NCBI GenBank assembly: GCA_964458305.1
Contig: CAYWIH010000008.1
Coordinates: 1 to 63,128, forward strand
Reading direction: 5' to 3'
DNA length: 63,128 nucleotides
From: an uncultured bacterium
GTDB lineage: Bacteria; Cyanobacteriota; Cyanobacteriia; Cyanobacteriales; JASJDA01
Shown: positions 1-63,128 of the stretch, piece by piece
Layout of the letters: the number at the start of each line of letters is the position of its first letter
How positions within the stretch are numbered: the first letter of the stretch is position 1
The notes under the pieces: generated by a model
Seen by the model: only the letters and a program-made list of their open reading frames with translations
Database searches by the model: none
Told to the model about the DNA's origin: nothing
Translations under genes and position numbers: made by a program

Positions 1-106
1 GGGGGTGATTGGCTCAGAGAAAGGTTGTCACCGTAAAGGGGGTCAGGGGTCAGTCGGTCTAGGTAGGGGGTCAGGGGTTCAAATATTTCATTTGTTTTAA
101 ATTTTA

Positions 107-135
107 GTACAGACGTTACCATGGAACGTCCCTAC
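107..135 (-). repeat. GTAG-type REP-like palindromic repeat, copy 1
   Basis: Minus strand reads GTAGGGACGTTCCATGGTAACGTCTGTAC, a GTAG followed by an imperfect palindrome; related copies at about 28937, 34598 and 61046. Confidence 0.65.
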
Positions 136-155
136 TAAACCCTCTTGCCTTCTAC

Positions 156-1544
156 TTAAATCGATCGCGAAAATCTTTGGTCTTTTCTGAGGGGGGTGTG
201 GGTGTCAAAAACATAGGCAATATTTCTGACTAATAACCTACCGATCGGATTGATTTCGATTTCTTCTGGTTTGAGATTAAGTAACCCGTCTGCTGCTAAA
301 GATTTTAGACTTTCTAATTCGGTAGCAAAATAGCGATCGAAGTTGTCGATATTATATTTTGCTTCTACTGCTTGTTTGTTGAGTTTAAAATTGCACATCA
401 ATTCTATAATGATGTCGCGGCGTAAAATATCGGTGGGGGTTAATTTTACTCCTTTGGCGATCGGGATTTTGTTTTCGTCGATCGCTTGATAATATTCTTT
501 GAGATTTTTGTAATTTTGGATGTAGATATCGTCTAACATAGTTACCGATGTCACGCCAAAAGCAACTAATTCCGATTCTGGTTTGGTGGTATATCCTTGA
601 AAATTGCGATGTAAAACGCCTTTTTCTTGGGCGATCGCCAGTTCGTCGTTTGGTTTGGCAAAGTGATCCATGCCGATAAATAGATACCCTCCTTTTGCTA
701 ATTCTTCGATCGTCATTTGGAAGATCGCTAATTTTTCTGCTGGTTGAGGTAAAGATTCTACGGGGAATTTTTTCTGTGCCGGTCTTAAAGTAGGTAAATA
801 GGCAAAATTAAATAAAGCGATCCGATCGGGATTGAGTTTAATTACTTTTTGAATCGTATCTCTAAAGGTATCTAAATTTTGATAGGGTAAGCCGTAAATT
901 AGATCGATATTTACGCTTTCAAAACCTGCTTCTCGCATCCAATTCATCGCGTCGAATAACATTTTTTCTGGTTGAACGCGATTGATTGCTTCTTGAACTT
1001 GCGGGTTAAAATCTTGAACGCCAAAACTGATGCGATTGAATCCCAAACTACGTAAAAATAAAACGTAATTTTTATCTAAATGTTCGGGATTTACTTCTAA
1101 AGATATTTCTGCATTTTCTTCAAAAGTATAATGTTCTTGAATTTTCTTCCACAAACTTTCGACTTGAGTAGCGTTTAAATAGTTTGGCGTACCGCCACCC
1201 CAGTGTAACTGATTTACTTTTCGATCGGGATCGATTAGGGGCGAAACTTTTTCTATTTCTTTAAAAACATAATCTAAATAAGGTGGTACTACCTTATCTT
1301 TTAGTTTAGTAATAATTGTATTGCAGCCGCAGTAATAACAAAGAGTTTCGCAAAATGGAATGTGAAAATAAAGAGAAATTGGTTTCTTTTTGAGGTTATT
1401 TCTGGCGATCGCTTCTTTGTAATCTACTTCGGTTACTTCTGGACTAAATTCTGTTGCTGGAGGGTAGCTGGTATAGCGAGGAATAGCTTTGTCGTATTTT
1501 TTTATTAACTCTGAGTTAAATTCTACTTTTTGTTTAATTTGCAT
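156..1544 (-). CDS. hemN: Oxygen-independent coproporphyrinogen III oxidase (radical SAM)
   Basis: PRYTSYP, YFHIPFC-x3-C-YY-C-GC radical SAM motif, HWGGGTP, IGMDHFA, RNFQGY and C-terminal RFSRSI. Confidence 0.95.
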   Translation of the reverse strand: MQIKQKVEFNSELIKKYDKAIPRYTSYPPATEFSPEVTEVDYKEAIARNNLKKKPISLYFHIPFCETLCYYCGCNTIITKLKDKVVPPYLDYVFKEIEKVSPLIDPDRKVNQLHWGGGTPNYLNATQVESLWKKIQEHYTFEENAEISLEVNPEHLDKNYVLFLRSLGFNRISFGVQDFNPQVQEAINRVQPEKMLFDAMNWMREAGFESVNIDLIYGLPYQNLDTFRDTIQKVIKLNPDRIALFNFAYLPTLRPAQKKFPVESLPQPAEKLAIFQMTIEELAKGGYLFIGMDHFAKPNDELAIAQEKGVLHRNFQGYTTKPESELVAFGVTSVTMLDDIYIQNYKNLKEYYQAIDENKIPIAKGVKLTPTDILRRDIIIELMCNFKLNKQAVEAKYNIDNFDRYFATELESLKSLAADGLLNLKPEEIEINPIGRLLVRNIAYVFDTHTPLRKDQRFSRSI

Positions 1545-1775
1545 TTTTATTACCTCTAATTTGGTTGAAACTCGCTCGATTAGTTCGGTTCGGTTGCCCG
1601 ATCGCAGTTCTGATTGTCTTAATTTTAAAAATATCGAACATGATAGCTACTTCAGACAACAGACTTAATTTTCCCGCTCGCAATAAACAGGTCGATCCCT
1701 GCGGCGATCTCTTATTAATTATTCTGACTTTTTTGAGCCTAAATAACTGACAAGCGATCGCCAATTAACTCGGCT

Positions 1776-2519
1776 TTATTTGCTAGTTACCATTTCTTCT
1801 TGAGGGTTATTTTCAGTACTTCCGGGAGTAACTTTACTAACTATTTCTGCAAAAGTTTGTTCGTCTAAAGCTGCTTTTACTTCGTCTTCCAAACCGTGCA
1901 TTGTATTCATATTAAGAGTGAATACTTTAATCGCTTCGTCGGCAATTTTTTGGGCTGTTTCTTCGTCTACTGGCAAAGAATTTAAAGCATTGCGATATCG
2001 ATCCTTAAACGCTTTGATCGCTTCGATACTATTGAGAGCGTCGAACTCGTAGAATCTAGTGCCTTTATCTTCTGGTAAACTCATGTAAGAACGAGCTAGA
2101 TTTTTTAAAGCTTGACCTCCAGAAAGATCCCCCATATAACGAACGTAAGAATGGGCTACTAATAAAGGTAAATCGTTACTTGCTACTTCACGAATGCGAT
2201 CGACAAACTCTTTACATTCTGGAATCAGATTTATTTGTTCGCGCCAGTTTTCACCGTAATAAAATGTTAAATCTTCTTCTAAATTTTGGCGACGATCGAT
2301 CTCAGGAAAATAAATTAAACCAATAACATCGTCATCTTTGTGACGCTGCAATTCTTCTTCCAAAGCACTGTAAATAAAATAAAGACAAGCTGTAAATTTC
2401 CGAAAAGTTTCTTGTTTGATAACTCCTTTTTGAAAGCATTTCATAAAAGCCGAGTTTTCTGCCATTGTATGGGCTTTTGCCGTGCTTGCCCGTAATTTAC
2501 CAGCTAAATTAATATTCAT
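1776..2519 (-). CDS. ho2: Heme oxygenase (biliverdin-producing), low-oxygen type
   Basis: LRASTAKAHTMAEN with the proximal His and LVAHSYVRYMGDLSGGQ; lies between hemN and acsF. Confidence 0.88.
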   Translation of the reverse strand: MNINLAGKLRASTAKAHTMAENSAFMKCFQKGVIKQETFRKFTACLYFIYSALEEELQRHKDDDVIGLIYFPEIDRRQNLEEDLTFYYGENWREQINLIPECKEFVDRIREVASNDLPLLVAHSYVRYMGDLSGGQALKNLARSYMSLPEDKGTRFYEFDALNSIEAIKAFKDRYRNALNSLPVDEETAQKIADEAIKVFTLNMNTMHGLEDEVKAALDEQTFAEIVSKVTPGSTENNPQEEMVTSK

Positions 2520-2558
2520 CTCTCATTCCTCGTCGATATTGAATTTGATTTGCAGCGA

Positions 2559-2574
2559 TTTCCCACCAGGGTAA
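2559..2574. promoter_or_regulatory. Possible ChlR-like operator (TTCCC-N5-GGTAA)
   Basis: Resembles the ChlR motif TTMCC-N3/4-GGWAA but with a longer spacer; in the divergent ho2/acsF intergenic region. Confidence 0.3.
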
Positions 2575-2808
2575 CAAAGTTAATAAAATGAATCTAGCGC
2601 GAACCCAGTTCGGCTCTTTGTAATATTTAAGCACTCTATGGATAAAAAAATAAAAATTGACAAAGATAGACAAAAAAATTTTTATTTTTTTACTTAACTT
2701 GCAACTTCAAAATTGGTGGTTAAGAGGGTGTAAAGGTTTAGCAACAAATACTAGTAAAAATAAGAAAATACCGATAACTTAAAAGAGAATAGATCGAAAT
2801 AAAGACCT

Positions 2809-3885
2809 ATGGTATCAACAGCCCCTCCAGTAAAGATCCAAGAACTCAGACCGGGTGTCAAGGCTCCGACTGAAGAAACAATCCTCACTCCTCGTTTTTA
2901 CATTACAGACTTCGATAAGGTAGCCAATCTAGACTTATCATCGCAACAAGAAGAGCTAGAAGCAATGCTCGATCAAATGAGATCGGACTTAAACCGACAT
3001 CATTTCGTTCGGACTGAAGAGTTTAACCAAACTTGGGATCATCTAGATCCTACCACGCGCGCAGCATTTATCGATTTTTTAGATCGCTCTTGCACTTCAG
3101 AATTTTCTGGCTTTCTTTTATTCAAAGAATTATCTCGCAAATTAAAAGGCCGCAACCCTTTACTTTCAGAGATGTTCCACCATCTTGCTAGAGACGAAGC
3201 ACGTCATGCGGGATTTTTAAACAAAGCAATGGCCGATTTGGGTTTATCTCTTGATTTAGGATATTTAACCAAAAACCGCACTTATACATTCTTCAAACCA
3301 GAATGGGTCATTTATACCGTATATCTTTCGGAGAAAATCGGTTACTGGCGTTACATCACCATGTACCGTCATTTAGAAAAACATCCCGAACATAAATTTT
3401 ATCCTCTGTTTAACTTCTTCGAAAGTTGGTGTCAAGACGAAAATCGTCACGGCGACATTTTCAACGCTCTAGTGCGATCGCAGCGTCAGATGTGGGATAC
3501 TTGGAGCGGTAGACTTTGGGCCCGTTTCTTCTTACTCGCTGTCTTCGTAACCCATTCTTTAGCAGTAATGGAAAGAAGCGATTTTTACCACAGTCTCGGT
3601 TTAGATCCGACCGAATATGACATTCATATTATCCGCAAAACTAACGAAAGTGGCGGTAGAGCATTCCCAGTCATGTTAGATGTGGATCATCCCGAATTCT
3701 TCAAGCGCATTTATCGTTGCTCCGATCGCAATATCAAAATGCAAGAGATCGATGCTTCTGATGCTCCTAAATTCGTCAAATTCTTCCGCAAATTACCTTT
3801 AGTTGCTGGAGTTGCTGGCGACTTTTTACGCTTGTATCTTATCAAACCGATCGACGCTGAAGCTATGCGCGGTACTGTTCGCTAA
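2809..3885 (+). CDS. acsF: Mg-protoporphyrin IX monomethyl ester oxidative cyclase (probable low-oxygen ChlAII paralog)
   Basis: ETILTPRFY, SCTSEFSGFLLFKE, DEARHAGF, YLSEKIGYWRYI and DENRHGD diiron motifs. Confidence 0.95.
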   Translation: MVSTAPPVKIQELRPGVKAPTEETILTPRFYITDFDKVANLDLSSQQEELEAMLDQMRSDLNRHHFVRTEEFNQTWDHLDPTTRAAFIDFLDRSCTSEFSGFLLFKELSRKLKGRNPLLSEMFHHLARDEARHAGFLNKAMADLGLSLDLGYLTKNRTYTFFKPEWVIYTVYLSEKIGYWRYITMYRHLEKHPEHKFYPLFNFFESWCQDENRHGDIFNALVRSQRQMWDTWSGRLWARFFLLAVFVTHSLAVMERSDFYHSLGLDPTEYDIHIIRKTNESGGRAFPVMLDVDHPEFFKRIYRCSDRNIKMQEIDASDAPKFVKFFRKLPLVAGVAGDFLRLYLIKPIDAEAMRGTVR

Positions 3886-3918
3886 GTTCTCAGTTTAATT
3901 CGATCCAAGTAAGATTTA

Positions 3919-3953
3919 ACTCGTCTGTTTTTCAAGCAGGCGAGTATTTTTTT
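3919..3953 (+). terminator. Intrinsic terminator after acsF
   Basis: ACTCGTCTG/CAGGCGAGT stem followed by ATTTTTTT. Confidence 0.7.
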
Positions 3954-4007
3954 AAAATCTCGATAGAAACAATAAAAAATGAGCTGGTATCTTTAATAAG
4001 CAGTATT

Positions 4008-4355
4008 ATGGTGGTAAATCCGGTAAAAAAAATGAGATGCGATTTAGATCTTAAAGGCACTCAGCTAGAATCTCAATTAAAAGCGATCGGAGCGGAGATC
4101 GGCGAGCTAGCCGAACAACATCAAGGAGATTGTAATTCCTTACTATCCCTGCTGCGTTATTTAGAATATTTACATCGAACTATTCGCGAAGATTTTTTCG
4201 AGCAGTCTTTACCCGATACTCGCCACGCTCTCTACGATTTTCTCAAACAAATAGACGAAACCGGAGGCTGGCCGTACATTGAAAGAATGAAATTACAAGA
4301 TTTTGTCCTTAATTTACAAGAATTAACTGCCGAAGACGATCGGGCCGAAACTTAG
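4008..4355 (+). CDS. Conserved cyanobacterial hypothetical protein
   Basis: Intact ORF with LLSLLRYLEYLHRTIRE, LPDTRHALYDFL and GGWPYIERMKL, recalled as a conserved family; the start may be the ATG at 4032. Confidence 0.75.
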   Translation: MVVNPVKKMRCDLDLKGTQLESQLKAIGAEIGELAEQHQGDCNSLLSLLRYLEYLHRTIREDFFEQSLPDTRHALYDFLKQIDETGGWPYIERMKLQDFVLNLQELTAEDDRAET

Positions 4356-4488
4356 ATCGGACTTCAAGGTATGTATTGAAAAAGAACGTTAAAAAAACAT
4401 TGATATGGTACGATAGGGCGATGGAGGAGTATTAAACTATTTCTCGATCGAACCGCCAAGATAAGATTCATTATTCTCATTTGGTTTC

Positions 4489-5931
4489 ATGCCATTTACC
4501 ATCAATCCGATTAAATTTGGGACAGATGGCTGGCGAGGTCTAATTGCTGCGGATTTCACTTTCGATCGCGTAGCAAAAGTAGCTCCGCTAGCCGCGCTAG
4601 TTTTAGCCGAAAATTACGGAAATTCAGTACAAAAAGATCGTCTGGTAATAGTAGGCTACGATCGCCGGTTTATGGCAGATGAATTTGCACGGGTAGCAGC
4701 AGAAGCAATCAAAGAAGCAGGTTTTGACGTACTGCTTGCCAATAATTATGCCCCCACACCAGCCTTGAGTTGGGCAGCTTTTTCAGAAAAGGCTTTAGGA
4801 GCGATCGTAATTACAGCTTCCCACAATCCAGCTTACTATTTAGGATTGAAAGTAAAAGGAGCTTTCGGAGGTTCGGTAGCTCCAGAAATAACCAAACAGA
4901 TCGAAGCAAAAATATCCGCACCACTACCAGAAAGCCAATCTAGCGGCATTATCGAAAAATTCGATCCCTGGCCGGGTTATTGCAGCGAGTTGCGATCTAA
5001 AGTAAATATAGATGCAATTAAAATAGCGATCGCCCAACGGGAAATTAATATCTATGCCGATGTGATGCACGGTGCGGCCGCAACTGGTTTGCAGCGTTTG
5101 TTAGATTGCGAAATTAAAGAATTAAACGGCGATCGCGATCCCCTGTTTGGCGGCGGATCTCCAGAACCACTACCGCGCTACCTCTCTGACTTGTTCTTGA
5201 CAATCAAAACCGCCGCTCAGATCGGCACCGGTCTTAGAATAGGGTTGGTGTTCGATGGCGATAGCGATCGCATTGCGGCTGTAGATGGGTTGGGAAATTT
5301 CTTGTCTTCGCAAATTTTGATCCCGATTTTAATCGAACATCTGGCTAAAAATCGCGGTTTTACCGGAGAAGTTGTCAAAACCGTGAGCGGCTCGGATCTG
5401 ATCCCTAAAGTCGCTAAATATTACAATTGTTCGGTTTGCGAAACTCGGATCGGTTACAAATATATCGCCGATCGAATGTTAAGTAACGAAGTGTTAATCG
5501 GCGGCGAAGAATCGGGAGGAGTAGGCTACGGCAATCATATCCCAGAACGAGATGCCCTCTTATCGGCTCTTTACCTGCTCGAGGCGATCGTGGCCAGTAA
5601 AAAAGATTTACGACAACTCTACAAGCAATTACAAGAAGTAACTAATTTTACTTCCGCTTACAATAGAATCGATTTACCCCTAGCAACCATGAAAGTGCGC
5701 GATCGACTCATAGAGCGTCTTAAAAACGACAGACCCACCAAAATAGCTGGTTTGGAGGTCATAGACTGTCTGTCGCTCGACGGTTACAAGTTTCGTTTGA
5801 GCGATAATAGTTGGTTATTAATTCGCTTTAGCGGTACAGAACCAGTATTGCGTTTGTATTGCGAAGCTGCTACGGATGCTAAAGTTACTAAAACTCTCAA
5901 CTGGGCTAAAAATTGGGCTAATGCTGGATGA
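4489..5931 (+). CDS. Phosphoglucomutase/phosphomannomutase family protein
   Basis: FGTDGWRG, TASHNP phosphoserine loop, FDGDSDR metal loop, GGEESGG and RFSGTEP. Confidence 0.93.
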   Translation: MPFTINPIKFGTDGWRGLIAADFTFDRVAKVAPLAALVLAENYGNSVQKDRLVIVGYDRRFMADEFARVAAEAIKEAGFDVLLANNYAPTPALSWAAFSEKALGAIVITASHNPAYYLGLKVKGAFGGSVAPEITKQIEAKISAPLPESQSSGIIEKFDPWPGYCSELRSKVNIDAIKIAIAQREINIYADVMHGAAATGLQRLLDCEIKELNGDRDPLFGGGSPEPLPRYLSDLFLTIKTAAQIGTGLRIGLVFDGDSDRIAAVDGLGNFLSSQILIPILIEHLAKNRGFTGEVVKTVSGSDLIPKVAKYYNCSVCETRIGYKYIADRMLSNEVLIGGEESGGVGYGNHIPERDALLSALYLLEAIVASKKDLRQLYKQLQEVTNFTSAYNRIDLPLATMKVRDRLIERLKNDRPTKIAGLEVIDCLSLDGYKFRLSDNSWLLIRFSGTEPVLRLYCEAATDAKVTKTLNWAKNWANAG

Positions 5932-6503
5932 AAGAATTAATCGTTGCTACGGGCAACCCAGGTAAATTAGCGGAAATGCAAGCATATTTGCGAGATCTGC
6001 CGCTCGAGCTGCAATTAAAACCCCCAGAAATTGAAATAGAAGAGACGGGGCAGACTTTTAGGGAAAATGCGATCTTAAAAGCCGTTACGGTGGCTAAAGC
6101 TACGGGAAAAAATGCGATCGCCGATGATTCTGGTTTGAGGGTTGATGCTTTAAATGGCGCACCCGGGATCTATTCGGCTCGTTATGGCAATACCGATCGA
6201 GAGCGGATCGCAAGGTTATTAAGGGAATTAGGAGACAACCCCAATAGAGCGGCCGAATTTGTCTGTGCTGTGGCGATCGCCGCTCCTGATGGCTCGATCT
6301 TGGTGGAAACTGAGGGGAAATGTCAAGGAGAAATTCTCTACAGTGCTAGGGGTGATGGTGGTTTTGGTTACGATCCTATTTTTTATGTTCTTGCAGCAAA
6401 GCAAACTTTTGCCGAAATGCGATCGGAGTTCAAAAGAAAAATTAGCCATCGCGGTCAAGCATTTGCCAAGTTGATGCCTTTAATTAGATCGATCGAGCTT
6501 TAA
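5928..6503 (+). CDS. rdgB: Non-canonical purine NTP pyrophosphatase (RdgB/HAM1)
   Basis: ATGNPGK, ADDSGL, PGIYSARY, GFGYDPIF and SHRG motifs; ATGA-type overlap with the upstream gene. Confidence 0.95.
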   Translation: MKELIVATGNPGKLAEMQAYLRDLPLELQLKPPEIEIEETGQTFRENAILKAVTVAKATGKNAIADDSGLRVDALNGAPGIYSARYGNTDRERIARLLRELGDNPNRAAEFVCAVAIAAPDGSILVETEGKCQGEILYSARGDGGFGYDPIFYVLAAKQTFAEMRSEFKRKISHRGQAFAKLMPLIRSIEL

Positions 6504-7358
6504 ATGAAACAAATTTTTATAAAATTATCTAGTAGATTTTTACAGCTTTTAGCCCATTTAATTCATATTTTATTCGGAACTAGCGGCGGCAAATTAGCTA
6601 AATTTTTACCAAAAAATCAAAAATATATCCTCAACAATTATTGCGGTAAATTTACTTTTCATATCGATACTTATTATCAGATGGAATCTATTGTTTGGTT
6701 GAGCGGGATTTATGAAGTAACTACTACCAAGTTTTTAGAAAAAGTAATTAAAGCCGGGGATATATTTATCGATATAGGTGCTAATTGCGGCGCGTTAACA
6801 ATGGTTGCTGCGAGTGTAATTGGTAAGGGAAAAATTTACGCTTTCGAACCTAATCCTCGAGTCTATTCGCGCTTGCAAAAAAATCTAGATTCTAATCCAA
6901 AAATCGAGGCTAAAGTTAAAGCTTTTCCTTGGGGAGTTGGCGCGCAAAACTGCGAACTATTCTTATCTGAAGATAGTATTTATCCTGGTAATAGTTGTAT
7001 TTCATCTCAGGATTGCCAACAAAAAATAACTGTAAAAGTTGTTGCCTTAGATGATTGGGCTGAGGCAGAAAAAATAGAGCGAATAGATGTAATTAAAATA
7101 GATGTAGAAGGAATGGAATATGAAGTTTTACAAGGCAGCCGAGCGATTTTAGAAAAATATCATCCGCTGGTTTATTTTGAAAGTATTTCTGATTTTTTAA
7201 AGGCTAAAAACCATTCAATGCAGACAATTTATCAATTTTTATCTAGTTTAGATTATCAAATTGTCGATCCGCAAAAACCCGAGCGAGCGATTCCTGTTTC
7301 CGGCCCTTATCCACCAAATTCTTTAGCCATTCACCACAGTAAAAGATCGAGATTGTAA
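6504..7358 (+). CDS. FkbM family SAM-dependent methyltransferase
   Basis: FIDIGANCG, YAFEPNP and IKIDVEGMEYEVLQG. Confidence 0.88.
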   Translation: MKQIFIKLSSRFLQLLAHLIHILFGTSGGKLAKFLPKNQKYILNNYCGKFTFHIDTYYQMESIVWLSGIYEVTTTKFLEKVIKAGDIFIDIGANCGALTMVAASVIGKGKIYAFEPNPRVYSRLQKNLDSNPKIEAKVKAFPWGVGAQNCELFLSEDSIYPGNSCISSQDCQQKITVKVVALDDWAEAEKIERIDVIKIDVEGMEYEVLQGSRAILEKYHPLVYFESISDFLKAKNHSMQTIYQFLSSLDYQIVDPQKPERAIPVSGPYPPNSLAIHHSKRSRL

Positions 7359-7400
7359 GAATGAGGATTGAGTTGCGATCGGCTCGATCCTCACGATCCT

Positions 7401-7751
<351 letters not shown>

Positions 7752-8039
7752 TTATCGTTACTATCTAACTTATTTTCTACTTCTTCGTTTTCGATCGGGA
7801 TATTCTTTATATTTTTGTTAATCATCCAAATGAGATCTAAGCTCTTAGCAATCGATCGGTAGATTAGTATGGCGTTTAATCTTTTATTGGTGAAATTTGA
7901 CGATCGCACGACTAAAATACGGTTAAAATCCTTAAATAGATCGAACCACTTTTGAGAGAATGTCAATATTTTGATATATTTTTTAGATTTTTAATAATTT
8001 TCTCGGGCGATCGCAATAAATCTTAAAATTATCTGAAGT

Positions 8040-8444
8040 TTATGATTCGAGCCAATTCAACAAAGCTGCTGGCAAGTCTTGTCGCACTCTAGCAGTGGGA
8101 TCGATACAAACGTGTTTGGTATTAGCAATAGCTGCAGATTCTCGATCGGACTGGGCCAAAAAGATAGCATAAGCAATTTCGAATTCACTATCTTTTAAAA
8201 GTTGAGGCTTTAAATTAATTAATAATTTATCTCCAGCAAATAGAGGACGAAAAAAACTGATGTTAGCTTTGACGATGGGAACTGCAGTATTAGAATCCCT
8301 AAAAAACTTTTTGAGATCGATACCAGCTAACAATAAAGATTCTTCGTATGCTTCGTGACAGATAGAGAGAAGTTTAGCAAAAAAAACTACTCCAGCAGCA
8401 TCGGTATCTTCTAAGCGAACGGTACGATAATAATTAAAATTCAT
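8040..8444 (-). CDS. Hotdog-fold thioesterase, probable 1,4-dihydroxy-2-naphthoyl-CoA hydrolase
   Basis: RTVRLEDTDAAGVVFFA-x-CHEAYEESL motif of cyanobacterial DHNA-CoA thioesterases; start moved to the internal ATG. Confidence 0.8.
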   Translation of the reverse strand: MNFNYYRTVRLEDTDAAGVVFFAKLLSICHEAYEESLLLAGIDLKKFFRDSNTAVPIVKANISFFRPLFAGDKLLINLKPQLLKDSEFEIAYAIFLAQSDRESAAIANTKHVCIDPTARVRQDLPAALLNWLES

Positions 8445-8500
8445 GGAAAATAAAGGAGACGAGCGAACCATCTCCTTGATACTTTACTTCGATCGGATTT

Positions 8501-9847
8501 TTATGATTCTTTTTTGCGATCGCTGCTGGAACTATCGTCGGGTGTTTGACCGAATAATTGTTCTAATTCGGTTTGTTCTTCGCTCAAAATAGATTTGTTT
8601 GCTTCAATTTTAGAATCTTCGGGTAATTGAAAATCTTCAGATAATTGAGCCAGCAAATCTCCAGAATCAACCGATCGATCGGATTTATTTTTTGGTTCTT
8701 CCACCATCATATCTTCTAGTTCGTCGGCCAACTCGCTCGGTAAATCGTCATAATCTAATTCTTTGACTTGAGAACTAGATTTTTTAATTGAAGAATCTTC
8801 TCCGACAATATCGTCTAATTCCATCGCCAACTCGTCAGGAAATTCTTCGGCTTCTTGTTGTTGTTGCTGTTGTCGGGGTTTTAAAGGGCCTTCTGGGGGC
8901 AGATCTGAAGTTGTTTCTTGTCGGGGTTTTAAAGGGCCTTCTGGGGGTAGATCTGATGTTGTTTGCTGTTGTTGGGGACTCTCAAAATTATCTTCAGTTT
9001 GTAGTGTTTTAGAAAATTGAGTTAGAGCTTCATCAAATTCATTTTCTTCGTTTAGAGAATTAGCTTTATCTTTTGGAGAAGATTGTTGTTTGCTTAAAGG
9101 AGGAACGTTATCTAATAAATCTTCTAATCCTACTTGTTCTCCACCAGCTTTACTAACAAACATTTCCGATTGTTCGTCTAAAGATTCTAGTGCTTGATTC
9201 CATTCTTGACGTTGTTCGTCGGATAATTTTAATTGAGTTTGTAAGGTTTGATTTTGCTGTTGTAATTCTTGCAATTGGTTTTTCAAACCGCTATTTTTCT
9301 CTTGTAACTGGTGCAGTTGTCCGACTAAAGAATCGTATTCCTCTTCGTTTTCTGGTTGAGGTTGCTCGAGTTGGGGTAAATCTGGTTCGATAGTTTCGGG
9401 AGGTATATTTTTGTTAGTAGCCGGCTGAGGTGTTTCTGGAATGAAATTGTTCGGTATAGTTTCCCTTGGCAACTCTCGATCGGAAACTGGGTTAGCGACT
9501 TGTGGTGAAGAAGGTCGTTGTTGTTCGGGTAATGCTTTTCTGGGTGGTACCGAAGCGATCGCTTTTCTTGAAGGTTTAGCAGAATTCGATCGATTTTGAA
9601 TTTTTTCTTTGACTTTATCAATATTACTTTTTACTTGATAAGAGGCTTCAACTATACCGCTTTCAAATTTTTCTTGTAAATCTTCTCTTTTGACTACCCA
9701 CGTAGCAGCGACACTAGATACGACTGCTGCTAGACCCATTTTGCTGACATCTTTCCAATTTTCATGTACCACCAATCCGAAAACCAGACCGCAAGTACAT
9801 GAAGTTGCACATAAGTATATTAGTTGTTTAAGTTTTACCGATTCCAT
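8501..9847 (-). CDS. Hypothetical membrane-anchored protein with coiled-coil and acidic low-complexity regions
   Basis: Two N-terminal hydrophobic segments, a P/Q-rich linker, a heptad-like Q/L/E segment and a D/E-rich tail. Confidence 0.75.
   Translation of the reverse strand: MESVKLKQLIYLCATSCTCGLVFGLVVHENWKDVSKMGLAAVVSSVAATWVVKREDLQEKFESGIVEASYQVKSNIDKVKEKIQNRSNSAKPSRKAIASVPPRKALPEQQRPSSPQVANPVSDRELPRETIPNNFIPETPQPATNKNIPPETIEPDLPQLEQPQPENEEEYDSLVGQLHQLQEKNSGLKNQLQELQQQNQTLQTQLKLSDEQRQEWNQALESLDEQSEMFVSKAGGEQVGLEDLLDNVPPLSKQQSSPKDKANSLNEENEFDEALTQFSKTLQTEDNFESPQQQQTTSDLPPEGPLKPRQETTSDLPPEGPLKPRQQQQQQEAEEFPDELAMELDDIVGEDSSIKKSSSQVKELDYDDLPSELADELEDMMVEEPKNKSDRSVDSGDLLAQLSEDFQLPEDSKIEANKSILSEEQTELEQLFGQTPDDSSSSDRKKES
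8870..8965. repeat. 48-bp intragenic tandem duplication (TTSDLPPEGPLKPRQ x2)
   Basis: Near-identical units at 8870-8917 and 8918-8965. Confidence 0.9.
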
Positions 9848-9999
9848 TTGACACTCGTAATTATAAAATAATTTATGATAAAAGAAGTTTTACCTAGCCA
9901 ATAGCTTAGCAGAGCGATCGCTCGGTGGCTCTGATATTTTAATTGTTGCTAAATTTTTATTTACATTATTTTAAACTGCTCTTGTCTGGGATCGAATTA

Positions 10000-11298
10000 C
10001 TATGTTAATTGAGCAATAGTATAGTCGATAAATTGTTGTGCGGTTCGACCCGATCTGCCATTATGATGCATCGCCCATTGTTTTGCTCCTCTTATTAGTT
10101 CTTCTTCCTCAATTTTAAGCTCTGCTCTTGCTGCTAAATGACGCACGATGTTTAAATATGTTTCGAGATCGGGGGGTGAAAAGGTCAAACTCAAGCCAAA
10201 GCGATCGCTAAAGGATAGTTTTTCTTGCATCGTATCTAAAGCATGAATTTCTTCTTGTTGTGCTGGTGAGGGTCGATCTCCAAAAAATTCTCTAACTAAA
10301 TGCCTTCGATTTGAAGTAGCATAAATTACCATATTTTTGGGTTTGGCGATTAGGCTTCCTTCTAATATTACTTTCAATGCTTTAAATTTATCGTCATCTT
10401 CTTCAAAGGATAAATCGTCTACAAAGATAATGAATTTTTGCGGGACTTCTCGCAACTTTTCGATAATTTGTGGTAGGTTATATAGCTCCGATTTGCTAAC
10501 TTCTATCAGTCTCAAACCGCGATCGCCGTATTTGGTTAATAAACTTTTAACTAAAGAGGATTTTCCCGTTCCCCTACTGCCATATAATAAAACGTTTAAG
10601 GCACGATAACCTTGAAGTAATGCTTCGGTATTTTTAATAATGGCTTGTTTTTGAGTTTCGTAACCTGTTAAGGATTCTATTTCGATCGGATCGGGGCGAT
10701 CGATGCCTTGTAGTTCTCCTTGTTGCCAAGCAAAAGCGCGATATTTAGCAAAGATTCCCGTACCTTTTTCTCGGTAATAATTCCCTAGTTCTTCGAGGGA
10801 GTTTTCCCAGTTTTTTGTTACTTCTAAAAAAGAGCGATCGCTTTGGTTTTCCACATCCCAAGTTACTATATTTTTGGGTTTTTCTAAAATATTTTCGAGC
10901 CAATTTTGAATGGTGGCTGCTTGACAATTGTAAACTATTTGCAGATTTTTTAAGTCGTGTTTGGCAGCAGCAACTAGGGAGGGATTTAATTTGTCTGGGG
11001 TTTGTTTTTGAACTTGTTGGCTGAAAGGATTGTCGTCTTGTAAAATTTGAATTATTAAAAATTTTTGCCAGCTTAGCCGATTGGCGGCCATTATTTTAAA
11101 CCATTTTCCATAAGCGCGATCGCAGTTAAAATCAAACCCATTTTTTTCTTTTTTGTCTTTAATTTTTGTCAGGCAAATAGTTTGCAAAAGTTCTTTAAAA
11201 GTTATACCTATTTCATTTTCAAATACGGATTGATATAAAAGAAGAGAATTTATTTTTTCGAGAATTAATTGCGGTTTTAGTTCGCTATTTTTTTTCAT
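10000..11298 (-). CDS. DUF815 family AAA+ ATPase
   Basis: NVLLYGSRGTGKSS Walker A, FIIFVDDLSFEE Walker B, YATSNRRHL and EKLSFSDRFG. Confidence 0.9.
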   Translation of the reverse strand: MKKNSELKPQLILEKINSLLLYQSVFENEIGITFKELLQTICLTKIKDKKEKNGFDFNCDRAYGKWFKIMAANRLSWQKFLIIQILQDDNPFSQQVQKQTPDKLNPSLVAAAKHDLKNLQIVYNCQAATIQNWLENILEKPKNIVTWDVENQSDRSFLEVTKNWENSLEELGNYYREKGTGIFAKYRAFAWQQGELQGIDRPDPIEIESLTGYETQKQAIIKNTEALLQGYRALNVLLYGSRGTGKSSLVKSLLTKYGDRGLRLIEVSKSELYNLPQIIEKLREVPQKFIIFVDDLSFEEDDDKFKALKVILEGSLIAKPKNMVIYATSNRRHLVREFFGDRPSPAQQEEIHALDTMQEKLSFSDRFGLSLTFSPPDLETYLNIVRHLAARAELKIEEEELIRGAKQWAMHHNGRSGRTAQQFIDYTIAQLT

Positions 11299-11379
11299 AA
11301 ATTTAGATCTATTTATAAAACATTATCGGTTTATTTATATATTTTAATTTTTGTAAATCTCTGTTTTAAAAAATCTTAT

Positions 11380-12780
11380 TTAACGGCGAGGCAAAACAGA
11401 AGATTCGTGTTTGGCAAAACTATATTTATTAGACCAGGTTTTTATTTCTTCGAGAAACCATTCTCGCTCGTTTTTTGCTATTTTTGCTAAATCGTAAACT
11501 CCATCTTCGGTATTGAGGGTAATTTTTTTATACAATCTAACAATTCCTGGTAAAATTTCTTGATAAGGTTCGATGCTAAAATTCAAAATTTTAGGATATT
11601 GAAATTTTTTCACAGAAAGAGTGATGCCAAAGATATATTTTTCCACAGATAATTTTTCTGCAGACAAATAGATTTTAGTTCCTTCAAAAACAAATATCAA
11701 AGCATAAACAATTAAAATTGGGGCTATAATTGCCAGCCAAAAAATATAATTTACCGCCAAGTTAAAAACAAATATCTGCTTGAAAATAATTAATTTTACT
11801 AAAATCAAAGCCAGCAAAACAGCGTAATCGCGCCAGCCAATCACGTGACTGTTGGGAATATTAATTTTTAAACCTCTTTTAGTTTTATTAACTTCAATCT
11901 TCGATCGCTCGGCTCGATCGCGAGAATTTGTAGAGGGAGATTTTTTAAATAAAAGAGCTTTTTTGGCTTCGGTTGCAGTTTGAAAACGTCGTTGGGGATC
12001 GACATCGGTCATTTTTTCGAGCCATTTGACAAAATTTTTATCTAAATTAACGCGATCGGCAAATTCGAGATGAGATCCAGACTGAGGTAAATCTGCCGGA
12101 GTAATTCCGGTTACTAAATGAATTATAGTCGCGCCTAAAGCGTAAAGATCTGAAGCGGGAAGGGGCTTTCCTAAAAATTGTTCGACAGGAGTATAACCTT
12201 TACCGCCGATCGTATTGAAGCATACTCCTCGAGCCGCAGCAGTAGATTCGATAATGCCGAAACCGATTAAATAAATCTTACCATCCTCTCCTAAAATCAA
12301 ATTAGAGGGCTTAATACCGAGATGAAGGACTTGAGGGTTCAGTTGATGGAGGTAAGTCAAAATATCGAGTATTTCCAGGGCAAAAGAGATTAATTGTTTT
12401 TCAGAGAATTTTTGGCCGGCCTCGAGCAACTCAAACAAAGAAGGCCCTTGAATATATTCTTGAACCAATACGAACCAGATTACACCACCCCCAGCATAGG
12501 TATCGATATCGAAATAATCGATGTATTTGAGAATTTGAGGATGTTCTAGAGTTCTTAAGACTCTAGCTTCTTGTTTGAATAGTTTTAATTGTTCTGCAGA
12601 AGTACCCGGGCTTAAAGCTAACATTCGCAAACGAACTTTTTGTTGGGATACCGAATCTATCGCCAACCAAGTTTGTCGATCGCTAGTAGGAATTATTAAT
12701 TGTCTTTCTAATTGGTAACGATCCTCAATTTTTTCTTTTTCTTCAAACACACTTAACGCCTCATTGCTCGCTCGTTGCAT
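11380..12780 (-). CDS. Hanks-type Ser/Thr kinase homolog with degenerate catalytic motifs (pseudokinase) and C-terminal TM segments
   Basis: Kinase fold motifs (LEHPQILKY, GYTPVEQF, SDLYALG) are present, but VxxK reads VRLR, HRD reads HLG and DFG reads GFG. Confidence 0.85.
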   Translation of the reverse strand: MQRASNEALSVFEEKEKIEDRYQLERQLIIPTSDRQTWLAIDSVSQQKVRLRMLALSPGTSAEQLKLFKQEARVLRTLEHPQILKYIDYFDIDTYAGGGVIWFVLVQEYIQGPSLFELLEAGQKFSEKQLISFALEILDILTYLHQLNPQVLHLGIKPSNLILGEDGKIYLIGFGIIESTAAARGVCFNTIGGKGYTPVEQFLGKPLPASDLYALGATIIHLVTGITPADLPQSGSHLEFADRVNLDKNFVKWLEKMTDVDPQRRFQTATEAKKALLFKKSPSTNSRDRAERSKIEVNKTKRGLKINIPNSHVIGWRDYAVLLALILVKLIIFKQIFVFNLAVNYIFWLAIIAPILIVYALIFVFEGTKIYLSAEKLSVEKYIFGITLSVKKFQYPKILNFSIEPYQEILPGIVRLYKKITLNTEDGVYDLAKIAKNEREWFLEEIKTWSNKYSFAKHESSVLPRR

Positions 12781-12823
12781 TGTATCTTTCTTCTCGCATA
12801 AAACCCACTGCTATTTTCGAGTT

Positions 12824-14125
12824 TCAATCGGATCTAATTTGATTCCACTCTTTAGCCGCATCTTCGATCGCCTTTTCGACAGTTTTTTGTTTTAGCATCG
12901 CACTTTGAAGGTTTTCGTAGATGATTTTTTGGAGTAAATTGAGATTTTTTCTCGGTTTAATTAGTACTTTGGCATCTTTTATCTGAGAAGCACTCACTTT
13001 CATGGCTGCTTCTACTGGAGAAATTGTCGTTCCATCGTTTAATTCTGCAAGATATCGATCGATTCCTGCCACTGTCGAGGGTAATACTTTTGCTGCTTTG
13101 GCAAAAGCGACTTGATTTTCGGTATTAGTTACGTATAGGGCAAATTCGAGGGCTTTATCGGGCTGGTCGGTGCTGCGAGGAATGGCTAAATTCATCACCG
13201 CGACATTTTTCAATCGAGTCGGGCCCGTAATTTGAGGTGCTGAGGCCGATACTTTAGCGATCGAGGGGGCAGAAATAGCGATCGATTCTAAAAATTCGGC
13301 CCCCGAAGCCAGTATTGCCGTTTCTCCTGCTTGATAGAGTTGTATGCCGTAGCGGTGTCCCTGGGTTAATACTTCTCTTGGTAAAAGTTCTTGCTGGTAC
13401 AAATCTACCCAATAGCGAAATGCGGCAATGCCTTCTTTGCTGTTAAATGCTGCCTTGCCTTCTTCATCGACTAATTCGACTCCCATTTGTACGAAAGATT
13501 CTAATACTTCGCTAGAATCTCCGGGTACGAAAGTAATAAAAAAGGCATATTTGCCAGTTTCTTGTTTAATTTTAGCAGCAATTTCAGCCAATTCTTGATA
13601 AGTTTGTGGCGGTTTTTTAATCTTTGCTTTTTGCAATAAATCTTGATTATAAATTGTTATTCGTGTTGTTAAATACCAAGGAACTGCAAAAATTGACTCT
13701 TCACATTTTTGTTGCAAACAAAGTTTAATAGTGCTGGCTTCCCAAATATTTGTTAAGTATTTTTTCTGAATATTTTCTGGTACTTTTTCTGCCAGGTTTA
13801 ACCAGGCTTTGCGCTGAGCTAATTGGGAGGCAAAATTAGGATTTAAATTGACTACGTCTGGAGCAGTTCCTGCGGCTACTGAGGTAAGTATTTTACTTTT
13901 CATATCCCCCCAAGGAACGTCGAGCCAGCGAATTTTATTATTTGTATCCTTAGCTTCAAAATCCGATATCAATTCAGAAAAATATTCTGTAAAATCTGGT
14001 TTTAGTTGCATCGTCCAGAACTCTATTTCGTTATCTGGTTTACTAGAACAGCTATTAAGAGCCAATGACAAGAGAAGGAATATTGTAGAAATGCTGAGAA
14101 CTTTGACTTTTGTTATTCTTTTCAT
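12824..14125 (-). CDS. Sugar ABC transporter substrate-binding lipoprotein
   Basis: Lipobox LALNSC, FWTMQLKP, APDVVNLNP and PWYLTTR; start moved to the ATG at 14125. Confidence 0.85.
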   Translation of the reverse strand: MKRITKVKVLSISTIFLLLSLALNSCSSKPDNEIEFWTMQLKPDFTEYFSELISDFEAKDTNNKIRWLDVPWGDMKSKILTSVAAGTAPDVVNLNPNFASQLAQRKAWLNLAEKVPENIQKKYLTNIWEASTIKLCLQQKCEESIFAVPWYLTTRITIYNQDLLQKAKIKKPPQTYQELAEIAAKIKQETGKYAFFITFVPGDSSEVLESFVQMGVELVDEEGKAAFNSKEGIAAFRYWVDLYQQELLPREVLTQGHRYGIQLYQAGETAILASGAEFLESIAISAPSIAKVSASAPQITGPTRLKNVAVMNLAIPRSTDQPDKALEFALYVTNTENQVAFAKAAKVLPSTVAGIDRYLAELNDGTTISPVEAAMKVSASQIKDAKVLIKPRKNLNLLQKIIYENLQSAMLKQKTVEKAIEDAAKEWNQIRSD

Positions 14126-14303
14126 TGCTAAAATCTTGAGATAATGCATACTTTTAATGGAATCTAAATTAATGAGTGAAACATCGAAAAATGTTTGATA
14201 GAAAACATACAACTAATCGCTCTGTTTCCAGGTAAAGTTAATAGCTAATGACAAATCAAATCCAGCAAATTTGTTATTATTACTCCCTCTATTATAATTC
14301 TGT

Positions 14304-15410
14304 TTGTGGGGAAAAATGTTAAACAACCTCTTTTCCAAATCAAGCCAAGGAATTGGCATTGAAATTACTCCAGCCAAGCTCAATATCGTCCAACTAAGCA
14401 AACAAAAAGACAACTACAAATTAGTCAATAATGTAACAGCAGAGCTACCAGAAGGGCTATTTCAGGAAGGAAAAATTACCGAACCTGCGGCGATCGCAGA
14501 AACGATAGTTTCGACCTTAAAAGAACATAAAATTAAAGCCACAAATGTCGCTACTGCCGTGCCGATGCGGGATGCAATTATCCGCATAATTCCCATTCCT
14601 CAAGAATTAGACGAGGAAGAAATGCGAGACATGATTTTGAATCACGAAGCAGCATTATACTTGCCCTATCCTCGAGAAGAAGTAGATATAGATTACCAAA
14701 AACTGGGCTACTTTCAAGATGAAGATGGGATCGATAAAGTTCAAGTCTTGTTAGTGGCAACACGCAAAGAAGTAACCGATCTGTACTTAGATATTTTCCA
14801 ACAAGCTCAATTGAAGATAGACGTGCTAGAAATCAGCAGTTTTGCCTTAATTAGAGCGATCGAAGATCAATTGACCCAATTTGCCCCTAACGAAGCAGTG
14901 GTGTTAGTAGATATAGAATTCGACAGCACCGAAATCGCGATCGTAGTTGAAGGAGTGCCACAATTTTCTCGCAACGTACCGATCGGAGCGTATCAAATGC
15001 AGAACGCGCTCTCATCGGCAATGAATTTACCTCCTTCGCGAGACATTCAACAGTTACAAGAAATGACGATTATTAATGTCTCTTCGGAGGATTTAGCCAC
15101 AGGTTTGACCTCGATCAATCCGGGAATGGCAGCTTTGTTAAAAGTATTGGCAGAATTAGTCGATGAATTGCGTCGCTCGATTAATTTTTATCTCAACCAG
15201 AGAGGAGATATAGAAGTAGCGCAACTATTGCTAGCCGGGCCGGGAGGAGGAATCGGGCAAATAGATGAATTTTTTACTCAACGTTTGGGAGTTCCCGCAT
15301 CGGCGATCGACCCGATTTCTTCACTATCTTTGGATATAAAACAAGAAATTCCCGCAGTAGAAAGACCCGGATTGGGTGTCGTACTGGGTTTAGGAATGCG
15401 AGAGGTATAA
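14304..15410 (+). CDS. pilM: Type IV pilus assembly protein PilM
   Basis: GIGIEI actin-like N-terminus, EAALYLPYPREEVDIDYQKLG, LLAGPGG and LGLGMREV; probable start at ATG 14316. Confidence 0.93.
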   Translation: MWGKMLNNLFSKSSQGIGIEITPAKLNIVQLSKQKDNYKLVNNVTAELPEGLFQEGKITEPAAIAETIVSTLKEHKIKATNVATAVPMRDAIIRIIPIPQELDEEEMRDMILNHEAALYLPYPREEVDIDYQKLGYFQDEDGIDKVQVLLVATRKEVTDLYLDIFQQAQLKIDVLEISSFALIRAIEDQLTQFAPNEAVVLVDIEFDSTEIAIVVEGVPQFSRNVPIGAYQMQNALSSAMNLPPSRDIQQLQEMTIINVSSEDLATGLTSINPGMAALLKVLAELVDELRRSINFYLNQRGDIEVAQLLLAGPGGGIGQIDEFFTQRLGVPASAIDPISSLSLDIKQEIPAVERPGLGVVLGLGMREV

Positions 15411-15414
15411 ACTG

Positions 15415-16173
15415 ATGTATAACCTAAATATTAATTTTCTCAAAGATCGTCAAGAAGAAGAACCCCTAGTTGCGAGCAAAAGTACTCAAGTAGGAGGAGC
15501 AACCGGAAGCCAGTCGAACGTACCGATGATTGTTGGTGGTTTGATAATGCTGTTGCTGCCAGCTTTAGCCTTTGGATATTCTTTGAAACTGGCCCAACAA
15601 AACGAAAAAATCCAAGCTGAAAATCAACAACTCGACAGTCAAATAGCCCAGGCTAAAGCAGAAACTCAGGCGATCGACCAAAGAAGACAACTATTAAACA
15701 ACGTCCAAGCTGAAAATAGGGCTTTAGTGAGTGTTTTTACCCAAATTACACCCTGGTCGGCAGTTTTCCAAGACATCAGCGATCGAATTCCCACTGGGGT
15801 ACAAATCGAGTCGATCGAAGAAACATCTGATGGAGGCCCGGTCAACCTACAAATTAAGGGATATGCCACTACTCAGGGTGCGGTGAATGATTTTTTATTA
15901 ACCCTGCAAGAATCTAAATTCTTAGCAACTAATAAAACTCAAATCGAGGACACTAGAGCAGTTAATAATGCCATTCAAATTGAGACTTCTAGAGAAGACC
16001 TCGATCTCGAAGAACTTGGCATCAGACCGCCAGAGCTAGTCCAATATACCATTAAGACTCAGCTTAACAATACCCCAGCTTCCCAATTAATTGAAGAATT
16101 ATCTCGCAAAGGATCTGTGGGAATAGTTAGAAGAATTAGAACATTAGAAGAAAAAGGGATTCCAGTAAAATGA
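15415..16173 (+). CDS. pilN: Type IV pilus assembly protein PilN
   Basis: N-terminal INFLKDR PilM-binding motif, single TM helix, coiled coil and VNDFLLTLQ. Confidence 0.9.
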   Translation: MYNLNINFLKDRQEEEPLVASKSTQVGGATGSQSNVPMIVGGLIMLLLPALAFGYSLKLAQQNEKIQAENQQLDSQIAQAKAETQAIDQRRQLLNNVQAENRALVSVFTQITPWSAVFQDISDRIPTGVQIESIEETSDGGPVNLQIKGYATTQGAVNDFLLTLQESKFLATNKTQIEDTRAVNNAIQIETSREDLDLEELGIRPPELVQYTIKTQLNNTPASQLIEELSRKGSVGIVRRIRTLEEKGIPVK

Positions 16174-16916
16174 CTTATATCCAAAAGTTTGCCCCCGAAG
16201 ACGAGTCGGATTTTGAGCCAGAATATCCCACAGCTTTTGGCATCACTTTTACACCTATAGTTACCGGTATCCTCTTTACCCTGATCGGTTTGGGTGTAGC
16301 GGGTTGGTTGTGGACATCGCGAGTTCAAACCCTGCAAACAGAAAATACTAAGCTCAGGCAGGACAGAACTGCCAAACAACAAGAACTCGATCGAGCTAAA
16401 AATACTGATGTCGAGAAAGCTCTAGCAGAATTAAACCAACAAATCGAACGAGAACAAAAACTAAAAACAGAAATCTTAGGTTTGTTTTCCGACCAACAAA
16501 CATTTGACACTCTCTTGTTAGATATTAATAACTTAGTTACTTTTCAAGGGGCAAAATTAACAAGTTACAGGATCGAAGAAGCAGAACCAACCGTAATCGC
16601 AGATGGTTCTTTAGGCCCTTTAGTCAATGGTAAATTAAAGCGTCAGACCGTTAGCTTGGAGATGGAAGGAGATTTTGACGAAATAGAGAATATTTTGCGA
16701 GATATCGAGCGTTTGCAGACTTTATTGCTCGTTGAGAATCTCGATTCGAGACAAACAGAACAGCAAATATATCTTTTTGATGGTGTTAGTTTTAGTCCTC
16801 AAAATAACCCCAAACTGAAAACTACCATGACACTGAAGGTTTTATTACCCCTAACACCGGTGGAGAAAAAGGCGCAAGAAGCAGCAGCCGAAGCAGCCGA
16901 AAACCAGAACCAATAG
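16170..16916 (+). CDS. pilO: Type IV pilus assembly protein PilO
   Basis: YPTAFGITFTP, TM helix, coiled coil and LRDIERLQTLL; operon position. Confidence 0.85.
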   Translation: MTYIQKFAPEDESDFEPEYPTAFGITFTPIVTGILFTLIGLGVAGWLWTSRVQTLQTENTKLRQDRTAKQQELDRAKNTDVEKALAELNQQIEREQKLKTEILGLFSDQQTFDTLLLDINNLVTFQGAKLTSYRIEEAEPTVIADGSLGPLVNGKLKRQTVSLEMEGDFDEIENILRDIERLQTLLLVENLDSRQTEQQIYLFDGVSFSPQNNPKLKTTMTLKVLLPLTPVEKKAQEAAAEAAENQNQ

Positions 16917-16957
16917 GGCAAAAATCTAACAACTTAAACTGAAAAGAGGAAAGAACC

Positions 16958-18694
16958 GTGAGAAAATCAAATCAGCATCGCCAACGGACTCGATCGAAAG
17001 GGTTAAGAATAGTTGCCGGAGCAGCCGGAATCCTCTTAGCCACCCAATCTATTTCCTTTGCCGGAATCAAACAGCAAAAGGAAGTTAAAGAGGACAAAAG
17101 AACTTCTCAAACCTTTTTGCTAGCTCAAAGCGAGCCTAACGTACTAGTTCCCAATCCAGAAATTTTAATCGATGGGAAACCAAACCACACTACCAACCCC
17201 CGTCCGCAATTTTTGCCTAGAGCAGTAGCTCCACCAGTAGGAGATATTGCTATTTCTACTATCAATGCTTCTCCTGTCAATCTCAATTTAAGTACTCATG
17301 CTGTCGTACCCCGTTTAGTCTTAAGAGAAGCCCCAGTCAGGGAAGTTTTGGGCTTATTAGCTCGAGCTGCTGGTTTAAACTTGGTTTTCACTACTGAGGG
17401 CGGAGACGCTCAAGCAACCCAACAACAAGCCGAGCAAACTATTTCTTTAGATTTAGAAAACGAGCCGGTTGAAGATGTTTTTAACTCGGTGCTGCTAGTT
17501 TCTGGTTTAACTGCCAACCGTCGCGGCAATACCATCTACGTAGGGGCTAGATTGCCAGATTCGGCTCGCGATCTTGTCACCCGCACTTTACGAGTCAATC
17601 AAGTATCTGCTTCTAGTGCTTCTGCATTTCTAGCTTCTCAAGGGGCGCAAGTAGAGCGTTTAATTACTCCAGTTAGAGAAATTGTCGATCCTGTTACTAA
17701 TAGAATCGTGCAAAGAGTAACAGAACCAGCACAGTTACAAACATTAACAATTACCAACGACGAAGATTCGATCGCTCCTTTACTTTTAAATGGCTTAAAA
17801 GTATCTACCGACGATCGCCTTAATTTAGTAACTTTAGTCGGCTCTCCCCGCCAAGTAGAAATTGCTTCTTCTTTTATCACCCAACTCGATGCTCGTCAGC
17901 GTCAGGTAGCGGTTAACGTTAAAGTTGTCGATATCAATCTCAATAATAGAGATTTCTACAATAGTAGTTTCTCTTTCGGGATTGGAGATACTGTTTTCAA
18001 CCAAAACCAAGGAGAAGGCATTGTTAATTTTGGAACTGGTTTGCCTACCCAGAGATTTGTCGCCACTATTCAATCGGAAGTAACTAACGGTAACGCCAAA
18101 ATTCTGACCGATCCTACCTTAGTAATTCAAGAAGGACAGGAAGCCACAGTTAAATTAGCTCAAAATATTGTTACTAATTTTTCTAGTGAAGTAGCTCCAG
18201 ATACTGGAGTAGTAACTACCGAAGCAGAAATTGAAGAAGTCGGTTTAATTCTGCAAATTAATGTCGAGCGCATCGACGATAACGGGTATATTAGCTTATC
18301 CGTAGCTCCTACTGTTAGCTCTCCTGGTGCAGATTTTCAGCTCAGTACTTCTGGCTTTGGTGCTCCCAATACAATTAACTTAATCACCAAGCGAGAATTA
18401 AGTTCTGGATTAGTTCGCTTGCGAGATTCTCAAACTTTAGTTTTATCGGGTATCATCCAAGAGATCGAACGAAATACAATCTCTAAAGTTCCTATTTTCG
18501 GCGATTTACCTATCCTCGGTGCTTTATTTAGAAGAACCGATCGACAAAACGAACGAGCTGAAGTCGTTGTTTTAGTAACTCCCCAAATTCTCGACGATTC
18601 CGATCGCTCTAATTTCGGCTACCAATATACTCCCGGCAGAGATGTCCGCCGCATGTTACAAAAAAGAGGATTCCCCGTTCAGGGTTATCAATAA
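16958..18694 (+). CDS. pilQ: Type IV pilus secretin PilQ (no apparent AMIN domain)
   Basis: PRAVAPPVGDIA, LREAPVREVL, AKILTDPTL and KVPIFGDLPILGALFR secretin signature. Confidence 0.92.
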   Translation: MRKSNQHRQRTRSKGLRIVAGAAGILLATQSISFAGIKQQKEVKEDKRTSQTFLLAQSEPNVLVPNPEILIDGKPNHTTNPRPQFLPRAVAPPVGDIAISTINASPVNLNLSTHAVVPRLVLREAPVREVLGLLARAAGLNLVFTTEGGDAQATQQQAEQTISLDLENEPVEDVFNSVLLVSGLTANRRGNTIYVGARLPDSARDLVTRTLRVNQVSASSASAFLASQGAQVERLITPVREIVDPVTNRIVQRVTEPAQLQTLTITNDEDSIAPLLLNGLKVSTDDRLNLVTLVGSPRQVEIASSFITQLDARQRQVAVNVKVVDINLNNRDFYNSSFSFGIGDTVFNQNQGEGIVNFGTGLPTQRFVATIQSEVTNGNAKILTDPTLVIQEGQEATVKLAQNIVTNFSSEVAPDTGVVTTEAEIEEVGLILQINVERIDDNGYISLSVAPTVSSPGADFQLSTSGFGAPNTINLITKRELSSGLVRLRDSQTLVLSGIIQEIERNTISKVPIFGDLPILGALFRRTDRQNERAEVVVLVTPQILDDSDRSNFGYQYTPGRDVRRMLQKRGFPVQGYQ

Positions 18695-18730
18695 GGTTTA
18701 GTACAGAAGTTTCATCGCTTCTTTTGATTC

Positions 18731-19396
18731 TTACTCAATCTCCTTTAAAGCTGCAATTGCGATCGCTTGGGGTAAGATGCGATGTTCTTCGATTTGTACT
18801 CTGGCATGAAGGGTTTCGGGAGTATCTTCGGCTAATACTGGTACGGCGGCTTGAATTAAAATCGGGCCGCTATCTACTTCTAAATTAACTATATGAACCG
18901 TACAACCAGTAATTTTTACTTTGGCAGCTATTGCTTTTTCTATGGCGTTAATGCCGCGAAAACTGGGCAGCAAACTGGGATGAATGTTTATTACTCGATC
19001 GGGAAATGCTTCTAGTAAAATTTCTGTGGCTACTCGCATCCATCCAGCCATCACTACCCAATCTATTTCGTATTTTTTGAGGGTTTCGACGATAGCTCGA
19101 TCGAATTCTTGACGTTTTTTATATTCTTTGTGATTTATTAATACTGCTGGTACTTGCCAATTTTCAGCGCGCGATCGCACTTTGGCTGAAGGATTGTTAT
19201 ATATCAATACTTTAATTTCGGCATTTAATCGTTTTTCTTCGATCGCTTTGGCAACTGCTTCGAAGTTACTCCCATTCCCAGATGCCATTATTGCTAGTTT
19301 GATTGTTTTTTTTATTTGTAGTTCCTCGGGCGATCGCACTGGTGATATTAGGTTTGCTGTGGTTTGCTTTGGCTCGAGGTCGGAAGTTTTCGCCAT
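18731..19396 (-). CDS. purN: Phosphoribosylglycinamide formyltransferase
   Basis: ASGNGSNF, AGWMR, INIHPSLLP, GCTVH and VDSGPI. Confidence 0.96.
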   Translation of the reverse strand: MAKTSDLEPKQTTANLISPVRSPEELQIKKTIKLAIMASGNGSNFEAVAKAIEEKRLNAEIKVLIYNNPSAKVRSRAENWQVPAVLINHKEYKKRQEFDRAIVETLKKYEIDWVVMAGWMRVATEILLEAFPDRVINIHPSLLPSFRGINAIEKAIAAKVKITGCTVHIVNLEVDSGPILIQAAVPVLAEDTPETLHARVQIEEHRILPQAIAIAALKEIE

Positions 19397-19495
19397 AAAT
19401 ACTCAAGGATGTATCGCAATTATACAAGCTTACTATTGTTAATTTTCAATCGCAGATGATAATAATAGTCTTTTTAAGATCGATCTCGACCTTTT

Positions 19496-19635
19496 AAAAA
19501 CTATTGCGCCCAGAAATTAGTATTTTTGTCTGGCTCTCGAGGGGTTGAAAAAACTATTGCGCCCGGAAATTAGTATTTTTGTCTGGCTCTCGAGGGTTGA
19601 AAAAACTATTGCGCCCGGAAACTAGTATTTTTGTC
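19496..19635. repeat. Intergenic tandem repeat, about 2.7 copies of a 52-53 bp unit
   Basis: AAAAACTATTGCGCCC(A/G)GAAA(T/C)TAGTATTTTTGTC(TGGCTCTCGAGGG(G)TTG); CTATT starts at 19501, 19554 and 19606. Confidence 0.92.
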
Positions 19636-19735
19636 AAAAATAGTCTAATCTTCCCAGAGCAAAAAACTAATTAAATAATTAATAATTTGAGGAGTGAGGA
19701 AATTAATTCTTTAAAATTAAAGTATATGTAGAAAG

Positions 19736-20023
19736 TTGGAAAAAGTGGTGACGAACAAAAATTTACTACTAACCCTAACGATCGGCTTAACTTTAGGAAT
19801 TAGTTCTTGTAGTTCCGTACAAACAAATATGTCTCGAACTTTTGCCGATTGGACTAATAGAGAAGCATATATTAAGTGTTATTCTGGAGGCAAATTAATT
19901 TTTGATAGCGAATCAGACGGGAAAGTATTTTCTGAAAAAGATTCTGACGGTTATGTTTTTATCGATAAAAAAGATGGCAAACTAAAAGAAGTTTCTGGCG
20001 ATTGTATCGTTAATTATAAATAA
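19736..20023 (+). CDS. Small hypothetical lipoprotein
   Basis: Hydrophobic signal peptide with lipobox ISSC and a beta-rich mature part carrying two further Cys. Confidence 0.7.
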   Translation: MEKVVTNKNLLLTLTIGLTLGISSCSSVQTNMSRTFADWTNREAYIKCYSGGKLIFDSESDGKVFSEKDSDGYVFIDKKDGKLKEVSGDCIVNYK

Positions 20024-20074
20024 GCGAATATACGTTAATTAATTATTAGTGATTTAGATAAAATAAGAGATTTT

Positions 20075-21034
20075 TTATTTATTGCGATCGGTTTCGGCTA
20101 TTTTCATAACTTCAGTTAAATTTGGGCAATAAGTTTCTAAGTTAAAAGTAGCTGGATTGACTGGATCTTGATAAGTAAAATGGCGATAATCGAGGCTAAA
20201 TCGACTCCAATCGTCCATTTGAATGCGAAAAACATTAATAAAAAAGTTCGCCAACCAAATCGATAACCGAATGCGAAAATAGATTTTTTTATTGAGATAA
20301 TTACAAATTTCTTCTACTGCTCGATCGACCGTAATTGCAGCATTACCTAATACTATTTTTGTAATTTCATTTGCGGATGAATGTTCGGGAGGATGTTCGA
20401 TTAAATATAATATTACTAAAGCAATATCTCGGGCGTGGATAAAATGAAAACTACCGTCAGCTTTTAACCAGCGAATTAAATCGATCCATTTAACTACTTC
20501 TGGCAAACCTCCAGAAATATGAGAGAGGGGTTTGTTTTTATCTCCTCCCAGCACTAAAGTCGGAAAAACTACTGTGATTTTTGGGGCTATATTTAATTTA
20601 GATAATTCCTCGAAACATTCGTATTTAGTGCTAATGTAGTCCGTGCCGTATTTGCTGGCTTCTGGTAATAATTGATTTTGGCGATCGAGAATGCTAGCAG
20701 TAGAAAAATAGATTATTTGTTGACAAACTTGAGGGGAAAGTAACTCGATTAATTCGATGGTTTTATTAATATTAATTTCTCGCGATTCTGCTTCTCCACC
20801 CCAAGCAGTGGCGGCTAAAATTGCCGTGTCAATAGTTTGCAATAAATCTTTATGTCGGGCGATATCCCGGAGATCTCCGGTGAGGATATTAACTCGATCG
20901 CAATTTTGAAGATTGATTTTTAATCGATCGGGATTTCTAAGTAAAAGAAATAATTCGTGTTCGGTCGATTCGATTAAGGCTTCTGTTAGGTAATGACCGA
21001 TACAACCGCTAGCACCCGTTAAAAAAATTCGCAT
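20075..21034 (-). CDS. NAD-dependent epimerase/dehydratase (extended SDR)
   Basis: MRIFLTGASGCIG Rossmann motif, YFSTASIL and YxxxK (YISTK). Confidence 0.88.
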   Translation of the reverse strand: MRIFLTGASGCIGHYLTEALIESTEHELFLLLRNPDRLKINLQNCDRVNILTGDLRDIARHKDLLQTIDTAILAATAWGGEAESREININKTIELIELLSPQVCQQIIYFSTASILDRQNQLLPEASKYGTDYISTKYECFEELSKLNIAPKITVVFPTLVLGGDKNKPLSHISGGLPEVVKWIDLIRWLKADGSFHFIHARDIALVILYLIEHPPEHSSANEITKIVLGNAAITVDRAVEEICNYLNKKIYFRIRLSIWLANFFINVFRIQMDDWSRFSLDYRHFTYQDPVNPATFNLETYCPNLTEVMKIAETDRNK

Positions 21035-21083
21035 TGCATTATTTATTAAATGTTAGAGGAGAAAGTAGAAAGTCGATCGCGAT

Positions 21084-21117
21084 AAAAAAATACAAGGCGA
21101 TCGGTACACCTTGTATT
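21084..21117 (-). terminator. Intrinsic terminator downstream of the large surface-protein gene
   Basis: AATACAAGG/CCTTGTATT stem with a plus-strand A-run that is a U-run on the minus strand. Confidence 0.6.
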
Positions 21118-21177
21118 GTTACTTAGACTTATTTACTGAGAAAAAAAACTTACAAAGTCTTTTTAATCTAGCAGTTC

Positions 21178-21273
21178 TTAAGCAAGAGAAGTAAATACAG
21201 ATAGCGAGCCAAAAGCAATCACATCCGATCTGCCGTCACCGTTAAGATCTGCTAGTTCGCTAAAAGGCTTGGC
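21178..21273 (-). other. Cryptic in-frame FG-GAP/VCBS-like repeat after the TAG stop of the surface protein
   Basis: Translating on past the TAG gives AKPFSELADLNGDGRSDVIAFGSLSVFTSLA followed by TAA. Confidence 0.75.
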
Positions 21274-24200
21274 CTAAATTGGTCGTCCTTCGTTAAATCC
21301 AAACTCAATATAGTGGATCGTTGCAGCATTTAAATCATTGCCAAAAGCCGCTTGCAGATCTGGATTATTACTCAAGTAAGAATTAGGATTGAAACTGTCT
21401 GTCGCTCTTCCTTCGTTAAATCCAAACTGAATGTAGTGTATGTTTGCGTCATTTAATATTACATCCAATCTTTGATTGCCAAAAACTGGAATTAAATCTG
21501 TGTTAGACGCAAGGTATCGAGCTTCATCAAAAAGGTCTAAAGGCCTTCCTTCGGTGAATCCCGATTCAATATACTGTTGAGTCGCATTGTTTAAAGCAAT
21601 GTCTATTGGCTGAACATTATTGCCGAAAGCAGAGATTAAGTCTGGATAGGAAGCAAGATATGCAGTTTCGTTAAATATATCTAAGGGTCTTCCTTCATTT
21701 ATTCCAAATTGATTGTACTGAACTTCTGCTGCTTCTAAAGCTCCATCGAAAGGAAGACCACCAAAAGCTTGAATTAAATCATCATTAGAAGCAAGATATT
21801 GAACGAGATCGATTCTACCTTCATTAAATCCCGATTCAATATACTGTTGAGTTGCTGCATTTAAATTATTGCCGAATGCAGCAGCTAAATCGGGGTAACT
21901 AGTTAAGTACGAACTTGGATTAAAAGTGGTTACAGGTCTTCCTTCATTAAATCCAAACTGAATAAAGTGTTGAGTTGCCGCACTTAAAGCTTCATCGAAA
22001 GGAAGATTTCCAAAAGCTTGAATTAAGTCAGGATTAGACGCAAGATATTTAGCTTCATCAAATCTATCTGTTGGTCTTTGTTCGTTAAATCCAAATTGAA
22101 TAAATTGCTCGTTGGCAGAATTTATTGCTTCATCGAAAGGAAGACCACCAAAAGCCAAAATTAAATCTGCATTCGAAGCAAGATACTGTGCTGGATCTAT
22201 TGGAGGAATCGTTCTAAATTCAAACGCGCCAATATCGACTGTATTGTTAGAAATCCGATCGAATCCTGTGCTTCTTTGATCCGTAATTACTCCATCGAGA
22301 ATACCAGCGTTATTTCCGGCATCGATCGCGAGAGATCCGGGGAGTAAAGCTTGAGTGAAGGTAGCTCCGCCATTATCTTGTAGGGGCCCTAATAAAGGAT
22401 CTAATGGATTTACTGCCGATCCGACGATATCGCCGTTAACTCCGTTTGTAAACGCACCGAAGGTAGTATCGCCGTTGCCGATTAAGTTGTTGCCGTTAGA
22501 GATAAATTCACCTATGCCAACAATATCGTTAGCGTCAGCATTTGCGGCAATAATACTGTTAGCTACAAAAGTAACGCTGCTTTTCTCACCATAAACGCCG
22601 CCGCCTCTGAAGCCAGCAGAATTATCGGAAATGGTGCTGTTAACTACCGATAGGAAACTGGAATATTCGTTATAAATACCGCCACCTTTTGAATTGGCAG
22701 AATTACCGGAAACAGTGCTGTTAACTACAAAAGTAATACTGTTATACTCGCTGTAAATACCGCCGCCTTCACTAGCGGAGTTGCCAGAAATCGTACTGTT
22801 CAGTATTAATACGTTACTTTCGTCGCTGTAAATACCGCCGCCTTCTTGATTAGACGAATTATCGGCGATCGTACTGTCAACTACAACAAGAGTACTATTA
22901 TAGTCGCTGTAAATACCGCCGCCTTCACTATTAGCCGAGTTGCCGGAAATGCTGCTGTTATTTACAGTTAAAGTACTAAAATAACCACTGTAAATACCGC
23001 CGCCTTCTTGATTAGCAGAATTGCCGGAAATGATACTGTTATTTACAGTTATACTACTGTACTCACCACTGTAAATACCGCCGCCTTCTTGATTAGCAGA
23101 ATTATTCCCGATCGTGCTGTTATTGACCGAGATATTGCTGTAATTCTGGCCGAAAATACCGCCGCCATCTTGATTAGCAGAATTATCCGCGATCGTGCTG
23201 TTATTTATCGAGATATTGCTGTAACTATCGCCGTAAATACCACCGCCATCTTGATTAGCAGAATTATCCGCGATCGTGCTGTTATTTACAGTTACGCTAC
23301 TATAATCGTAAGAGTAAATACCGCCGCCTCGAGTGGTGGCTGAGTTGCCGGAAATGGTGCTGTTGCTAATAGTTAAATCTTCAGCATTATAAATAGCACC
23401 ACCAATAGAAGAACTTCCGCCAGTGATAGTCAATCCGTCGATAGTGACGTTGCTAAAAGTATTATAATCACTATCGTCAATATTAAAGACGCGGCTAGAT
23501 CCTCCAGCATCTACTATTATGCCGAGGTTAGCACCATCAATAACAACGCTTTTATCAACTAATAATTGACCGTAAGTAGCGTTGAGGCTAATTGTACTCG
23601 TACCCGGGCTGACGATCGAGGAGTCGAAAGTAATCGTTCCACCTTCAGCAATAACATCTAAAGCATCGCGTAAAGAAACTTCACCAGTTGCAATGCCATC
23701 GTTTTCGTCGATTAAAGTATCGACAACTAAAGATGTCGGTCTAAGTTCAAACGCACCAATATCAACCGCACTATCAACAATGCGATCGAAGGTTGTTCCT
23801 CTTTGATCGTTTGTTAAACCGCCAGCTAAACTGTCAGCACCAGCATCTACCGCTGAAGAATTAGGATCTAATGCTTGAGTAAAAGTAGGCCCGCCATTAT
23901 CTTGTAGCGGCCCGAGTAAAGGATCTTCTGGTGTTGCTGCCGTACCGACAATATCGCCAGCAGTTCCATCTACAAATACTGTTTGACCGTCGCCATTGCC
24001 AATTAAGTTATTGCCATCGGTAATAAAAGTACCAACACCATCGAGGTCATTGTTATTAACGTTTGCCGCAATAATACTGTTACCGATAGATATGGTACTA
24101 GTGTATGTAGTTGTATTACCATCAGTGTAATAACCACTGTAAACAGCAGCACCAGTGCCGGATGAATTCCCCGATATAGTGCTGTTGGTTACCGATATAA

Positions 24201-25191
24201 TATTATTGCCGTAATTGCCGCCAACAATAGCACCATCATCAGTAGCAGTATTTCCCGATATAGTGCTGTTGGTTATGGTTGTAGTGCTATCAAAGTTATA
24301 AATAGCACCGCCACTAGAGTTAGAAGAATTTCCCGATATAGTACTATTCTCTACGGATAAAATACCATATTGATTGTCAATAGCACCCCCGTTACCGGAA
24401 CTAGCGATATTATCCGCTATAGTGGTGCTATCTACAGCTAAGCTACCAGTAGCAATATCAACAGCACCGCCCGAAGCTGCAATATTATTCGATATACTGC
24501 TATAAGCTACGTATCCAGCACCACTACCTTGATAAATAGCACCAGCTCGATCGACAGCCGAATTACCTGATATATCGCTGTTATATACAGATAAAGTACC
24601 GTTAACGTAAATAGCACCGCCTCGATCGTTAGCTGTGTTGCCAGAAATAGTGCTATTTATAACTGCTAAAGATTGATTGGTTTGAACACCACCACCATAT
24701 TCAGCAACGTTATTAATAACATCACTGTTATATAGCGCGATCGTACCGCCCGAGATACCACCACCGTAGCCGCCACCAAGAGTATCAGCAGTAGCTAAGT
24801 TACCAGAAATAGTGCTGTTGCTAATATTTAAGTTTTCAGCATTAAAAATACCGCCACCATTACCACCAGAGAAACTTCCTCCAGTAATAGTTAATCCTTC
24901 AATAGTTACATTGCTAACATTAGCAGTATTGCCGTCATTAATATTAAAAACGCGGCTATTGCCTTGCGCGTCTACAGTAATGTTAGCATCAGTACCATCA
25001 ATAATTAGGTTTTTATCGATCGATAATTCACCTAACATCATATCGAGGTTAATAGTGCCATTAAAAATAGCAGTATCAAAAGTAATCGTGTCGCCAGCAA
25101 CACTTTGTGCTAAAGCTTCACGTAAAGAAGTACTGCCATTAGAAATAGCATCATTTTCGTCTGTTAAGGTGTTAACAGTAATAATAGCCAT
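21274..25191 (-). CDS. Large repetitive surface/secreted protein: two CSLREA-like + right-handed beta-helix + choice-of-anchor-Q-like modules, then 7 C-terminal YLASNxDL...FGFNEGR repeats
   Basis: SLREAL and SLRDAL, many GGGIY/NSTISGNSA repeats, two DPLLGPLQDNGGxTFTQAL...DIGAFE blocks; no obvious Sec signal peptide. Confidence 0.88.
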   Translation of the reverse strand: MAIITVNTLTDENDAISNGSTSLREALAQSVAGDTITFDTAIFNGTINLDMMLGELSIDKNLIIDGTDANITVDAQGNSRVFNINDGNTANVSNVTIEGLTITGGSFSGGNGGGIFNAENLNISNSTISGNLATADTLGGGYGGGISGGTIALYNSDVINNVAEYGGGVQTNQSLAVINSTISGNTANDRGGAIYVNGTLSVYNSDISGNSAVDRAGAIYQGSGAGYVAYSSISNNIAASGGAVDIATGSLAVDSTTIADNIASSGNGGAIDNQYGILSVENSTISGNSSNSSGGAIYNFDSTTTITNSTISGNTATDDGAIVGGNYGNNIISVTNSTISGNSSGTGAAVYSGYYTDGNTTTYTSTISIGNSIIAANVNNNDLDGVGTFITDGNNLIGNGDGQTVFVDGTAGDIVGTAATPEDPLLGPLQDNGGPTFTQALDPNSSAVDAGADSLAGGLTNDQRGTTFDRIVDSAVDIGAFELRPTSLVVDTLIDENDGIATGEVSLRDALDVIAEGGTITFDSSIVSPGTSTISLNATYGQLLVDKSVVIDGANLGIIVDAGGSSRVFNIDDSDYNTFSNVTIDGLTITGGSSSIGGAIYNAEDLTISNSTISGNSATTRGGGIYSYDYSSVTVNNSTIADNSANQDGGGIYGDSYSNISINNSTIADNSANQDGGGIFGQNYSNISVNNSTIGNNSANQEGGGIYSGEYSSITVNNSIISGNSANQEGGGIYSGYFSTLTVNNSSISGNSANSEGGGIYSDYNSTLVVVDSTIADNSSNQEGGGIYSDESNVLILNSTISGNSASEGGGIYSEYNSITFVVNSTVSGNSANSKGGGIYNEYSSFLSVVNSTISDNSAGFRGGGVYGEKSSVTFVANSIIAANADANDIVGIGEFISNGNNLIGNGDTTFGAFTNGVNGDIVGSAVNPLDPLLGPLQDNGGATFTQALLPGSLAIDAGNNAGILDGVITDQRSTGFDRISNNTVDIGAFEFRTIPPIDPAQYLASNADLILAFGGLPFDEAINSANEQFIQFGFNEQRPTDRFDEAKYLASNPDLIQAFGNLPFDEALSAATQHFIQFGFNEGRPVTTFNPSSYLTSYPDLAAAFGNNLNAATQQYIESGFNEGRIDLVQYLASNDDLIQAFGGLPFDGALEAAEVQYNQFGINEGRPLDIFNETAYLASYPDLISAFGNNVQPIDIALNNATQQYIESGFTEGRPLDLFDEARYLASNTDLIPVFGNQRLDVILNDANIHYIQFGFNEGRATDSFNPNSYLSNNPDLQAAFGNDLNAATIHYIEFGFNEGRPI
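22600..23350. repeat. Intragenic array of about 81-bp (27-aa) near-identical repeats
   Basis: CCGCCATCTTGATTAGCAGAATTATCCGCGATCGTGCTG recurs at 23162 and 23243; protein unit NNSTIADNSANQDGGGIYGDSYSNISI. Confidence 0.85.
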
Positions 25192-25552
25192 ATTCGATTT
25201 TTTGTAATTATTTGCGAGCTAGTTTGTCACCAAAATATTAAAGCTTTTTTTCCCTAAAAGCAACAAATGAAGTGTCTTTATCAAACTAGGTTATTTCAAG
25301 TATTATTTAACACTAAAAAAAGCGAAAAATAAGAATTTAAAACGTATTATTCTAGACATTGACAAAGAAAATAAGTAATATTATCATTTTTTTATTCGAC
25401 AGTTAATTAAAAAATAAACAATAAAAATAGTATTATAAATGACTTCAAAAACCTTAAAATTTTGCTATTCAAATTGCGATATAGTTAACAATAACCCCCT
25501 TTATAAAACAATATAAAAATTAAAAGTTTCAAAAAAACCACTCAAAAAAGCA

Positions 25553-28500
25553 ATGAATCAAACTAAAAACGATCCTAATGCCCCGTTAAACAGCATACAT
25601 ACAAATACTTTTCCCAATCTTTTAAAACAAACAGGAATATCTTTAGTAGTTTCGACATATCAAGCCGGTAAATTAATCGTAGTTAGGGCCGATCGAGATA
25701 AGCTTAATACCCATTTTCGAGTATTTAATAAACCGATGGGTTTGGCGGCAACCAGAGAAAAAATAGCATTAGGTACGGCAGCAAAAATTATCGAGTTTCG
25801 TAACGTACCAGCTACCGGACAAAAATTAAATCCGCCGGGGCTTCACGATGCCTGTTTTTTACCTCGAAATATCCACATCACCGGAGATATTGACATTCAT
25901 GAAATGACCTGGGTAGAAGACGATTTATGGTTTATAAATACTCGTTTTAGCTGTCTTTGTACTTTAGATAATAAGTATAGTTTCGTACCTCGTTGGCGGC
26001 CGCCTTTTATCAGTCAATATGACTTGCGCGATCGCTGTCATTTAAACGGTTTGGCGGCAAAAGATGGTAAGCCTAAATATGTCACTGCATTAGGTAATAC
26101 CGATACTCCAGCCGGATGGCGAGCTAATAAAGCGTCGGGCGGTATTTTAATGGATATCGACACTAACGAGTTTATTTTAACTGGCTTGTCGATGCCCCAC
26201 TCTCCTCGTTGGTATCGCGATAAGTTATGGGTATTAGAGTCGGGTAAAGGAAGTTTGTCGGTAGTAGATACGGAAAAAGGAGAAACGACTACAGTTACCC
26301 AGTTACCCGGTTTTACTAGAGGTTTAGATTTTTGGGGGGATTTCGCTTTTATTGGCTTATCTCAAGTCAGAGAAACTGCTGTTTTTAGCGGCATTCCTTT
26401 AACCAAAACTCAAACAGAAAGAATTTGCGGCGTTTGGGTAGTTAATATCGTTTCCGGCGAAACTGTCGCCTTTTTGCGCTTTACCGAAGCAATTCAAGAA
26501 ATATTTGCTGTTTCCGTATTGCCGGGAATTCGCTTTCCTGAAATAGTAGATTATAACGATGGTTTGTTAGCTAATTCTTATGTTTTACCAAACGAAGCTT
26601 TAGCCGAAGTAGTTCAGCCTTCACAAGATTGGGAATTCGCACAAACTCACCTCGATCGCGGCAATAAATTATACGGAAAAGGCTCTTTAGAAGAGGCAAT
26701 AAAATCCTATCGTCGCTGTTTGGAAATACAAGCTGATTTTCTGCCAGCCAGATACAATTTGGGAGTAACTTTAGGGGATCTCGATCGCTTTGAAGAAGCC
26801 ATTATCGAACTGAATCAAGTTATCGATGCCGAAGCTTCCCATGCCGATGCTTATAACAGTTTGGGTTACGTTTATAGCCAGTTAGATCGCTTAGATGATG
26901 CGATCGATCGCTACGAAAAAGCTATTAAAATTCGTCCCAAATTCCCTAAAGCGCATCACAATTTAGGAATGATCTTATTGAAAAAAGGCGAATTTAAACG
27001 GGGTTGGCAAGAATGCGAGTGGCGTTGGCAAACCGATACTTTTACTCCTTTAAAATGTCCGCATCCGCGTTGGCAAGGTGAAGAAATTGATGGAACTTTA
27101 TTAATACATACCGAACAAGGTGCGGGGGATGCAATTCAATTTAGTCGCTTCATTCCTCTTGCTGCTAAAAGATGTAAAAAAGTTATTGTCGTTTGCACTG
27201 CTAATTTAAAACCTTTATTCGCAAATATACCGGAAATTGCTGAAATTTACGAAGCTGGAGAAATTTCTGAAAAAGCATTCGATACTTACATCGCGATCAT
27301 GAGTTTACCTCTGGTTCTCGATATCGATTTAAATAACCTTCCCGCCGAAGTTCCTTACCTTAAAACTACCAAAAAGTCAAGATACGATTTTCCAGCTGGG
27401 GAGACTAACATCGGTATAGTTTGGGCCGGAAGTCCGACATTCGGTAACGATCGCTTTAGATCTTGTCATCTAAAAGATTTTCTCCCCATACTACAAGTTC
27501 CCAATATTAATTTTTACAGCCTGCAAAAGGGCGAGAAAAGCAAACAACTAGAATCTTTACCAGAAGAGATAAATATTACCGATTTAAGCGATTATATCGA
27601 AGATTATGGCGATACCGCAGCAATTATCGATCGATTAGATCTAGTCATTAGCGTCGATACTTCTGTAGCCCATTTAACTGGTGCTTTAGGGAAACCGATC
27701 TGGACTCTTTTAGGATACAATGCTGACTGGCGTTGGTTGTTAAACAGAAACGACTCCCCTTGGTATCCTACCATGCGCTTGTTCCGGCAGAAAAAACACC
27801 GAGAGTGGCCCGAAGTATTTGAGAGGGTAATTGCAGAATTAGAAAAATCTTTCAGCGATCGCCCTAATATTGTCAAAAAACAGCGTCGAATAGTCAAAAT
27901 ACAAAATAAACCAGCAGTAGACTCTTTTGCTGTTATCGTCCCAGCTTACAACGTGATTAGCAACCAGGGAGAAGAAGTATTATTAAATACCCTCAATAGT
28001 ATCGATCGCAGCATAGCAGTTTTTCAAAAAGAATATCCCAATGCTAATAAAGTGGGGATAGAAGTTATTTTAGTCGATGACGGATCTTCGGATACTACTC
28101 CAGAAGTATTAGAAAGAGAAGCAAAAAATAGGCAGTTTTTTAGGTCAGTAAACCATTCAACTAATAAAGGTCAATCTGCGGCAAGAAATACTGGGGTAAA
28201 AGAATCGAATGGTGGAGCGATCTTTTTCTGCGATGCTGATGATTTATACTTAAAAAATCACATCTTACAATCTTTTGCTATCCTCAATCAAACTGCACCA
28301 CCAAAAGCAAAAGAAACCGTCTCTAATTTTAACGGCTATCCAGCAGCAGTCAAAACTAAAATTAAATTCGCAGATTCGATCCATCCCGAATGGAAAAAAA
28401 GAGTAGAATTCGTCCATACTCTTAATTTATGTTTGCGAAGAGAAGCCCACGAATTCATTCAAGGTTTTCCCGAAGATAATGCTTTTCGCGAATGCAGTTA

Positions 28501-28747
28501 TAGTAACGAAGATTGGGCTTATTCTGTTTGGTTGCATCAGTTTTTCCAAATATTATTAATTAACAAAGAAACTGTGGAATACATTCGCTACCCCGGCAAT
28601 CATTTAGACAGACAATTATTGAGATTTCAGCAAGCACCAGGACAATATCAAGAAGCAATTACCGAAAGCGATCGCCAACTATTAGTAGAAATAGAATCGA
28701 TTATCAAAAAGCGATCGAACCTGCTCAAAACTATGGTAAATTGTTAG
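25553..28747 (+). CDS. TIGR03032/DUF4915 domain + TPR repeats + GT-B (GT9-like) domain + GT2 domain fusion protein
   Basis: STYQAGKL, TGDIDIHEM, DRCHLNGLA and LSMPHSPRW (TIGR03032); TPRs such as AYNSLG; EQGAGDAIQFSRF, LDLVISVDTSVAHLTGALG and DSPWYPTMRLFRQ; VILVDDGSSD, SAARNTG and FCDADD. Confidence 0.88.
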   Translation: MNQTKNDPNAPLNSIHTNTFPNLLKQTGISLVVSTYQAGKLIVVRADRDKLNTHFRVFNKPMGLAATREKIALGTAAKIIEFRNVPATGQKLNPPGLHDACFLPRNIHITGDIDIHEMTWVEDDLWFINTRFSCLCTLDNKYSFVPRWRPPFISQYDLRDRCHLNGLAAKDGKPKYVTALGNTDTPAGWRANKASGGILMDIDTNEFILTGLSMPHSPRWYRDKLWVLESGKGSLSVVDTEKGETTTVTQLPGFTRGLDFWGDFAFIGLSQVRETAVFSGIPLTKTQTERICGVWVVNIVSGETVAFLRFTEAIQEIFAVSVLPGIRFPEIVDYNDGLLANSYVLPNEALAEVVQPSQDWEFAQTHLDRGNKLYGKGSLEEAIKSYRRCLEIQADFLPARYNLGVTLGDLDRFEEAIIELNQVIDAEASHADAYNSLGYVYSQLDRLDDAIDRYEKAIKIRPKFPKAHHNLGMILLKKGEFKRGWQECEWRWQTDTFTPLKCPHPRWQGEEIDGTLLIHTEQGAGDAIQFSRFIPLAAKRCKKVIVVCTANLKPLFANIPEIAEIYEAGEISEKAFDTYIAIMSLPLVLDIDLNNLPAEVPYLKTTKKSRYDFPAGETNIGIVWAGSPTFGNDRFRSCHLKDFLPILQVPNINFYSLQKGEKSKQLESLPEEINITDLSDYIEDYGDTAAIIDRLDLVISVDTSVAHLTGALGKPIWTLLGYNADWRWLLNRNDSPWYPTMRLFRQKKHREWPEVFERVIAELEKSFSDRPNIVKKQRRIVKIQNKPAVDSFAVIVPAYNVISNQGEEVLLNTLNSIDRSIAVFQKEYPNANKVGIEVILVDDGSSDTTPEVLEREAKNRQFFRSVNHSTNKGQSAARNTGVKESNGGAIFFCDADDLYLKNHILQSFAILNQTAPPKAKETVSNFNGYPAAVKTKIKFADSIHPEWKKRVEFVHTLNLCLRREAHEFIQGFPEDNAFRECSYSNEDWAYSVWLHQFFQILLINKETVEYIRYPGNHLDRQLLRFQQAPGQYQEAITESDRQLLVEIESIIKKRSNLLKTMVNC

Positions 28748-28936
28748 CTATTTATAAAATAGGAAAAAGATTTATTTTTTGAGTAAAGAGAATAAAGGCG
28801 ATCGAGAGCTGATTTTTGATATTCTCAACACCAAAACTCTTTACTCGTTACTCATACCAATTCTCAAGGGTTAGCTAGATAGATAAACAATTTATTTAGT
28901 AATTACGATCGATCTTTGAATAGATTGTTATTTCTG

Positions 28937-28963
28937 TACCGACGTACCATCCTACGTCCCTAC
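28937..28963. repeat. GTAG-type REP-like palindromic repeat, copy 2
   Basis: GTACCGACGTACCATCCTACGTCCCTAC, similar to 107-135. Confidence 0.6.
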
Positions 28964-29003
28964 TTCTGACTTCTGACTTTTGACTCCTGACTTCTGACTT
29001 CTA
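28962..29003. repeat. Heptamer tandem repeat (ACTTCTG)x6, STRR-like
   Basis: acttctg acttctg acttttg actcctg acttctg acttcta, ending just before the GT9 ATG. Confidence 0.85.
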
Positions 29004-29006
29004 ACT

Positions 29007-30143
29007 ATGGAAATATTCTCAAATCAAACCTTGCGATCGCGCCCTCATATCGCCATTTTTTCATCTACTAAAATCGGTAACTTTGTAATTACTACCCCAC
29101 TTTTGAGAGGATTAAAAGAAAAATATCCCGACTGCATTCTCGATTTTTTTGGCAGCGAAATAACCAAAGATTTTGAAAAAAATTGCCCTTATATTGACTG
29201 GCGATTTTCCCTTTATAATTCCAGTTTAGACTTTCTTGAAAACTTAACCCATGCCGTGAAGCAACGTCGCCAAATTGCCGGAGATTACGACTTAGCAATT
29301 AACTGCGATCAATTTAGCGAAATTAATTTAGTTACTATTACAGCTTTGCGCCCAAAATACGTCGTCGGAGCAGTATTATCGCCTGATTTTCGCTTAAAAA
29401 TAGACCCTAATAATCACCCAGTTCAAAAAATATTAAACGAAAAAGATTGGAATTCCCAAGAATTTTTACAGCGCAATAAAAATATCTTAAAAAGCAATTA
29501 TATAGCCGAAATTTTTTGTAGAATAGCTTATGTAGAAACCGATTACTTTAAACTAGAACTACCCCAATCTTCCCCCAATTTTACAGTCCCAGATATCTTA
29601 ATTAGCACCACCGCAACCCGTCCCGCAAAAATGTGGCCCGCCAACTATTGGAAACAAGTCATTACTTGGTGTCGCACTCAAAACTTGACCGTTGGCTTGC
29701 TCGGTAATACCCCAAAAATTCAGCAACAACTATACTATGCCGATAATATCGAAACAGATATTTTGAACGATACCGACGCGATCGATCTCAGAGGTAAAAC
29801 TAGCTTAACTCAATTAGCCGGGGCTTTAGCAAAAGCTAAGGCTTGTCTTACCATCGATACCGGAACTTTACATATAGCTGCTGCTGTCGGTTGCCCTACC
29901 GTAGCTATTTTTGGTAACAATATTAACGGTAGCGGTGCGAGTCCGATCCGACTTTGGTCGCCCAGAACCCCAGAAATTACGATCGCCTTTTCACAGTATA
30001 ATTGTACTATCTGCGAAGATAACCATTTTAAAAACAAATCTTGTGCGATCGAAAATCATCCTTGCATGAAATATCTTACCCCACAAACGGCGATCGATCT
30101 GCTCCAACTTGCCTTACAACCAAGCCCGGCAACTGTTTTATAA
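29007..30143 (+). CDS. Glycosyltransferase family 9 (heptosyltransferase-like)
   Basis: KIGNFVITTPLLRGLKEKYP, KMWP, DLRGKTSLTQLA, IDTGTLHIAAAVGCPTVAIFG and a C-terminal CxxC...C...C. Confidence 0.88.
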   Translation: MEIFSNQTLRSRPHIAIFSSTKIGNFVITTPLLRGLKEKYPDCILDFFGSEITKDFEKNCPYIDWRFSLYNSSLDFLENLTHAVKQRRQIAGDYDLAINCDQFSEINLVTITALRPKYVVGAVLSPDFRLKIDPNNHPVQKILNEKDWNSQEFLQRNKNILKSNYIAEIFCRIAYVETDYFKLELPQSSPNFTVPDILISTTATRPAKMWPANYWKQVITWCRTQNLTVGLLGNTPKIQQQLYYADNIETDILNDTDAIDLRGKTSLTQLAGALAKAKACLTIDTGTLHIAAAVGCPTVAIFGNNINGSGASPIRLWSPRTPEITIAFSQYNCTICEDNHFKNKSCAIENHPCMKYLTPQTAIDLLQLALQPSPATVL

Positions 30144-30144
30144 T

Positions 30145-31191
30145 TTAGTATCTATACTCCTTAGCAGTAGCAAAGAAATGCTCGACATTTTCTTCAGGAG
30201 TTCCGACTAAAACACCGTGACCTAAGTTCATAATATGACCCCGATCGCCAGCTTTCTTAATCGTATCCAAAATGCGATCGCCAATAAAATCTTTCGAACC
30301 AAACAAGACACCAGGATCCATATTACCCTGTACTTTCATTTCCTTGCCCAATCTAGCCCGTGCTTCTGCCATATCCAGAGTCCAGTCTACACTGACAATA
30401 TCTACCCCAGACTGAGCCATTCTCTCCAAAACTCCCGCACTGCCGCTAATATATAAAATCAAAGGAGTATCGGGGTGAGTTTCTTTTACTTGCTTGACAA
30501 CTCGCTGATGATATGGTAAGGCAAAAGTTTCGTAATCTTGAGGAGAAAGTTCCCCAGCCCAAGAATCGAACATTTGTACCACCTGCGCGCCGCAATCGAT
30601 TTGGTAGCGGATATAAATAGCGATCGAATCGGCAATATGGGCTAAAAACTGGTGTAACATTTTCGGCTGAGAAAAAGCCATCCCTTTAATAACCGAATAA
30701 TTTTTCGAACTTTTCCCTTCAATAGCATAAGCCGCTAAAGTCCAAGGTGCGCCGACAAAACCCAAAACAGTAGATTTATTACCTACCTCGCTGCGAAGAG
30801 AATTGAGGATAGTTTTAATAAAAGGAAGGGACTCCGAAGGATCTAAAGTACGTAAATTATCGATTTGTGCTTGAGTGCGGATCGGAGGATCGATAATCGG
30901 CCCTTTGCTTTCAACGATATCAAAATTAATCCCCATGCCCGGAAGCGGAGTTAAAATATCGGAGAACATAATTACCCCATCCGGTTGAAAAGCCCGCCAG
31001 GGTTGTAAAGATATTTCAATAGCCAGATCGGGATTTTCGGAGCGATCGCGAAAACTGGGATATTTTTCCCGTAAATCGCGATAAACTTTCATGTAGCGTC
31101 CAGCTTGGCGCATCATCCACACAGGAGGGCGATCGACTTTTTCGCCTCGAGCTGCTTTTAATAGTAAGGGAACTCCGTTTGACTCTGACAT
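30145..31191 (-). CDS. hemE: Uroporphyrinogen decarboxylase
   Basis: [37 protein letters not shown] and NLGHG. Confidence 0.97.
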
Positions 31192-31254
31192 GGCAATTAC
31201 AATTGATATTTAAGCGCATTTGTTAGCTTATCATTCAATTATCCTTAAATCGTT

Positions 31255-32160
31255 CTATTGCAAAAATTTTAAAATTCCACTCGCCCCATCCAACTCTACC
31301 ATTTGTCCTGCTCGCAAAGCAGCATTAGCCCCGTCGTGGCCGAAAGGAAGATCCCAAACGATAGGAATATTGAGATCGCAAGTTCGATCGCGCCATACTT
31401 CAGCTACAGTCCAGCTAAAAGAGTCTTTAGGAGCATCGCAGCGACTAAAACGCCCCAAAGCCAACCCTTTAATTTTTTTTAATATTCCGCTCGATCGCCA
31501 CTGGGTCAACATTCGATCGATACTGTAGGGCAATTCGCTAACATCTTCAAAAGCGAGGACAATATTATTAAAATTAAGCTGCAAGGGAGTTGCTAACAAA
31601 TGAGTAGCTACGGTAAAATTGGCAGGCAATAGTATCCCTTTTGTTTTGCCACCACCCCAACCGATACCTTGAAGGGGTTGTAAACTGCGACCTTCAACTA
31701 AATCGAACAACCGCTCGATCGACCAATCCGGTTCTTTTGCTAAAGTAGTTAAAACCGGCCCGTGAATTCCTGCAATCCCGATTTTAGCCAAACTCCACAA
31801 TAAAGCCGTAATATCGGAAAAGCCAATTAACCATTTAATATTTTCTTCTGTTTGCCAACTCCAATCTTCTAACAATCTCGTGCTACCGTAACCTCCCCTA
31901 GTACAGACGATCGCCTTAGAGAGTGGGTTTTGCCAAGCTAATTTTAAGGCCGATCTGCGAAGATCTTCATTACCAGCCAGATAACCGTAACGAGTTTTAT
32001 AATTAGCAGCTAATTTGATTTTATATCCGCGCGATCGCCATACTTCGAGACCTTTTTCTAAAGCAAGTTCGTCTTTTAAAGCACCGCTTGGCGCAACAAC
32101 TTCTAATAAATCTCCTGGCTTTAATGCTGGCGGTAATTTTAAGGGAGTAAATTGTTCCAT
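31255..32160 (-). CDS. LD-carboxypeptidase (peptidase S66)
   Basis: VVAPSG, RGGYG, GFSDITAL (Ser), FEDVSE (Glu) and LPFGH (His). Confidence 0.9.
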   Translation of the reverse strand: MEQFTPLKLPPALKPGDLLEVVAPSGALKDELALEKGLEVWRSRGYKIKLAANYKTRYGYLAGNEDLRRSALKLAWQNPLSKAIVCTRGGYGSTRLLEDWSWQTEENIKWLIGFSDITALLWSLAKIGIAGIHGPVLTTLAKEPDWSIERLFDLVEGRSLQPLQGIGWGGGKTKGILLPANFTVATHLLATPLQLNFNNIVLAFEDVSELPYSIDRMLTQWRSSGILKKIKGLALGRFSRCDAPKDSFSWTVAEVWRDRTCDLNIPIVWDLPFGHDGANAALRAGQMVELDGASGILKFLQ

Positions 32161-32217
32161 AATTAAACCAAGCAAAATTCCACCCGCGTAATTTTGGCTG
32201 GAATCTAACCTTTAGTG

Positions 32218-32601
32218 CTAGTCTTCATTATCGGGTTCGTCGAGATGTTCTGCCACGGAACTATATAAATCTAAAACGTGACGATCGTGCAGGTAGTAAT
32301 ATACTTTTCTACCGCGCTTTTGATATTTTACAAGTCGCATAGTTCTCAAAGTTCTCATTTGATGAGAAACAGCCGATTCGCTCATGCCTAAAGTTGCCGC
32401 TATATCGCAAACGCAAAGTTCTTGCTGGGCTAAAATTGAAATTATACGCAAGCGATTGGGATCTCCCAACATACTAAAAAATTCTGCCATGCGCTTAGCT
32501 TTCTCTATTTCGAGAAAGCTGACACCTTCTATTTCTATGGGGTGCTTTGTTTGGCAGAGTGGGGCTGTTTTTCTTTTATCGATCGGGGTTGATGCTGACA
32601 T
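32218..32601 (-). CDS. ArsR/SmtB family metal-sensing repressor (SmtB/ZiaR-like)
   Basis: AEFFSMLGDPNRLRI, ELCVCD, SESAVSHQ and the alpha5 site DRHV...EHLDE. Confidence 0.9.
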   Translation of the reverse strand: MSASTPIDKRKTAPLCQTKHPIEIEGVSFLEIEKAKRMAEFFSMLGDPNRLRIISILAQQELCVCDIAATLGMSESAVSHQMRTLRTMRLVKYQKRGRKVYYYLHDRHVLDLYSSVAEHLDEPDNED

Positions 32602-32658
32602 TAATAGGGCAAATATATCTATCTATTTACCATCTTAGCTGTCTCGATCGCGCTGGTT

Positions 32659-33969
32659 TTATCGATCGAGTTGGATGGTAGGATGTTCTTGTCCGGGAGT
32701 GGTGATCAAACGCGCACCCTTGCTGAAAGTAAAATAGTTCCATGCCCACTGAATCATGACGATTAATTTATTGTCAAATTCGAGCAAGTAGAAGACGTGG
32801 ATGAACATCCAAACGCACCAAGCCAAAAAGCCGCTTAACTTGATAAAGCCTAAATCTACTACTGCTTCGTGTTTGCCGATCACTGCTAAACTGCCCGAGT
32901 CAAAATAATAAAAAGGCGCGATCGATTCTCCTTTCATTCTGCTTCTAATCAAACGAGCCACATATTGACCTTCTTGCATGGCAACTGGAGCAATACCGGG
33001 TAAAGGTTTATCTTCTTGATGGCCGTAATGGGCTAAATCGCCGATCGCAAAAATATTATCGTATTTTGAGAGTTGAAAGTCTTTATCGACGATAATTCTT
33101 CCCGATCGATCTACTTCTGCTCCGGTACGTTCTGCTAAAATTTTACTCATCTCCGTTGCTTTCATTCCAGCAGTCCAGAGGATCGTTTTCGCCGAGATTG
33201 TCTCTATTTTATCGCCGATGCGAACTGTCAAACTGTCTTTTTGAATGTCGATCGCTCTAGCACCAGTTACTACTGTAACCCCCAAACGTTCCAAGGATTT
33301 TTGTGCTTTGAGGGATAATTTTTCCGGGTAGGTGGGTAAAATTGTATCTCTACTGGAAAAGAGGATAATTTTCGATTTTGAGGTGTCGATATTGCGAAAG
33401 TCTTCTTTTAAAGTTCCGTGAGCTACTTCCGCTAGTGCCCCAGCTAATTCTACACCAGCAGGCCCCGCGCCGATAATTGCAAAGGTCAACCATTCTTGAT
33501 GTTTTTCGGGGTTTGTTTCTTTTTCTGCTGCTTCAAAAGCAATAAAAATGCGACGACGTATTTCTAAAGCATCTTCGATCGTTTTTAGTCCTGGTGCGAA
33601 GTCTTCCCATTTTTCGTTACCAAAATATTGATGGGTTACTCCGGTAGCGACGATTAAGGAATCGTAAGTTATTTCTTTGTGCTGCAATTTTACTGTTTTT
33701 CGATCGGGATCTATATCTACTACTTCTCCCATCAATACTTGTATATTTTTATTCCGATTTACTAATGCTCTGATCGGAGAAGATATGTCCGCAGGAGATA
33801 ATCCTCCTGTTGCTACTTGATAAAGTAAGGGTTGAAAAACATGAAAATTTCGTTTATCAATTAATGTTACTTTTACTTGCGATTTTGCTACGCTCTGTGC
33901 TGCGTACAATCCGCCAAATCCTCCGCCAACAATAACAACATGATGCAGTGGTTTAGTTGTTTGAGACAT
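32659..33969 (-). CDS. Type II NADH:quinone oxidoreductase
   Basis: VVIVGGGFGG, FQPLLYQVATG, IIGAGPAGVELAG, AIGD and PGIAPVAMQEG. Confidence 0.9.
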   Translation of the reverse strand: MSQTTKPLHHVVIVGGGFGGLYAAQSVAKSQVKVTLIDKRNFHVFQPLLYQVATGGLSPADISSPIRALVNRNKNIQVLMGEVVDIDPDRKTVKLQHKEITYDSLIVATGVTHQYFGNEKWEDFAPGLKTIEDALEIRRRIFIAFEAAEKETNPEKHQEWLTFAIIGAGPAGVELAGALAEVAHGTLKEDFRNIDTSKSKIILFSSRDTILPTYPEKLSLKAQKSLERLGVTVVTGARAIDIQKDSLTVRIGDKIETISAKTILWTAGMKATEMSKILAERTGAEVDRSGRIIVDKDFQLSKYDNIFAIGDLAHYGHQEDKPLPGIAPVAMQEGQYVARLIRSRMKGESIAPFYYFDSGSLAVIGKHEAVVDLGFIKLSGFLAWCVWMFIHVFYLLEFDNKLIVMIQWAWNYFTFSKGARLITTPGQEHPTIQLDR

Positions 33970-34005
33970 ATATCGCTCGGCTCAATTGAGGGTATTTACT
34001 GTTTG

Positions 34006-34047
34006 ATGTTACTGCCGATGCTTCTCGATTTAGGTGTAAATTGTTAC
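34006..34047 (-). promoter_or_regulatory. Candidate NtcA-type promoter of the NDH-2 gene
   Basis: Minus strand GTA-N8-CAC (34047-34034), a 22-nt spacer, then TAACAT (34011-34006); matches the GTA-N8-TAC-N22-TAN3T architecture with one mismatch. Confidence 0.35.
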
Positions 34048-34582
34048 TTTTTTTTTGCTAAGCGATCGATTAATAACTATCTGAGAATTGCGTAGATTTT
34101 TTATTATTTTGTAACTAAAATTTACTAACTGCGATCGAGGTTTTTTTGATTTTAAAAATAACCAATTTTTTGGCATTAAAGCGGATATTTTGCTAAATTA
34201 CTTTGTTTTCGCTCCATTTTTACTGCTTTCTGGAAATCTAGCCCAGCTTTTAGTTGATAGCAAATTAGTCCGCAATAATAATAAGTATTTAAACGATCGG
34301 ATCGATCGAAAATTTTTTGCATAAAATTATAAAGGGCTAATAGATTTTCTCAAAAGTAACAAAATCGGAAGTCTAGGTAAGAAGTCAGAAGTCATTCGAT
34401 TCGATCGTAAATATTTTCTCGAATTAAATAAATTTTGCTATCTTTAAATTTATATTCGATCGCTGTATTTAAATTATCTATTGCTGGTGTTTTATTTCTT
34501 AAAAACTTAAAAATTATACTATTGCTGAAAAATCGCGCTACAGATGAGATCTACTCTTCTGCTTAAAAATCGTTAATTATTA

Positions 34583-34634
34583 TCCTAACTGACTTCTGTA
34601 CGAACGTACCATGGTACGTTCCTAACTGACTTCT
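34583..34634. repeat. REP-like palindrome, copy 3, between 15-bp direct repeats
   Basis: Perfect palindrome GAACGTACCATGGTACGTTC (34602-34621); TCCTAACTGACTTCT at 34583-34597 and 34620-34634. Confidence 0.8.
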
Positions 34635-34829
34635 AAACTAATTCTCTTTTTACTTTTGAGAAAAGGTATAAATTATTATTTAAATTAATTTTGGCAAAAA
34701 TAGACTGTTAAATCTTTATATTTTTTCATAAAAAAAATGCCTAAAAGTGCAGGTGTTTGCAAAAACTAGGAAAATTAAATTGCTTGTGAAGTAATGTAAA
34801 TTAAGAAAAGAATGCTCGAGTAAAAGAAT

Positions 34830-36371
34830 ATGGATCGAACGGAAGTAATTGTAATCGGTAGCGGTGTCGGTGGTTTGTGCTGCGCTGCATTGCTGGCTAA
34901 ATACGGTTTTGAAGTAACGGTATGTGAAAGTCACTCGATCGCCGGAGGTGCGGCACATAGTTTCGATCGCAATGGCTTTAAATTTGATTCTGGCCCTTCT
35001 TTATATTCTGGCTTATCTTATAGCCCTTCTCCGAACCCGTTAAGACAAGTATTAGACGCGATCGAAGAAGATTTAGAATGGGTAAATTACGATACTTGGG
35101 GCTGTCTTTTACCAGAAGGGACTTTTGATACTAAAGTAGGTGGGGAGCAATTTTGTGAAATTTTGCAAAAACTGCGGGGCGATCGAGCTGTAGCAGAATG
35201 GAAACATTTACAAAAAGTAATGCAACCCTTAGCTAGTGCGGCGATCGCCATACCTCCTGCTAGCGTGCGTTTCGATCTCGGTGCTGCTTTAACTGTAGGA
35301 CGTTTTTTACCTAATGCTGCTCGCTATTTTTTTGACGTATTGAAATTAAGCGGCCCTTATAGTAAAATTCTTGAAGAAAATGTTAGCGATCCTTTCATTC
35401 GCAACTGGCTGGATTTACTTTGTTTTCTGCTTTCTGGCTTACCTGCTAACGGGACGATCGCCGCAGAAGTAGCTTTTATGTTTGCCGATTGGTATCGTCC
35501 GGGGGTAAAACTAGATTATCCTGTCGGTGGTAGCGGTGCTTTAGTAGATGCTTTGGTGCGGGGTTTAGAAAAAAATGGCGGTAAACTATTACTTTCAGCC
35601 CACGTCTCGGAAATTATTGTCAAAGCAAATCGCGCCGTTGGGGTTAAATTGCGGGATGGTAGAGAAATAAAAGCGACTAAAGCAGTAATATCCAACGCTT
35701 CGGTGTGGGATACTTTAAAATTGTTACCTCAAAATGCCCTGCCAGAAGACTTTTATCGCGAGCGCAAAAATACCCCAGAATGCGATAGTTTCATGCATTT
35801 ACATTTAGGGATCGATGGCAGTAATTTACCCGAAGATCTCCCTTGTCATTATATTGTAGTTAACGATTGGAATCGAGGTATCGACGCGCCGCAAAATGTC
35901 GTTCTAGTTTCGATTCCGTCTCTTTTAGATCCTAATTTAGCACCCCCAGGAAAACAAACAATACACGTTTATACTCCCGGTAACGAACCTTATAAATTAT
36001 GGCAGGGATTGGATCGCAAATCTCAAGAATATCAAAATTTAAAAGCAGAGCGATCGCAAGTTATGTGGCAAGCTTTAGAAAGAATAATCCCCGATATTCG
36101 CTCTCGTTGCGAAGTTACCATGGTCGGGACTCCATTAACCCATCAAAGGTTTTTAAGGCGTTATAATGGCTCTTACGGCCCGGCGATTGAGGCAGGAAAG
36201 GGGATTTTTCCACCCCCAACTACCCCCCTTCCCGGTTTGTTTTGTTGTGGAGACTCGACATTTCCAGGTATCGGTTTGCCAGCAGTTGCAGTTAGTGGAA
36301 TGTCTCTAGCTAATACGATCGCCCCGGTAGACAAGCATTTAAAAATGCTTGAAAATATTGGCATCAGCTAA
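34830..36371 (+). CDS. FAD-dependent oxidoreductase, phytoene desaturase/carotenoid isomerase family
   Basis: VIVIGSGVGGL, FDSGPSLY, YPVGGSG, SFMHLHLG, GTPLTH and GDSTFPGIGLPAV. Confidence 0.85.
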   Translation: MDRTEVIVIGSGVGGLCCAALLAKYGFEVTVCESHSIAGGAAHSFDRNGFKFDSGPSLYSGLSYSPSPNPLRQVLDAIEEDLEWVNYDTWGCLLPEGTFDTKVGGEQFCEILQKLRGDRAVAEWKHLQKVMQPLASAAIAIPPASVRFDLGAALTVGRFLPNAARYFFDVLKLSGPYSKILEENVSDPFIRNWLDLLCFLLSGLPANGTIAAEVAFMFADWYRPGVKLDYPVGGSGALVDALVRGLEKNGGKLLLSAHVSEIIVKANRAVGVKLRDGREIKATKAVISNASVWDTLKLLPQNALPEDFYRERKNTPECDSFMHLHLGIDGSNLPEDLPCHYIVVNDWNRGIDAPQNVVLVSIPSLLDPNLAPPGKQTIHVYTPGNEPYKLWQGLDRKSQEYQNLKAERSQVMWQALERIIPDIRSRCEVTMVGTPLTHQRFLRRYNGSYGPAIEAGKGIFPPPTTPLPGLFCCGDSTFPGIGLPAVAVSGMSLANTIAPVDKHLKMLENIGIS

Positions 36372-36572
36372 GAAAAAACATTTCCGTGGAATTGCCAAAG
36401 ACGGGGCAGAATGGGAAAATATTCCTAGTAGAGATCTCGAGCGATATTATGGCAGCATTGATAGAGATCGGAAAAAAAATATCAACCAACCACTTAAATG
36501 GCGAACATAATTCAATTGCCGCTTTAACCTCTGCTATATTATCGAGCGAATTTAACTTAAAGGAGCGATTTA

Positions 36573-36899
36573 GTGACCAAAGTAATAGAAATTAATGATT
36601 CCGATTTTGAAAACCAAGTTATGCAAGCTCAAAAACCAGTGTTATTATATTTTTGGGCTACTTGGTGCGGGCCTTGTCGTTTAGTTTCTCCTTCTATTGA
36701 TTGGGCTGCTAGTACCTACGGCGATCGCATTAAAGTAGTTAAATTAGAAGTAGATCCCAATCCAGAAGCAGTAAAAACTTGTCAGGTAGAAGGCGTTCCT
36801 GCTTTAAGATTGTACAAAGATAATGAAATAGTCAATCTTCACGAAGGCGCGATCGGCAAACAACAATTACAAGTTCTACTCGACGATCGCCTCAATTAA
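36573..36899 (+). CDS. Thioredoxin (probably x-type)
   Basis: WCGPC active site and VEGVP cis-Pro loop; GTG start preceded by AAGGAG. Confidence 0.9.
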   Translation: MTKVIEINDSDFENQVMQAQKPVLLYFWATWCGPCRLVSPSIDWAASTYGDRIKVVKLEVDPNPEAVKTCQVEGVPALRLYKDNEIVNLHEGAIGKQQLQVLLDDRLN

Positions 36900-36916
36900 T
36901 GATTCGGTAGAAAACA

Positions 36917-38107
36917 ATGCAATTTGCTCGACGGTTACAACCTCTGCAAAGCAACGTATTTGCAGATATGGATCGCGCTAAAGCGATCGCCCGCTCCTCT
37001 GGTAAGGAAATTATCGATCTATCTTTAGGATCTTCAGATCTGAGTGCTTCCCAAGAAGTATTGCAGGCGATCGCTAATTCTTTAGAAGATAGCACCACTC
37101 ATGGTTATTTACTATATCACGGGACTAAAAATTTTCGAGCCGCCGCAGCAAATTGGTACGAAAAAAAATTTAACCTACCCGTCGATCCAGAAACAGAAGT
37201 ATTACAATTAATCGGCTCTCAAGAAGGAACTGCCCATTTACCCCTAGCAATTTTAAATCCGGGGGATTATGCTCTGCTTCAAGATCCCGGCTATCCTTCC
37301 CATTCCGGTGGGGTCTATTTAGCCTCCGGGCAAATCTATACTATGCCATTATTGGCAGAAAATCAATTTTTACCAGTATTATCCGCTATTCCCGCCGAAG
37401 TATTGACAAAAGCGAAAATGATGGTGCTGAGTTATCCCCACAACCCGACGACGGCGATCGCACCTTTAGCTTTTTTTGAAGAAGTTGTCAGTTTTTGTCG
37501 GCAGCATGGTATAGTTTTAGTCCACGATTTCCCTTATGTAGATATGCTGTTCGATCGCGCTTCTGCACCTTCAATTTTGCAAGCAGATCGCAACAAAGAA
37601 CTCTCGATCGAGTTTTTTACTTTATCTAAATCTTACAATATGGGCGGTTTTCGCATCGGTTACGCCATCGGCAATGCTCAGCTAATACAAGCCCTGCGTC
37701 AAGTTAAAGCGGCGATCGACTTCAATCAGTATCTAGGAATCTTAAACGGGGCGATCGAGGCTCTAAATGGCTCGCAAATACCAGTAGAGAAGACAGTTAA
37801 TACTTTTAAGTTACGTCGCGACAGTTTTATCAAAGCTCTCCACAAGATCGGTTGGCAAGTCCCCACACCAAAAGCTACCATGTATCTCTGGGCTAAATTG
37901 CCCGATCCTTGGCAGCATAATTCGATCGCATTTGCAACTCAATTAGTCGAAAAAACTGGGGTTGCTGTTTCTCCTGGTGCTGGTTTTGGCAAAGCAGGAG
38001 AAGGTTACGTTCGTTTTGCTTTAGTTAAAGATTCCGAAATATTAGAACTAGCAGCAGCAAAAATAGCGGAATTTTTCCAAAATAAAGCAGTTATTTTTAA
38101 TAATTAA
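36917..38107 (+). CDS. Class I/II PLP aminotransferase (LL-diaminopimelate aminotransferase-like)
   Basis: LIGSQEG, DPGYP, YPHNPT, HDFPY and FTLSKSYNMGGFRIG with the PLP lysine. Confidence 0.88.
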   Translation: MQFARRLQPLQSNVFADMDRAKAIARSSGKEIIDLSLGSSDLSASQEVLQAIANSLEDSTTHGYLLYHGTKNFRAAAANWYEKKFNLPVDPETEVLQLIGSQEGTAHLPLAILNPGDYALLQDPGYPSHSGGVYLASGQIYTMPLLAENQFLPVLSAIPAEVLTKAKMMVLSYPHNPTTAIAPLAFFEEVVSFCRQHGIVLVHDFPYVDMLFDRASAPSILQADRNKELSIEFFTLSKSYNMGGFRIGYAIGNAQLIQALRQVKAAIDFNQYLGILNGAIEALNGSQIPVEKTVNTFKLRRDSFIKALHKIGWQVPTPKATMYLWAKLPDPWQHNSIAFATQLVEKTGVAVSPGAGFGKAGEGYVRFALVKDSEILELAAAKIAEFFQNKAVIFNN

Positions 38108-38171
38108 AAATTTATTTTTATCTCAATAATATTTTTAAGATAATATATTTAATTCGCTAAGAGAATAAAAT

Positions 38172-38579
38172 ATGATTATATTACTGGAAATAGCCGATCG
38201 ATCTGACGATCTCGAAAAAATAATCAAAATTAAAAATCCGACATGGTCGATAGTAGAAGAATCTCTGAAAAACTTAAATTACAATAATAAATATACTGCC
38301 ACGATCGAAGCTGACAATGGTTCTTATATGGGGATTGTAATCGGCGAACATAATAAATATTTAGTTGGCAGTTTTTTAGCAGGGAAAGGAAGATTTATTT
38401 TAGTCGATTCTCCAGATGAAGAAAACTTTATTACTCTCGAAATTGGCGGGAAACATAGCAAATTTGCCGCCCACGAATTTGTAGATTTAGAAACTCTTTT
38501 AACAGTTGCAGAAACATTTTTTAAAACAGGAGAATGCGATCGCAGATTTGAATGGAAAGAACGAGGAGCAAATTGTTAG
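38172..38579 (+). CDS. Probable Imm1-family immunity protein
   Basis: IKNPTWSIVEESLKNL start, YMGIVIG and LLTVAETFFKTGECDRRFEW end resemble Imm1 proteins as recalled; AT-rich. Confidence 0.6.
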   Translation: MIILLEIADRSDDLEKIIKIKNPTWSIVEESLKNLNYNNKYTATIEADNGSYMGIVIGEHNKYLVGSFLAGKGRFILVDSPDEENFITLEIGGKHSKFAAHEFVDLETLLTVAETFFKTGECDRRFEWKERGANC

Positions 38580-38663
38580 AACAATATTTAGAAACCGGAT
38601 TTAAATTTTAAGTAATTAGGTTAAAATTTTTACCGAAACGCGATCGGCGATAAATTAATTTAA

Positions 38664-38800
38664 TCCCTAGGTACTTGTACGATGGGTAAAGATCCGATCG
38701 CTGTGGTAAATTCTAATTTGCAAGTACGTGGTATTGCCGGACTGCGGCTTCAATTATGCCCGAAAGTGCGATCGGAAATACTCACCCAGCAACGATTTAA
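38664..38800 (+). pseudogene. Remnant of a GMC oxidoreductase (choline dehydrogenase-like) C-terminus
   Basis: LGTCTMGKDPIAVVNSNLQVRGIAGLR, then a frameshift at about 38747 into ASIMPESAIGNTHPAT. Confidence 0.75.
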
Positions 38801-38897
38801 TCCGACAAATTTGATAGTAATTATACTAATTTATACCGAGAGCAAAATAAAAAAAGATTCCTAAAATAGGAAAGGATAAAATTATTAAAAATCAATA

Positions 38898-39995
38898 ATG
38901 GAAGAAGACAGGGCTTACTGGTTGGCGTGGTCGCAAATATCTGGAGTCGGGCCGGTTTCACTAAAAAAAATTGACAAACATTTTGGTAATTTAGCAAAAG
39001 CTTGGCAGACACCAGCAGAAAATTTAGCAGCAATTGCAGGATTTGGCAGCAAATTAATTAATAAAATAAAACAAGCTCGATCGCAAATTATACCCGAAAA
39101 ATTACTAAGAGAATATAGTCAAAAAAATCCCTATTTTTGGACGCCAGCCGATCGAGAATATCCGCGATTGTTATTAGAAATTCCCAGCCCTCCCCCAGTT
39201 TTACATTATCGCGGCCAAATTAAAGAAGAAGAAAATCAAGGAATCGTTCCTTTAATCGGCATCGTCGGTACTCGCAAACCCACAGAATACGGTCGTCGCT
39301 GGACGCAAAAAATCACTAAAACCCTTACTCAGCATGGTTTTGGCATAGTTTCCGGCTTGGCTGCGGGGATCGATGCAGTCAGCCACAATGCTTGTCTCGA
39401 AGCCAACGGTAGGACGATCGCGGTATTGGGTACGGGTACGGATCTTGTTTATCCTTACAGCAACCGCAAACTTTACGATCGAATCGGCAATTCTGGTTTA
39501 ATTTTAAGCGAATATCCGGCCGGCACGAAACCCGATCGGGGTCATTTTCCGGCAAGAAATCGGATTATAGCGGGGCTTTGTCGTGCTATTTTGGTTATGG
39601 AAGCACCAATTAAATCGGGGGCTTTAATTACGGCGCGTTTGGCTAACGATTTTGGTCGCGATGTTTACGTTTTACCCGGTTCGTTAGATAATCAACAATG
39701 TTTCGGCTGTTTGGAATTATTGAATCGAGGAGCTAATTTAATTTCAAGCGAAACCCGTTTGTTAGAAATGTTAGGAACTATACCCAAACTCGATCCGCAA
39801 CCAGTTGCTTCATCTGTTAATTTACAACCAGAATTAGCCGCAGTTTTACAAGTAATTACTCCTAGTTCCACTCCTTTGGATTTAATTGTCAAAGAAACGG
39901 GTTTGCATAGTAGCATTGTTGCCAATCGTTTGTTGGAATTAGAATTATTAGGTTTGATCTCTCAATTACCTGGAATGCGCTATCAAAGATGTTAG
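38898..39995 (+). CDS. dprA: DNA-processing protein DprA
   Basis: IVGTRKPTEYG, VSGLAAGID, FPARNRIIAGL, EAPIKSGALITA and a C-terminal winged helix. Confidence 0.95.
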   Translation: MEEDRAYWLAWSQISGVGPVSLKKIDKHFGNLAKAWQTPAENLAAIAGFGSKLINKIKQARSQIIPEKLLREYSQKNPYFWTPADREYPRLLLEIPSPPPVLHYRGQIKEEENQGIVPLIGIVGTRKPTEYGRRWTQKITKTLTQHGFGIVSGLAAGIDAVSHNACLEANGRTIAVLGTGTDLVYPYSNRKLYDRIGNSGLILSEYPAGTKPDRGHFPARNRIIAGLCRAILVMEAPIKSGALITARLANDFGRDVYVLPGSLDNQQCFGCLELLNRGANLISSETRLLEMLGTIPKLDPQPVASSVNLQPELAAVLQVITPSSTPLDLIVKETGLHSSIVANRLLELELLGLISQLPGMRYQRC

Positions 39996-40257
39996 TTATT
40001 GCGATCGAACTGTAATTAAAGATTTAGTTAAATTACGATCTTTTAATATTGAAGATTGGATTAATTATCGGATTTTTATTGGTTGTCGGCTCAGTAATAT
40101 TGTTTAATAGAATTTGATGCCGTATATTTTTTTTGTCCCGATCGAATTAAGCGGCAAAAATCCGTTAAATCTCCTAATAATTGAATCAATATAAACTATC
40201 TCCCGATCGACGGGAAATGCATTAAAAATAGTAAAGCTTAGCAATTAGAAAAGAACG

Positions 40258-40494
40258 ATGAAAGCAAAAATCAAAATAGCCATACTGGAAAAAGCCGCTA
40301 ATAAAATAGAAGCGATCGCCGCTCGGGTTTCGAAAACAAGCGATCGCAATACTATTAATTTAGAGGTAAACGAAGTAATCGCCGACTTAGAAACGGCGAT
40401 CTTAGAAATGAAAAATATTTACAAACAAAAACAATTAAGCAAAAAAGAAGATCGAGAAATAGAAAGATTAAAACCAGCTTCCAGCCAAATCTAA
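40258..40494 (+). CDS. Small hypothetical helical protein
   Basis: ATG ORF with plausible coiled-coil composition, convergent with the patatin gene. Confidence 0.5.
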   Translation: MKAKIKIAILEKAANKIEAIAARVSKTSDRNTINLEVNEVIADLETAILEMKNIYKQKQLSKKEDREIERLKPASSQI

Positions 40495-40504
40495 AAATAA
40501 GATT

Positions 40505-41692
40505 TTAAGGCTCTAAAAAACCATCAAAATCTGCTATTTCTACTTGTTCTTTAGCAACAGCCCGACCGATGGCAGATAAAGCATCAATTTGGTCGATACA
40601 ATCGAGTCCGGCTACTTTTTTGGGATCTATATAATCCAATCCTAATTCCTCAAAACGTTCTTTTGACAATTCGGTTGTATAGCGATGATAAGTGAGCAAA
40701 TTAAGTTCTTCATCGATTCCTTCTAGATCGAAAGAATTGGATTTTGCAGCGCATTTTTTTAGGGATTTAAGTTGTTTCATGCTGTAACTTGTTGGCAAAC
40801 AAGCCTTAATCATTTCGCGATCGACGCTTTGAGATTTGGGCATTTTACTAATAATTTTCATCAGTACGTTTTGCTGTACGTTAGCGTCTTCCATTAAAGT
40901 AGCGACTGCATAATTTGCCCAATTAATTAAGTTATATTCCCTTGCTTTTCCTGGTGGTTCGACTCCTTCTTGACTGAAACCAGTACCTACTGAAATTGTT
41001 AAAATTTTATCCGCTCCTGCTTCCCAGTCTATGCCATATTCTTGCAGAGTTGCTTCGATAAATAAGCGAAAAGAGGGATTATTAAACATACTCATTCCCC
41101 CATCAACAAAGTCGTAACTTTTACCGTCTACTTGAAAAGAACAAGGGGGAAAAAAAGTAGGTGCGGCCGAACTGGCTCTAACTATTTTCCAAAGGGGAAT
41201 CTTACTATTAATTTGGAAATTTTGATTCTGAGGATGGTTGATAAAAAACCAATCTGTTTGGGTGACTACGTTTTTAGTAACGATCATCAAAAATGTTTTA
41301 ATTTTATCCGATCCCAACAGAGTATTTTCGCCATAAACTTCTTTTAATTTCCGCTCCAAAGGGCCGGGATTGTATTTAGACCAAAACTTACCAAATAACC
41401 AATTGCGAGTAAACATTTCCTCGCCAAAATTGCGATAAAGATCGAGAATCGGTTGCACTTTCATCCCCGTAGCCAAAGCTGCAGCAATTAAAGCCCCAGT
41501 ACTGTTACCGCCAATAAAATCGAAATAATCGGCCAGGCAATTCCAACCCTTATTTTGGCTGCAAATTAACCTTTCTATTTCTAACAAAATCTCAGCAGCA
41601 ACTATGCCACGAATTCCACCCCCATCTAAAGAAAGCAAGCGTTTGGGGCGATCGCAAGGTAGATTGTTTTTAAACTCTGTTAAAGCATTCAT
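40505..41692 (-). CDS. Patatin-like phospholipase
   Basis: LSLDGGGIRG oxyanion loop, GNSTG nucleophile elbow, ASSAAPTFF and catalytic DGG. Confidence 0.92.
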   Translation of the reverse strand: MNALTEFKNNLPCDRPKRLLSLDGGGIRGIVAAEILLEIERLICSQNKGWNCLADYFDFIGGNSTGALIAAALATGMKVQPILDLYRNFGEEMFTRNWLFGKFWSKYNPGPLERKLKEVYGENTLLGSDKIKTFLMIVTKNVVTQTDWFFINHPQNQNFQINSKIPLWKIVRASSAAPTFFPPCSFQVDGKSYDFVDGGMSMFNNPSFRLFIEATLQEYGIDWEAGADKILTISVGTGFSQEGVEPPGKAREYNLINWANYAVATLMEDANVQQNVLMKIISKMPKSQSVDREMIKACLPTSYSMKQLKSLKKCAAKSNSFDLEGIDEELNLLTYHRYTTELSKERFEELGLDYIDPKKVAGLDCIDQIDALSAIGRAVAKEQVEIADFDGFLEP

Positions 41693-41695
41693 TGT

Positions 41696-44218
41696 TTAAG
41701 TGTCGATACTAGTAGCAATTTGTACTGGAGAAAGGTAAGGATAAGGAATTTTTCCCTGTTTTTCTAGTTCGCTATTGCGTCGCTCGATCTCCGTTGCAAT
41801 CAGGTTTAATTTAGCTATAAATACGGCGTGAACTCCGTGTAATTTTTCAGCTTCTGGGGCGGGTAAATTGCCGATCGGATGTAAAGAATGGGTCGAAAGT
41901 AAGCGAGAGAAAAAGGTTTGAAAATGTGCGTCTTTATAAGGTTGTAAAGCTTCCTTCAAGACATAATCTAAGCTGACATCTTCCGTACCTTCGGGAATGC
42001 CTTTATAAAGAACGTTGGGACGATTGGGGATGTAACCTAGATATTGATACTGAGAAAAATTGATCGCCGAATGTTGCGCGCTGGCAAGAAAAATAATATT
42101 AGTAAGAGTACCGATTAAAACTTCTTTGCTGGCGATATTTTTAGGAAAACCAGGAACAGATCCTTTTTCGGGATCGGCAGTTTCAGCGGCCCAATTTTGA
42201 ATCACACTATCTTCAGCTACAGCGCGATCGCGATTGTATTCGATCTCGACGACATTAGTAACATATTCTTTAATCGCATTCCAAATTTTAAACCCGTCAT
42301 CGCGAAAATAAAAATCTTCAACACCATCCGAACCTGCTTCGTCAAACCCCCGGGTTTTTAATTGTTCGGGAAAACTCATTTTCTCAAAATCCCAATTTTC
42401 CCAGAGTTTGAGAATCAATTCTAATCCTCCACCAGTTCCAGTAGCGAAGTTAGGATCGGTAAAAGGTGCGACTGGAGAAATTAAAGTTTGACGGGCTAAA
42501 TAATTAATTCCCAGACTTCCTTTAAAATGAGGTGCGAGTATTTGTCCGATCGCGTGAGTTTTGGGAAATGAGTTGTGATGGCTGATGACAAAAGGTTCGA
42601 TAACCAAATGAGTTAAGGCTAAATGATAGACAAACTGATGGTATTGACAGTCAGCACATTGAACGTGCATTTTGGCGAGAATATATTTATTCGCTGGGGA
42701 ATTTTTAGTATAAATTTGGTTAGGATTGAGTCGGATGCCGAGTAAATTGAGTTGAGATTTACCATTTTCGAGCAATTCTCGATATATCAACACGTATGGC
42801 TCGTAAAATACCTTATTTTGTAGTTCTTTAATCCCTTTTAACTCTTGATAATCGAGATAAAATAAGCGTTTGGCGGCAATTAATCGATCGATCGATTCTC
42901 CTTGAGGTGTAGTTAAACCAGCTAAGTCTTCAGGAATGTCTTTTTTATCTTGACAAACTGAGATCCGCATCGGGTTGACACCTTGAATGAATTGACGACA
43001 AAATTCCGCATCTTCTCGCCAAATTTCGGGAATTTTAACCGGAGGTTTCACCCAAGGATCGCTGTAATAAGCCGTCCAAGGATCGCCTTTTGCTGCTAAA
43101 ATCTCTTCTAGTCGAAAGAAAAATCCGGCTTGAGAGTAGACATATTCGATAGTTCTTTGCAATAATGATGCTGCTTGTTCAGGTGGTATTTGTTGTCCGG
43201 GGGGAAGACCTTTAACCATCGGCGGTAATTTTTCTAAAGGCAGATCTGGCTTGTGTTTGAGACGGGGATATTTTTCATATTCGTATTTTTGCTCTACTCC
43301 ACCGGGTACTTGTTCTACTACTGTCATCACTTGTTTTTTGGTATATAGTAGAAGCTTTTCGAGGAAATCGAATTTTCGTTCCATTTCCATCTCTTCAGTC
43401 GGAGGTAGCCTATTTTCCCCAGAATCTAAACTTAACAATAAAGAAACAACTATTTCCCCAGAATTACCCGAATCTAAACTTAAAGTCTTACGAGTTAGTT
43501 TACCTGCGACGATCTCGCGAAGTTCGATCTCCGTACTACCGATGAGATCGTCTCGACCGAAATTAGCATCCCAAATACTAAAATAGAGTTTTTCGTTACT
43601 CTCAATTAGATCGAAAGAGAATTTTTCTTGCCAAATTGGTTGACGGGTGCGATAAATGACTGGAGACTCTTGAGGTTCGCCATTATCTAAAATTACGATC
43701 GCATAAGGATCGAGAAAGAGTTGGCTGGTTTTTAGCAAATCTATCCCTTGAATTAAGGTTACTTCTAATTTACCGATCGTCGGATTGAAATAAGTATCGA
43801 GGGATTTGATTGCTGTTTGATATGTTGCTTGTTGAATTTTAGCAACTTTTTTAGCCCCAGTGCGATCGACATCGTTTTCGCAATACCAACGCACGATCGT
43901 TTCATTTTCGTCCTTAGCGGACATTTGAACCGTTAAAGAACTCTTTTTTAAAGAACTAATTAGGGGTTCGAGGGGTACTGAGGAGTATTTTAAAATATAA
44001 TTTTCGTCGTCTCGTAATTCGAGGGTATGTTCGTATTCTCTCCCTTGAATTTTACACGATCGCACCGCCCCTACTTCATCTTTTCCGGGGGGGTTGAGGG
44101 TCAAAGATTCGTAAATATGCCACCATTTTAGGGTTTCGGGGCCGAAAGGTCGAAAAACTTGCCAAACTTGGTTAATAGGTGCGCGTACAATTCCGGTTAT
44201 ATTTGCGCCAGGAATCAT
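41696..44218 (-). CDS. Lipoxygenase with N-terminal SRPBCC/START and C2 domains
   Basis: SRPBCC: IVRAPINQVWQVFRPF...VGAVR. C2: LEVTLIQGIDL...DPYA...PIWQEKFSF...IWDANFGRDDLIG. LOX: WREDAEFCRQFIQGVNP, HQFVYHLALTH, INYLARQTLI, FRDDG, AQHSAINFSQY and C-terminal TSIDT. Confidence 0.9.
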   Translation of the reverse strand: MIPGANITGIVRAPINQVWQVFRPFGPETLKWWHIYESLTLNPPGKDEVGAVRSCKIQGREYEHTLELRDDENYILKYSSVPLEPLISSLKKSSLTVQMSAKDENETIVRWYCENDVDRTGAKKVAKIQQATYQTAIKSLDTYFNPTIGKLEVTLIQGIDLLKTSQLFLDPYAIVILDNGEPQESPVIYRTRQPIWQEKFSFDLIESNEKLYFSIWDANFGRDDLIGSTEIELREIVAGKLTRKTLSLDSGNSGEIVVSLLLSLDSGENRLPPTEEMEMERKFDFLEKLLLYTKKQVMTVVEQVPGGVEQKYEYEKYPRLKHKPDLPLEKLPPMVKGLPPGQQIPPEQAASLLQRTIEYVYSQAGFFFRLEEILAAKGDPWTAYYSDPWVKPPVKIPEIWREDAEFCRQFIQGVNPMRISVCQDKKDIPEDLAGLTTPQGESIDRLIAAKRLFYLDYQELKGIKELQNKVFYEPYVLIYRELLENGKSQLNLLGIRLNPNQIYTKNSPANKYILAKMHVQCADCQYHQFVYHLALTHLVIEPFVISHHNSFPKTHAIGQILAPHFKGSLGINYLARQTLISPVAPFTDPNFATGTGGGLELILKLWENWDFEKMSFPEQLKTRGFDEAGSDGVEDFYFRDDGFKIWNAIKEYVTNVVEIEYNRDRAVAEDSVIQNWAAETADPEKGSVPGFPKNIASKEVLIGTLTNIIFLASAQHSAINFSQYQYLGYIPNRPNVLYKGIPEGTEDVSLDYVLKEALQPYKDAHFQTFFSRLLSTHSLHPIGNLPAPEAEKLHGVHAVFIAKLNLIATEIERRNSELEKQGKIPYPYLSPVQIATSIDT

Positions 44219-44333
44219 CTTCTACCCTCCAAAGTAATAGAGTTTGTCTGTTCACTACTACTATTACTATTCGGATAGTTTGGTTATTTTTTCACAAGTT
44301 TGGCGAGTTTAGCAATAATTCTTTACAAGATTG

Positions 44334-45443
44334 TTAAATTGTCGATACTCCTCCTGCAACTGGAGAAGTTCCCATTAATTTCAACCAACGATAATTAGAA
44401 GCAAATGCCGAGGCAAAACTGGGATAAACTTGGTAATTAACTCCAAATTCTCGAGCAACTTCAGCAACGATCGGGGAGATATTACGATAGTGAATGTGAC
44501 AGATATTAGGGAAAAGATGGTGAACGGCTTGATAGTTTAAACCGCCGACGTACCAATTTAAAATTGGATTGTGGGGAGCAAAATCTGCGGTAGTTTTGAG
44601 TTGGAAAACGGCCCATTCATCGTCAATACTGTTGGATTTTGGATCTGGTTGGGGAAATTCTAAGCCTTCTAAAACATGGGCTAACATGAAGATTTCACAA
44701 GCTACTAAACCGTAACTCATATAGGCGATCGACAAACCAATAAATATTTGTAGCGGCCCGTATCCTACTAATAAAGGGATGCCGACAAAAAAGCCCAGAC
44801 CTAACAATCTCATTCCCCAAAAAGCAATTAAATCGGAGACTTTCAATTTTGGTATTTTATTACCGAGTAAATCGCCGCCAACAACAACGAATCTCAATTC
44901 GTTTAAATACCAGTAAAAAGGAATAATTAAATAGATAAACCAAATAAATAAATGTTGGAAACGCTGATGGGGTTTATAAATATTATTCGGCGACATTCTC
45001 ACCAAGCCATCGCCGTGAATTTCTGCATCGTAATCTTTTAAATTAGTATAATTATGGTGCAAAACATTGTGGCGGAATCTCCAGTGAAAATTAGATACGC
45101 CAATAAAATCGTAACTCAAGCCGATCGCTTTATTAACGGTAGAATTGTATGAATAAGCCCCGTGATTGGCATCGTGTCCTACACTCATACCACAACCAGC
45201 TATTCCTAACCCTAAAACAACGCAACCTAATGCTTTTACCCACATTGGTGAGGGTACGAAAATAACAAAAGCCCAAGAACTCAAAATCCAGCTAAATATA
45301 ATTACTGTTTTGAAATACATTGCTGGATTATCTTTTTGTTTAATATTATTCTTAGTAAAGTATTCCTCTACTCGACGATTTAATTCTTTTCTAAAGCCGA
45401 TATTTTTAGAAAAAGTTACTCTTGGTTTTTGGTTCGTTTCCAT
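44334..45443 (-). CDS. desD: Membrane fatty acid desaturase, delta-6 (DesD) type
   Basis: His boxes HDANH, HNVLHH and QAVHHLFP; GFRKELNRRVEEYF...DNPAMYFKT and EIHGDGLVRMSP closely resemble cyanobacterial DesD. Confidence 0.85.
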   Translation of the reverse strand: METNQKPRVTFSKNIGFRKELNRRVEEYFTKNNIKQKDNPAMYFKTVIIFSWILSSWAFVIFVPSPMWVKALGCVVLGLGIAGCGMSVGHDANHGAYSYNSTVNKAIGLSYDFIGVSNFHWRFRHNVLHHNYTNLKDYDAEIHGDGLVRMSPNNIYKPHQRFQHLFIWFIYLIIPFYWYLNELRFVVVGGDLLGNKIPKLKVSDLIAFWGMRLLGLGFFVGIPLLVGYGPLQIFIGLSIAYMSYGLVACEIFMLAHVLEGLEFPQPDPKSNSIDDEWAVFQLKTTADFAPHNPILNWYVGGLNYQAVHHLFPNICHIHYRNISPIVAEVAREFGVNYQVYPSFASAFASNYRWLKLMGTSPVAGGVSTI

Positions 45444-45773
45444 CAGCAATTCTTTGGTTTAATAATAGAGAAAAAACAGCAGCACAAACTAGAATACTAA
45501 CATTAACCTAGCGATCGATTAGTGTTAATAATTCAGCCAACAAATGTATTGCCAACGACAGATAAAAATTGGCTATTTTCAGCTTTTAGCTTTAATTTTG
45601 CAAACAAATATTAGTATTACACGAAGAAGTAATTTAGTAAAGCAATACCGCTTCGCTACAAGGGAGAATTTTTTTTTAGTAAAGATTTTTCTAAGTTTAA
45701 AATTAATTAATTTAATTTGAAATTGCTAGAACGAATTTAATATTGTTCGATCGCTCCTTCCCATAGCCCGATC

Positions 45774-47750
45774 TTATGTTTCAATTTCGAATTCTTCAGG
45801 ATCGATTCCCCAATTAACCCATTTTATAGCTTCTCTTGCGGAATTTAAATTGGGTGGTACTCGCAAAGCATGAATTTTGTCGGTACTGGGGCAGGTCATT
45901 TGTAGCAGATAAACGGCTTCAGAGTCTATATTTGAATCAATTCTTAATAATTCATATTCTCGCCAGGTATTGATTACTACTGCTTGCAATTCTTGGCAAA
46001 TTTTGTCGTAGCCGATACCTTGAATTAATGCTCGTTTTAATTCGGCATTAGTTTCGGATAATAGCCATTCGCTTTGCCATTTTGTTGGGTGAATTGTACC
46101 ATATTTTTCGGGTAACAAGACCCCCCGATAAGCATATATTGAAAAACCATCCCTATATTCAATAGCTGGAGATCCTTCTGAGTGTAATTGATTTTGAGAA
46201 TTAAAGGATAATTTACGAGGTCGATCGCCAATTAAACATACTTTTGGTAAACCGAATATATCTTCGCAATTTTCTCTTAATTCTAAATAAGCTTTACCCA
46301 AAGGATCGATTTTATATTTAAGTTCGGAAATACAAAAATCTGTAAAACTGAGATAGGGATCGTAGTGATTTCTATTCATCCACAAATAATCTTGAAAAAG
46401 ATTATACTTTCGATCGATTAAATCTCTTGTTTTTGAATATATTGCATGAGATTGAGCGCGATTTTTTCCCTCGACTTGTTCGTCTATTTGATTTGGTGCG
46501 TTACAAAATTTATATAGTTTTTCAATGAGGGACTCATCTAATCGATCGTGCCAATGAGAAGGAATATATTTTCCTTTGGATGTTACCCATTTATTTTGCG
46601 ACCAATCGCTATTTTTAGCTAATATTTGGTATTTTTCAGAAGGGCTAGAATGGAAAATAATTTCCGGTTCTGCTTCTCCTAATATTTTATAAATAGTTTT
46701 TACAGTTTCGGCTGCTTTTTTTCTATCTATAGGTTCGGTAGAAAAAATAATTTCACGCCATTTTTCTCGATAAATAGTAGTTAAAGTTTGTTTCTCTGGA
46801 GGGACTTTATTAATAAACGCTTTTAACTCAATATTCGTATCCGATGGAATATCATAAAAAGTATATTTTTGTAATTGTTCGATTTGTTCGTCTGTTAATT
46901 CTCGATAGATTTTTTTAGACCCAATTCCTTTAATTAATGTTTGCTTTAATTTCCGATTTGGTTCGTTTAATAACCAATTCGTTTGCCAATCTTTATAAGG
47001 CAATTTTCTGTATTTTTCTGGCAACCAAACACCTCGATCGGCATAAGCAGAAAAACCATCATTATATTCTATCGCTGGTGTTGCTTCAGCGTGTAAATTA
47101 CCTTTATTATCGAATAAAAGTTTCTTAGGGCGATCGCAAATTAAACAGACTTCTCGAAAAGCAAAAACTGTTCCGCAATGTTTATGTATTTCTACGGTAA
47201 ATTGTTTGAAAAAATTATCTTCTATATTTAATTCGGAAAAACAAAAATCGTACCAAGCGCAATATGAAAGTAAACTATCATGGTTCAAAGCGTCATCAAA
47301 TATTTTAATATAAGGGTCGTAATTTAAGGGTTCGATTTCTTTTAAAAATTTATCTTTTATCTCTTGATATAATACTTCCCATATTTCGCGAACTAAGTTG
47401 TCTAATTTACTATCGTAAATATGTAATTGAATATCGAGTCCAATTATTTCTTCTGATTTTATAGAATAGATTCTTCTTTTTACGGAATTAATCTCCTTGA
47501 CAATTTTAGATTTAAATTCACTGCTATTTTTTTTATAGTTCTCAAGATTTTGATTTAAATCTTTTGCCAAACCATAAGGACTATCAAAAAAGAGTATTTT
47601 GGGTTTGGGAAACTCAACTAATTCGTAGAAATTTTCAATAACTTCTCTTGCTTTTCCTCGGTTACGAGGTGCGGTATAAAAGATAATATTGCGCCACTTT
47701 TCTCGATAAAAAGTAATAGATTCTTTTTGTGCTTCAGTTAATTGAATCAT
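45774..47750 (-). CDS. Hypothetical protein with a tandemly duplicated DUF6745-like domain
   Basis: YREKWR...DRP..L...LH.E..PAIEY.DGFS.YA.RGV.LPEKY occurs twice; C-terminal MTCPST...HALRVPP. Confidence 0.75.
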
Positions 47751-48982
47751 CTAAATATAAATAATACAACTTGAAGACAACCAACCAAAAAGCCCAAAAT
47801 TCCACCCAAATTTACTATAGCTTGTAACTCGCTTTTAACAATTCCTTGAATTGAAGCTTCTAAATCTCTTGGAGAAGTAGAATTAACGCGATCGATAATT
47901 ACTTGGTCGATCGATAAAATGGGAATAACTTTAGCCACAATTATTTCTAAATCCTTTTCTAAATAACGTTCGAAAACTAAAGCTAGTTCTTGGCTAATTA
48001 CTTCTAAAGAATCTAATAAAGTTTCTGAAGATTGTAAGCGATTAACTAACAATACCGCTATTTTATTCCAGTCGATCGACTTACCTAATTCTTGAATTAA
48101 ATTCGGCCCTTGTTCTTGAAGGTAACTCCTAACAGTATCCCTTGTTGTTTTGCGTAATTGACGAACTGTAGAAACAGGTAAATTCTGTAAAGAAAGACTT
48201 TGCAACCAGATTCTTAAGCGATTGCGGACTTCTAATGATAGAATTAATTCTTGAAGTCTAGAATTGGCTACCTCCTTCTCATCCAAACAAAAAGATCGCA
48301 AACGAACCAAACTATTACGCAAACCCAAGACATTAGCTACTACCCAAACAGTACCGCTCGATTTTTCGCGAAAAATTTCGTCTAAAATTTGAATGTTGCG
48401 ATCGGTGAGAAAATCGATAACGATCTGTCGGATCGAGTCTGCTGGTAAAACTACTTGTAAAAACCAATCAGATAATTGTCTTGCTTGAGAGTCATTGAGT
48501 TGAAAATCTAATAAAACGCGATCGAAAATGCGATCGATTTGTTCTTCTAAAAAATCTTCGCGACGAGCCAGTACTTTAATCAAACGAGGTAAAGACTTAT
48601 CAAAAAGATCTTTGAGAACGCTGGCTATTATTTTAGCGGTTTTTTCCTCTTTATCTTGTTTGAGTTGTTCGATCGCCAAATTTAACAGCCACAGGATAGC
48701 AGCTTCAACTCTTTCGGTTGCTAGGAGTCTTCTGGCTAAATTTTGTAATTCAGCTGGGGTAAGCAACGATCCCATAATTGTATCGGAAACTCGCTTGGCC
48801 AGTCTTTCTTGGTTGCGAGGAATTAAACCAGGAGTGAAGGGTAAACGTCTTTTACCCACCATTATCGGTTGATAGGGACGAAAAAGCATTTTAATGGCTA
48901 TATCGTTAGTAAAATAGCCAATAATAGTCCCAGCTACGGGAGGAATAATGAAGGTTAGTAGGTTAGACCAATTCAAAGCCAC
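47747..48982 (-). CDS. DUF445 family membrane protein
   Basis: [24 protein letters not shown] and [13 protein letters not shown]. Confidence 0.9.
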
Positions 48983-49031
48983 AATCTAACAAATAAATCA
49001 ACGTATAGATCGGGTGACAAATGTCACTATC

Positions 49032-49733
49032 TTACTTGTTTAACACTAAAACACCCATCATACCATTAGCGATCGGATAATGAACTGCTTTAGTAAAACC
49101 AGCATTTTTACCTAGCTTAATTTGCTCTTCTCCAGTCGGAAAGCGATCCAAACTGGGGCTAATATAAGCATATTCTTCAGTTAAACCTAAATTTCGCGCC
49201 ATCGGCACGACTATGTTATCTAAATACCACTGCTGAAAATTATTTATTATCCCATTATTAGGACGATGAAAGTCGAGAATAGCGGCTTTTTTACCTGGTT
49301 TGAGAACCCGATACACTTCCCGAAGACATTGAGATATATTAACTACATTACGCAAGCCGTAGCCCATGGTAATACAATCAAAATAGTTGTCATCGAATGG
49401 TAAATTGAGAGCATCTCCTTCGATCCAGTCGATCGCATAGCGGAAATTGCGATTTTTGGCGATCGCCAGTTGTTCTTTAGAAAAATCAAGTCCGATCGCT
49501 TTACCTTCTTTACCGACATTTTTCGCTAATAATACAGTTAAATCGCCACTTCCGCAGCATATATCTAAAACTTTAGCTCCTAATTTCGGTTCTGCCCATT
49601 TTACAGCCATTAGCTTCCAAATACGATGCTGGCCCAAACTTAAACTATCGTTCAAGCGATCGTAAACTGGTGCGATGCGATCGAAGATTTCTTTTATTTC
49701 CGCCGAACTTGGGGATACTTCTGTACTATTCAC
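49032..49733 (-). CDS. menG: Demethylmenaquinone/demethylphylloquinone methyltransferase (UbiE/MenG)
   Basis: FDRIAPVYDRLND, LDICCGSGD, GYGLRNV and RVLKPG; probable GTG start at 49733. Confidence 0.88.
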   Translation of the reverse strand: MNSTEVSPSSAEIKEIFDRIAPVYDRLNDSLSLGQHRIWKLMAVKWAEPKLGAKVLDICCGSGDLTVLLAKNVGKEGKAIGLDFSKEQLAIAKNRNFRYAIDWIEGDALNLPFDDNYFDCITMGYGLRNVVNISQCLREVYRVLKPGKKAAILDFHRPNNGIINNFQQWYLDNIVVPMARNLGLTEEYAYISPSLDRFPTGEEQIKLGKNAGFTKAVHYPIANGMMGVLVLNK

Positions 49734-51390
49734 AAATATATAATTGATAGGGGATACCAACGCGATAATAGTTATCGGGATCTAGGGTACAATTTTTATT
49801 TTGCCCTATTTGCAGTTTCGGGGGATATTCTTTTTGTCTCAATCCCGGTGCTACGATCCACAAATTTACGATTGTGGAAGATTTTAGCTGAGTTAGTCGC
49901 TGCCACATTAGATTATAACTCGGATCGCGCTCTAAAAATGCTAAATATGTCGCCGTGCTTTGGCTTCTAATGCGATCTAATGCTAATCCGTAACTAATAC
50001 CTAAAGCTACTTCATTAGAATTGTTATATCCCGTCACTACCATAGTAGGTTCTGAAGATCGAGCGAAGATTTTGGCTGTTAAGTTTGGTAAATAGGGTTT
50101 TTCTAAAACAATATTATTAATTACTAAAATACAACTTATTAAACCGACGATCGCCACAATAATTATCCGCTCGCTCTGAAGTTTATTTTTAATTTTTAGA
50201 CCTAACAAACTGGCCCCTAATAAAGCACAAAAAGCTGGATAATAAATAAAATGGTAGCGAGGTGCGACGGTAATATCTTTACCGAGAATGTAAATTATTC
50301 CGAAAAATTGCAACAATACTAAAGCAACGAAACTAGCTAAAATAACGGTATTTTTATGAGTATTTTTATCCTTCCAGATCGATTTTAAACCTTGGCTTAC
50401 TTTAGTTATAAACCAAATTGCAAATAAGATAGTTAAGATACCCATAAAAATTTGCATCCCTCGAGGCTGATTTTCTAGAGGAAGGGCGATCGCTACTAAT
50501 AACCAAGCTAAAAATGTTTGTAATAAAGGAATTATATGTTCTGGGGCTGGCAACCAACCAGTTTTAGGATTAGTAAAATGTTCGATTAAAATCGGCAACC
50601 AGGGCAGTAAAAAGATTAAAGGTAAAATAAGATAAAATAGTTGCGCTCCTATTGTTTTATTTTTGTTTTTCAATTTTTCATAGTTTCGACCTTTGAAAAT
50701 TAACGTTGCTAAAATAATTGCTTGGGCTGCATAGGCTAGCAAACAAAAATAATGCACGTAAAAACTAATACTGTTAGCTATTATCCAAATAAACCAAAAA
50801 TATTTTTGTTCTGGTTTTTCAAGTTCGATCGATCTTGCTATTTTTATTAGGCAAATTAAAGAGATAGTAATTAAAACAATTGGCAAAGTATAATGACGGG
50901 CTTCTTGACTTAAATAAACCCCAAAAGGAGAAAAAGCCATTATTGTCGCAGCCATTAACCCAGCAAGAGGAGAAAAGGCAATTCTATTAAGATAATATAC
51001 CAGCGCGATCGAAATGATTCCTAATATTGCTGGCAAACTTCGCAACTTCCAAACTAAATCTAAATCGAAAATATTCAGCAATTTTAACCACTGATTTGTA
51101 GCGCAAAAAAATAGTGGCGGATGAGTCGATTCTTTAATAAGATTTTGGGCAATTTCAGCGCAACTAGTTTCAATATTTAATCTCAATATATTTTGTAAAT
51201 CGGCTGGTGTAAATACTATTTCTTTCGGAATATTTTGATAACTTTTTCCCAGACTAAATATAGCCGTCAATACTTCATCTATTCCCAAATTTTTTAAATC
51301 TAAATTTACTAATCTCAGTATTCCTCCTAAAATAACGATCGCGATTAAAATCCAATAATGTTTGTAATTTAGTTGAGTTTGTTTTGGCAT
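49726..51390 (-). CDS. GT-C fold glycosyltransferase (family 39/PMT-like)
   Basis: Polytopic membrane protein with the DE motif (GIDEV), HPPLFF, SQEARHY and APRY. Confidence 0.8.
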   Translation of the reverse strand: MPKQTQLNYKHYWILIAIVILGGILRLVNLDLKNLGIDEVLTAIFSLGKSYQNIPKEIVFTPADLQNILRLNIETSCAEIAQNLIKESTHPPLFFCATNQWLKLLNIFDLDLVWKLRSLPAILGIISIALVYYLNRIAFSPLAGLMAATIMAFSPFGVYLSQEARHYTLPIVLITISLICLIKIARSIELEKPEQKYFWFIWIIANSISFYVHYFCLLAYAAQAIILATLIFKGRNYEKLKNKNKTIGAQLFYLILPLIFLLPWLPILIEHFTNPKTGWLPAPEHIIPLLQTFLAWLLVAIALPLENQPRGMQIFMGILTILFAIWFITKVSQGLKSIWKDKNTHKNTVILASFVALVLLQFFGIIYILGKDITVAPRYHFIYYPAFCALLGASLLGLKIKNKLQSERIIIVAIVGLISCILVINNIVLEKPYLPNLTAKIFARSSEPTMVVTGYNNSNEVALGISYGLALDRIRSQSTATYLAFLERDPSYNLMWQRLTQLKSSTIVNLWIVAPGLRQKEYPPKLQIGQNKNCTLDPDNYYRVGIPYQLYICE

Positions 51391-51405
51391 TTTTTACGGT
51401 TATTG

Positions 51406-51697
51406 TCAAGTGCGATCGCTACCATTTTTAAATTTTTCTAGTAATTCAAAAAACTTCTCTCAAGCATCTTTATCGTCTTGTGAATAGAAAAAAAATTATC
51501 ATAGCCCGAGACTGACTAGATTTTATTCGATAATATTTTCAGATCCATTTAGTAAATTATTCATCTTCAGTTATCGGCTAAATTTTCTCGATCGTTAGCC
51601 AACAATAAAAAATCCTCAACCCTGAAAATTAAACGTTTTCCTAAATACATCCTCAGTCTTGTTGTCTTCCTTCTAAGATATTGTAGAAGTTTGCCAT
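51406..51697 (-). pseudogene. Decayed small hypothetical gene with multiple frameshifts and stops
   Basis: Successive frames give MANFYNILE / RLRMYLGKR / FTKWI*KYYRIKSSQS / FYSQDDKDA*EKFFELLEKFKN, resembling a recalled RPGMYLG...W...FFELLEEF family. Confidence 0.5.
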
Positions 51698-52042
51698 AAT
51701 TTGATTATTAAAATTTAAAATAACCTCAAAAATTACAAAAAATAACTTAAATTAATTTATTCCAGAAAAATATTCGCAACTTCGACAATATTGTTTAAAA
51801 TTTTTATTTATTTTTACTCTAATTCTTGTTAGTAGAGTACCGCAATCTTCTAAATTATTTTTAACTTTCGTAAAAAAATTACAGTGAATTTTCAAAATCG
51901 ATCGACCGCAATCTTGACATTTTTCAATCTCTACCATATTAAAGTCAAATAGTCAAGAAAAACATTTATACTAAAAAATGAATAAACTAAATTCAGAAAT
52001 AATATTTTAAACCCAGTTTGAATTCGATCGCAGCGAAGCAAA

Positions 52043-54355
52043 ATGAAATTAGAAGAACGAAAACAAACATTAGCCGAAAAATTAGATCTACTAAAAAACA
52101 GCCTCAGACCCGGACAAAAGAGCCTAGCAGAGTGGGTTGGGGGTCAAATGGCAGTTTCAGCCGTACCAGGTGCGGGAAAGTCCCACAGCTTAGCCGTAGC
52201 AGCGACAATAGCCATAGCCAGACATCAACTGCATACTAAAAAACAATTAGTAGTAGTAACATATACCAGATCCGCCGCCGCAGCAATTAAAAAGAAAATA
52301 CGCGATCGCCTTAAAGATCTCGGTTTGTCTGGGGGCAGTTTTGCAGTATATACTTTACACGGTTTAGCCCTTCATATAGCCAGTCGCTATCCAAACTTAT
52401 CTCAACTCAATTTAGAAACATCGACCCTAATCAATCCTAATTCTAGTCATAAAATTATTAGAACCTGTGTCGAAAAATGGATCGCCAATACTCCCCGAAG
52501 ATATCAAAAACTGTTAATCGGAAAAGGGTTTGATGGAGAAGATACAGAAAGACTGCGAAGACAATCGGTATTGCGTACCGAAGTATTACCCAGTTTAGCC
52601 CATACAGTAATTAGAGAAGCAAAAAGTTCCGGTTTGTTGCCAGAAGATGTTTGGCAATTAAGCCAGCAAACCCCAGACGAATACGAAATTTTAGCGATCG
52701 CAGCCGGATTGTACCAACAGTATCAGAAATTAATGAGCGATCGCAATTTTTACGACTACGACGATATGATTCTCGCTTCTTTAAGGGTATTAAAAGACCC
52801 CGTAGTCCGACAAATGTGGCAAAAACAAGTATTTGCAGTATTTGAAGACGAAGCCCAAGACTCTAGCCCCTTACAAGAAAAATTATTGCGAATCCTGGCA
52901 CGAGATCCAGAAGACAAAAATAAATACAATTTAGTTAGAGTCGGAGATCCCAACCAAGCCATCAACTCCACATTTACCCCAGCAGATCCGATTTATTTCA
53001 ATACGTTTTGTGAAAATTGCCAACAAAACGGCAATTTATCGACTATGAATATGGCCGGACGCAGCAGTAAAATTATTATCGACAGTGCCAATTTTATGCT
53101 GAAGTGGGTCAATCAACAGACAAGCAAAAAAGATCCCCAAAGCGATCGAGATAAAATAGAACTGCCATTCCGCCAACAAGATATATTACCAGTATCCCCA
53201 GAAGATCCTCAACCCGATGCCAACCCCAAACCAAGCGGAAAAGGATTAGAAATATACAAACCCGAAGATATTTACCATAGTGTAGATCTTATTGAAGAGC
53301 GAATTATAAAATTACTTACAGCCAACCCAGATCGCAGCGCGGCAATTTTAGTTCGAGAAAACAAACAAGGTCGTTTTTTAGCCGAACAACTAGCTAATTT
53401 AGCAAGAACTCACAAAATTAAAATTTATGAAGTTGGAGAAATAGAGCGTCACTCCCACATTCCCGCAGAAATACTTAAAATTCTCAAATTCCTCGATCGC
53501 CCCCATTCTCCTGAATATCTCAAAAATGCTCTAGAAATATTGCAAAATAGAGGACTAATATCCACTCAAGATCTTAACGCCCTAGCTACTTGTTGCGAAG
53601 AATTTCTCTATCCTAGCCCGCTATCGGAACCCCAAAAACCCCAGATCGAACAAGCCAGTCGTTTCTGTTGCCAACTATTGCGATCGAGAATAGAATTACC
53701 CCAATATCAATTAATTACTTTTTTGGGAATGGCTTTAAAATATGGTGGCAGCGAATTGGCTACCGTAGAAAAATTAGCCGAAAGAGTATTCAAACAAATA
53801 AGAGGCAATATTTCCTTAAAAAATATTATCGCCGTTCTACAAGAGATAGTTAGTTCCGAAAATTTTGAAGCTGTCGCCGATGAAGATAGCGAAGATCGAT
53901 ATACTCGCAGCAACCAAGTTACCATAATTACCATGCATAAAGCCAAAGGCTTGGACTGGGATTATGTATTTATCCCATTTTTGCACGAAGATATCCTTCC
54001 TGGTAAGCCTTGGGTACCCAATGCAGCTAAATTTATCGGCGATTTTACCTTAGCCGAAGTCGCACGGGGGCAAATTAGAGCAGCAGTACACAGTCAATAT
54101 CAAGATAGTTCGCGATCGATACCCTCTCCAGATGAAGCTTGGGCGATCGCAGCTAAATTAAAAACAGCCGAAGAATTTCGCTTGTTGTATGTAGCGATGA
54201 CTCGAGCCAAACGTTTGTTGTGGCTTTCTGCAGCGCGACTCGGGCCTTTTCGTTGGAATACTTTTAGAGGAGATACTGGCAACAATATGCAATCGAAACA
54301 AGCAACTCCGGTTATTTTATCTTTAAAAGAGTGGAAAAGGGAGCAGCTTCGCTGA
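52043..54355 (+). CDS. UvrD/REP family ATP-dependent helicase
   Basis: AVPGAGKS, EDEAQD, VGDPNQAI, TMHKAKGLDWD and EEFRLLYVAMTRAK. Confidence 0.92.
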   Translation: MKLEERKQTLAEKLDLLKNSLRPGQKSLAEWVGGQMAVSAVPGAGKSHSLAVAATIAIARHQLHTKKQLVVVTYTRSAAAAIKKKIRDRLKDLGLSGGSFAVYTLHGLALHIASRYPNLSQLNLETSTLINPNSSHKIIRTCVEKWIANTPRRYQKLLIGKGFDGEDTERLRRQSVLRTEVLPSLAHTVIREAKSSGLLPEDVWQLSQQTPDEYEILAIAAGLYQQYQKLMSDRNFYDYDDMILASLRVLKDPVVRQMWQKQVFAVFEDEAQDSSPLQEKLLRILARDPEDKNKYNLVRVGDPNQAINSTFTPADPIYFNTFCENCQQNGNLSTMNMAGRSSKIIIDSANFMLKWVNQQTSKKDPQSDRDKIELPFRQQDILPVSPEDPQPDANPKPSGKGLEIYKPEDIYHSVDLIEERIIKLLTANPDRSAAILVRENKQGRFLAEQLANLARTHKIKIYEVGEIERHSHIPAEILKILKFLDRPHSPEYLKNALEILQNRGLISTQDLNALATCCEEFLYPSPLSEPQKPQIEQASRFCCQLLRSRIELPQYQLITFLGMALKYGGSELATVEKLAERVFKQIRGNISLKNIIAVLQEIVSSENFEAVADEDSEDRYTRSNQVTIITMHKAKGLDWDYVFIPFLHEDILPGKPWVPNAAKFIGDFTLAEVARGQIRAAVHSQYQDSSRSIPSPDEAWAIAAKLKTAEEFRLLYVAMTRAKRLLWLSAARLGPFRWNTFRGDTGNNMQSKQATPVILSLKEWKREQLR

Positions 54356-54401
54356 AGTCAGAAGTTAGAGATACTACTCACTACTCGCTACTCACCACTC
54401 C
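54354..54401. repeat. Short heptamer repeats (GAAGTCA and CTACTCA types) between convergent genes
   Basis: gaagtca gaagtta, then ctactca ctactcg ctactca ccactcc. Confidence 0.6.
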
Positions 54402-54423
54402 CCTTCGGCCACAAACAGATCGA

Positions 54424-55215
54424 TTACATTTTTTTGAGCTGCGATCGCAATCTTTCTAATTCAGAATCTACTTCCGATTTAGATTCGAAGCTAGAAGTTT
54501 CTTCTGGTTTTTGCTCTTCTTCTTTTGCTGATGGTAAAGCTTCTCGAGCAGGAGAAGATCCCGATATTTGCGCTTTCATTGCTGCTAATTCGTCATCGAC
54601 ACCACTGCTTGCTTCTAACTCGGCAAATTGTCGATCTAAGCCAGTTCCGCCAAGTTCTGTGATCGATTGGGATTCGGCTTCCATTTGTAAGACTTTTTCT
54701 TCCATACGCTCGAAAGCAGACATCGCACCGCTAGTATTGATACCGCTGAGAGTGCTTTGTAGTTCCTGATTAGCTTTAGCCGCTTTAGAACGAGCCTTGA
54801 GCATATTTTTCTTAGTTTTAGCTTCAGAAATCTTGCTTTCTAAGGCGATGAGATTATTTTTGAGAGTTTGTACCTGAGACTTTTGGGTCTTTAACTGAAC
54901 TTCTAAAGTTCCAGCAGTTTCAGCGTATTGCTTTTTGCGAACTAAAGCTTCTCTGGCTAGAGTTTCATCTCCTTTTGTCAAAGCCAACTGGGCCCGTTGC
55001 TGCCACTTATCAGCTTCGCTTTGGTTTTGGTTGAATTGTTGTTCGGTACGTTTTTGTTCGGCAATTGTTTTGGCAACGGCTGTTCTCAGTTGCACCAACT
55101 GCTCTTGCATATCGATGACCGCTTGATCGAGAACTTTCTCTGGATCTTCAGCGTTATCGACCATGCTGTTGATATTGCCTCTAACAATTCTGCTAATACG
55201 ATCGAATAATCCCAT
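54424..55215 (-). CDS. vipp1: Vipp1/IM30 (PspA family with C-terminal extension)
   Basis: MGLFDRISRIVR, AEDPEKVLDQ, AFERMEEKV, VDDELAAMKAQ, then a linker and the extra helix VDSELERLRSQL. Confidence 0.9.
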   Translation of the reverse strand: MGLFDRISRIVRGNINSMVDNAEDPEKVLDQAVIDMQEQLVQLRTAVAKTIAEQKRTEQQFNQNQSEADKWQQRAQLALTKGDETLAREALVRKKQYAETAGTLEVQLKTQKSQVQTLKNNLIALESKISEAKTKKNMLKARSKAAKANQELQSTLSGINTSGAMSAFERMEEKVLQMEAESQSITELGGTGLDRQFAELEASSGVDDELAAMKAQISGSSPAREALPSAKEEEQKPEETSSFESKSEVDSELERLRSQLKKM

Positions 55216-55652
55216 GATGCTTTTTTGTCCTGTGGTCGTCGTTTACAAAAGTTAATTTAAAAGCAGGAAATAAATTATCCTGTTCTTGCTGAAAGTTATT
55301 TAAAATACCCTAAATCGATATTTTCTTTTTATTTTAAGAAGCGGGCCGCAAAAACCCCACCTCATCCTTTAAGCCGATCTGTTCTTACTTTAATAATTTT
55401 AATTAGCCTCGGCATTAAAGAGCTAGGGTATTGAAAATGATAACTTTCTTTATATTTCTATTTTGCCTTTTTTTCTGAGATGGTAGTTAGTCGTGAAAAT
55501 AAATTAGGTTGATTGGTCTTCTTAATGAGTCTGCGACTCCTGGCTTTGATGTCGGATCGTTTTTCGATTTGATTCGATATCACTAATATTATTACGAACT
55601 TCCCAGCCCATGAATTTTTTTTCTAAATCTTCATCGTAATCTTGCTTGCCAA

Positions 55653-56174
55653 TTAATTGCGACTCGGCCTGTCTTTTTCGATCGAATCGATTTCCATTGG
55701 CGATAAAATCGTTTTGCGATCGTTTTCAGGAGATCGCTGGGCTTTTTCTTTGACAACAGCCAATAATTTCGATCGACTCAGGTAAGTTTTTTGTTGGGCT
55801 TTAGCCACAGCAATTTTATGTTCTAGGGTTGACAAGTCTTGTTTTAATCTCTTGACGATCTCGTTTTGCTCGAGCAGCTCTGTTTCTAATCTTTGGGCAC
55901 AATTGTGATATGGTTGTCTGTGCTGCAGTGCTTCTTTAGCTAATTGTTCGTTCCCTTTTACTATTGCTAAACGAGCGCGATCGTGCCATTGTTTTGCCGC
56001 AACAATATTTTTATCTAATTGTTTGGCAATATTTCTGCGCGCGGCGATCGCACAGGCTACAGCTCGACGCAACTCAACTAATTGCGCTTCAGTTTGGATA
56101 ATCATCTCGATGAGGATCTTTTCTGGATCTTCTTTTGGCTGCATCCCTCGCCAGATTCGTCCCCAAAAGCTCAT
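55653..56174 (-). CDS. pspA: Short PspA/IM30 family paralog
   Basis: EDPEKIL, LRRAVACAIA, ARLAIVKGNEQLAKEAL and LEHKIAVAK; lacks the C-terminal PspA helices. Confidence 0.7.
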   Translation of the reverse strand: MSFWGRIWRGMQPKEDPEKILIEMIIQTEAQLVELRRAVACAIAARRNIAKQLDKNIVAAKQWHDRARLAIVKGNEQLAKEALQHRQPYHNCAQRLETELLEQNEIVKRLKQDLSTLEHKIAVAKAQQKTYLSRSKLLAVVKEKAQRSPENDRKTILSPMEIDSIEKDRPSRN

Positions 56175-56230
56175 TAAAGCCCTCCTTACCTCTGTTTGTA
56201 ACTCTTTAGTTTGGAGCTAATATCTTTATC

Positions 56231-56839
56231 CTATCTGAGATTTTTTAGCTTTGCTTCGGCAGGAAGTTCCCTAGGGGAAATGGTCTCGAGGATATGGGAT
56301 TTATACAAATAAGGGCGTAGAGATAATGGTAATAAAGCTGTTGCCAGATCCGAATAAGCTCCCGGTATTACTTTAACCTCGATCGCTCTTTGCTGGCTCG
56401 GATCTGCTGTGGTTTGCGATCGCGCTTCGATCGTCACGATAGTTTGCAAGTCGAGTTGTATTAATTCGTTTGCGGCTAAATTCGGTATTTGGGGAGCTAA
56501 ATCTTCAGTAATTTCCGGTTCAATTTCAGCGATCGTTGCTGGGGTGGAGATAGTTCTCACTAAAATTGTATTTCCGATCGCCAATAAAATGACCGCAGCG
56601 ATACTTAAAGGACTCAAAAATAGTTCGCTCCAAGTTTTATTTTTTTGCTCCCTAGGTTCGTCCTCGATTAAAATTGCTTGCCATATTTCTTGTTGGTTTG
56701 TTGTTTGGCTTAAATAATTAATTGGACGTTCGATCGGACTGTTTTGATTCGCTGTTGGTAAATTTAAAGCCGCTTGCTGGCATATTTCCGCGCTGGTTTG
56801 TTGTGAGACAGGAAATAATCTTTTTTGATTTTTTGTCAT
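56231..56839 (-). CDS. Hypothetical single-TM protein
   Basis: Central hydrophobic helix; PNLAANELIQLDL and YSDLATALLP segments. Confidence 0.65.
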   Translation of the reverse strand: MTKNQKRLFPVSQQTSAEICQQAALNLPTANQNSPIERPINYLSQTTNQQEIWQAILIEDEPREQKNKTWSELFLSPLSIAAVILLAIGNTILVRTISTPATIAEIEPEITEDLAPQIPNLAANELIQLDLQTIVTIEARSQTTADPSQQRAIEVKVIPGAYSDLATALLPLSLRPYLYKSHILETISPRELPAEAKLKNLR

Positions 56840-57028
56840 AATCTATAGCGATCTTGTCGCTCTCGAGTTATCTTGATTACAATTGTTTTTTTGAGAGGGG
56901 ATATTTTTCCGTTCTCGCATTTAGATTATTACAATAATTTTTGAATATATTCTGCGATCGTAAACTTTATTTGTTAGTTTTTAATTGTTTGCTTAATATC
57001 TTCTATTTTTCTTAGCAATAAAGATAAT

Positions 57029-57577
57029 ATGTCTTTTCATTCTCTTGAAAAACTTATAGCAGATCTCGAACGACAACCGGGTTGGGAACGATATCGTTTG
57101 TTTCAGCAAACACTTCAATCTTGGTCGGATCTTGTCGGCCCTAACTTAGCTCGAGTTTCTCGGCCCGTAAAGATCGATCGCAATATTTTATACGTGGCTA
57201 CTTCTAGTTCTGTTATCGCTCAAGATTTGACCATGAAACGCTACGATCTGCTCGAGCAGATAAAAGGGCATTTACAAGTTAATTTCGTTGATATGCGCTT
57301 TTCTACGGCAAAATGGCGCGCCGCTCCACCGAAATCCCCCCCTCAAGAAGTTGTCAATCGAGTCGAGCCAAACATCCCACCTCTAGCTCTCAATTCTAAT
57401 CTTAGCGACCCCAATCCCCAAATTGCTCTCGATCGACTTGCAAATATGATTCGACAAAGATCTCTCGATTTACCTCTTTGCCCTTCTTGTCAAGCCCCAA
57501 CTCCGATCGCCGAATTAAATCGCTGGCAAGTTTGTGCTTGTTGCGCGGCTCGAAACTGGTCTTCAAAACATATTTAG
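57029..57577 (+). CDS. DUF721/DciA family protein with C-terminal Zn ribbon
   Basis: WSDLVG...SRP...LYVATSSSVIAQDL, CPSC and CACC. Confidence 0.85.
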   Translation: MSFHSLEKLIADLERQPGWERYRLFQQTLQSWSDLVGPNLARVSRPVKIDRNILYVATSSSVIAQDLTMKRYDLLEQIKGHLQVNFVDMRFSTAKWRAAPPKSPPQEVVNRVEPNIPPLALNSNLSDPNPQIALDRLANMIRQRSLDLPLCPSCQAPTPIAELNRWQVCACCAARNWSSKHI

Positions 57578-57879
57578 TTTTAATTTTCAATAGAGTTATT
57601 CCTTATTTTTTATTTAGATTTACTTTTTTTATTTCCTTTTTTCTGCGATCCCCATATTTAGCCTGTCTAAATTTTTAAGCGATCGATTCTTGGTTTTTCT
57701 GATTTTGTTTCTATATGTTAATTAATTCTAAAAAAAGAATAAAGAAGAAAAAAGATTGGGGATCGCCAAAACTATTATCAGATCGAGGCTTTAGTGACGG
57801 GATCGCAACTACGGCGATCGAGCAAAATAAAAATAATCAGCTCAATAAAGCTCGAATCAACTAAATTATCACAAATAAA

Positions 57880-58128
57880 ATGAAAACAATAAATTTTTTG
57901 ACATCTAGCTGTCGTTACTGTCGTTACTATAAACCAGAGGGCCGCAGAGGGGGGATCTGCAATCGATTAGAAGTTCCAGTGGAGTCGAGTTGGAAAGCTT
58001 GTTCTTTGGCTCTACCTCCTTTTGCTTGTACCGTACCAACAATAGAAAAATTAGTTATCTTAACTACACCTTCAAATCAAACAACAACAACGATCGCAGC
58101 CGATAGATGCGAACCTATTTCTCGATAA
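57880..58128 (+). CDS. Small Cys-rich conserved cyanobacterial hypothetical protein
   Basis: SCRYCRYYKPEGRRGGIC..L.VPV...WKACSLA.PPF. Confidence 0.75.
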   Translation: MKTINFLTSSCRYCRYYKPEGRRGGICNRLEVPVESSWKACSLALPPFACTVPTIEKLVILTTPSNQTTTTIAADRCEPISR

Positions 58129-58167
58129 TTACTATTTTTTAATAAAAGTTTTTAATAATAAACCGAG

Positions 58168-58199
58168 AGGGTAACTTCTTTATTAATTGAAGTTACTCT
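58168..58199. terminator. Hairpin between convergent genes, probable bidirectional terminator
   Basis: AGGGTAACTTC/GAAGTTACTCT inverted repeat in AT-rich context. Confidence 0.55.
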
Positions 58200-58241
58200 T
58201 AATTTTTTCAATAATAAAATTAAATATAAATCCAATAATTG

Positions 58242-58883
58242 TTACTTTAGACTTTGTTTGGCTACTGCTTTAAGTTTTAAATAAAATTTAGATCGATCTG
58301 GCAATGGAGTAAATCGCTCGATCGATTTTTGTACTGTACTAGTACTAATCCAATTTGGTTGGTAAGCAACTACGGGTTTTTCTGAATTTTTATCTTTATT
58401 TTTCGCTGCGATCGCATCATTTTTTTCTTCTAAAGTTAATAATAATTTCTTGAATTTGCTCTGGCTGGCAAGAGGTGATGATTCCGATTTTTTTTCTATT
58501 GCTTGAATGATGGGCTGACTGAATTGAATGGGCTTTTTTGAGTTTTCTCCTTCGATCTCGCTATTATATTGGTAAGTATCTAGATCGATATTTCGCAAAT
58601 ATTCTGGCAATCGACGACAAATTAAACGTTCGAAATCGTGATTGAAGTGATAAGAAGGATTGCCTTTACGCAGCCAACTAGTTAAAATATGTTCGACAGA
58701 AACAGCTTTATATCTACCCAAATAAAGAGCTTCGATCGTCGCCAAACGCAACCAGAGAGGCGTATATTGTTCCAACCATTTTTCTACTATTCGATCGGGC
58801 GGTTTTTCTTTGATTTCAAAACTATAATAACTGAGTAAAGCTATAGTCTGAAGCACTATTGAATCTTGTGTTGATTCTCTCAT
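58242..58883 (-). CDS. Conserved cyanobacterial hypothetical protein
   Basis: LLSYYSFE, WLRLATIEALYLGRYKAVSVEHIL, HFNHDFERLIC and IERFTP...FYLKLKAV. Confidence 0.8.
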   Translation of the reverse strand: MRESTQDSIVLQTIALLSYYSFEIKEKPPDRIVEKWLEQYTPLWLRLATIEALYLGRYKAVSVEHILTSWLRKGNPSYHFNHDFERLICRRLPEYLRNIDLDTYQYNSEIEGENSKKPIQFSQPIIQAIEKKSESSPLASQSKFKKLLLTLEEKNDAIAAKNKDKNSEKPVVAYQPNWISTSTVQKSIERFTPLPDRSKFYLKLKAVAKQSLK

Positions 58884-59241
58884 GTAATTCTGAATTGTTG
58901 TTGATTTATTAGTTGGTTAGAGCGAGTTTTAAAGAATACAATTGGAGTAAATCTTTTTTCGCAATTGGCAAATTCTCCCCATCTCTATCGGCTTTGTTGG
59001 TTAATTGTAGTAATTCTACTAGATATATTCCAGGATATGAGAATAGATCTAGAAACTTTTTTACATTTTTTTTGTCTTTAGTGTTAGTCGGTGCGATCGA
59101 GAATACTTAGATTTAATATTTGTTGTATTTACCAGATGAATAATAGATATACTCGATCCTTATCAAAAGCAGGAAATTTAAAATCTGTTTTACTAGTCGC
59201 CAAAAAATATAACTTTTTAATCATTTGGGAAGAACAGAAAT

Positions 59242-59460
59242 ATGCAAAAGTTAGGGACTTTGGGTACATCTGTTTTAGTCACGGTTGGTTTAATTGTTTA
59301 TCTCGAAGCTTTTCCTATTAATGCCAATAATTATCCTCAAGATAAAGAAATAGAAAAGATAGAAGAAGAAAAAGTAGCAAACTATACAATTAAGCAATTA
59401 ATCAAAAATCGGATCTTAAATCGCTTTCGTTTGAGAGATGATTGCCAACTATTTCTTTGA
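59242..59460 (+). CDS. Small hypothetical exported protein
   Basis: ATG ORF with a signal-peptide-like N-terminus. Confidence 0.4.
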   Translation: MQKLGTLGTSVLVTVGLIVYLEAFPINANNYPQDKEIEKIEEEKVANYTIKQLIKNRILNRFRLRDDCQLFL

Positions 59461-60804
59461 GGTTTTAATTGTCAAAATTTGTGGTGGAGTTGAGTCTGGA
59501 GGATAAAGAAAATCAACATAAACCAATTTTCTCGATCGCCCGGGAATATTTAAAGTTAAGATTGGTTTTCCCATTTCCCCTCGATGTTGAACTAAATGAA
59601 CGTAGCGAGTGCGAGGTAAGTTGAGATCGTCGTTATATTTTACCCTGACCGTACCGCGAAAAAAAACTTGTGCGGCCCGAGGAAATAAAAAAAGCAAATT
59701 ATCATCATTAAGACGATCTTGTTTGATTGGGGTGTCGATGCTGAGGTTGACCGTTTTAGTTTCTGCTTTGGGATTGTATAAAGGCAAACTTAGACTGTAT
59801 TGTACCCCATAATTACCGTGAGCTTGATAGGCAGTATCTTCATAGCGTGCCGCCATTTTAGCAGTTTGGATCTGATTAGTTCCCAATCTTCCCCCGTATA
59901 AAGTACTCAAACCATAAGAAAAAGCCGCACCCGGATCGGGAATAGTTAAATTTTCGCTGCTATCTTTATCTACTAAATTAGCTCGCCATTGAGAACCGAT
60001 CGAAATTCCAGCAACTCGACCATAAATGATATTACCAGAATTGCCTAAAGGAGTCGGAGCGCGATCGCGTGGTTGGGCTAAATTTCCTGTATTTAATAAT
60101 TCAAGCCATTCTTCTACAGTCGGTTTTCTTTCTTCTCCTTCCCTATCTAGCGGTGCAAACTTGGCCAAACTAGCAGCATAAACCCTTCCATCGCTCTGCA
60201 AACGTAAGTAAGTCGATCGCCCGTTTATGGGGGGTTGCAAGTCTTTTACTGGAATGGGTAAATTTAAGATCGCTCGAGTTTCTCGGGGCCCGATCGCAAT
60301 GCGATCGCTAAAAATATCTTGTCGCTTTCCTCTTAAAATATCGTCTGTTACCCTGCTACCCGGGCCTGCATATACTTTTCCTAAAGGATTGTTTTCTAGC
60401 GGGCCGAGCTTGATAAAAGGGGCATCTGGCTGAGATAAATAACTCGCTCCAGCTAAAATATTAACTGTGACGGTTTTTTCGGTCGGATTGTGTAAAATTA
60501 TTCCTAAATAAAGGGATCTGAGATCTTCTGGTGTGGCTGCTTTAGCGACGTGATGGGCAAATATATCGAAGCGTCCTTCTAAAGGATAGTTTAAATGGGC
60601 TTCTGGATTTGTTTTTCCCGAACTAGGAAAGGTGGATAGTAAAATTCCTGGCTCTAAAATTAATTCGGGACTGTTACTATTAAATACTGGTACTCGATCT
60701 ATTTGTCCGGGTAAAGGACGAACTTGTTGAGATTTTACTATTTCTCTGGGCGGCATCGACTTGGTTTGAGCGAAAATTAGACAAGCTAGCAACTCTAACA
60801 ACAT
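59449..60804 (-). CDS. DUF3370 family protein
   Basis: VRPLPGQ, VFNSNSPE, GILLSTFP, YGRVAG, AHGNYGV and DFLYPPDSTPPQ. Confidence 0.88.
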   Translation of the reverse strand: MLLELLACLIFAQTKSMPPREIVKSQQVRPLPGQIDRVPVFNSNSPELILEPGILLSTFPSSGKTNPEAHLNYPLEGRFDIFAHHVAKAATPEDLRSLYLGIILHNPTEKTVTVNILAGASYLSQPDAPFIKLGPLENNPLGKVYAGPGSRVTDDILRGKRQDIFSDRIAIGPRETRAILNLPIPVKDLQPPINGRSTYLRLQSDGRVYAASLAKFAPLDREGEERKPTVEEWLELLNTGNLAQPRDRAPTPLGNSGNIIYGRVAGISIGSQWRANLVDKDSSENLTIPDPGAAFSYGLSTLYGGRLGTNQIQTAKMAARYEDTAYQAHGNYGVQYSLSLPLYNPKAETKTVNLSIDTPIKQDRLNDDNLLFLFPRAAQVFFRGTVRVKYNDDLNLPRTRYVHLVQHRGEMGKPILTLNIPGRSRKLVYVDFLYPPDSTPPQILTIKTSKK

Positions 60805-61045
60805 GAGAGGATCTAAGAGATAATTAATTTACCATCCTACAATCCATTCAGAAGAGCGATCGATCTTTTATGTTCCCTAAAAATAGTTTTTTGTCAAAAT
60901 ACTTCATAGTACTAAAGTCCTCATATCTTTACACGAGCGTTTAAAGATAACAAAATAGATAGCAATTTTATTTGAAAAAATCAAAAAATGTAAAAAATCT
61001 TATTATTTTTTATCCCCTACCGAGAGGGATTTTATTTCATATTTT

Positions 61046-61071
61046 GTACCGACATACCATGGTACGTCTTA
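61046..61071. repeat. REP-like palindromic repeat, copy 4
   Basis: GTACCGACATACCATGGTACGTCTTA. Confidence 0.6.
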
Positions 61072-61226
61072 GCGATCGCCAACTTGAAGATAAAAATTAT
61101 TCAGCAATCGTTTCTGCTGTAAAATCTAAATTACTACTCTGCGATTGGGTTAAAGGTTTAATATAAACCAAAACGATCGAAAAATAGCTAAGATAAATAA
61201 CATTTTAAATTTTTGACTTTTTTATT

Positions 61227-62663
61227 ATGTTTGCTCCGGGAACACTTATCAACGATCGCTATACACTTCAAGATAAATTAGGCGATAATTTATTGCGTCA
61301 AACTTGGTTAGCAAAAGACAACCAATCCCAAAATTCAGTGATCCTCAAATTACTTGCTTTTGGCAGTCCGATGCAGTGGCAAGATCTGACATTATTTGAA
61401 AGAGAAGCAGCGATTTTAAAAAATATTTCCCATCCCCGGATTCCTAAGTATATAGAATATTTTACCATTGAAGAAAAATATAATTATTTTGTTTTAGTTC
61501 AGTCTTATATTCCCGGTCATTCTTTACAAAAAATGCTCGATCGCGGCAAAAGATTCAGCGAATTAGATTTAAAAACTTTAGCAACTCAAATATTAGAAAT
61601 ATTATCTTATTTACATCAATTAAATCCGCGAGTACTCCATCGCGATCTCAAACCGAGTAACATTATTTGGGGAGAAGATAACTATATTTATTTAATTGAT
61701 TTTGGCGCGGTACAAATTCAAGCAGCAACCCCAGGAAAAAGTTTTACAGTAGTCGGAACTTACGGTTACACTCCGATCGAACAGTTTGGCGGCAAAACAG
61801 TTCCAGCTTCAGATCTTTACGCCCTAGGCTGTACTTTAATCCATTTATTAACCGGAATTGCTCCAGCAGAATTACCCCAAAGATCGGGAAAAATTTATTT
61901 TAGAAATTTAACAAATCTCGATCGCAAATTTATTAAATGGATCGAATGGTTGAGCGATCCGATGGTGGATAAACGCCCCCTTTCAGCAGCAATTGCCCTC
62001 CACAATTTAAACAAAAAATCTCGAAATAATAAATCTTTAACTCGAAATATTGCTAAATCTATTTCTAATGCTTTATTTTTAAAACCAAATCAATTAGTTT
62101 TTGCCGCTAAATTTGGTTTGAATGCCAGCAAACCGCCCAGAAAAAGTAAAATATCTTGGGATTGCACCGGAGAAGTACTTAATATTAAAATTCCCGCGAT
62201 CGGAATGTTTGCTACTCAAGATTTATCGGAATTTATAGCTTTAGTAATTGTTATTTGTTGGTTCGGGCCGTTATTTTTAGTATTGTTAGCAAGTTTTACT
62301 CTGCCAGCATCTTTGCTGATGTTAACCTTAATTGTATATTTATTAATTTCCGATTTAGAAAGACGTTTAACTACGATAGATTTATATTTGGGAAGAAAAT
62401 ATTTAATCGTTGCTTATAAAATTCTCGGCATAAATTTAAACTTATTAAAATTACCAAAAAATAAAATAACTCAATTAAGCTTTCTGGTCGATCGGCAAGA
62501 AAAAAAAGGATTAATTTCCCTTAACTGCGGTCAAAAAAAGTATCTTTTAAATATATTGAAACGCTGTTCGGTTCAAGAGAAAGCTTGGATAACGCTCATC
62601 TTAAGCAATTGGAGCGATCTGCCCGTTACCGACAAATCTAGGCTAAAAAATATTTATCAGTAA
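61227..62663 (+). CDS. Hanks-type Ser/Thr protein kinase with C-terminal TM segments
   Basis: VILK, HRDLKPSN, DFG, GTYGYTPIEQF and SDLYALG are all intact. Confidence 0.92.
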   Translation: MFAPGTLINDRYTLQDKLGDNLLRQTWLAKDNQSQNSVILKLLAFGSPMQWQDLTLFEREAAILKNISHPRIPKYIEYFTIEEKYNYFVLVQSYIPGHSLQKMLDRGKRFSELDLKTLATQILEILSYLHQLNPRVLHRDLKPSNIIWGEDNYIYLIDFGAVQIQAATPGKSFTVVGTYGYTPIEQFGGKTVPASDLYALGCTLIHLLTGIAPAELPQRSGKIYFRNLTNLDRKFIKWIEWLSDPMVDKRPLSAAIALHNLNKKSRNNKSLTRNIAKSISNALFLKPNQLVFAAKFGLNASKPPRKSKISWDCTGEVLNIKIPAIGMFATQDLSEFIALVIVICWFGPLFLVLLASFTLPASLLMLTLIVYLLISDLERRLTTIDLYLGRKYLIVAYKILGINLNLLKLPKNKITQLSFLVDRQEKKGLISLNCGQKKYLLNILKRCSVQEKAWITLILSNWSDLPVTDKSRLKNIYQ

Positions 62664-62767
62664 TTTGACAGAGAATCTATAGAAAAAATAAAAATTCTTT
62701 GTTACAGTACATAAAAAAAAGTTAAATCTAATATTATAAAATCGAATCCATCTCGATTTTATAAATA

Positions 62768-63128
62768 ATGAGCGATATAATAGGCACTTTTATTGACAAT
62801 ACTCTATCAGGAACGAACTTAAACGATCGAATTATCGGACTGAGACGAGGTTTAGATATCAGAGATTATAGCCAATTCACTCGATCGATAACGATCCAAC
62901 CAGGTCGCATTAATAAAGGTAACGGAGAATTCGATTTTAGTAAGAGTTTTGAAACCTTAATCGGTGTGGTAGGTTTGGCTAATGCGATTGATACATCTAG
63001 CAGCACTAGCCTGACAGGCTCGATCGATCTCGATTTCAGTGCCGATCTTCTAACAATTGTTGACACTATTTTAGGCAATATCACCATAAATAGACAAAAC
63101 TTCGTTAACGTAACTGGTACTGTTGCCG
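62768..63128 (+). CDS. 5' part of a calcium-binding/RTX-like surface protein, truncated by the window edge
   Basis: Open frame from ATG 62768 to the end: MSDIIGTFIDNTLSGTNLNDRIIG...DYSQFTRSITI...NAIDTS...QNFVNVTGTVA; absent from the ORF track. Confidence 0.7.
   Translation, partial: MSDIIGTFIDNTLSGTNLNDRIIGLRRGLDIRDYSQFTRSITIQPGRINKGNGEFDFSKSFETLIGVVGLANAIDTSSSTSLTGSIDLDFSADLLTIVDTILGNITINRQNFVNVTGTVA

Follow-up and report, generated by a model that had tools for sequence, protein, structure and literature searches.

The question raised by this locus is whether the glycosyltransferases encoded beside a large beta-helix protein act on that protein or on some other target. The window, a 63,128-nucleotide stretch of DNA from a cyanobacterial genome, was found by ORF calling to carry a block at 21274-30143 made up of the genes for P0001 (21274-25191, minus strand), P0002 (25553-28747, plus strand), and P0003 (29007-30143, plus strand). 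Our preferred reading, to which we give a probability of roughly 55%, is that P0002 would be a soluble cytoplasmic tailoring enzyme that glycosylates its signal-peptide-less neighbor P0001 before export. ORF coordinates and domain scores agreed with the original prediction on the four genes that it described (these three and a nearby epimerase), on their domains, and on the 361-bp AT-rich divergent spacer (22.2% GC) at 25192-25552 between P0001 and P0002.

Comparison with related genomes redrew the boundary of the system. The 319-aa SDR/epimerase P0004 lies downstream of P0001, as predicted, at 20075-21034 on the minus strand. Its proposed membership in the system had to be abandoned: it is a core gene present in 58 of 61 relatives, and it sits directly beside hemE in a same-genus genome (L123; epimerase at 9544-10479, hemE at 10649-11692) and in the further relatives L124 and L125. 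The adjacency in these three genomes means that the extra block consists of exactly P0001, P0002, and P0003, a three-gene insertion whose members travel together, with the epimerase as its old flank. An insertion also lends weight to coincidental adjacency, in which P0002 and P0003 would decorate LPS or another envelope glycan and P0001 would merely occupy the same horizontally acquired island. Base composition argues the other way, with no signal of horizontal transfer in a block of 39.1% GC against 38.2% in its surroundings. As minor features of the locus, a terminator-like hairpin with an 11-bp stem and a T run (21089..21117, minus strand) lies between the P0001 stop codon and the epimerase gene; it is a consensus match only, and the top-scoring such site across 19400-31400, where the total count of terminator-like sites was not above that of shuffles. 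The best sigma-70-like promoter match of the region, TTGACA-17-TATCAT at 25359-25387 on the plus strand, likewise a consensus match only, falls in the divergent spacer.

P0002 is a protein of 1064 aa that joins four domains on the plus strand. A DUF4915/TIGR03032 domain (aa 15-335; 25595..26557) is followed by TPR repeats (about aa 363-485; 26639..27007), a GT9-like GT-B domain with conserved HTEQGAGDAIQF and VDTSVAHLxGALGKP motifs (aa 488-775; 27014..27877), and a GT2 (GT-A) domain with VILVDDGSSD and FCDADD motifs (from residue 794; 27932..28744; 75.3 bits). The DUF4915 assignment is secure in both family models (TIGR03032, 422.9 bits against a cut-off of 251.5; PF16261, 446.4 bits against 35), and the gene is the only one of its family in this genome. 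The GT-B domain scored 22.0 to 24.4 bits against the GT9 model PF01075, whose cut-off is 22, with only profile positions 177-217, those of the nucleotide-sugar motif, aligned; 15 of 15 orthologous domains match that family (best E 1.3e-7), and a profile search of the PDB gave no match for the domain. All 16 of the closest relatives of the GT2 domain (E <= 1e-45) carry TPR and 11 of them carry DUF4915, and by sequence the domain is assigned to a dedicated GT2 subfamily. The closest homologue is P0005, with 76% identity in the GT2 region, and a scan of metagenome contigs found no relatives of P0002. No hydrophobic segment was found in P0002 (maximum KD19 of 1.39).

The second enzyme, P0003, is a 378-aa soluble glycosyltransferase of the GT9 family (PF01075, 83 bits against 22, over profile positions 103-239), in which no hydrophobic or membrane-like segment was found. 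Its best solved relatives are LPS heptosyltransferases (E 1.3e-6). A scan of genome contigs found no relatives of P0003, and there were none at E <= 1e-10 in 60 related genomes, a point in favor of coincidental adjacency; having arrived with the block but lacking such relatives, P0003 is not a conserved partner.

The proposed substrate, P0001, is a 1305-aa protein encoded on the minus strand; it consists of two beta-helix modules, each closing with a choice-of-anchor-Q domain, and then seven repeats at the C-terminus. Module 1 (aa 1-495; 23707..25191) contains an N-terminal ...SLREAL... motif and the first choice-of-anchor-Q domain (NF041518 at 23743-23925), and is the module represented in our alignment A4; module 2 (aa 491-995; 22207..23721) contains the second (22216-22401). 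P0001 scores 136.6 bits against NF041518 (cut-off 25), with two copies, and also matches Beta_helix (84.8 bits) and Chlam_PMP repeats. The C-terminal repeats (aa 1003-1305; 21277..22185) are 34 to 48 aa each, follow the pattern YLASNPDLIQAFG...HYIQFGFNEGR, and match no Pfam family. Repeats resembling them occur in 16 of the 61 related genomes, where the ORFs that contain them vary widely in size, and an ESM Atlas search with the P0001 repeats returned unnamed clusters only. They were considered as a feature common to client proteins and set aside, as the repeat HMM matched no ORF in any locus fetched.

P0001 is composed of 13.2% G, 11.5% N, 11.2% S, and 8.0% T, and has 13 NST and 6 NSS motifs, which the original prediction described as sequon-like. 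P0001 contains 42 N-x-S/T sequons, compared to 28.0 +/- 4.5 in 2000 shuffles (maximum 45), an excess that is real but modest, and 40 of the 42 lie within residues 1-1000. The excess comes mainly from the rung motif NSTISGN, which is repeated in P0001 and invariant across related beta-helix modules; it is thus a structural repeat, generic to beta-helix rungs, and taken alone does not indicate glycosylation. We therefore dropped sequon saturation as evidence for N-glycosylation.

The start of P0001 bears on the site of any modification. No signal peptide or N-terminal hydrophobic leader was found, and a stop codon 10 codons upstream of the ATG leaves no room for a hidden one, so modification would be cytoplasmic, before Sec-independent export. 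The missing leader, together with the lack of membrane-like segments in P0001, P0002, and P0003, fits cytoplasmic modification. The Pfam search found neither an autotransporter domain nor a recognized secretion signal in P0001, and no match to RTX nonapeptide repeats (PF00353), the mark of type I secretion. Relatives of P0001 at three other loci (L014, L017, and L051) do carry PF00353 repeats, and because P0001 has neither these nor a recognized signal, its export is assumed from such relatives.

According to the preferred model, the DUF4915 and TPR parts of P0002 would dock a client that is large and repetitive; here that client would be P0001, the beta-helix/choice-of-anchor-Q protein transcribed in the opposite direction. 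The GT9-like GT-B domain would attach a sugar to this client, and the GT2 domain would extend or diversify the glycan together with P0003, the separate GT9 enzyme. We infer four elements of this scheme: the identity of P0001 as acceptor, the domain responsible for binding it, the sequence in which sugars are transferred, and the export of P0001. The donor sugar is probably not heptose. Characterized GT2 and GT9 members are mostly directed at glycans or lipids, which counts against the model, as does the GT9 match of the GT-B domain, confined to the nucleotide-sugar motif and at the cut-off score.

The pairing of a TIGR03032/DUF4915 enzyme with a neighboring beta-helix protein is not confined to this genome. 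The original prediction had proposed measuring how often TIGR03032 genes neighbor large repetitive secreted proteins. We surveyed the 59 loci that hold all 61 TIGR03032 matches exceeding the cut-off among 60 related genomes, counting as positive any locus with a protein of at least 400 aa within two genes that showed RTX, FG-GAP, cadherin-like, Calx-beta, DUF4347, or beta-helix domains or similarity to P0001. Such a neighbor was present at 25 of the 59 loci (22 of 35 genomes, in 20 genera), and two of the positive loci (L029 and L030) also contain HlyD and ABC-C39 type I secretion genes. None of 60 random 14-kb control loci, drawn from 13 of the same genomes, held a qualifying protein; one held a TPS/CHAT protein and another an unannotated 1686-aa protein, giving 0 to 2 of 60. 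Pfam matches were taken at 1e-6 and 1e-8 for the test sets and 1e-10 for the controls, with nearly all positives far below 1e-10. The difference corresponds to a Fisher test p of 1.5e-7 (25/59 versus 2/60; odds ratio 21), or 1.0e-7 when limited to the same 13 genomes (14/25 versus 2/60), values that overstate the case because related genomes are non-independent samples.

This roughly twenty-fold enrichment counts against coincidental adjacency. In its favor, and against the preferred reading, are the 34 of 59 loci where no large repetitive protein lies within two genes; by the original census criterion, 10 of the 14 orthologues nearest to P0002 are among these 34. When the beta-helix/choice-of-anchor-Q module alone was sought with an HMM built from A4, at one threshold, it was found in ORFs at 6 of the 59 TIGR03032 loci and at none of the 60 control loci. 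Four of the six (L012, L014, L017, and L020) adjoin a DUF4915-TPR-GT9-like architecture like that of P0002, and one of these, L020, has the divergent arrangement found in the window. The proposal of a dedicated glycosylation system is partly supported: the TIGR03032/beta-helix link recurs, but the GT9 gene encoding P0003 is not a conserved partner.

Searching with the GT-B domain of P0002 gave a wider set of 76 loci, spread over many phyla beyond this order, and these point in the same direction. DUF4915 is fused to the GT-B domain in only nine of them, and in three of these nine (L127, which repeats L012; L129; and L134) the beta-helix module is next door; L134, from a proteobacterial MAG, has five copies. 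No beta-helix module was found next door at any of the 66 GT-B loci lacking DUF4915. That the module keeps reappearing next to this enzyme architecture, in further genera and in a MAG from the Proteobacteria, again argues against chance, and we consider coincidental adjacency quite unlikely.

The role of DUF4915 in the preferred model, that of a docking domain, draws on the family as a whole. Among some 8.4 million papers and preprints searched, none named DUF4915 or TIGR03032; the family numbers 3,940 representatives at E <= 1e-10. An ESM Atlas search with the DUF4915 part of P0002 returned TIGR03032 clusters only. Of the 150 top-scoring DUF4915 proteins, 49 were sampled; the domain was fused to GT41 in 10, to Sulfotransfer_3 in 11 (two of which also have an Asp/Asn beta-hydroxylase domain), to GNAT in 5, and to GT2 in 2. 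Paralogous fusions with GT41 (PF13844) occur in relatives at L004, L005, L006, and L016, and at three of these four loci (L004, L005, and L016) DUF4915-TPR-GT41 fusions adjoin FG-GAP proteins. GT41 enzymes and Asp/Asn hydroxylases are protein-modifying families. From these fusion patterns it is plausible that TPR and DUF4915 recognize the substrate, as the original prediction had it.

DUF4915 might instead be an enzyme or chaperone with a separate part in how giant secreted proteins are made, for instance by maintaining their export competence, and the fused transferases would then act on a different molecule. Stand-alone DUF4915 genes of about 360 aa lie beside RTX/FG-GAP proteins, with no fused transferase, at 15 of 39 such loci. 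The domain has 24 invariant columns over 57 cyanobacterial copies, including D99, C134, D160, H163, H216, R219, R256, R273, and E316, and this many invariant polar residues (D, H, C, R, and E) resemble an active site. A profile search also linked it faintly to soluble glucose dehydrogenase, an enzyme with a beta-propeller (E 0.012). As to the fold of DUF4915, the only hints are this match and a weak internal repeat (E 0.011). Set against this, 44 of the 49 sampled proteins are longer than about 420 aa and 27 have a recognized transferase or hydroxylase domain, and so persistent a fusion argues that both activities share one target. We regard this alternative as improbable, close to a long shot.

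A broader and more tentative proposal, which we hold to be possible but somewhat short of probable, is that DUF4915 serves as the shared client-docking (or co-catalytic) module of soluble glycosyl-, sulfo-, and acetyltransferases and Asp/Asn hydroxylases that, across many bacterial phyla, would decorate giant Sec-independent secreted proteins (RTX, FG-GAP, cadherin-like, and beta-helix) while these are still in the cytoplasm, ahead of export. The window would then contain one such case, with a beta-helix client. If true, this would amount to an undescribed general system of posttranslational modification and would yield candidates for the enzymes behind a glycosylation of surface proteins long known in cyanobacteria. 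If the preferred reading holds, TIGR03032, whose partners are giant repetitive proteins of the kind that form much of the cyanobacterial cell surface, would gain a function. There would then be candidate enzymes for the reported glycosylation of RTX proteins of the cyanobacterial surface and of motility, as well as soluble modular enzymes, each a docking domain with an exchangeable transferase, of possible use in glyco-engineering.

The right-handed beta-helix is also a common fold of polysaccharide lyases and epimerases, and mannuronan epimerases that combine a beta-helix with RTX process alginate. These offer a model for a different relationship, in which the glycosyltransferases would build an extracellular glycan and P0001 and the other beta-helix and RTX neighbors would be secreted glycan-active enzymes or glycan-binding proteins that process that glycan or hold it. 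The usual targets of GT2 and GT9 enzymes are glycans, extra GT2 or GT4 genes lie near L014, L050, and L053, and a polysaccharide export gene lies near L026. However, DUF4915 is equally linked to FG-GAP/cadherin-type adhesin-like proteins, which lack a glycan-enzyme fold, and is fused to the protein-acting GT41 and Asp/Asn hydroxylase domains. The absence of membrane segments from P0002 and P0003 also weighs against a shared polysaccharide pathway, as does the inserted block, within which no flippase, polymerase, or export gene was found. We consider such a pathway unlikely.

To our knowledge, only a few systems glycosylate surface proteins in the cytoplasm with dedicated enzymes (HMW1C, Aah/TibC, and FlmG and Maf, the last two acting on flagellin), and the enzymes that glycosylate the cyanobacterial proteins SwmA and oscillin have not been identified. 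The arrangement here, a DUF4915-based enzyme with a giant secreted client, points to an undescribed route of decoration before export. SwmA and oscillin are described as large repetitive RTX surface proteins whose export involves no Sec signal and for which glycosylation is reported (PMC3034196); P0001 is similarly large, repetitive, and without a Sec signal but lacks RTX repeats.

Aah/AIDA-I and TibC/TibA, the BAHT systems, resemble the locus in that a heptosyltransferase-like cytoplasmic GT-B enzyme hyperglycosylates a beta-helical surface protein encoded next to it before export (PMC4358343). BAHT protomers are reported to have a beta-barrel and an iron-finger and to assemble into a dodecameric ring, whereas P0002 has DUF4915 and TPR; P0001, unlike the Sec-dependent autotransporter clients, has neither signal peptide nor autotransporter barrel. 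Against the BAHT model TIGR04414, P0003 scored 16.4 bits where the cut-off is 200, and P0002 had no match among the 25 of 39 families listed. For the ADP-heptose pathway, searches of this genome, which is 99% complete, yielded nothing for gmhA at E <= 0.001 and no hit to rfaE domain I that cleared its cut-off.

In HMW1C/HMW1 and HMW1C-like N-glycosyltransferases (GT41), a large, nearby-encoded beta-helical adhesin is glycosylated in the cytoplasm at N-x-S/T sequons, sometimes with a second, sugar-extending enzyme (PMC3012730, PMC10507012). Other DUF4915 fusions share with HMW1C the pairing of TPR and GT41, but P0002 itself gave no match to PF13844 at E <= 0.01; HMW1 uses two-partner secretion, and HMW1C systems are not known to include a DUF4915 domain. 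Modification before export would fit the leaderless P0001 and the soluble P0002 and P0003, but neither enzyme belongs to the Aah/TibC or HMW1C families.

FlmG offers a likeness in architecture. This cytoplasmic flagellin O-glycosyltransferase of Caulobacter crescentus is described as binding its acceptor through an N-terminal TPR and setting the donor through a C-terminal GT-B domain (PMC7591256; bioRxiv 10.1101/2022.03.25.485807). P0002 is likewise soluble, with TPR followed by GT-B, and the FlmG client, by the same accounts, is exported without a Sec signal after modification, as proposed for P0001. P0002 differs in its extra DUF4915 in front and GT2 behind, and in a client that would be a beta-helix protein rather than flagellin. 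At 2 of 14 sampled loci, DUF4915-less relatives of the P0002 GT-B domain have flagellar genes as neighbors, FlgD and FliK at L154 and FlbT and FlaF at L198.

The original prediction placed a surface protein divergently from two glycosyltransferase genes, and open reading frames were found at those places on contig C8 of the host cyanobacterial genome (5.0 Mb, 99% complete). P0001, the 1,305-aa beta-helix protein proposed as client, occupies 21274-25191 on the minus strand; a divergent 361-bp spacer of 22.2% GC by sequence composition (25192-25552) separates it from the 1,064-aa enzyme P0002 (25553-28747, plus strand), which the 378-aa P0003 follows (29007-30143, plus strand). As consensus matches only, the region's top promoter-like sequence sits in this spacer and a strong terminator-like hairpin lies 3' of P0001 (21117-21089, minus strand). 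Both flanks carry housekeeping genes, pilMNOQ and purN on one and hemE, LD-carboxypeptidase, an ArsR regulator, and NDH-2 on the other.

The SDR/epimerase P0004 (20075-21034, minus strand) does not belong to the system. Of 61 related genomes, 58 carry a single orthologue (51-82% identity), TIGR03032-free genomes among them, and the gene directly adjoins hemE in a genome of the same genus (L123; epimerase 9544-10479, hemE 10649-11692) and in two others (L124 and L125). Given this adjacency in relatives, P0001, P0002, and P0003 therefore represent extra DNA (21274-30143), and the block is an insertion. In GC content it matches the window (39.1% versus 38.2%). P0003 had no relatives in 60 related genomes (E <= 1e-10) and none in a pattern scan of the genome contig collection.

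P0002 is most likely a soluble tailoring enzyme. Its domains run DUF4915/TIGR03032, TPR, GT-B, and GT2, with the GT9 model contacting the GT-B domain solely at the nucleotide-sugar motif and the VILVDDGSSD and FCDADD motifs of the GT2 domain intact. TPR is present in all 16 nearest relatives of that GT2 domain (E <= 1e-45) and DUF4915 in 11 of them, which places the GT2 domain in a subfamily tied to this context. DUF4915 itself is strongly conserved, 57 copies sharing 24 invariant columns of which many are polar, and may be an enzyme in its own right. Pfam assigns P0003 to the GT9 family. No hydrophobic segment of membrane strength was found in P0001, P0002, or P0003, and P0001 has no leader, a stop codon lying 10 codons 5' of its ATG. 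In the mechanism we propose, the DUF4915 and TPR parts of P0002 would hold the client, the GT-B domain would transfer a first sugar, and the GT2 domain, here with P0003, would add to it; modified P0001 would then leave the cell by a Sec-independent route, export being assumed from its relatives. Heptose is an unlikely donor, because gmhA and rfaE were not detected in the 99% complete genome.

In architecture and logic the nearest analogue is FlmG, where flagellin binding falls to the TPR domain and the choice of donor to the GT-B domain (PMC7591256; preprint 10.1101/2022.03.25.485807). Flagellar genes adjoin relatives of the P0002 GT-B domain in 2 of 14 sampled loci. Compared with the autotransporter heptosyltransferases (BAHT) and HMW1C, the system would work similarly but is built differently. 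BAHT membership was rejected, with P0003 reaching 16.4 bits on TIGR04414 (cut-off 200), no ADP-heptose pathway detected, and a client that is not an autotransporter; Pfam domain content likewise rejected an HMW1C-type GT41 enzyme. A literature search outside subscription journals found no paper naming DUF4915 or TIGR03032.

P0001 contains Beta_helix and Chlam_PMP repeats and two choice-of-anchor-Q domains, residues 1-495 and 491-995 being one module duplicated in tandem. The sequon richness first noted in this protein is genuine as a count (42 N-x-S/T sites versus 28.0 +/- 4.5 in shuffles) but fails as a sign of glycosylation, because the excess arises from recurrence of the rung motif NSTISGN, a structural repeat invariant across related beta-helix modules. 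Asn, Ser, and Thr are plentiful on the regular surface that these rungs present. Seven repeats of 34-48 aa follow both modules (YLASNPDLIQAFG...HYIQFGFNEGR; 21277-22185, minus strand), matched no Pfam family, and recur in the host genome at C232:4-495 and C67:7462-7728. Sixteen of 61 related genomes contain similar repeats, within ORFs of ~100 to 3,585 aa, and all other fetched TIGR03032 loci lacked them; they may represent an undescribed module for surface anchoring or secretion.

The check first proposed, on how often TIGR03032 genes neighbor large repetitive secreted proteins, was run as a census. Of 61 related genomes, 37 encode TIGR03032 (36 with scores above cut-off), as ~360-aa stand-alone, ~780-aa, and 1,000- to 1,400-aa proteins. 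Every above-cut-off match outside the host genome was taken (61 matches, 59 loci), ORFs were called, and neighbors up to two genes away were searched with Pfam, a positive being a protein of at least 400 aa with RTX, FG-GAP, cadherin-like, Calx-beta, DUF4347, or beta-helix domains or blastp similarity to P0001. Positives adjoined 25 of 59 loci, spanning 22 of 35 genomes and 20 genera: 10 of 20 multi-domain loci (L004, L005, L009, L010, L012, L014, L016, L017, L022, L023) and 15 of 39 others (L024, L029-L032, L037, L039, L041, L049-L051, L053, L056, L059, L062), with HlyD and an ABC-C39 exporter also present at L029 and L030. Left uncounted were L025 (GSDH and PPC), L040 (alkaline phosphatase, 1,195 aa), L046 (subtilase and LGFP), L060 (1,266 aa, no family), and several loci, L028 and L061, on contigs too short to judge. 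None of 60 random 14-kb loci, script-drawn from 13 of the same genomes, had a positive neighbor; counting two near-cases, a TPS/CHAT protein (L092) and an unannotated 1,686-aa ORF (L103), as hits gave p = 1.5e-7 by Fisher's test, and 14 of 25 versus 2 of 60 within those 13 genomes gave p = 1.0e-7, values to be read knowing that the genomes are related and hence not independent samples, that RTX genes are numerous in them, and that Pfam listing thresholds differed between the two sets. At one threshold throughout, an HMM of the beta-helix/choice-of-anchor-Q module matched 6 of 59 loci (L012, L014, L017, L020, L051, L056) versus 0 of 60 controls, the L020 match being truncated at the edge of its contig and oriented divergently to the enzyme gene, the arrangement also seen in the window. 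Cyanobacterial RTX surface proteins SwmA and oscillin are reported as glycosylated (PMC3034196).

Fusion partners were sampled from 3,940 DUF4915 representatives (E <= 1e-10) by taking every third of the best 150. As listed by Pfam, these 49 proteins comprised 10 with GT41, mostly with TPR (one also with GNAT), 11 with Sulfotransfer_3 (two also with an Asp/Asn beta-hydroxylase domain), 4 with GNAT without GT41, 2 with GT2, 5 with TPR only, 12 with additional sequence and no listed family, and 5 stand-alone (up to ~420 aa). GT41 enzymes and Asp/Asn hydroxylases have proteins as substrates. Two database proteins, P0130 and P0181, join Asp/Asn beta-hydroxylase, Sulfotransfer_3, and DUF4915 in a single chain, an arrangement that suggests several different modifications on the same clients.

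Enzyme type and neighbor type also go together. The P0002-type architecture (DUF4915-TPR-GT9-like) adjoins a beta-helix module at four loci (L012, L014, L017, L020), with overlapping stop and start codons at L012, and FG-GAP proteins adjoin DUF4915-TPR-GT41 fusions in 3 of 4 loci. A GT-B-domain scan limited to one genome per species gave 629 relatives in many phyla, 76 loci being kept; most are TPR-GT-B proteins of ~450-650 aa without DUF4915, partly in tandem arrays, and in only 9 kept loci are DUF4915 and the GT-B domain fused. The beta-helix module adjoins 3 of these 9 (L127, which repeats L012; L129, Oscillatoriales cyanobacterium USR001; and L134, a proteobacterial MAG with five module copies around the enzyme gene) versus 0 of 66 without DUF4915, and therefore it is the DUF4915 part that accompanies beta-helix clients. 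L134 is the clearest operon-like case of the pairing, with one DUF4915-TPR-GT-B gene amid five co-directional genes for small beta-helix/choice-of-anchor-Q proteins (441-589 aa; 3143-13430). Proteins with the same GT-B domain but no DUF4915 form tandem arrays of seven paralogues in Sporomusa silvacetica DSM 10669 (L139, 3818-14758) and five at L165.

Elsewhere in the window, a 554-aa PMT_2 (dolichyl-phosphate-mannose protein mannosyltransferase-like) protein (49726-51390, minus strand), a membrane glycosyltransferase unrelated to the three-gene block, adjoins a UbiE-type methyltransferase, and a DUF815 AAA ATPase adjoins a Ser/Thr protein kinase gene (10000-12780, minus strand). Lying in a row at 40505-45449 (minus strand), a patatin-like phospholipase, an 840-aa lipoxygenase that begins with a C2 domain, and a fatty-acid desaturase may form a bacterial oxylipin cluster, the C2 domain being unusual for a bacterium.

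Follow-up and report, generated by a model that had tools for sequence, protein, structure and literature searches.

Bacterial lipoxygenases (LOXs) are, to our knowledge, widespread, whereas little is known of what they do for the cell or of where their substrates come from. The stretch of DNA analyzed here (63,128 nt from an uncultured, mat-dwelling cyanobacterium, hereafter the window) raises this question in a concrete form since it carries, side by side and in the same orientation, genes for a fatty acid desaturase, a LOX fusion protein, and a patatin-like acyl hydrolase. A sequence-only reading had proposed that the three form a self-contained system that supplies polyunsaturated fatty acids (PUFAs), releases them, and oxygenates them. 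Do these genes indeed work as one unit, and if not, which of them belong together? In the full-text literature (subscription journals lie outside this coverage), we found neither an SRPBCC-C2-LOX nor a LOX-patatin gene pair nor a bacterial desaturase-LOX operon described, and the matching passages of 10.1101/2022.06.21.497025 likewise describe none of the three.

Three co-oriented genes and their predicted enzymes

All three genes lie on the minus strand, and their coordinates are our own open reading frame calls rather than the output of a gene finder. The first encodes a DesD-type delta-6 (front-end) acyl-lipid desaturase (44334-45449, 371 amino acids from a TTG), for which an ATG at 45443, two codons inside this frame, is the more probable start. 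It is followed by a 115-nt spacer (44219-44333, minus strand) with a GGAGG at 44228-44232, 7 nt ahead of the LOX ATG. The LOX fusion gene itself (41696-44218, 840 amino acids) ends in a TAA, after which come the letters ACA and the ATG of the patatin gene (40505-41692, 395 amino acids), leaving a gap of only 3 nt. Further on, 3' of the patatin gene, a hairpin and T-run at 40198-40218 (minus strand) resemble a terminator, by consensus match only. LOX and patatin are each single-copy in this 99%-complete genome, and the two copies are adjacent. The neighborhood of the trio is of a housekeeping kind (DprA, thioredoxin, an aminotransferase, a UbiE-type methyltransferase, DUF445, and DUF6745), and none of the neighboring genes encodes a catalase or peroxidase. 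Thus, what had been described of the layout, namely the co-orientation, both gaps, the GGAGG, the patatin motifs, and the absence of a catalase-like or peroxidase gene next to the trio, was all found in the sequence.

The LOX fusion combines three domains. Its catalytic domain (residues 399-840, 41699-43024, minus strand) matches PF00305 over residues 399-816 with 207.4 bits (cut-off 23.6) and 5-LOX chains in the PDB at 3.5e-52. In an alignment with human 5-LOX, residues H527, H532, H716, and N720 fall in its HQTITH and SAQHAAVNF motifs, and the window LOX has a free C-terminus, ending 2 residues past the aligned 5-LOX C-terminus; we take these four residues and the C-terminal carboxylate to be the iron ligands. 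Judged by sequence, the iron site looks canonical, and LOX and patatin alike look active.

The N-terminal domain (residues ~11-143, 43790-44188, minus strand) had been named a START domain, an assignment that needs correction. PF01852 (START) does not match the LOX protein, even at E up to 10, and by its profile matches the domain is a member of the Polyketide_cyc2 family (PF10604, E 7.7e-6), a Bet v 1/PYR-PYL-like ligand-binding type within the SRPBCC/Bet v 1 superfamily rather than a START domain proper. The window LOX scores 26.7 bits against PF10604, just below the 27.4 cut-off, and all 19 of the 19 aligned family members match it at E<=0.01, the best at 2e-14. A profile of the domain finds, in the PDB, the SRPBCC protein 7tmu (1.7e-7), other bacterial SRPBCC proteins, and PYR/PYL/RCAR receptors and Bet v 1-type proteins. 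The E-values are weak (1e-7 to 1e-3), however, and, unlike those proteins, the window domain is fused to an enzyme. Such an SRPBCC(-C2) N-terminus on a LOX is rare, with 19 matching protein clusters in 5.8 billion sequences; cyanobacterial LOXs as such are common, with a match in 73 of 401 sampled genomes.

The middle domain (residues 149-246, 43481-43774, minus strand) is a C2 domain with 59.1 bits against PF00168 (cut-off 22). Its PDB matches, down to 7.5e-10, are the C2 domains of extended synaptotagmin-2, dysferlin, synaptotagmin-1, and cPLA2-delta. The DPY and WD..(R/K)DD motifs are present at positions that are presumably Ca2+-binding, and in loop 3 the window LOX and its relatives show D-A-N where a D-x-D would stand. 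This domain is restricted to part of clade I and absent in most members of the SRPBCC-LOX family.

The patatin scores 92.3 bits against PF01734 (cut-off 27.7). Its catalytic domain (residues 20-205, 41078-41635, minus strand) has intact motifs of the Ser-Asp dyad type, with DGGG at 23, GNSTG at 62 (Ser64), and DGGM at 197, and homologs span ~96% of its length, including a conserved C-terminal extension (~130 amino acids) that is particular to the subfamily. The nearest solved structures are CapV-type patatins (7.5e-25). This likeness bears on a suggestion of the sequence-only reading, in which phage or damage would trigger membrane destruction: patatin and LOX would be an anti-phage or abortive-infection pair that ruins the cell's own membranes. 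The patatin shares its fold and the GGGxRG, GxSxG, and DGG motifs with the cGAMP-activated CapV of CBASS, its best matches among defense models are phospholipase effectors (PADLOC PDLC00758, 185 bits; NCBIfam CBASS_lipase, 144 bits), and two loci (L047 and L069) have a related patatin paired with a TIRx3-WD40 protein. The 144 bits for NCBIfam NF041079 fall below the equivalog cut-off of 200, however, and the C-terminal region is the subfamily's own. An SMODS cyclase (PF18144) was not found in the 99%-complete genome, nor a CD-NTase gene among the neighbors, and the housekeeping genes at the locus include neither a cyclase nor a sensor. The PADLOC matches of these neighbors are generic homologies (UvrD to GajB, DprA to ShosA), and close patatin orthologs in family f4 sit by an ABC ATPase, a GT2 glycosyltransferase, and a bilin reductase. 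The patatin is, as far as its sequence tells, a distant CapV homolog only; the search for defense signs brought no positive evidence, and we hold the anti-phage function to be highly improbable.

A desaturase neighbor in a single genus

The desaturase matches PF00487 (FA_desaturase, 100.8 bits) and has the His boxes HDANH at 92, HNVLHH at 127, and QAVHH at 307; a Q in the third box (Q-x-x-H-H) marks front-end desaturases. In length and in all three boxes it resembles cyanobacterial DesD proteins, and homologs with 50-64% identity over >=95% of the length, those of Calothrix and Limnospira among them, are named linoleoyl-CoA or delta-6 acyl-lipid desaturase, names that are annotations rather than assays (NCBIfam has no equivalog for this type). 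Homologs and His boxes thus agree on a DesD-type enzyme, as had been claimed, and tblastn at 1e-3 found no paralog in the window's genome (G000). As the genome's only delta-6 desaturase, DesD influences which PUFAs the LOX would meet. Besides desD, there are two desaturase genes of DesA/DesB size and two of DesC size in the genome, identities that we infer from size and family, with only CrtR being named by NCBIfam among the other desaturases. On that basis, 18:2 and 18:3 should be available, and the LOX can do without delta-6 products.

Whether desD belongs to the same unit as the LOX and the patatin, supplying substrate to be released and oxygenated in one three-gene cascade, is another matter. 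The genes are co-oriented, the 115-nt spacer contains no terminator-like site, and the desD-LOX-patatin order is kept in a second species of the genus (locus L035 from genome G402, and L084, which is 97% identical to it in nucleotides). The desD-LOX adjacency is confined to these two species, however, and counts as one independent event among 26 loci of the LOX family, for which the chance of at least one is P ~0.14. Elsewhere, DesD is unlinked to the LOX fusion in G306, where it lies within a desaturase gene cluster, and it was not found in three other genomes with the fusion (G330, G100, and G136). A third species of the genus (G401, 96% complete) has no LOX, DesD, or ortholog of the window patatin (P0003). 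This joint absence fits a shared fate but would equally be the outcome of a single deletion of adjacent genes, and the assembly breaks there, 480 nt after dprA, with DUF6745 homologs on other contigs. A more distant parallel comes from Microcoleus, where, in 12 loci of that one genus, members of a separate LOX family face another FA_desaturase gene in convergent orientation.

A hint of expression comes from metatranscriptome contigs that match desD, the spacer, and part of the LOX gene at 97-98% identity. One of them (X16, 44166-44978) runs from desD across the spacer and 53 nt into the LOX, and another piece covers LOX positions 42554-42754 (run X18); these RNA contigs may contain DNA. They cover neither the LOX-patatin junction, the patatin gene, nor most of the LOX gene, which is not evidence of absent expression. 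In the sister species, on the other hand, the desD-LOX spacer is longer and contains a strong, terminator-like hairpin (-26.4 kcal/mol, z -4.3) with a U-run behind it, and a conserved leader precedes the LOX. These two features suggest separate transcription units for desD and LOX, and desD is probably transcribed largely by itself. Terminator-like and promoter sites were not enriched over shuffled sequences, and Rfam gave no match at E<=0.1 in 39900-46000. A fold of the LOX leader (44140-44340, minus strand, z -3.1, with the Shine-Dalgarno sequence paired) was rejected as a conserved element since L035/L084 do not keep its long-range stem, and the 20-nt near-repeat that desD and LOX share at their 3' ends is at about chance level. 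All in all, the trio does not hold as a conserved unit: the desaturase adjoins the LOX in one genus and is unlinked or not found in other genomes of the family. The DesD linkage is lineage-specific and not a general part of the system, and a three-gene cascade is, in our judgment, unlikely.

Lipase neighbors in the SRPBCC-LOX family

The patatin behaves differently. Among the 26 distinct loci surveyed in the SRPBCC-LOX family, seven have a patatin gene within 3.5 kb of the LOX, against ~0.09 expected by chance. The chance figure rests on the density of patatin genes in seven genomes (17 in 45 Mb), and the accompanying Poisson value, P(>=4) = 3e-6, overstates the significance because the loci are related to one another. 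The seven comprise the window and L035/L084 (both clade A, as typed in L035 for the latter), L036 (clade A, with the patatin after VOC and SDR genes), L042 (clade B), L055 (clade B, after a tandem-SRPBCC gene), L040 (in divergent orientation, Pfam 115 bits), and L052, in which a 693-aa protein at the Pfam cut-off is accompanied by a 271-aa patatin with 121 bits. An eighth locus, L046, has a lipase of another kind, GDSL, immediately upstream of the LOX. Between clades A and B lie branches of 1.9-2.8 substitutions per site, and the patatin types in L040 and L052 are even more remote, so that the LOX-linked patatins fall into at least three very divergent types in differing arrangements. The pairing has therefore been assembled more than once.

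Two candidates were not counted, namely the patatin of L047, which lies 5.7 kb from the LOX and is of the type paired with the TIRx3-WD40 gene there and in L069, and that of L039, which is only a 75-aa patatin-like fragment. As a control, none of 30 non-fusion cyanobacterial LOX loci (1.5-kb flanks) has a patatin. Recurrence above chance, the divergent types, and this control together argue for a recurrent, facultative functional association of lipase and LOX. Of the linkage predicted to recur in other genomes, the patatin half is thus borne out, far above chance and with several unrelated patatin types, and the desaturase half is not.

The opposite view, in which the genes are neighbors by descent and chance and each works alone, draws on the same survey. 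Most patatins of both clades lie away from any LOX: the best orthologs of the window patatin (52-57% identity) occur in family f4, none of whose six genomes had a LOX, and clade B patatins occur in 39 of 401 genomes, none of them near a LOX match in our reading of the match tables. Moreover, no patatin was detected in 19 of the 26 family loci, either by a patatin HMM or in the part of the neighbors scanned against Pfam, and the desaturase adjoins the LOX about as often as chance would give. The counts of absence are soft, however. The patatin HMM, built from clades A and B, is insensitive to distant types, giving the L040 patatin 19.7 bits and the 271-aa patatin of L052 19.3 bits and missing the 693-aa protein of L052 altogether. 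Likewise, tblastn with P0001 and P0003 (1e-5, four loci) gave no neighbors, after which Pfam showed a patatin beside the LOX of G136. The excess over expectation, the unrelated types and varied gene orders, and the empty control set all run against independence, as does the 3-nt stop-start spacing in the window, a tight spacing that even the sister species, with a gap of ~240 nt, does not share. We consider independent function quite improbable.

Other neighbors point the same way. Tandem-SRPBCC proteins adjoin the LOX or are fused to it in frame in nine of the 26 loci, a peroxiredoxin adjoins it in L038, and reductase genes do so in L031, L036, L037, and L086. Reductase-type neighbors (aldo/keto reductase, SDR, VOC, and peroxiredoxin) together with extra SRPBCC proteins fit a small oxylipin pathway. 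We therefore favor, with a probability of roughly 0.5, a reading in which the locus centers on a two-gene oxylipin-forming module, consisting of a patatin lipase and a membrane-docking LOX, that lies beside desD.

A candidate lipase-lipoxygenase module and its relatives

In such a module, a cytoplasmic SRPBCC-C2-LOX and the patatin would be translationally coupled in this genome across the 3-nt gap. The patatin would deacylate membrane glycerolipids and release free polyunsaturated C18 fatty acids, while the C2 domain may carry the LOX to the membrane and the SRPBCC pocket may hold a lipid, be it substrate, product, or regulator. Acting on the released fatty acids, the LOX would then dioxygenate them to hydroperoxides, the entry to oxylipins.

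The two reactions could also proceed in reverse, with the LOX oxidizing esterified membrane PUFAs and the patatin afterward excising the oxidized chains, either for repair or for oxylipin release; mammalian 15-LOX/PEBP1 and iPLA2-beta would be its analog. The C2 and SRPBCC domains fit action at a bilayer rather than on free acids, the genomic evidence for the LOX-patatin link applies equally, and the peroxiredoxin of L038 and the reductase neighbors fit the handling of lipid hydroperoxides. Sequence does not tell which reaction comes first, however, and most family members have no C2 domain, yet L046, L052, and L055 among them have a lipase neighbor. We regard the reverse order as a tentative alternative with a small chance of being right.

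The favored order, release before oxygenation, has well-known counterparts in eukaryotes, namely cPLA2 and 5-LOX in animals, patatin or DAD1-type lipases and 13-LOX in plants, and the wound-activated lipase and LOX of diatoms. Common to these cascades and the window are an acyl hydrolase paired with an iron LOX and a membrane-targeting beta-sandwich domain on the enzyme; the window C2 domain matches those of cPLA2-delta and synaptotagmin, and the catalytic domain shares the iron ligands of 5-LOX. In contrast to the eukaryotic systems, the two window enzymes are encoded by adjacent bacterial genes, the LOX has a true C2 and an SRPBCC domain in place of a PLAT domain, and the locus has no FLAP-like or AOS/HPL partner. 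Closer by descent are the characterized cyanobacterial LOXs, which include the mini-LOX and catalase-related heme-LOX fusions known from Nostoc, Anabaena, and Acaryochloris as well as the LOXs of Cyanothece. The window LOX belongs to the same catalytic family and the same phylum, and it matches PDB 5med-type chains, which we place among these enzymes, at 7.6e-46. It differs from them in its rare SRPBCC(-C2) N-terminus and in having no catalase-like partner, and from other cyanobacterial LOXs in that a lipase neighbor was found only with the SRPBCC-LOX family.

A more specific role can be imagined for the LOX-patatin pair, although we consider it speculative and rather unlikely: a latent, ligand- or Ca2+-gated device for membrane-lipid peroxidation in mat-forming cyanobacteria. 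Upon wounding, lysis, or grazing, the C2 domain would dock the LOX on thylakoid or plasma membranes, and patatin and LOX would jointly turn the cell's delta-6-rich PUFAs into oxylipins that serve as chemical defense or as a kin signal, with the SRPBCC pocket acting as built-in sensor or lipid chaperone. If true, such a device would give bacteria an equivalent of the wound-activated cascades known from diatoms and plants.

For the family as a whole, the survey tells a general trait, lipase plus LOX, from the desaturase linkage, which is local synteny. A rare group of LOXs that carries its own lipid- and membrane-binding domains, and that is adjoined by extra SRPBCC proteins and reductases, recurrently pairs with acyl hydrolases, which offers a concrete and testable oxylipin pathway in cyanobacteria as well as candidate enzymes for the production of oxylipins derived from delta-6 PUFAs.

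The three genes and their host genome

On the minus strand of the window, a desaturase gene (44334-45449, 371 aa, Pfam FA_desaturase) is followed by a lipoxygenase (LOX) gene (41696-44218, 840 aa, Pfam C2 at residues 149-246 and Lipoxygenase at residues 399-816) and a patatin gene (40505-41692, 395 aa, Pfam Patatin), with gene calls throughout being our own open reading frame (ORF) calls. The layout and motifs described in the sequence-only reading are all confirmed. The gap between the desaturase gene (desD) and LOX measures 115 nt, with a GGAGG 7 nt ahead of the LOX ATG, and 3 nt lie between the LOX TAA and the patatin ATG. The desaturase carries the His boxes HDANH, HNVLHH, and QAVHH, and the patatin has DGGG at 23, GNSTG at 62, and DGGM at 197. 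Furthermore, the predicted LOX iron ligands H527, H532, H716, and N720, as well as the free C-terminus, line up with their human 5-LOX counterparts. An 18/20-nt repeat runs across the stop codons of LOX (41691-41710) and desD (44330-44349), at about chance level in 6 kb.

The LOX N-terminus had been labelled START, which is correct for the superfamily only, because the domain is PF10604 (Polyketide_cyc2, SRPBCC superfamily) with SRPBCC-type structure matches. PF10604 scores 26.7 bits on the first 150 residues, slightly under its cut-off, and is also matched by 19/19 aligned relatives; a search with a profile built from it picks up structures of SRPBCC, Bet v 1, and PYR/PYL proteins.

The genome to which the window belongs, as contig C8, measures 5.0 Mb and is 99% complete; its closest named relative found is a Prochloraceae cyanobacterium MAG, and the DNA is present in stromatolite and microbial-mat metagenomes. 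The genome holds one LOX, one patatin, and seven FA_desaturase-family genes. Since tblastn gave no paralogue of the trio's desaturase (P0001) in this genome and its homologues are annotated as linoleoyl-CoA or delta-6 acyl-lipid desaturase, P0001 is, judged by homology, its sole DesD-type gene. The other six (one CrtR, two of ~350 aa, two of ~272 aa, and one of 408 aa) presumably include DesA, DesB, and DesC.

Around the trio lie genes for DprA, thioredoxin, an aminotransferase, DUF6745, DUF445, a UbiE-type methyltransferase, and UvrD, and PADLOC matches on them are generic. The DUF6745 protein (658 aa; 45774-47750, minus strand) is encoded upstream of desD, and upstream of dprA is a 135-aa ORF (38172-38579, plus strand) that matches Imm1 weakly (E 7e-4, under cut-off). 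A defence role, one of the options raised earlier, is highly improbable: the patatin's likeness to the CBASS phospholipase CapV stays under the family cut-off, no SMODS cyclase was found in the window's genome, and the gene context is housekeeping.

A small lipoxygenase family and its neighbours

LOX occurs in 73 of 401 genomes sampled across the phylum, and the N-terminal fusion in only five of the 401 (the window's own, G306, G100, G136, and G330). Scanning 185,579 species genomes gave 21 fusion loci and a metagenome scan six more, three of them new; adding the window and G306 brings the family to 26 distinct loci. Among 5.8 billion sequences, no more than 19 protein clusters match the SRPBCC-C2 part, and the names given by NCBI to proteins of this kind are 'SRPBCC family protein' or 'lipoxygenase family protein'. 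The family tree has two clades. Clade I unites the window, other cyanobacteria, Sericytochromatia, Myxococcota, and Enhygromyxa, most members having C2. Clade II (L044-L055) is without C2, has Met at the first His ligand position (H527 of the window's LOX) in 12/12 aligned members, and may be a LOX group with an altered metal site. One 882-aa protein on a 41.6-Mb contig (P0261; NCBI name 'polyunsaturated fatty acid 5-lipoxygenase-like [Lampetra fluviatilis]') shares the PF10604-PF00168-PF00305 architecture and 38% identity over ~825 residues with the window's LOX and falls within bacterial clade I (FastTree), pointing to either gene transfer into lamprey or contamination.

Tandem-SRPBCC proteins stand beside or are joined to LOX in 9/26 loci. 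In-frame fusions are found in 1144-1152-aa database proteins and in Coleofasciculus H7-2 (L036:9068-12526) and Tolypothrix FACHB-123 (L037:9047-12529), where tandem-SRPBCC plus SRPBCC-C2-LOX gives 1152 and 1160 aa. Other neighbours are aldo/keto reductases (L031, L037, and L086) and a peroxiredoxin (L038). In Oscillatoria PCC 10802, the gene upstream of LOX (L042:8902-9879) encodes sigma-70 regions 2 and 4 and has SRPBCC as its C-terminal domain; LOX itself is apparently frameshifted near residue 50. Two clade II loci (L053:12329-13993 and L054:12535-14175) encode, directly downstream of LOX and co-oriented, ~550-aa proteins without a Pfam match that are 62% identical to each other.

When every ORF within 10 kb of LOX was clustered in 23 loci, patatin was the commonest recurrent neighbour after SRPBCC proteins, in support of the patatin-LOX coupling proposed in the sequence-only reading. 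It lies within 3.5 kb of LOX in 7/26 family loci, against a chance expectation of 0.09 loci (17 patatin genes in 45 Mb, a figure that ignores kinship among loci) and 0/30 in the 1.5-kb flanks of other cyanobacterial LOX. Besides the window, it is downstream of LOX by ~240 nt in the sister species of the same genus (L035/L084), by 2.2 kb in L036 (co-oriented, beyond a VOC and an SDR gene), by ~270 nt in L042 (which has another copy 5 kb upstream), and by 1.6 kb in L055 (beyond a tandem-SRPBCC gene). L040 has it directly upstream and divergent (Pfam 115 bits). In L052, a protein of 693 aa that scores at the Pfam cut-off begins 68 nt downstream, and a patatin of 271 aa lies 3.3 kb upstream. The gene directly upstream of LOX in L046 encodes a GDSL lipase. 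The L047 patatin was left out of the count, being 5.7 kb from LOX and belonging with a gene for three TIR domains and WD40 repeats; this conserved pair (L047:13683-19123, from a Calothrix genome, and L069:7710-11597, from G026), with the patatin gene first, resembles a conflict or defence system.

The LOX-linked patatins form at least three very divergent groups found in both LOX clades, a pattern in favour of the pair having been assembled more than once. The association is facultative. No patatin was detected in 19/26 loci, where part of the neighbours was Pfam-scanned; the nearest orthologues of the window's patatin (P0003) sit in LOX-free genomes with housekeeping surroundings, and patatins of the L042/L055 type (clade B) are common and usually without LOX linkage. 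That the three genes merely adjoin without any functional link is, given the 7/26 recurrence, improbable.

The desaturase as a neighbour

The proposal that a desaturase recurs beside LOX is not supported: among the 26 loci, DesD adjoins LOX only in the window and L035/L084, and one such adjacency is near chance (P ~0.14). In G401 (96% complete), which is the genus's third species, neither DesD nor LOX nor any close orthologue of P0003 is present; its assembly is broken at the syntenic place. Of four further genomes with the fusion, three have no DesD and one has it far away, inside a desaturase gene cluster.

Right after desD, L035 and L084 have a hairpin (-26.4 kcal/mol, z -4.3; L035:1727-1815) and then a U-rich run. 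The hairpin is absent from the window's shorter spacer (44219-44333), and the leader ahead of LOX is conserved between the window and both loci. Metatranscriptome contigs (97-98% identity) cover desD and extend 96-168 nt beyond its stop, one entering LOX by 53 nt, and another study contributes a piece from within LOX. Because of the sister-species hairpin and this RNA cover, we read desD as a unit of its own with higher expression, from which some transcripts read through in the lineage of the window. It is doubtful that the trio works as one unit.

In Microcoleus (genus g3; L090:5097-8102 and loci L009-L030), 12 loci, all of this one genus, have a 593-aa non-fusion LOX and an FA_desaturase-family gene (383 aa) in convergent orientation; the best NCBIfam match of the latter is a Bacillus-type Delta(10) DesB (182 bits, below cut-off). 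As a second case, with a LOX unrelated to the fusion family, this weakly hints at a tendency of LOX and desaturase genes to become neighbours.

A bacterial lipase-lipoxygenase pair

The best supported reading, to which we give about an even chance (roughly 0.5), is that LOX and lipase form an oxylipin module. The C2 domain would dock LOX at the membrane, and the SRPBCC domain would handle a lipid substrate, product, or regulator. The patatin may act first and release substrate for LOX. The reverse order, with LOX acting first and the patatin then removing oxidised acyl chains, seems rather unlikely. Full-text literature searching, including passages of a preprint, returned no description of the SRPBCC-C2-LOX architecture or of LOX-patatin pairing in the text covered. 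Lipase-to-LOX logic is textbook knowledge in eukaryotes, and the proposed module would share it with those cascades; what appears new is its form as a bacterial gene pair with an SRPBCC-C2-LOX.

Follow-up and report, generated by a model that had tools for sequence, protein, structure and literature searches.

The window, i.e., the whole stretch of 63,128 nucleotides analysed here, encodes a lipoxygenase (LOX; P0001) in which an SRPBCC domain and a C2 domain precede the catalytic domain, and whose gene stands between those for a Δ6-type fatty acid desaturase (P0003) and a patatin-like phospholipase (P0002). P0001 adds one member to a known, little-studied LOX family, and the desaturase/patatin context is the new part. 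On balance, we favour a reading in which the three genes form a membrane-docked oxylipin module, with the LOX as its middle step. To our knowledge, few bacteria have lipoxygenases, and for most of these enzymes little can be said about what they act on or do in the cell. Here, one row of genes would encode supply (the desaturase), release (the patatin) and an oxygenase with a membrane anchor and a lipid pocket, which gives a testable pathway hypothesis and a possible bacterial model for phospholipase-lipoxygenase coupling at membranes. If the patatin pairing is no more than a relic inherited within a single lineage, the locus adds just another ordinary member to a published family.

The three domains of the lipoxygenase

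The LOX gene lies at 41696..44218 (-), with its ATG at 44218, a GGAGG 8 nt upstream of this start, and a TAA at 41696-41698. The 840-aa frame is open throughout from ATG to TAA, and its product is the single LOX match in a search of the whole 5.0-Mb genome. No signal peptide was seen: the N-terminus can be aligned with homologues from residue 1, and Pfam finds nothing further there. The order SRPBCC, C2 and LOX, proposed by the first-pass annotation, is confirmed at the level of sequence and predicted structure by Pfam, Foldseek and two AlphaFold2 models (pLDDT 91.7 and 90.5, the latter model being that of aa 1-270). Profile searches and structure prediction support all three domains, the SRPBCC domain chiefly by its fold.

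The catalytic domain, complete and following the C2 domain as had been claimed, occupies aa 395-840 (41699..43036, (-)) and was assigned by Pfam, a search of solved structures and Foldseek. PF00305 covers aa 399-816 with E 5.3e-61 and 207.4 bits against a cut-off of 23.6. The best solved sequence match of this domain is 5-LOX (3o8y, E 3.5e-52); by fold, Foldseek gives 5-LOX at E about 2e-35 and CspLOX2 (5med) with TMt 0.81 and rmsd 5.2. The predicted iron ligands are H527, H532, H716, N720 and the carboxylate of the C-terminal T840. The first four align with the residues that we take to be the iron ligands of 5-LOX, and the chain ends at an equal alignment position; in an alignment of 49 sequences the ligand columns are invariant or nearly so. 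The last residue, normally Ile, is Thr here. Since the predicted ligand is the carboxylate alone, the iron site would still be complete, with this variation, and a literature search did not return the phrase for a C-terminal threonine in LOXs among the matches listed. A575 occupies the Ala/Gly stereocontrol position. The enzyme is probably an S-specific, iron-dependent LOX.

The C2 domain is predicted as an eight-strand beta sandwich at aa 149-264 (43427..43774, (-)), on the evidence of PF00168, Foldseek and the AlphaFold2 strands. In P0001 the PF00168 match spans aa 149-246 and positions 1-102 of the 104 in the profile (E 5.5e-16, 59.1 bits against a cut-off of 22). A six-frame search finds the same domain at 43478-43774 (E 9.2e-17, 63.3 bits) as the only C2 domain in the 5.0-Mb genome, and none in 14 control genomes. 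Its sequence matches solved C2 domains of E-Syt2, a NEDD4-like protein and At3g17980, while Foldseek with the model of aa 1-270 returns E-Syt2 (E 8e-11), the C2A domain of plant E-Syt1 (TMt 0.85), PKC-epsilon and cPLA2-delta (5izr, 27-30% identity, rmsd 2.2 Å), with cPLA2-alpha, Munc13, perforin and dysferlin as further matches. We considered a PLAT domain in disguise and rejected it: a scan with an E limit of 1 does not pick up PF01477, the N-terminal Foldseek matches are to C2, and PLAT is absent among the 36 matches listed (ranks 1-50) for the N-terminal model.

The classical C2 motifs reported at first pass are all present (D170-P-Y, P194-IWQEKFSF and W216-DANFGRDDLIG), and so is the partial set of aspartates, namely D170, D217, D223 and D224; the DxD motif reads D217-A-N219, and loop 1 carries T164 but lacks Asp. 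If the five acidic ligands in loops 1 and 3 of synaptotagmin-type domains are taken as the reference positions for a Ca2+-binding C2 domain, as we assume, three of the five are filled (D170, D217 and D223), with Asn at N219. Asn is used in some Ca2+-binding C2 domains. Amphioxus homologues have the full acidic set, including an Asp where loop 1 of P0001 has T164. Given that P0001 falls short of the canonical ligand set that amphioxus has in full, the Ca2+ gating suggested earlier is unproven, and membrane docking is the natural reading of the role of the domain by analogy with its family.

The SRPBCC domain (helix-grip, Polyketide_cyc2-like) was placed at aa 6-146 (43781..44203, (-)), in agreement with the earlier estimate of about aa 1-145, by a scan of the N-terminus alone, a custom HMM, AlphaFold2 and Foldseek. 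Its sequence score is borderline: PF10604 is not listed in the whole-protein Pfam scan, and on aa 1-150 alone it reaches 26.7 bits (E 7.7e-6, profile 10-140 of 142) against a cut-off of 27.4. Six of the eight homologues scanned pass this cut-off in the same domain (35.8-88 bits), and the custom SRPBCC HMM matches P0001 at E 4e-64. The identity, weaker by sequence, is settled by the fold match to solved SRPBCC proteins. The AlphaFold2 model has beta strands within aa 2-116 followed by a long C-terminal helix at 119-144, i.e., a helix-grip fold, and Foldseek with aa 1-270 matches XoxI (3cnw, TMt 0.82), 3f08 (0.83), 7tmu (0.79) and PYL2/RCAR, and picks the ARO/CYC di-domain protein BexL as well. 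In 11 sequences R53, Y62, D71, Y78, T107, W111, Q129 and Y133 are invariant.

Between the C2 and catalytic domains, a linker (aa 265-394; 43037..43426, (-)) contains a long helix at 275-302 in the AlphaFold2 secondary structure, where pLDDT drops to 65-73 around aa 270-310, and a segment with Y312, Y314, P332 and P346 as conserved columns in the alignments.

Spread and descent of the family

The SRPBCC, C2 and LOX build was found with custom HMMs in 67 of the 110 database relatives that form the rows of our tree (110 of 136 sequences, after 25 duplicates or fragments and P0101, which has a split LOX match, were dropped). Members with all three domains occur in cyanobacteria, Myxococcota, gammaproteobacteria, amphioxus and lamprey. 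The three-domain form is thus the majority state of a large family, and the C2-less forms are nested inside it; the suggestion that the combination arose here does not hold. That the architecture is unique to this genome, or an artefact of gene fusion, is ruled out by the same family-wide build. As for its novelty, the architecture turns out to be characterised in part: as far as the portions of the two sources at hand go, the build is described in a preprint (bioRxiv 10.1101/2022.05.18.492404) and SRPBCC-LOX enzymes have been assayed (PMC11507377). In another preprint on bacterial LOXs (10.1101/2022.06.21.497025) the terms SRPBCC, C2 domain, patatin and domain architecture do not occur.

P0001 falls in a clade of 14 rows that includes Coleofasciculus, Trichocoleus and Tolypothrix proteins (SH-aLRT 100), and shares 55-61% identity with proteins of these three genera over 100% of the query. 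Identity is 35-39% to Branchiostoma proteins (over 89-100% of the query) and 38% to a Shewanella sp. HL-SH2 protein with the same three domains. A quick tree rooted on an outgroup places the chordate sequences outside the clade of bacterial ones, not nested in it. Close to the source genome the gene is patchy, a full-length copy being present in one of the two same-genus genomes and in none of the 38 same-order genomes searched; six same-order genomes carry other LOXs, with 31-34% identity to the catalytic part only. Separately, DNA runs from three studies, which are labelled as stromatolite or microbial mat metagenomes (we go by the labels alone), contain half or more of the sampled words.

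The gene row and its possible function

On the minus strand the desaturase gene is followed after 115 nt by the LOX gene, and this after 3 nt by the ATG of the patatin gene. The catalytic residues of all three enzymes are intact. P0002 (395 aa; 40505..41692, (-); PF01734, E 6e-26) is the sole patatin of the genome; Pfam finds the patatin domain alone in it, and its motifs G-G-G-x-R-G, G-x-S64-x-G and D197-G-G are invariant in 10 sequences. P0003 (371 aa; 44334..45449, (-); PF00487, E 1.4e-28), one of seven desaturase matches in the genome, is a membrane fatty-acid desaturase with the boxes HDANH, HNVLHH and QAVHH. Q in the third His box marks front-end desaturases, and P0003 was assigned to this (Δ6, DesD-like) type. 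Relatives with 50-64% identity carry the source names linoleoyl-CoA desaturase or delta-6 acyl-lipid desaturase, with 54% identity over 99% for Limnospira platensis; a database search with P0003 gave only the name 'fatty acid desaturase family protein'.

Scans of 39900-46000 did not separate regulatory sites from chance: 22 sites resembled promoters, where shuffled sequence gives 17.0 ± 4.5, and 6 resembled terminators, where it gives 5.3 ± 2.3. Contigs from RNA libraries (mat and stromatolite metatranscriptomes) with 95-99% identity span the desaturase gene, one of them (44166-44978) crossing the gap and reaching 53 nt into the LOX frame, and a further contig (42554-42754) lies inside the LOX domain. 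We take them as a weak sign of expression at the locus and not as proof of a transcript; they cover neither most of the LOX gene nor any of the patatin gene, and such gaps say nothing on expression. A complex prediction for LOX aa 1-394 and the patatin (score 0.00, mark 0.32) speaks neither for nor against binding.

The patatin partner recurs. Among related loci it is present in 10 of the 14 that bear a C2 domain and have at least 1.5 kb downstream, versus 1 of the 19 C2-less loci, counts that are not phylogenetically independent and reduce to two independent contrasts on supported branches (sign test p of 0.5 or more). The four C2-bearing loci without it are L004, L033, L034 and L035. Eight of the loci with a patatin gene have it on the strand of the LOX match and 2-288 nt downstream. 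Its pairing with C2-bearing LOXs is seen in two phyla. Since the patatins adjoining cyanobacterial and myxobacterial LOXs share only 18-28% identity with P0002, the pairing is either old or has arisen more than once; our literature search on these LOXs and their architecture did not find it described. The full order of desaturase, LOX and patatin is also present in a Prochloraceae MAG locus (L002, 75% identical), and among the 26 genome loci compared for it the desaturase linkage is confined to the window and L002. Other relatives have a glyoxalase-fold protein and a short-chain dehydrogenase (L003) or an aldo-keto reductase (L004) beside the LOX, which are plausible product-processing enzymes.

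From these parts we infer a reaction order, a substrate, docking at the membrane, any dependence on Ca2+ and a trigger. The DesD-like Δ6 desaturase, encoded upstream, would add a third or fourth double bond to membrane acyl chains, giving γ-linolenate or stearidonate. The patatin-like acyl hydrolase, probably translationally coupled to the LOX, would then free the polyunsaturated acid from glycerolipid. A cytosolic, iron-dependent LOX, docked on the membrane surface by its C2 domain, would oxygenate the freed acid to a hydroperoxide, which may go on to short-chain aldehydes or hydroxy acids. The biological trigger is plausibly cell damage or grazing in a microbial mat.

The same parts and adjacency would also serve a reversed order, in which the C2-docked LOX oxygenates esterified membrane chains and the patatin subsequently cuts the oxidised chains, for signals or volatiles or for repair of the bilayer. 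Some LOXs, e.g., mammalian 15-LOX, oxygenate esterified substrates, and a C2 domain holding the enzyme on the bilayer suits an esterified lipid at least equally well. The sequence makes no distinction between free and esterified substrates. However, the SRPBCC pocket fits a monomeric lipid better than a bilayer, and the assayed relatives were given free fatty acids in the published portions we draw on, so we regard the reversed order as unlikely.

A further reading takes the row as no biosynthetic pathway at all. A CapV-like patatin and a membrane-peroxidising LOX would form a suicide or defence pair, released on phage infection or damage (abortive infection). P0002 does match the PADLOC phospholipase effectors PDLC00758 (185 bits) and PDLC00757 (154 bits) as well as NCBIfam CBASS_lipase, and the patchy spread of the LOX gene described above is accessory-like. 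The CBASS_lipase score, however, is 144 bits, below the cut-off of 200, and no PADLOC model matches the LOX or the desaturase. Moreover, the ten annotated flanking genes are housekeeping-like or DUFs (aminotransferase, DprA, UbiE methyltransferase, UvrD helicase, NDH-2, DUF445 and DUF6745 among them), with no cyclase or other sensor seen among these ten, which leaves P0002 outside the CBASS CapV group. That the row has a desaturase of its own points to a supply of substrate, and we consider the defence reading improbable.

The first-pass annotation had also suggested that the START pocket could carry substrate or, as a substitute for the usual fused allene oxide synthase (AOS), convert the hydroperoxide; this conversion found no direct support. 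For such a catalytic SRPBCC domain, acting as an AOS or cyclase stand-in, speak the polyketide cyclase/dehydrase family match, BexL among the Foldseek matches, six polar residues among the invariant ones (R53, Y62, D71, Y78, Q129 and Y133), and the finding, in the portions of PMC11507377 at hand, that deletion of the whole N-terminal region of PhLOX abolished its HPL activity and lowered or delayed the 235 nm product signal. By the same account, however, deletion of the first barrel alone raised the volatile products of PhLOX, and its AOS and HPL activities were shifted by point mutations in the LOX pocket (N575, Q777, F826; PMC11507377). In structure the domain comes closest to ligand-binding proteins (XoxI-like proteins and PYL receptors), and the extra SRPBCC copies in relatives, i.e., 1-3 tandem domains or separate adjoining genes, are more typical of binding modules, which makes a catalytic SRPBCC domain a poor candidate. 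The most likely role of the domain is to bind a lipid, be it substrate, product or effector, and to modulate entry into the LOX channel, probably without catalysis of its own.

Comparison with known systems

The cyanobacterial mini-LOX CspLOX2 (PDB 5med) and the fusions of catalase-related AOS with LOX share the catalytic fold of P0001 but are not close to it, since they lack both N-terminal domains or have a haem AOS domain instead. CapV resembles P0002 in its patatin fold and Ser-Asp dyad motifs and gives the best PADLOC and NCBIfam matches; P0002 differs from it in falling below the NCBIfam cut-off, in having a LOX partner and in having no cyclase among the ten neighbours annotated.

Assayed enzymes comparable with P0001 are PhLOX and PhLOX2 of Pyropia haitanensis and SvLOX of Shewanella violacea, in which, as far as the published portions show, an SRPBCC domain takes the place of PLAT before a LOX with His/His/His/Asn/C-terminal-carboxylate ligands (PMC4319731, PMC11507377). 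PhLOX and SvLOX were reported to have LOX, hydroperoxidase and HPL activity on C18 and C20 PUFA, and N-terminal deletions to alter both the HPL activity and the amount of product (PMC11507377); PhLOX2 has been tested on GLA, AA, EPA and DHA (PMC4319731). The PhLOX model, with two perpendicular beta barrels at aa 1-284 and helices joining the LOX domain (PMC11507377), resembles the SRPBCC, C2 and helix layout of P0001. In the available portions of the published description the authors name no C2 domain (PMC4319731, PMC11507377). All three enzymes are absent among the 49 and 102 database matches to P0001, and are either more distant or were missed by the search. The published SvLOX residue numbers (PMC11507377), when placed on the Shewanella sp. 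HL-SH2 protein, give an ambiguous picture, with agreement at L770 and a mismatch at position 739. These enzymes indicate the range of such LOXs: broad substrates, double peroxidation and HPL activity.

Close in build are the amphioxus LOXs, described in a 2025 preprint as having a C2-like domain and 1-5 SRPBCC domains, alongside a named cyanobacterial homologue with three SRPBCC domains (Coleofasciculus sp. FACHB-125, WP_190414990.1; bioRxiv 10.1101/2022.05.18.492404, in the portion at hand). The amphioxus, lamprey and Coleofasciculus enzymes share with P0001 the order SRPBCC, C2, LOX. P0001, however, carries a single SRPBCC domain, fewer than many forms from cyanobacteria and amphioxus (1144-1196 aa), its C2 domain lacks two acidic loop residues kept in amphioxus, and its C-terminal Thr sets it apart from the amphioxus and cyanobacterial family relatives compared. 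The portion of the amphioxus preprint at hand makes no mention of a desaturase/patatin operon such as that around P0001 (bioRxiv 10.1101/2022.05.18.492404). A well-expressing bacterial enzyme could stand in biochemically for the C2-LOXs of amphioxus and lamprey.

In animals, 5-lipoxygenase and cytosolic phospholipase A2 co-translocate to the membrane in a Ca2+-driven manner. Like that system, the locus combines a phospholipase A with a LOX and places a beta-sandwich membrane module before the catalytic domain. The modules are distributed differently: animals have PLAT on the LOX and C2 on the phospholipase, whereas here the C2 domain is on the LOX and the phospholipase is a patatin; the animal system has FLAP as a partner, and the locus has no FLAP-like one. 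It is a speculative idea, which we hold only tentatively, that the C2-LOX, together with the patatin coupled to it, is what prokaryotes have as an equivalent of the animal cPLA2/5-LOX axis. The two enzymes would act as a membrane switch triggered by damage or by Ca2+, so that a breach of the envelope, e.g., through grazing or when cells lyse in a calcifying mat or stromatolite, sets off a burst of oxylipins or volatile aldehydes from Δ6-PUFA lipids; the chordate C2-LOXs would share ancestry with it, with transfer in either direction.

Domain architecture of the lipoxygenase

The lipoxygenase (LOX) gene P0001 (41696..44218, minus strand) encodes 840 aa, with an ATG start preceded by GGAGG and a TAA stop. 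A Pfam scan of the whole protein matched Lipoxygenase at aa 399-816 (E 5.3e-61) and C2 at aa 149-246 (E 5.5e-16; 59.1 bits, cut-off 22; profile positions 1-102 of 104), and an NCBIfam scan returned no matching model. With the first 150 residues alone, Polyketide_cyc2 (SRPBCC) was matched over nearly its whole profile (E 7.7e-6; 26.7 bits, cut-off 27.4). The motifs singled out by the first-pass annotation, DPY (170-172), PIWQEKFSF (194-202) and WDANFGRDDLIG (216-227), are all present in the translation. This C2 domain is the sole one in the 5.0-Mb, 99%-complete genome, and none was found in 14 control genomes.

We also assessed the predicted fold. In the AlphaFold2 model of the protein (49-row alignment, mean pLDDT 91.7, pTM 0.72), aa 2-144 form a beta sheet with a long helix and aa 149-264 form eight strands, and a long linker helix at 275-302 precedes the helical catalytic domain; as a whole the model was matched by Foldseek to 5-LOX (E 2.2e-35) and to the cyanobacterial mini-LOX CspLOX2 (TMt 0.81). 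A second model, restricted to aa 1-270 (pLDDT 90.5), matched the C2 domains of E-Syt2 (8e-11), cPLA2-delta (27-30% identity, rmsd 2.2 A) and plant E-Syt1 (C2A, TMt 0.85), and further those of PKC-epsilon, cPLA2-alpha, Munc13 and perforin. Its SRPBCC matches were XoxI (3cnw, TMt 0.82), 3f08 and 7tmu, together with PYL2/RCAR receptors and ARO/CYC BexL, and no PLAT domain was among the Foldseek matches listed. C2 domains were likewise reached by a sequence search of solved structures with the whole protein (E-Syt2 at 6e-7, a NEDD4-like protein and At3g17980). We thus conclude from the profile, sequence and fold matches that the architecture proposed earlier, SRPBCC followed by C2 and LOX, is confirmed at the level of sequence and fold.

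The reference for C2 Ca2+ ligands is the synaptotagmin-type acidic loop pattern. Compared with it, D170 (of DPY), D217, D223 and D224 are present, while the second Asp of DxD is replaced by N219 and loop 1 is devoid of Asp (T164), in agreement with the partial Asp set described before. Across 75 C2 segments D217 (72/75) and D223 (74/75) are near-invariant, D170 is present in 53, and the N219 position is Asp in only seven. On these residues and counts, the C2 of the cyanobacterial clade may therefore depend on Ca2+ or act without it.

In a residue-level alignment with stable 5-LOX, the first ligand helix carries H527 and H532, and the second carries H716 and N720; across 49 sequences, these four side-chain iron ligands vary little or not at all. 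The fifth iron ligand of lipoxygenases is the carboxylate of the C-terminal residue, normally Ile. P0001 ends SIDT (last codon 41699-41701), and since its chain and that of stable 5-LOX end at the same alignment position, T840 occupies the site of the usual Ile. Family rows ending in Ile number 112 of 136, and 11 sequences, all from part of the window's cyanobacterial subclade, end in Thr; besides the window, the carriers are loci L002, L005, L007 and L010 and database proteins P0005, P0007, P0008, P0011, P0016 and P0017. At the Ala/Gly stereocontrol position P0001 has A575, and 11R-LOX in the same alignment output has Gly. According to the Coffa-Brash rule Ala at this position predicts S stereochemistry, which is thus the sequence-based prediction for P0001.

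The desaturase-LOX-patatin gene row

A membrane desaturase gene (44334..45449, 371 aa, PF00487) lies 115 nt upstream of the LOX gene on the same, minus strand. Relatives sharing 50-64% identity with it carry the names linoleoyl-CoA or delta-6 acyl-lipid desaturase (Limnospira platensis, 54%), the third box is QxxHH, and the genome has seven desaturase matches in all, this one included. Downstream, a gene for a patatin-like phospholipase of 395 aa (40505..41692, minus strand) starts 3 nt after the LOX stop codon. It is the only patatin of the genome and retains intact GGGxRG, GxSxG and DGG motifs, which do not vary among 10 sequences. The order desaturase-LOX-patatin, followed by a convergent dprA, also occurs in L002, a locus of a Prochloraceae MAG.

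The best-supported mechanism, and one that we consider somewhat probable, is a membrane-docked oxylipin module. The desaturase would make the PUFA substrate within membrane lipid, the patatin would release it, and the LOX would oxygenate the released substrate, with the C2 domain as a putative membrane anchor and the SRPBCC domain as a possible lipid-binding modulator. The order may instead be reversed, the LOX attacking esterified lipid and the patatin then removing oxidised chains, which we regard as unlikely. Still less credible is a suicide or defence effector pair of LOX and patatin. The window patatin resembles CBASS-type phospholipase effectors (PADLOC, 185 bits; NCBIfam, 144 bits, under the cut-off of 200), but no cyclase or defence gene was found among ten flanking proteins scanned.

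Further genes were noted nearby. Upstream of the desaturase, on the same strand, lies a gene (45774-47750, minus) whose 658-aa product matches DUF6745 at its C-terminus; the gene of a DUF445 membrane protein (47747-48982, minus) overlaps it. Between an aminotransferase gene and dprA, a 135-aa ORF (38172-38579, plus) has a weak, below-cut-off Imm1 match (E 7e-4).

Recurrence of the patatin was assessed by scanning 59 related loci (26 genome, 33 metagenome) in six frames with custom HMMs; at least 1.5 kb of downstream sequence was available for 14 of 16 C2-bearing loci and 19 of 43 without detected C2. A patatin was present in 10/14 C2-bearing loci (L002, L003, L006, L008, L009, L010, L011, L012, L014 and L032). 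In eight of these it follows the LOX match on the same strand at a distance of 2-288 nt; the distance is 2244 nt in L003, and the L009 patatin is on the opposite strand. The scan found none in C2-bearing L004, L033, L034 and L035. Among the loci without detected C2 it was present in 1/19 (L027), with a weak match in L024. Three neighbouring genes were confirmed as patatins by Pfam, and identity to the window patatin is 18-21% for the myxobacterial proteins and 26-28% for those of L010 and L027. The uncorrected contrast stands out, but the loci are not phylogenetically independent: the locus tree implies three changes of C2 state and five of patatin state, with two independent contrasts on supported branches, for which the sign test gives p of at least 0.5. 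We thus treat the C2-patatin association as a lead.

L003 carries genes for a glyoxalase-fold protein and a short-chain dehydrogenase (8856-10294), and L004 one for an aldo-keto reductase (8771-9748), placed between the LOX and patatin genes or beyond them; these are candidate processing enzymes for oxylipin aldehydes or ketones. The gene directly upstream of the Oscillatoria sp. PCC 10802 LOX (L010:4902-5879, plus) encodes 325 aa, with sigma-70 regions 2 and 4 as well as a weak Polyketide_cyc2 match at the C-terminus (E 7e-4). Its product, encoded beside the LOX-patatin pair, may combine a sigma factor with an SRPBCC-like sensor domain.

DNA runs whose labels read stromatolite or microbial mat metagenome contain most of the stretch. 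Coverage of the desaturase comes from contigs of four RNA libraries at 95-99% identity; one of these contigs continues for 53 nt within the LOX ORF, and a further contig sits inside the LOX domain. We take these contigs as a weak sign of expression. The features of this gene that merit further attention are its operon context, the recurring patatin and the terminal Thr.

Family, tree and distribution

Relatives were collected by a database search with P0001 (49 proteins) and a second one with a Shewanella member (102). Custom HMMs assigned SRPBCC+C2+LOX to 67 of 110 database proteins, SRPBCC+LOX to 13, C2+LOX to three and LOX only to 27, a class in which many are fragments or outgroup fish ALOX. 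The three-domain form is carried by cyanobacteria (Tolypothrix, Coleofasciculus, Trichocoleus, a Prochloraceae MAG and, N-terminally truncated, Kamptonema/Oscillatoria sp. PCC 10802), Myxococcota (Pendulispora, Sandaracinaceae MAGs), Shewanella sp. HL-SH2, and Branchiostoma, Petromyzon and Lampetra. Cyanobacterial forms of 1144-1152 aa have additional SRPBCC domains fused. Stand-alone SRPBCC genes adjoin the LOX in seven loci, upstream in L008:4894-5967, L011:1140-2075 and L012:5028-5963 and downstream in L016:8216-9142, L027:8429-9367, L017:4393-4716 and L022:2989-3339. The extra SRPBCC is the same module, either split or fused.

In a quick LG+G4 tree built from 110 catalytic-domain rows (fish ALOX outgroup, long branches), P0001 groups with the Prochloraceae MAG protein (SH-aLRT 100), inside a cyanobacterial clade of 14 rows (SH-aLRT 100). 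Twelve of these bear C2 and two (Symploca, Caldora) do not, so the C2-less forms look like losses, although the tree is formally unable to separate gain from loss. All 94 bacterial rows form one clade (100), with amphioxus as sister (84) and lamprey outside. The chordate C2-LOXs (P0029-P0038, P0078, P0082, P0083) thus branch outside the bacteria and are not nested among them. Taken alone, this placement does not agree with a recent transfer from bacteria to chordates; on a quick tree with long branches, any transfer may have gone in either direction.

Among 40 related genomes the full-length gene is present in 1/2 of the same genus and 0/38 of the same order, and is thus accessory; six of the same-order genomes have matches to the catalytic part only (31-34% identity). 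An Oscillatoria MAG carries tandem LOX genes (L023:47-2125 and L023:2836-5025), the second about 30% identical to the window's catalytic domain. In metagenome contigs L056:5739-7069 and L060:1207-2555 the LOX match is broken up among two or three frames, which could reflect frameshifts, assembly errors or decaying copies.

Comparison with published SRPBCC lipoxygenases

SRPBCC-LOX enzymes are described in the accessible parts of two reports, namely PhLOX and PhLOX2 of Pyropia haitanensis and SvLOX of Shewanella violacea (PMC4319731, PMC11507377). Residues 1-284 of PhLOX are modelled as two beta barrels perpendicular to each other; removal of the first raised volatile products, removal of both abolished HPL activity and made hydroperoxide formation lower or later, and mutations in the LOX pocket altered AOS and HPL functions (PMC11507377, in part). 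That the SRPBCC domain of P0001 is itself catalytic, as the first-pass annotation proposed, seems to us very improbable, and we prefer a role as lipid-binding modulator. Full-text searches on these LOXs and their architecture turned up no paper on a bacterial LOX-patatin gene pair.

According to the part of a 2025 preprint available to us, every amphioxus LOX has a C2-like domain, credited there to earlier amphioxus reports, and most have 1-5 SRPBCC domains; homologues occur in lamprey and hagfish, these LOXs resemble cyanobacterial or proteobacterial ones, and a Coleofasciculus sp. FACHB-125 protein with three SRPBCC domains is named (WP_190414990.1; bioRxiv 10.1101/2022.05.18.492404). Together with the SRPBCC-LOX work this means that the SRPBCC-C2-LOX architecture is already known. 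The novelty implied by the earlier annotation therefore falls in part: the architecture is in print, while the same full-text searches turned up no work on the biochemistry of a bacterial LOX that is said to bear C2. The C2 domains of the amphioxus homologues differ from that of P0001 in having D-R-D and additional Asp residues in loop 1.
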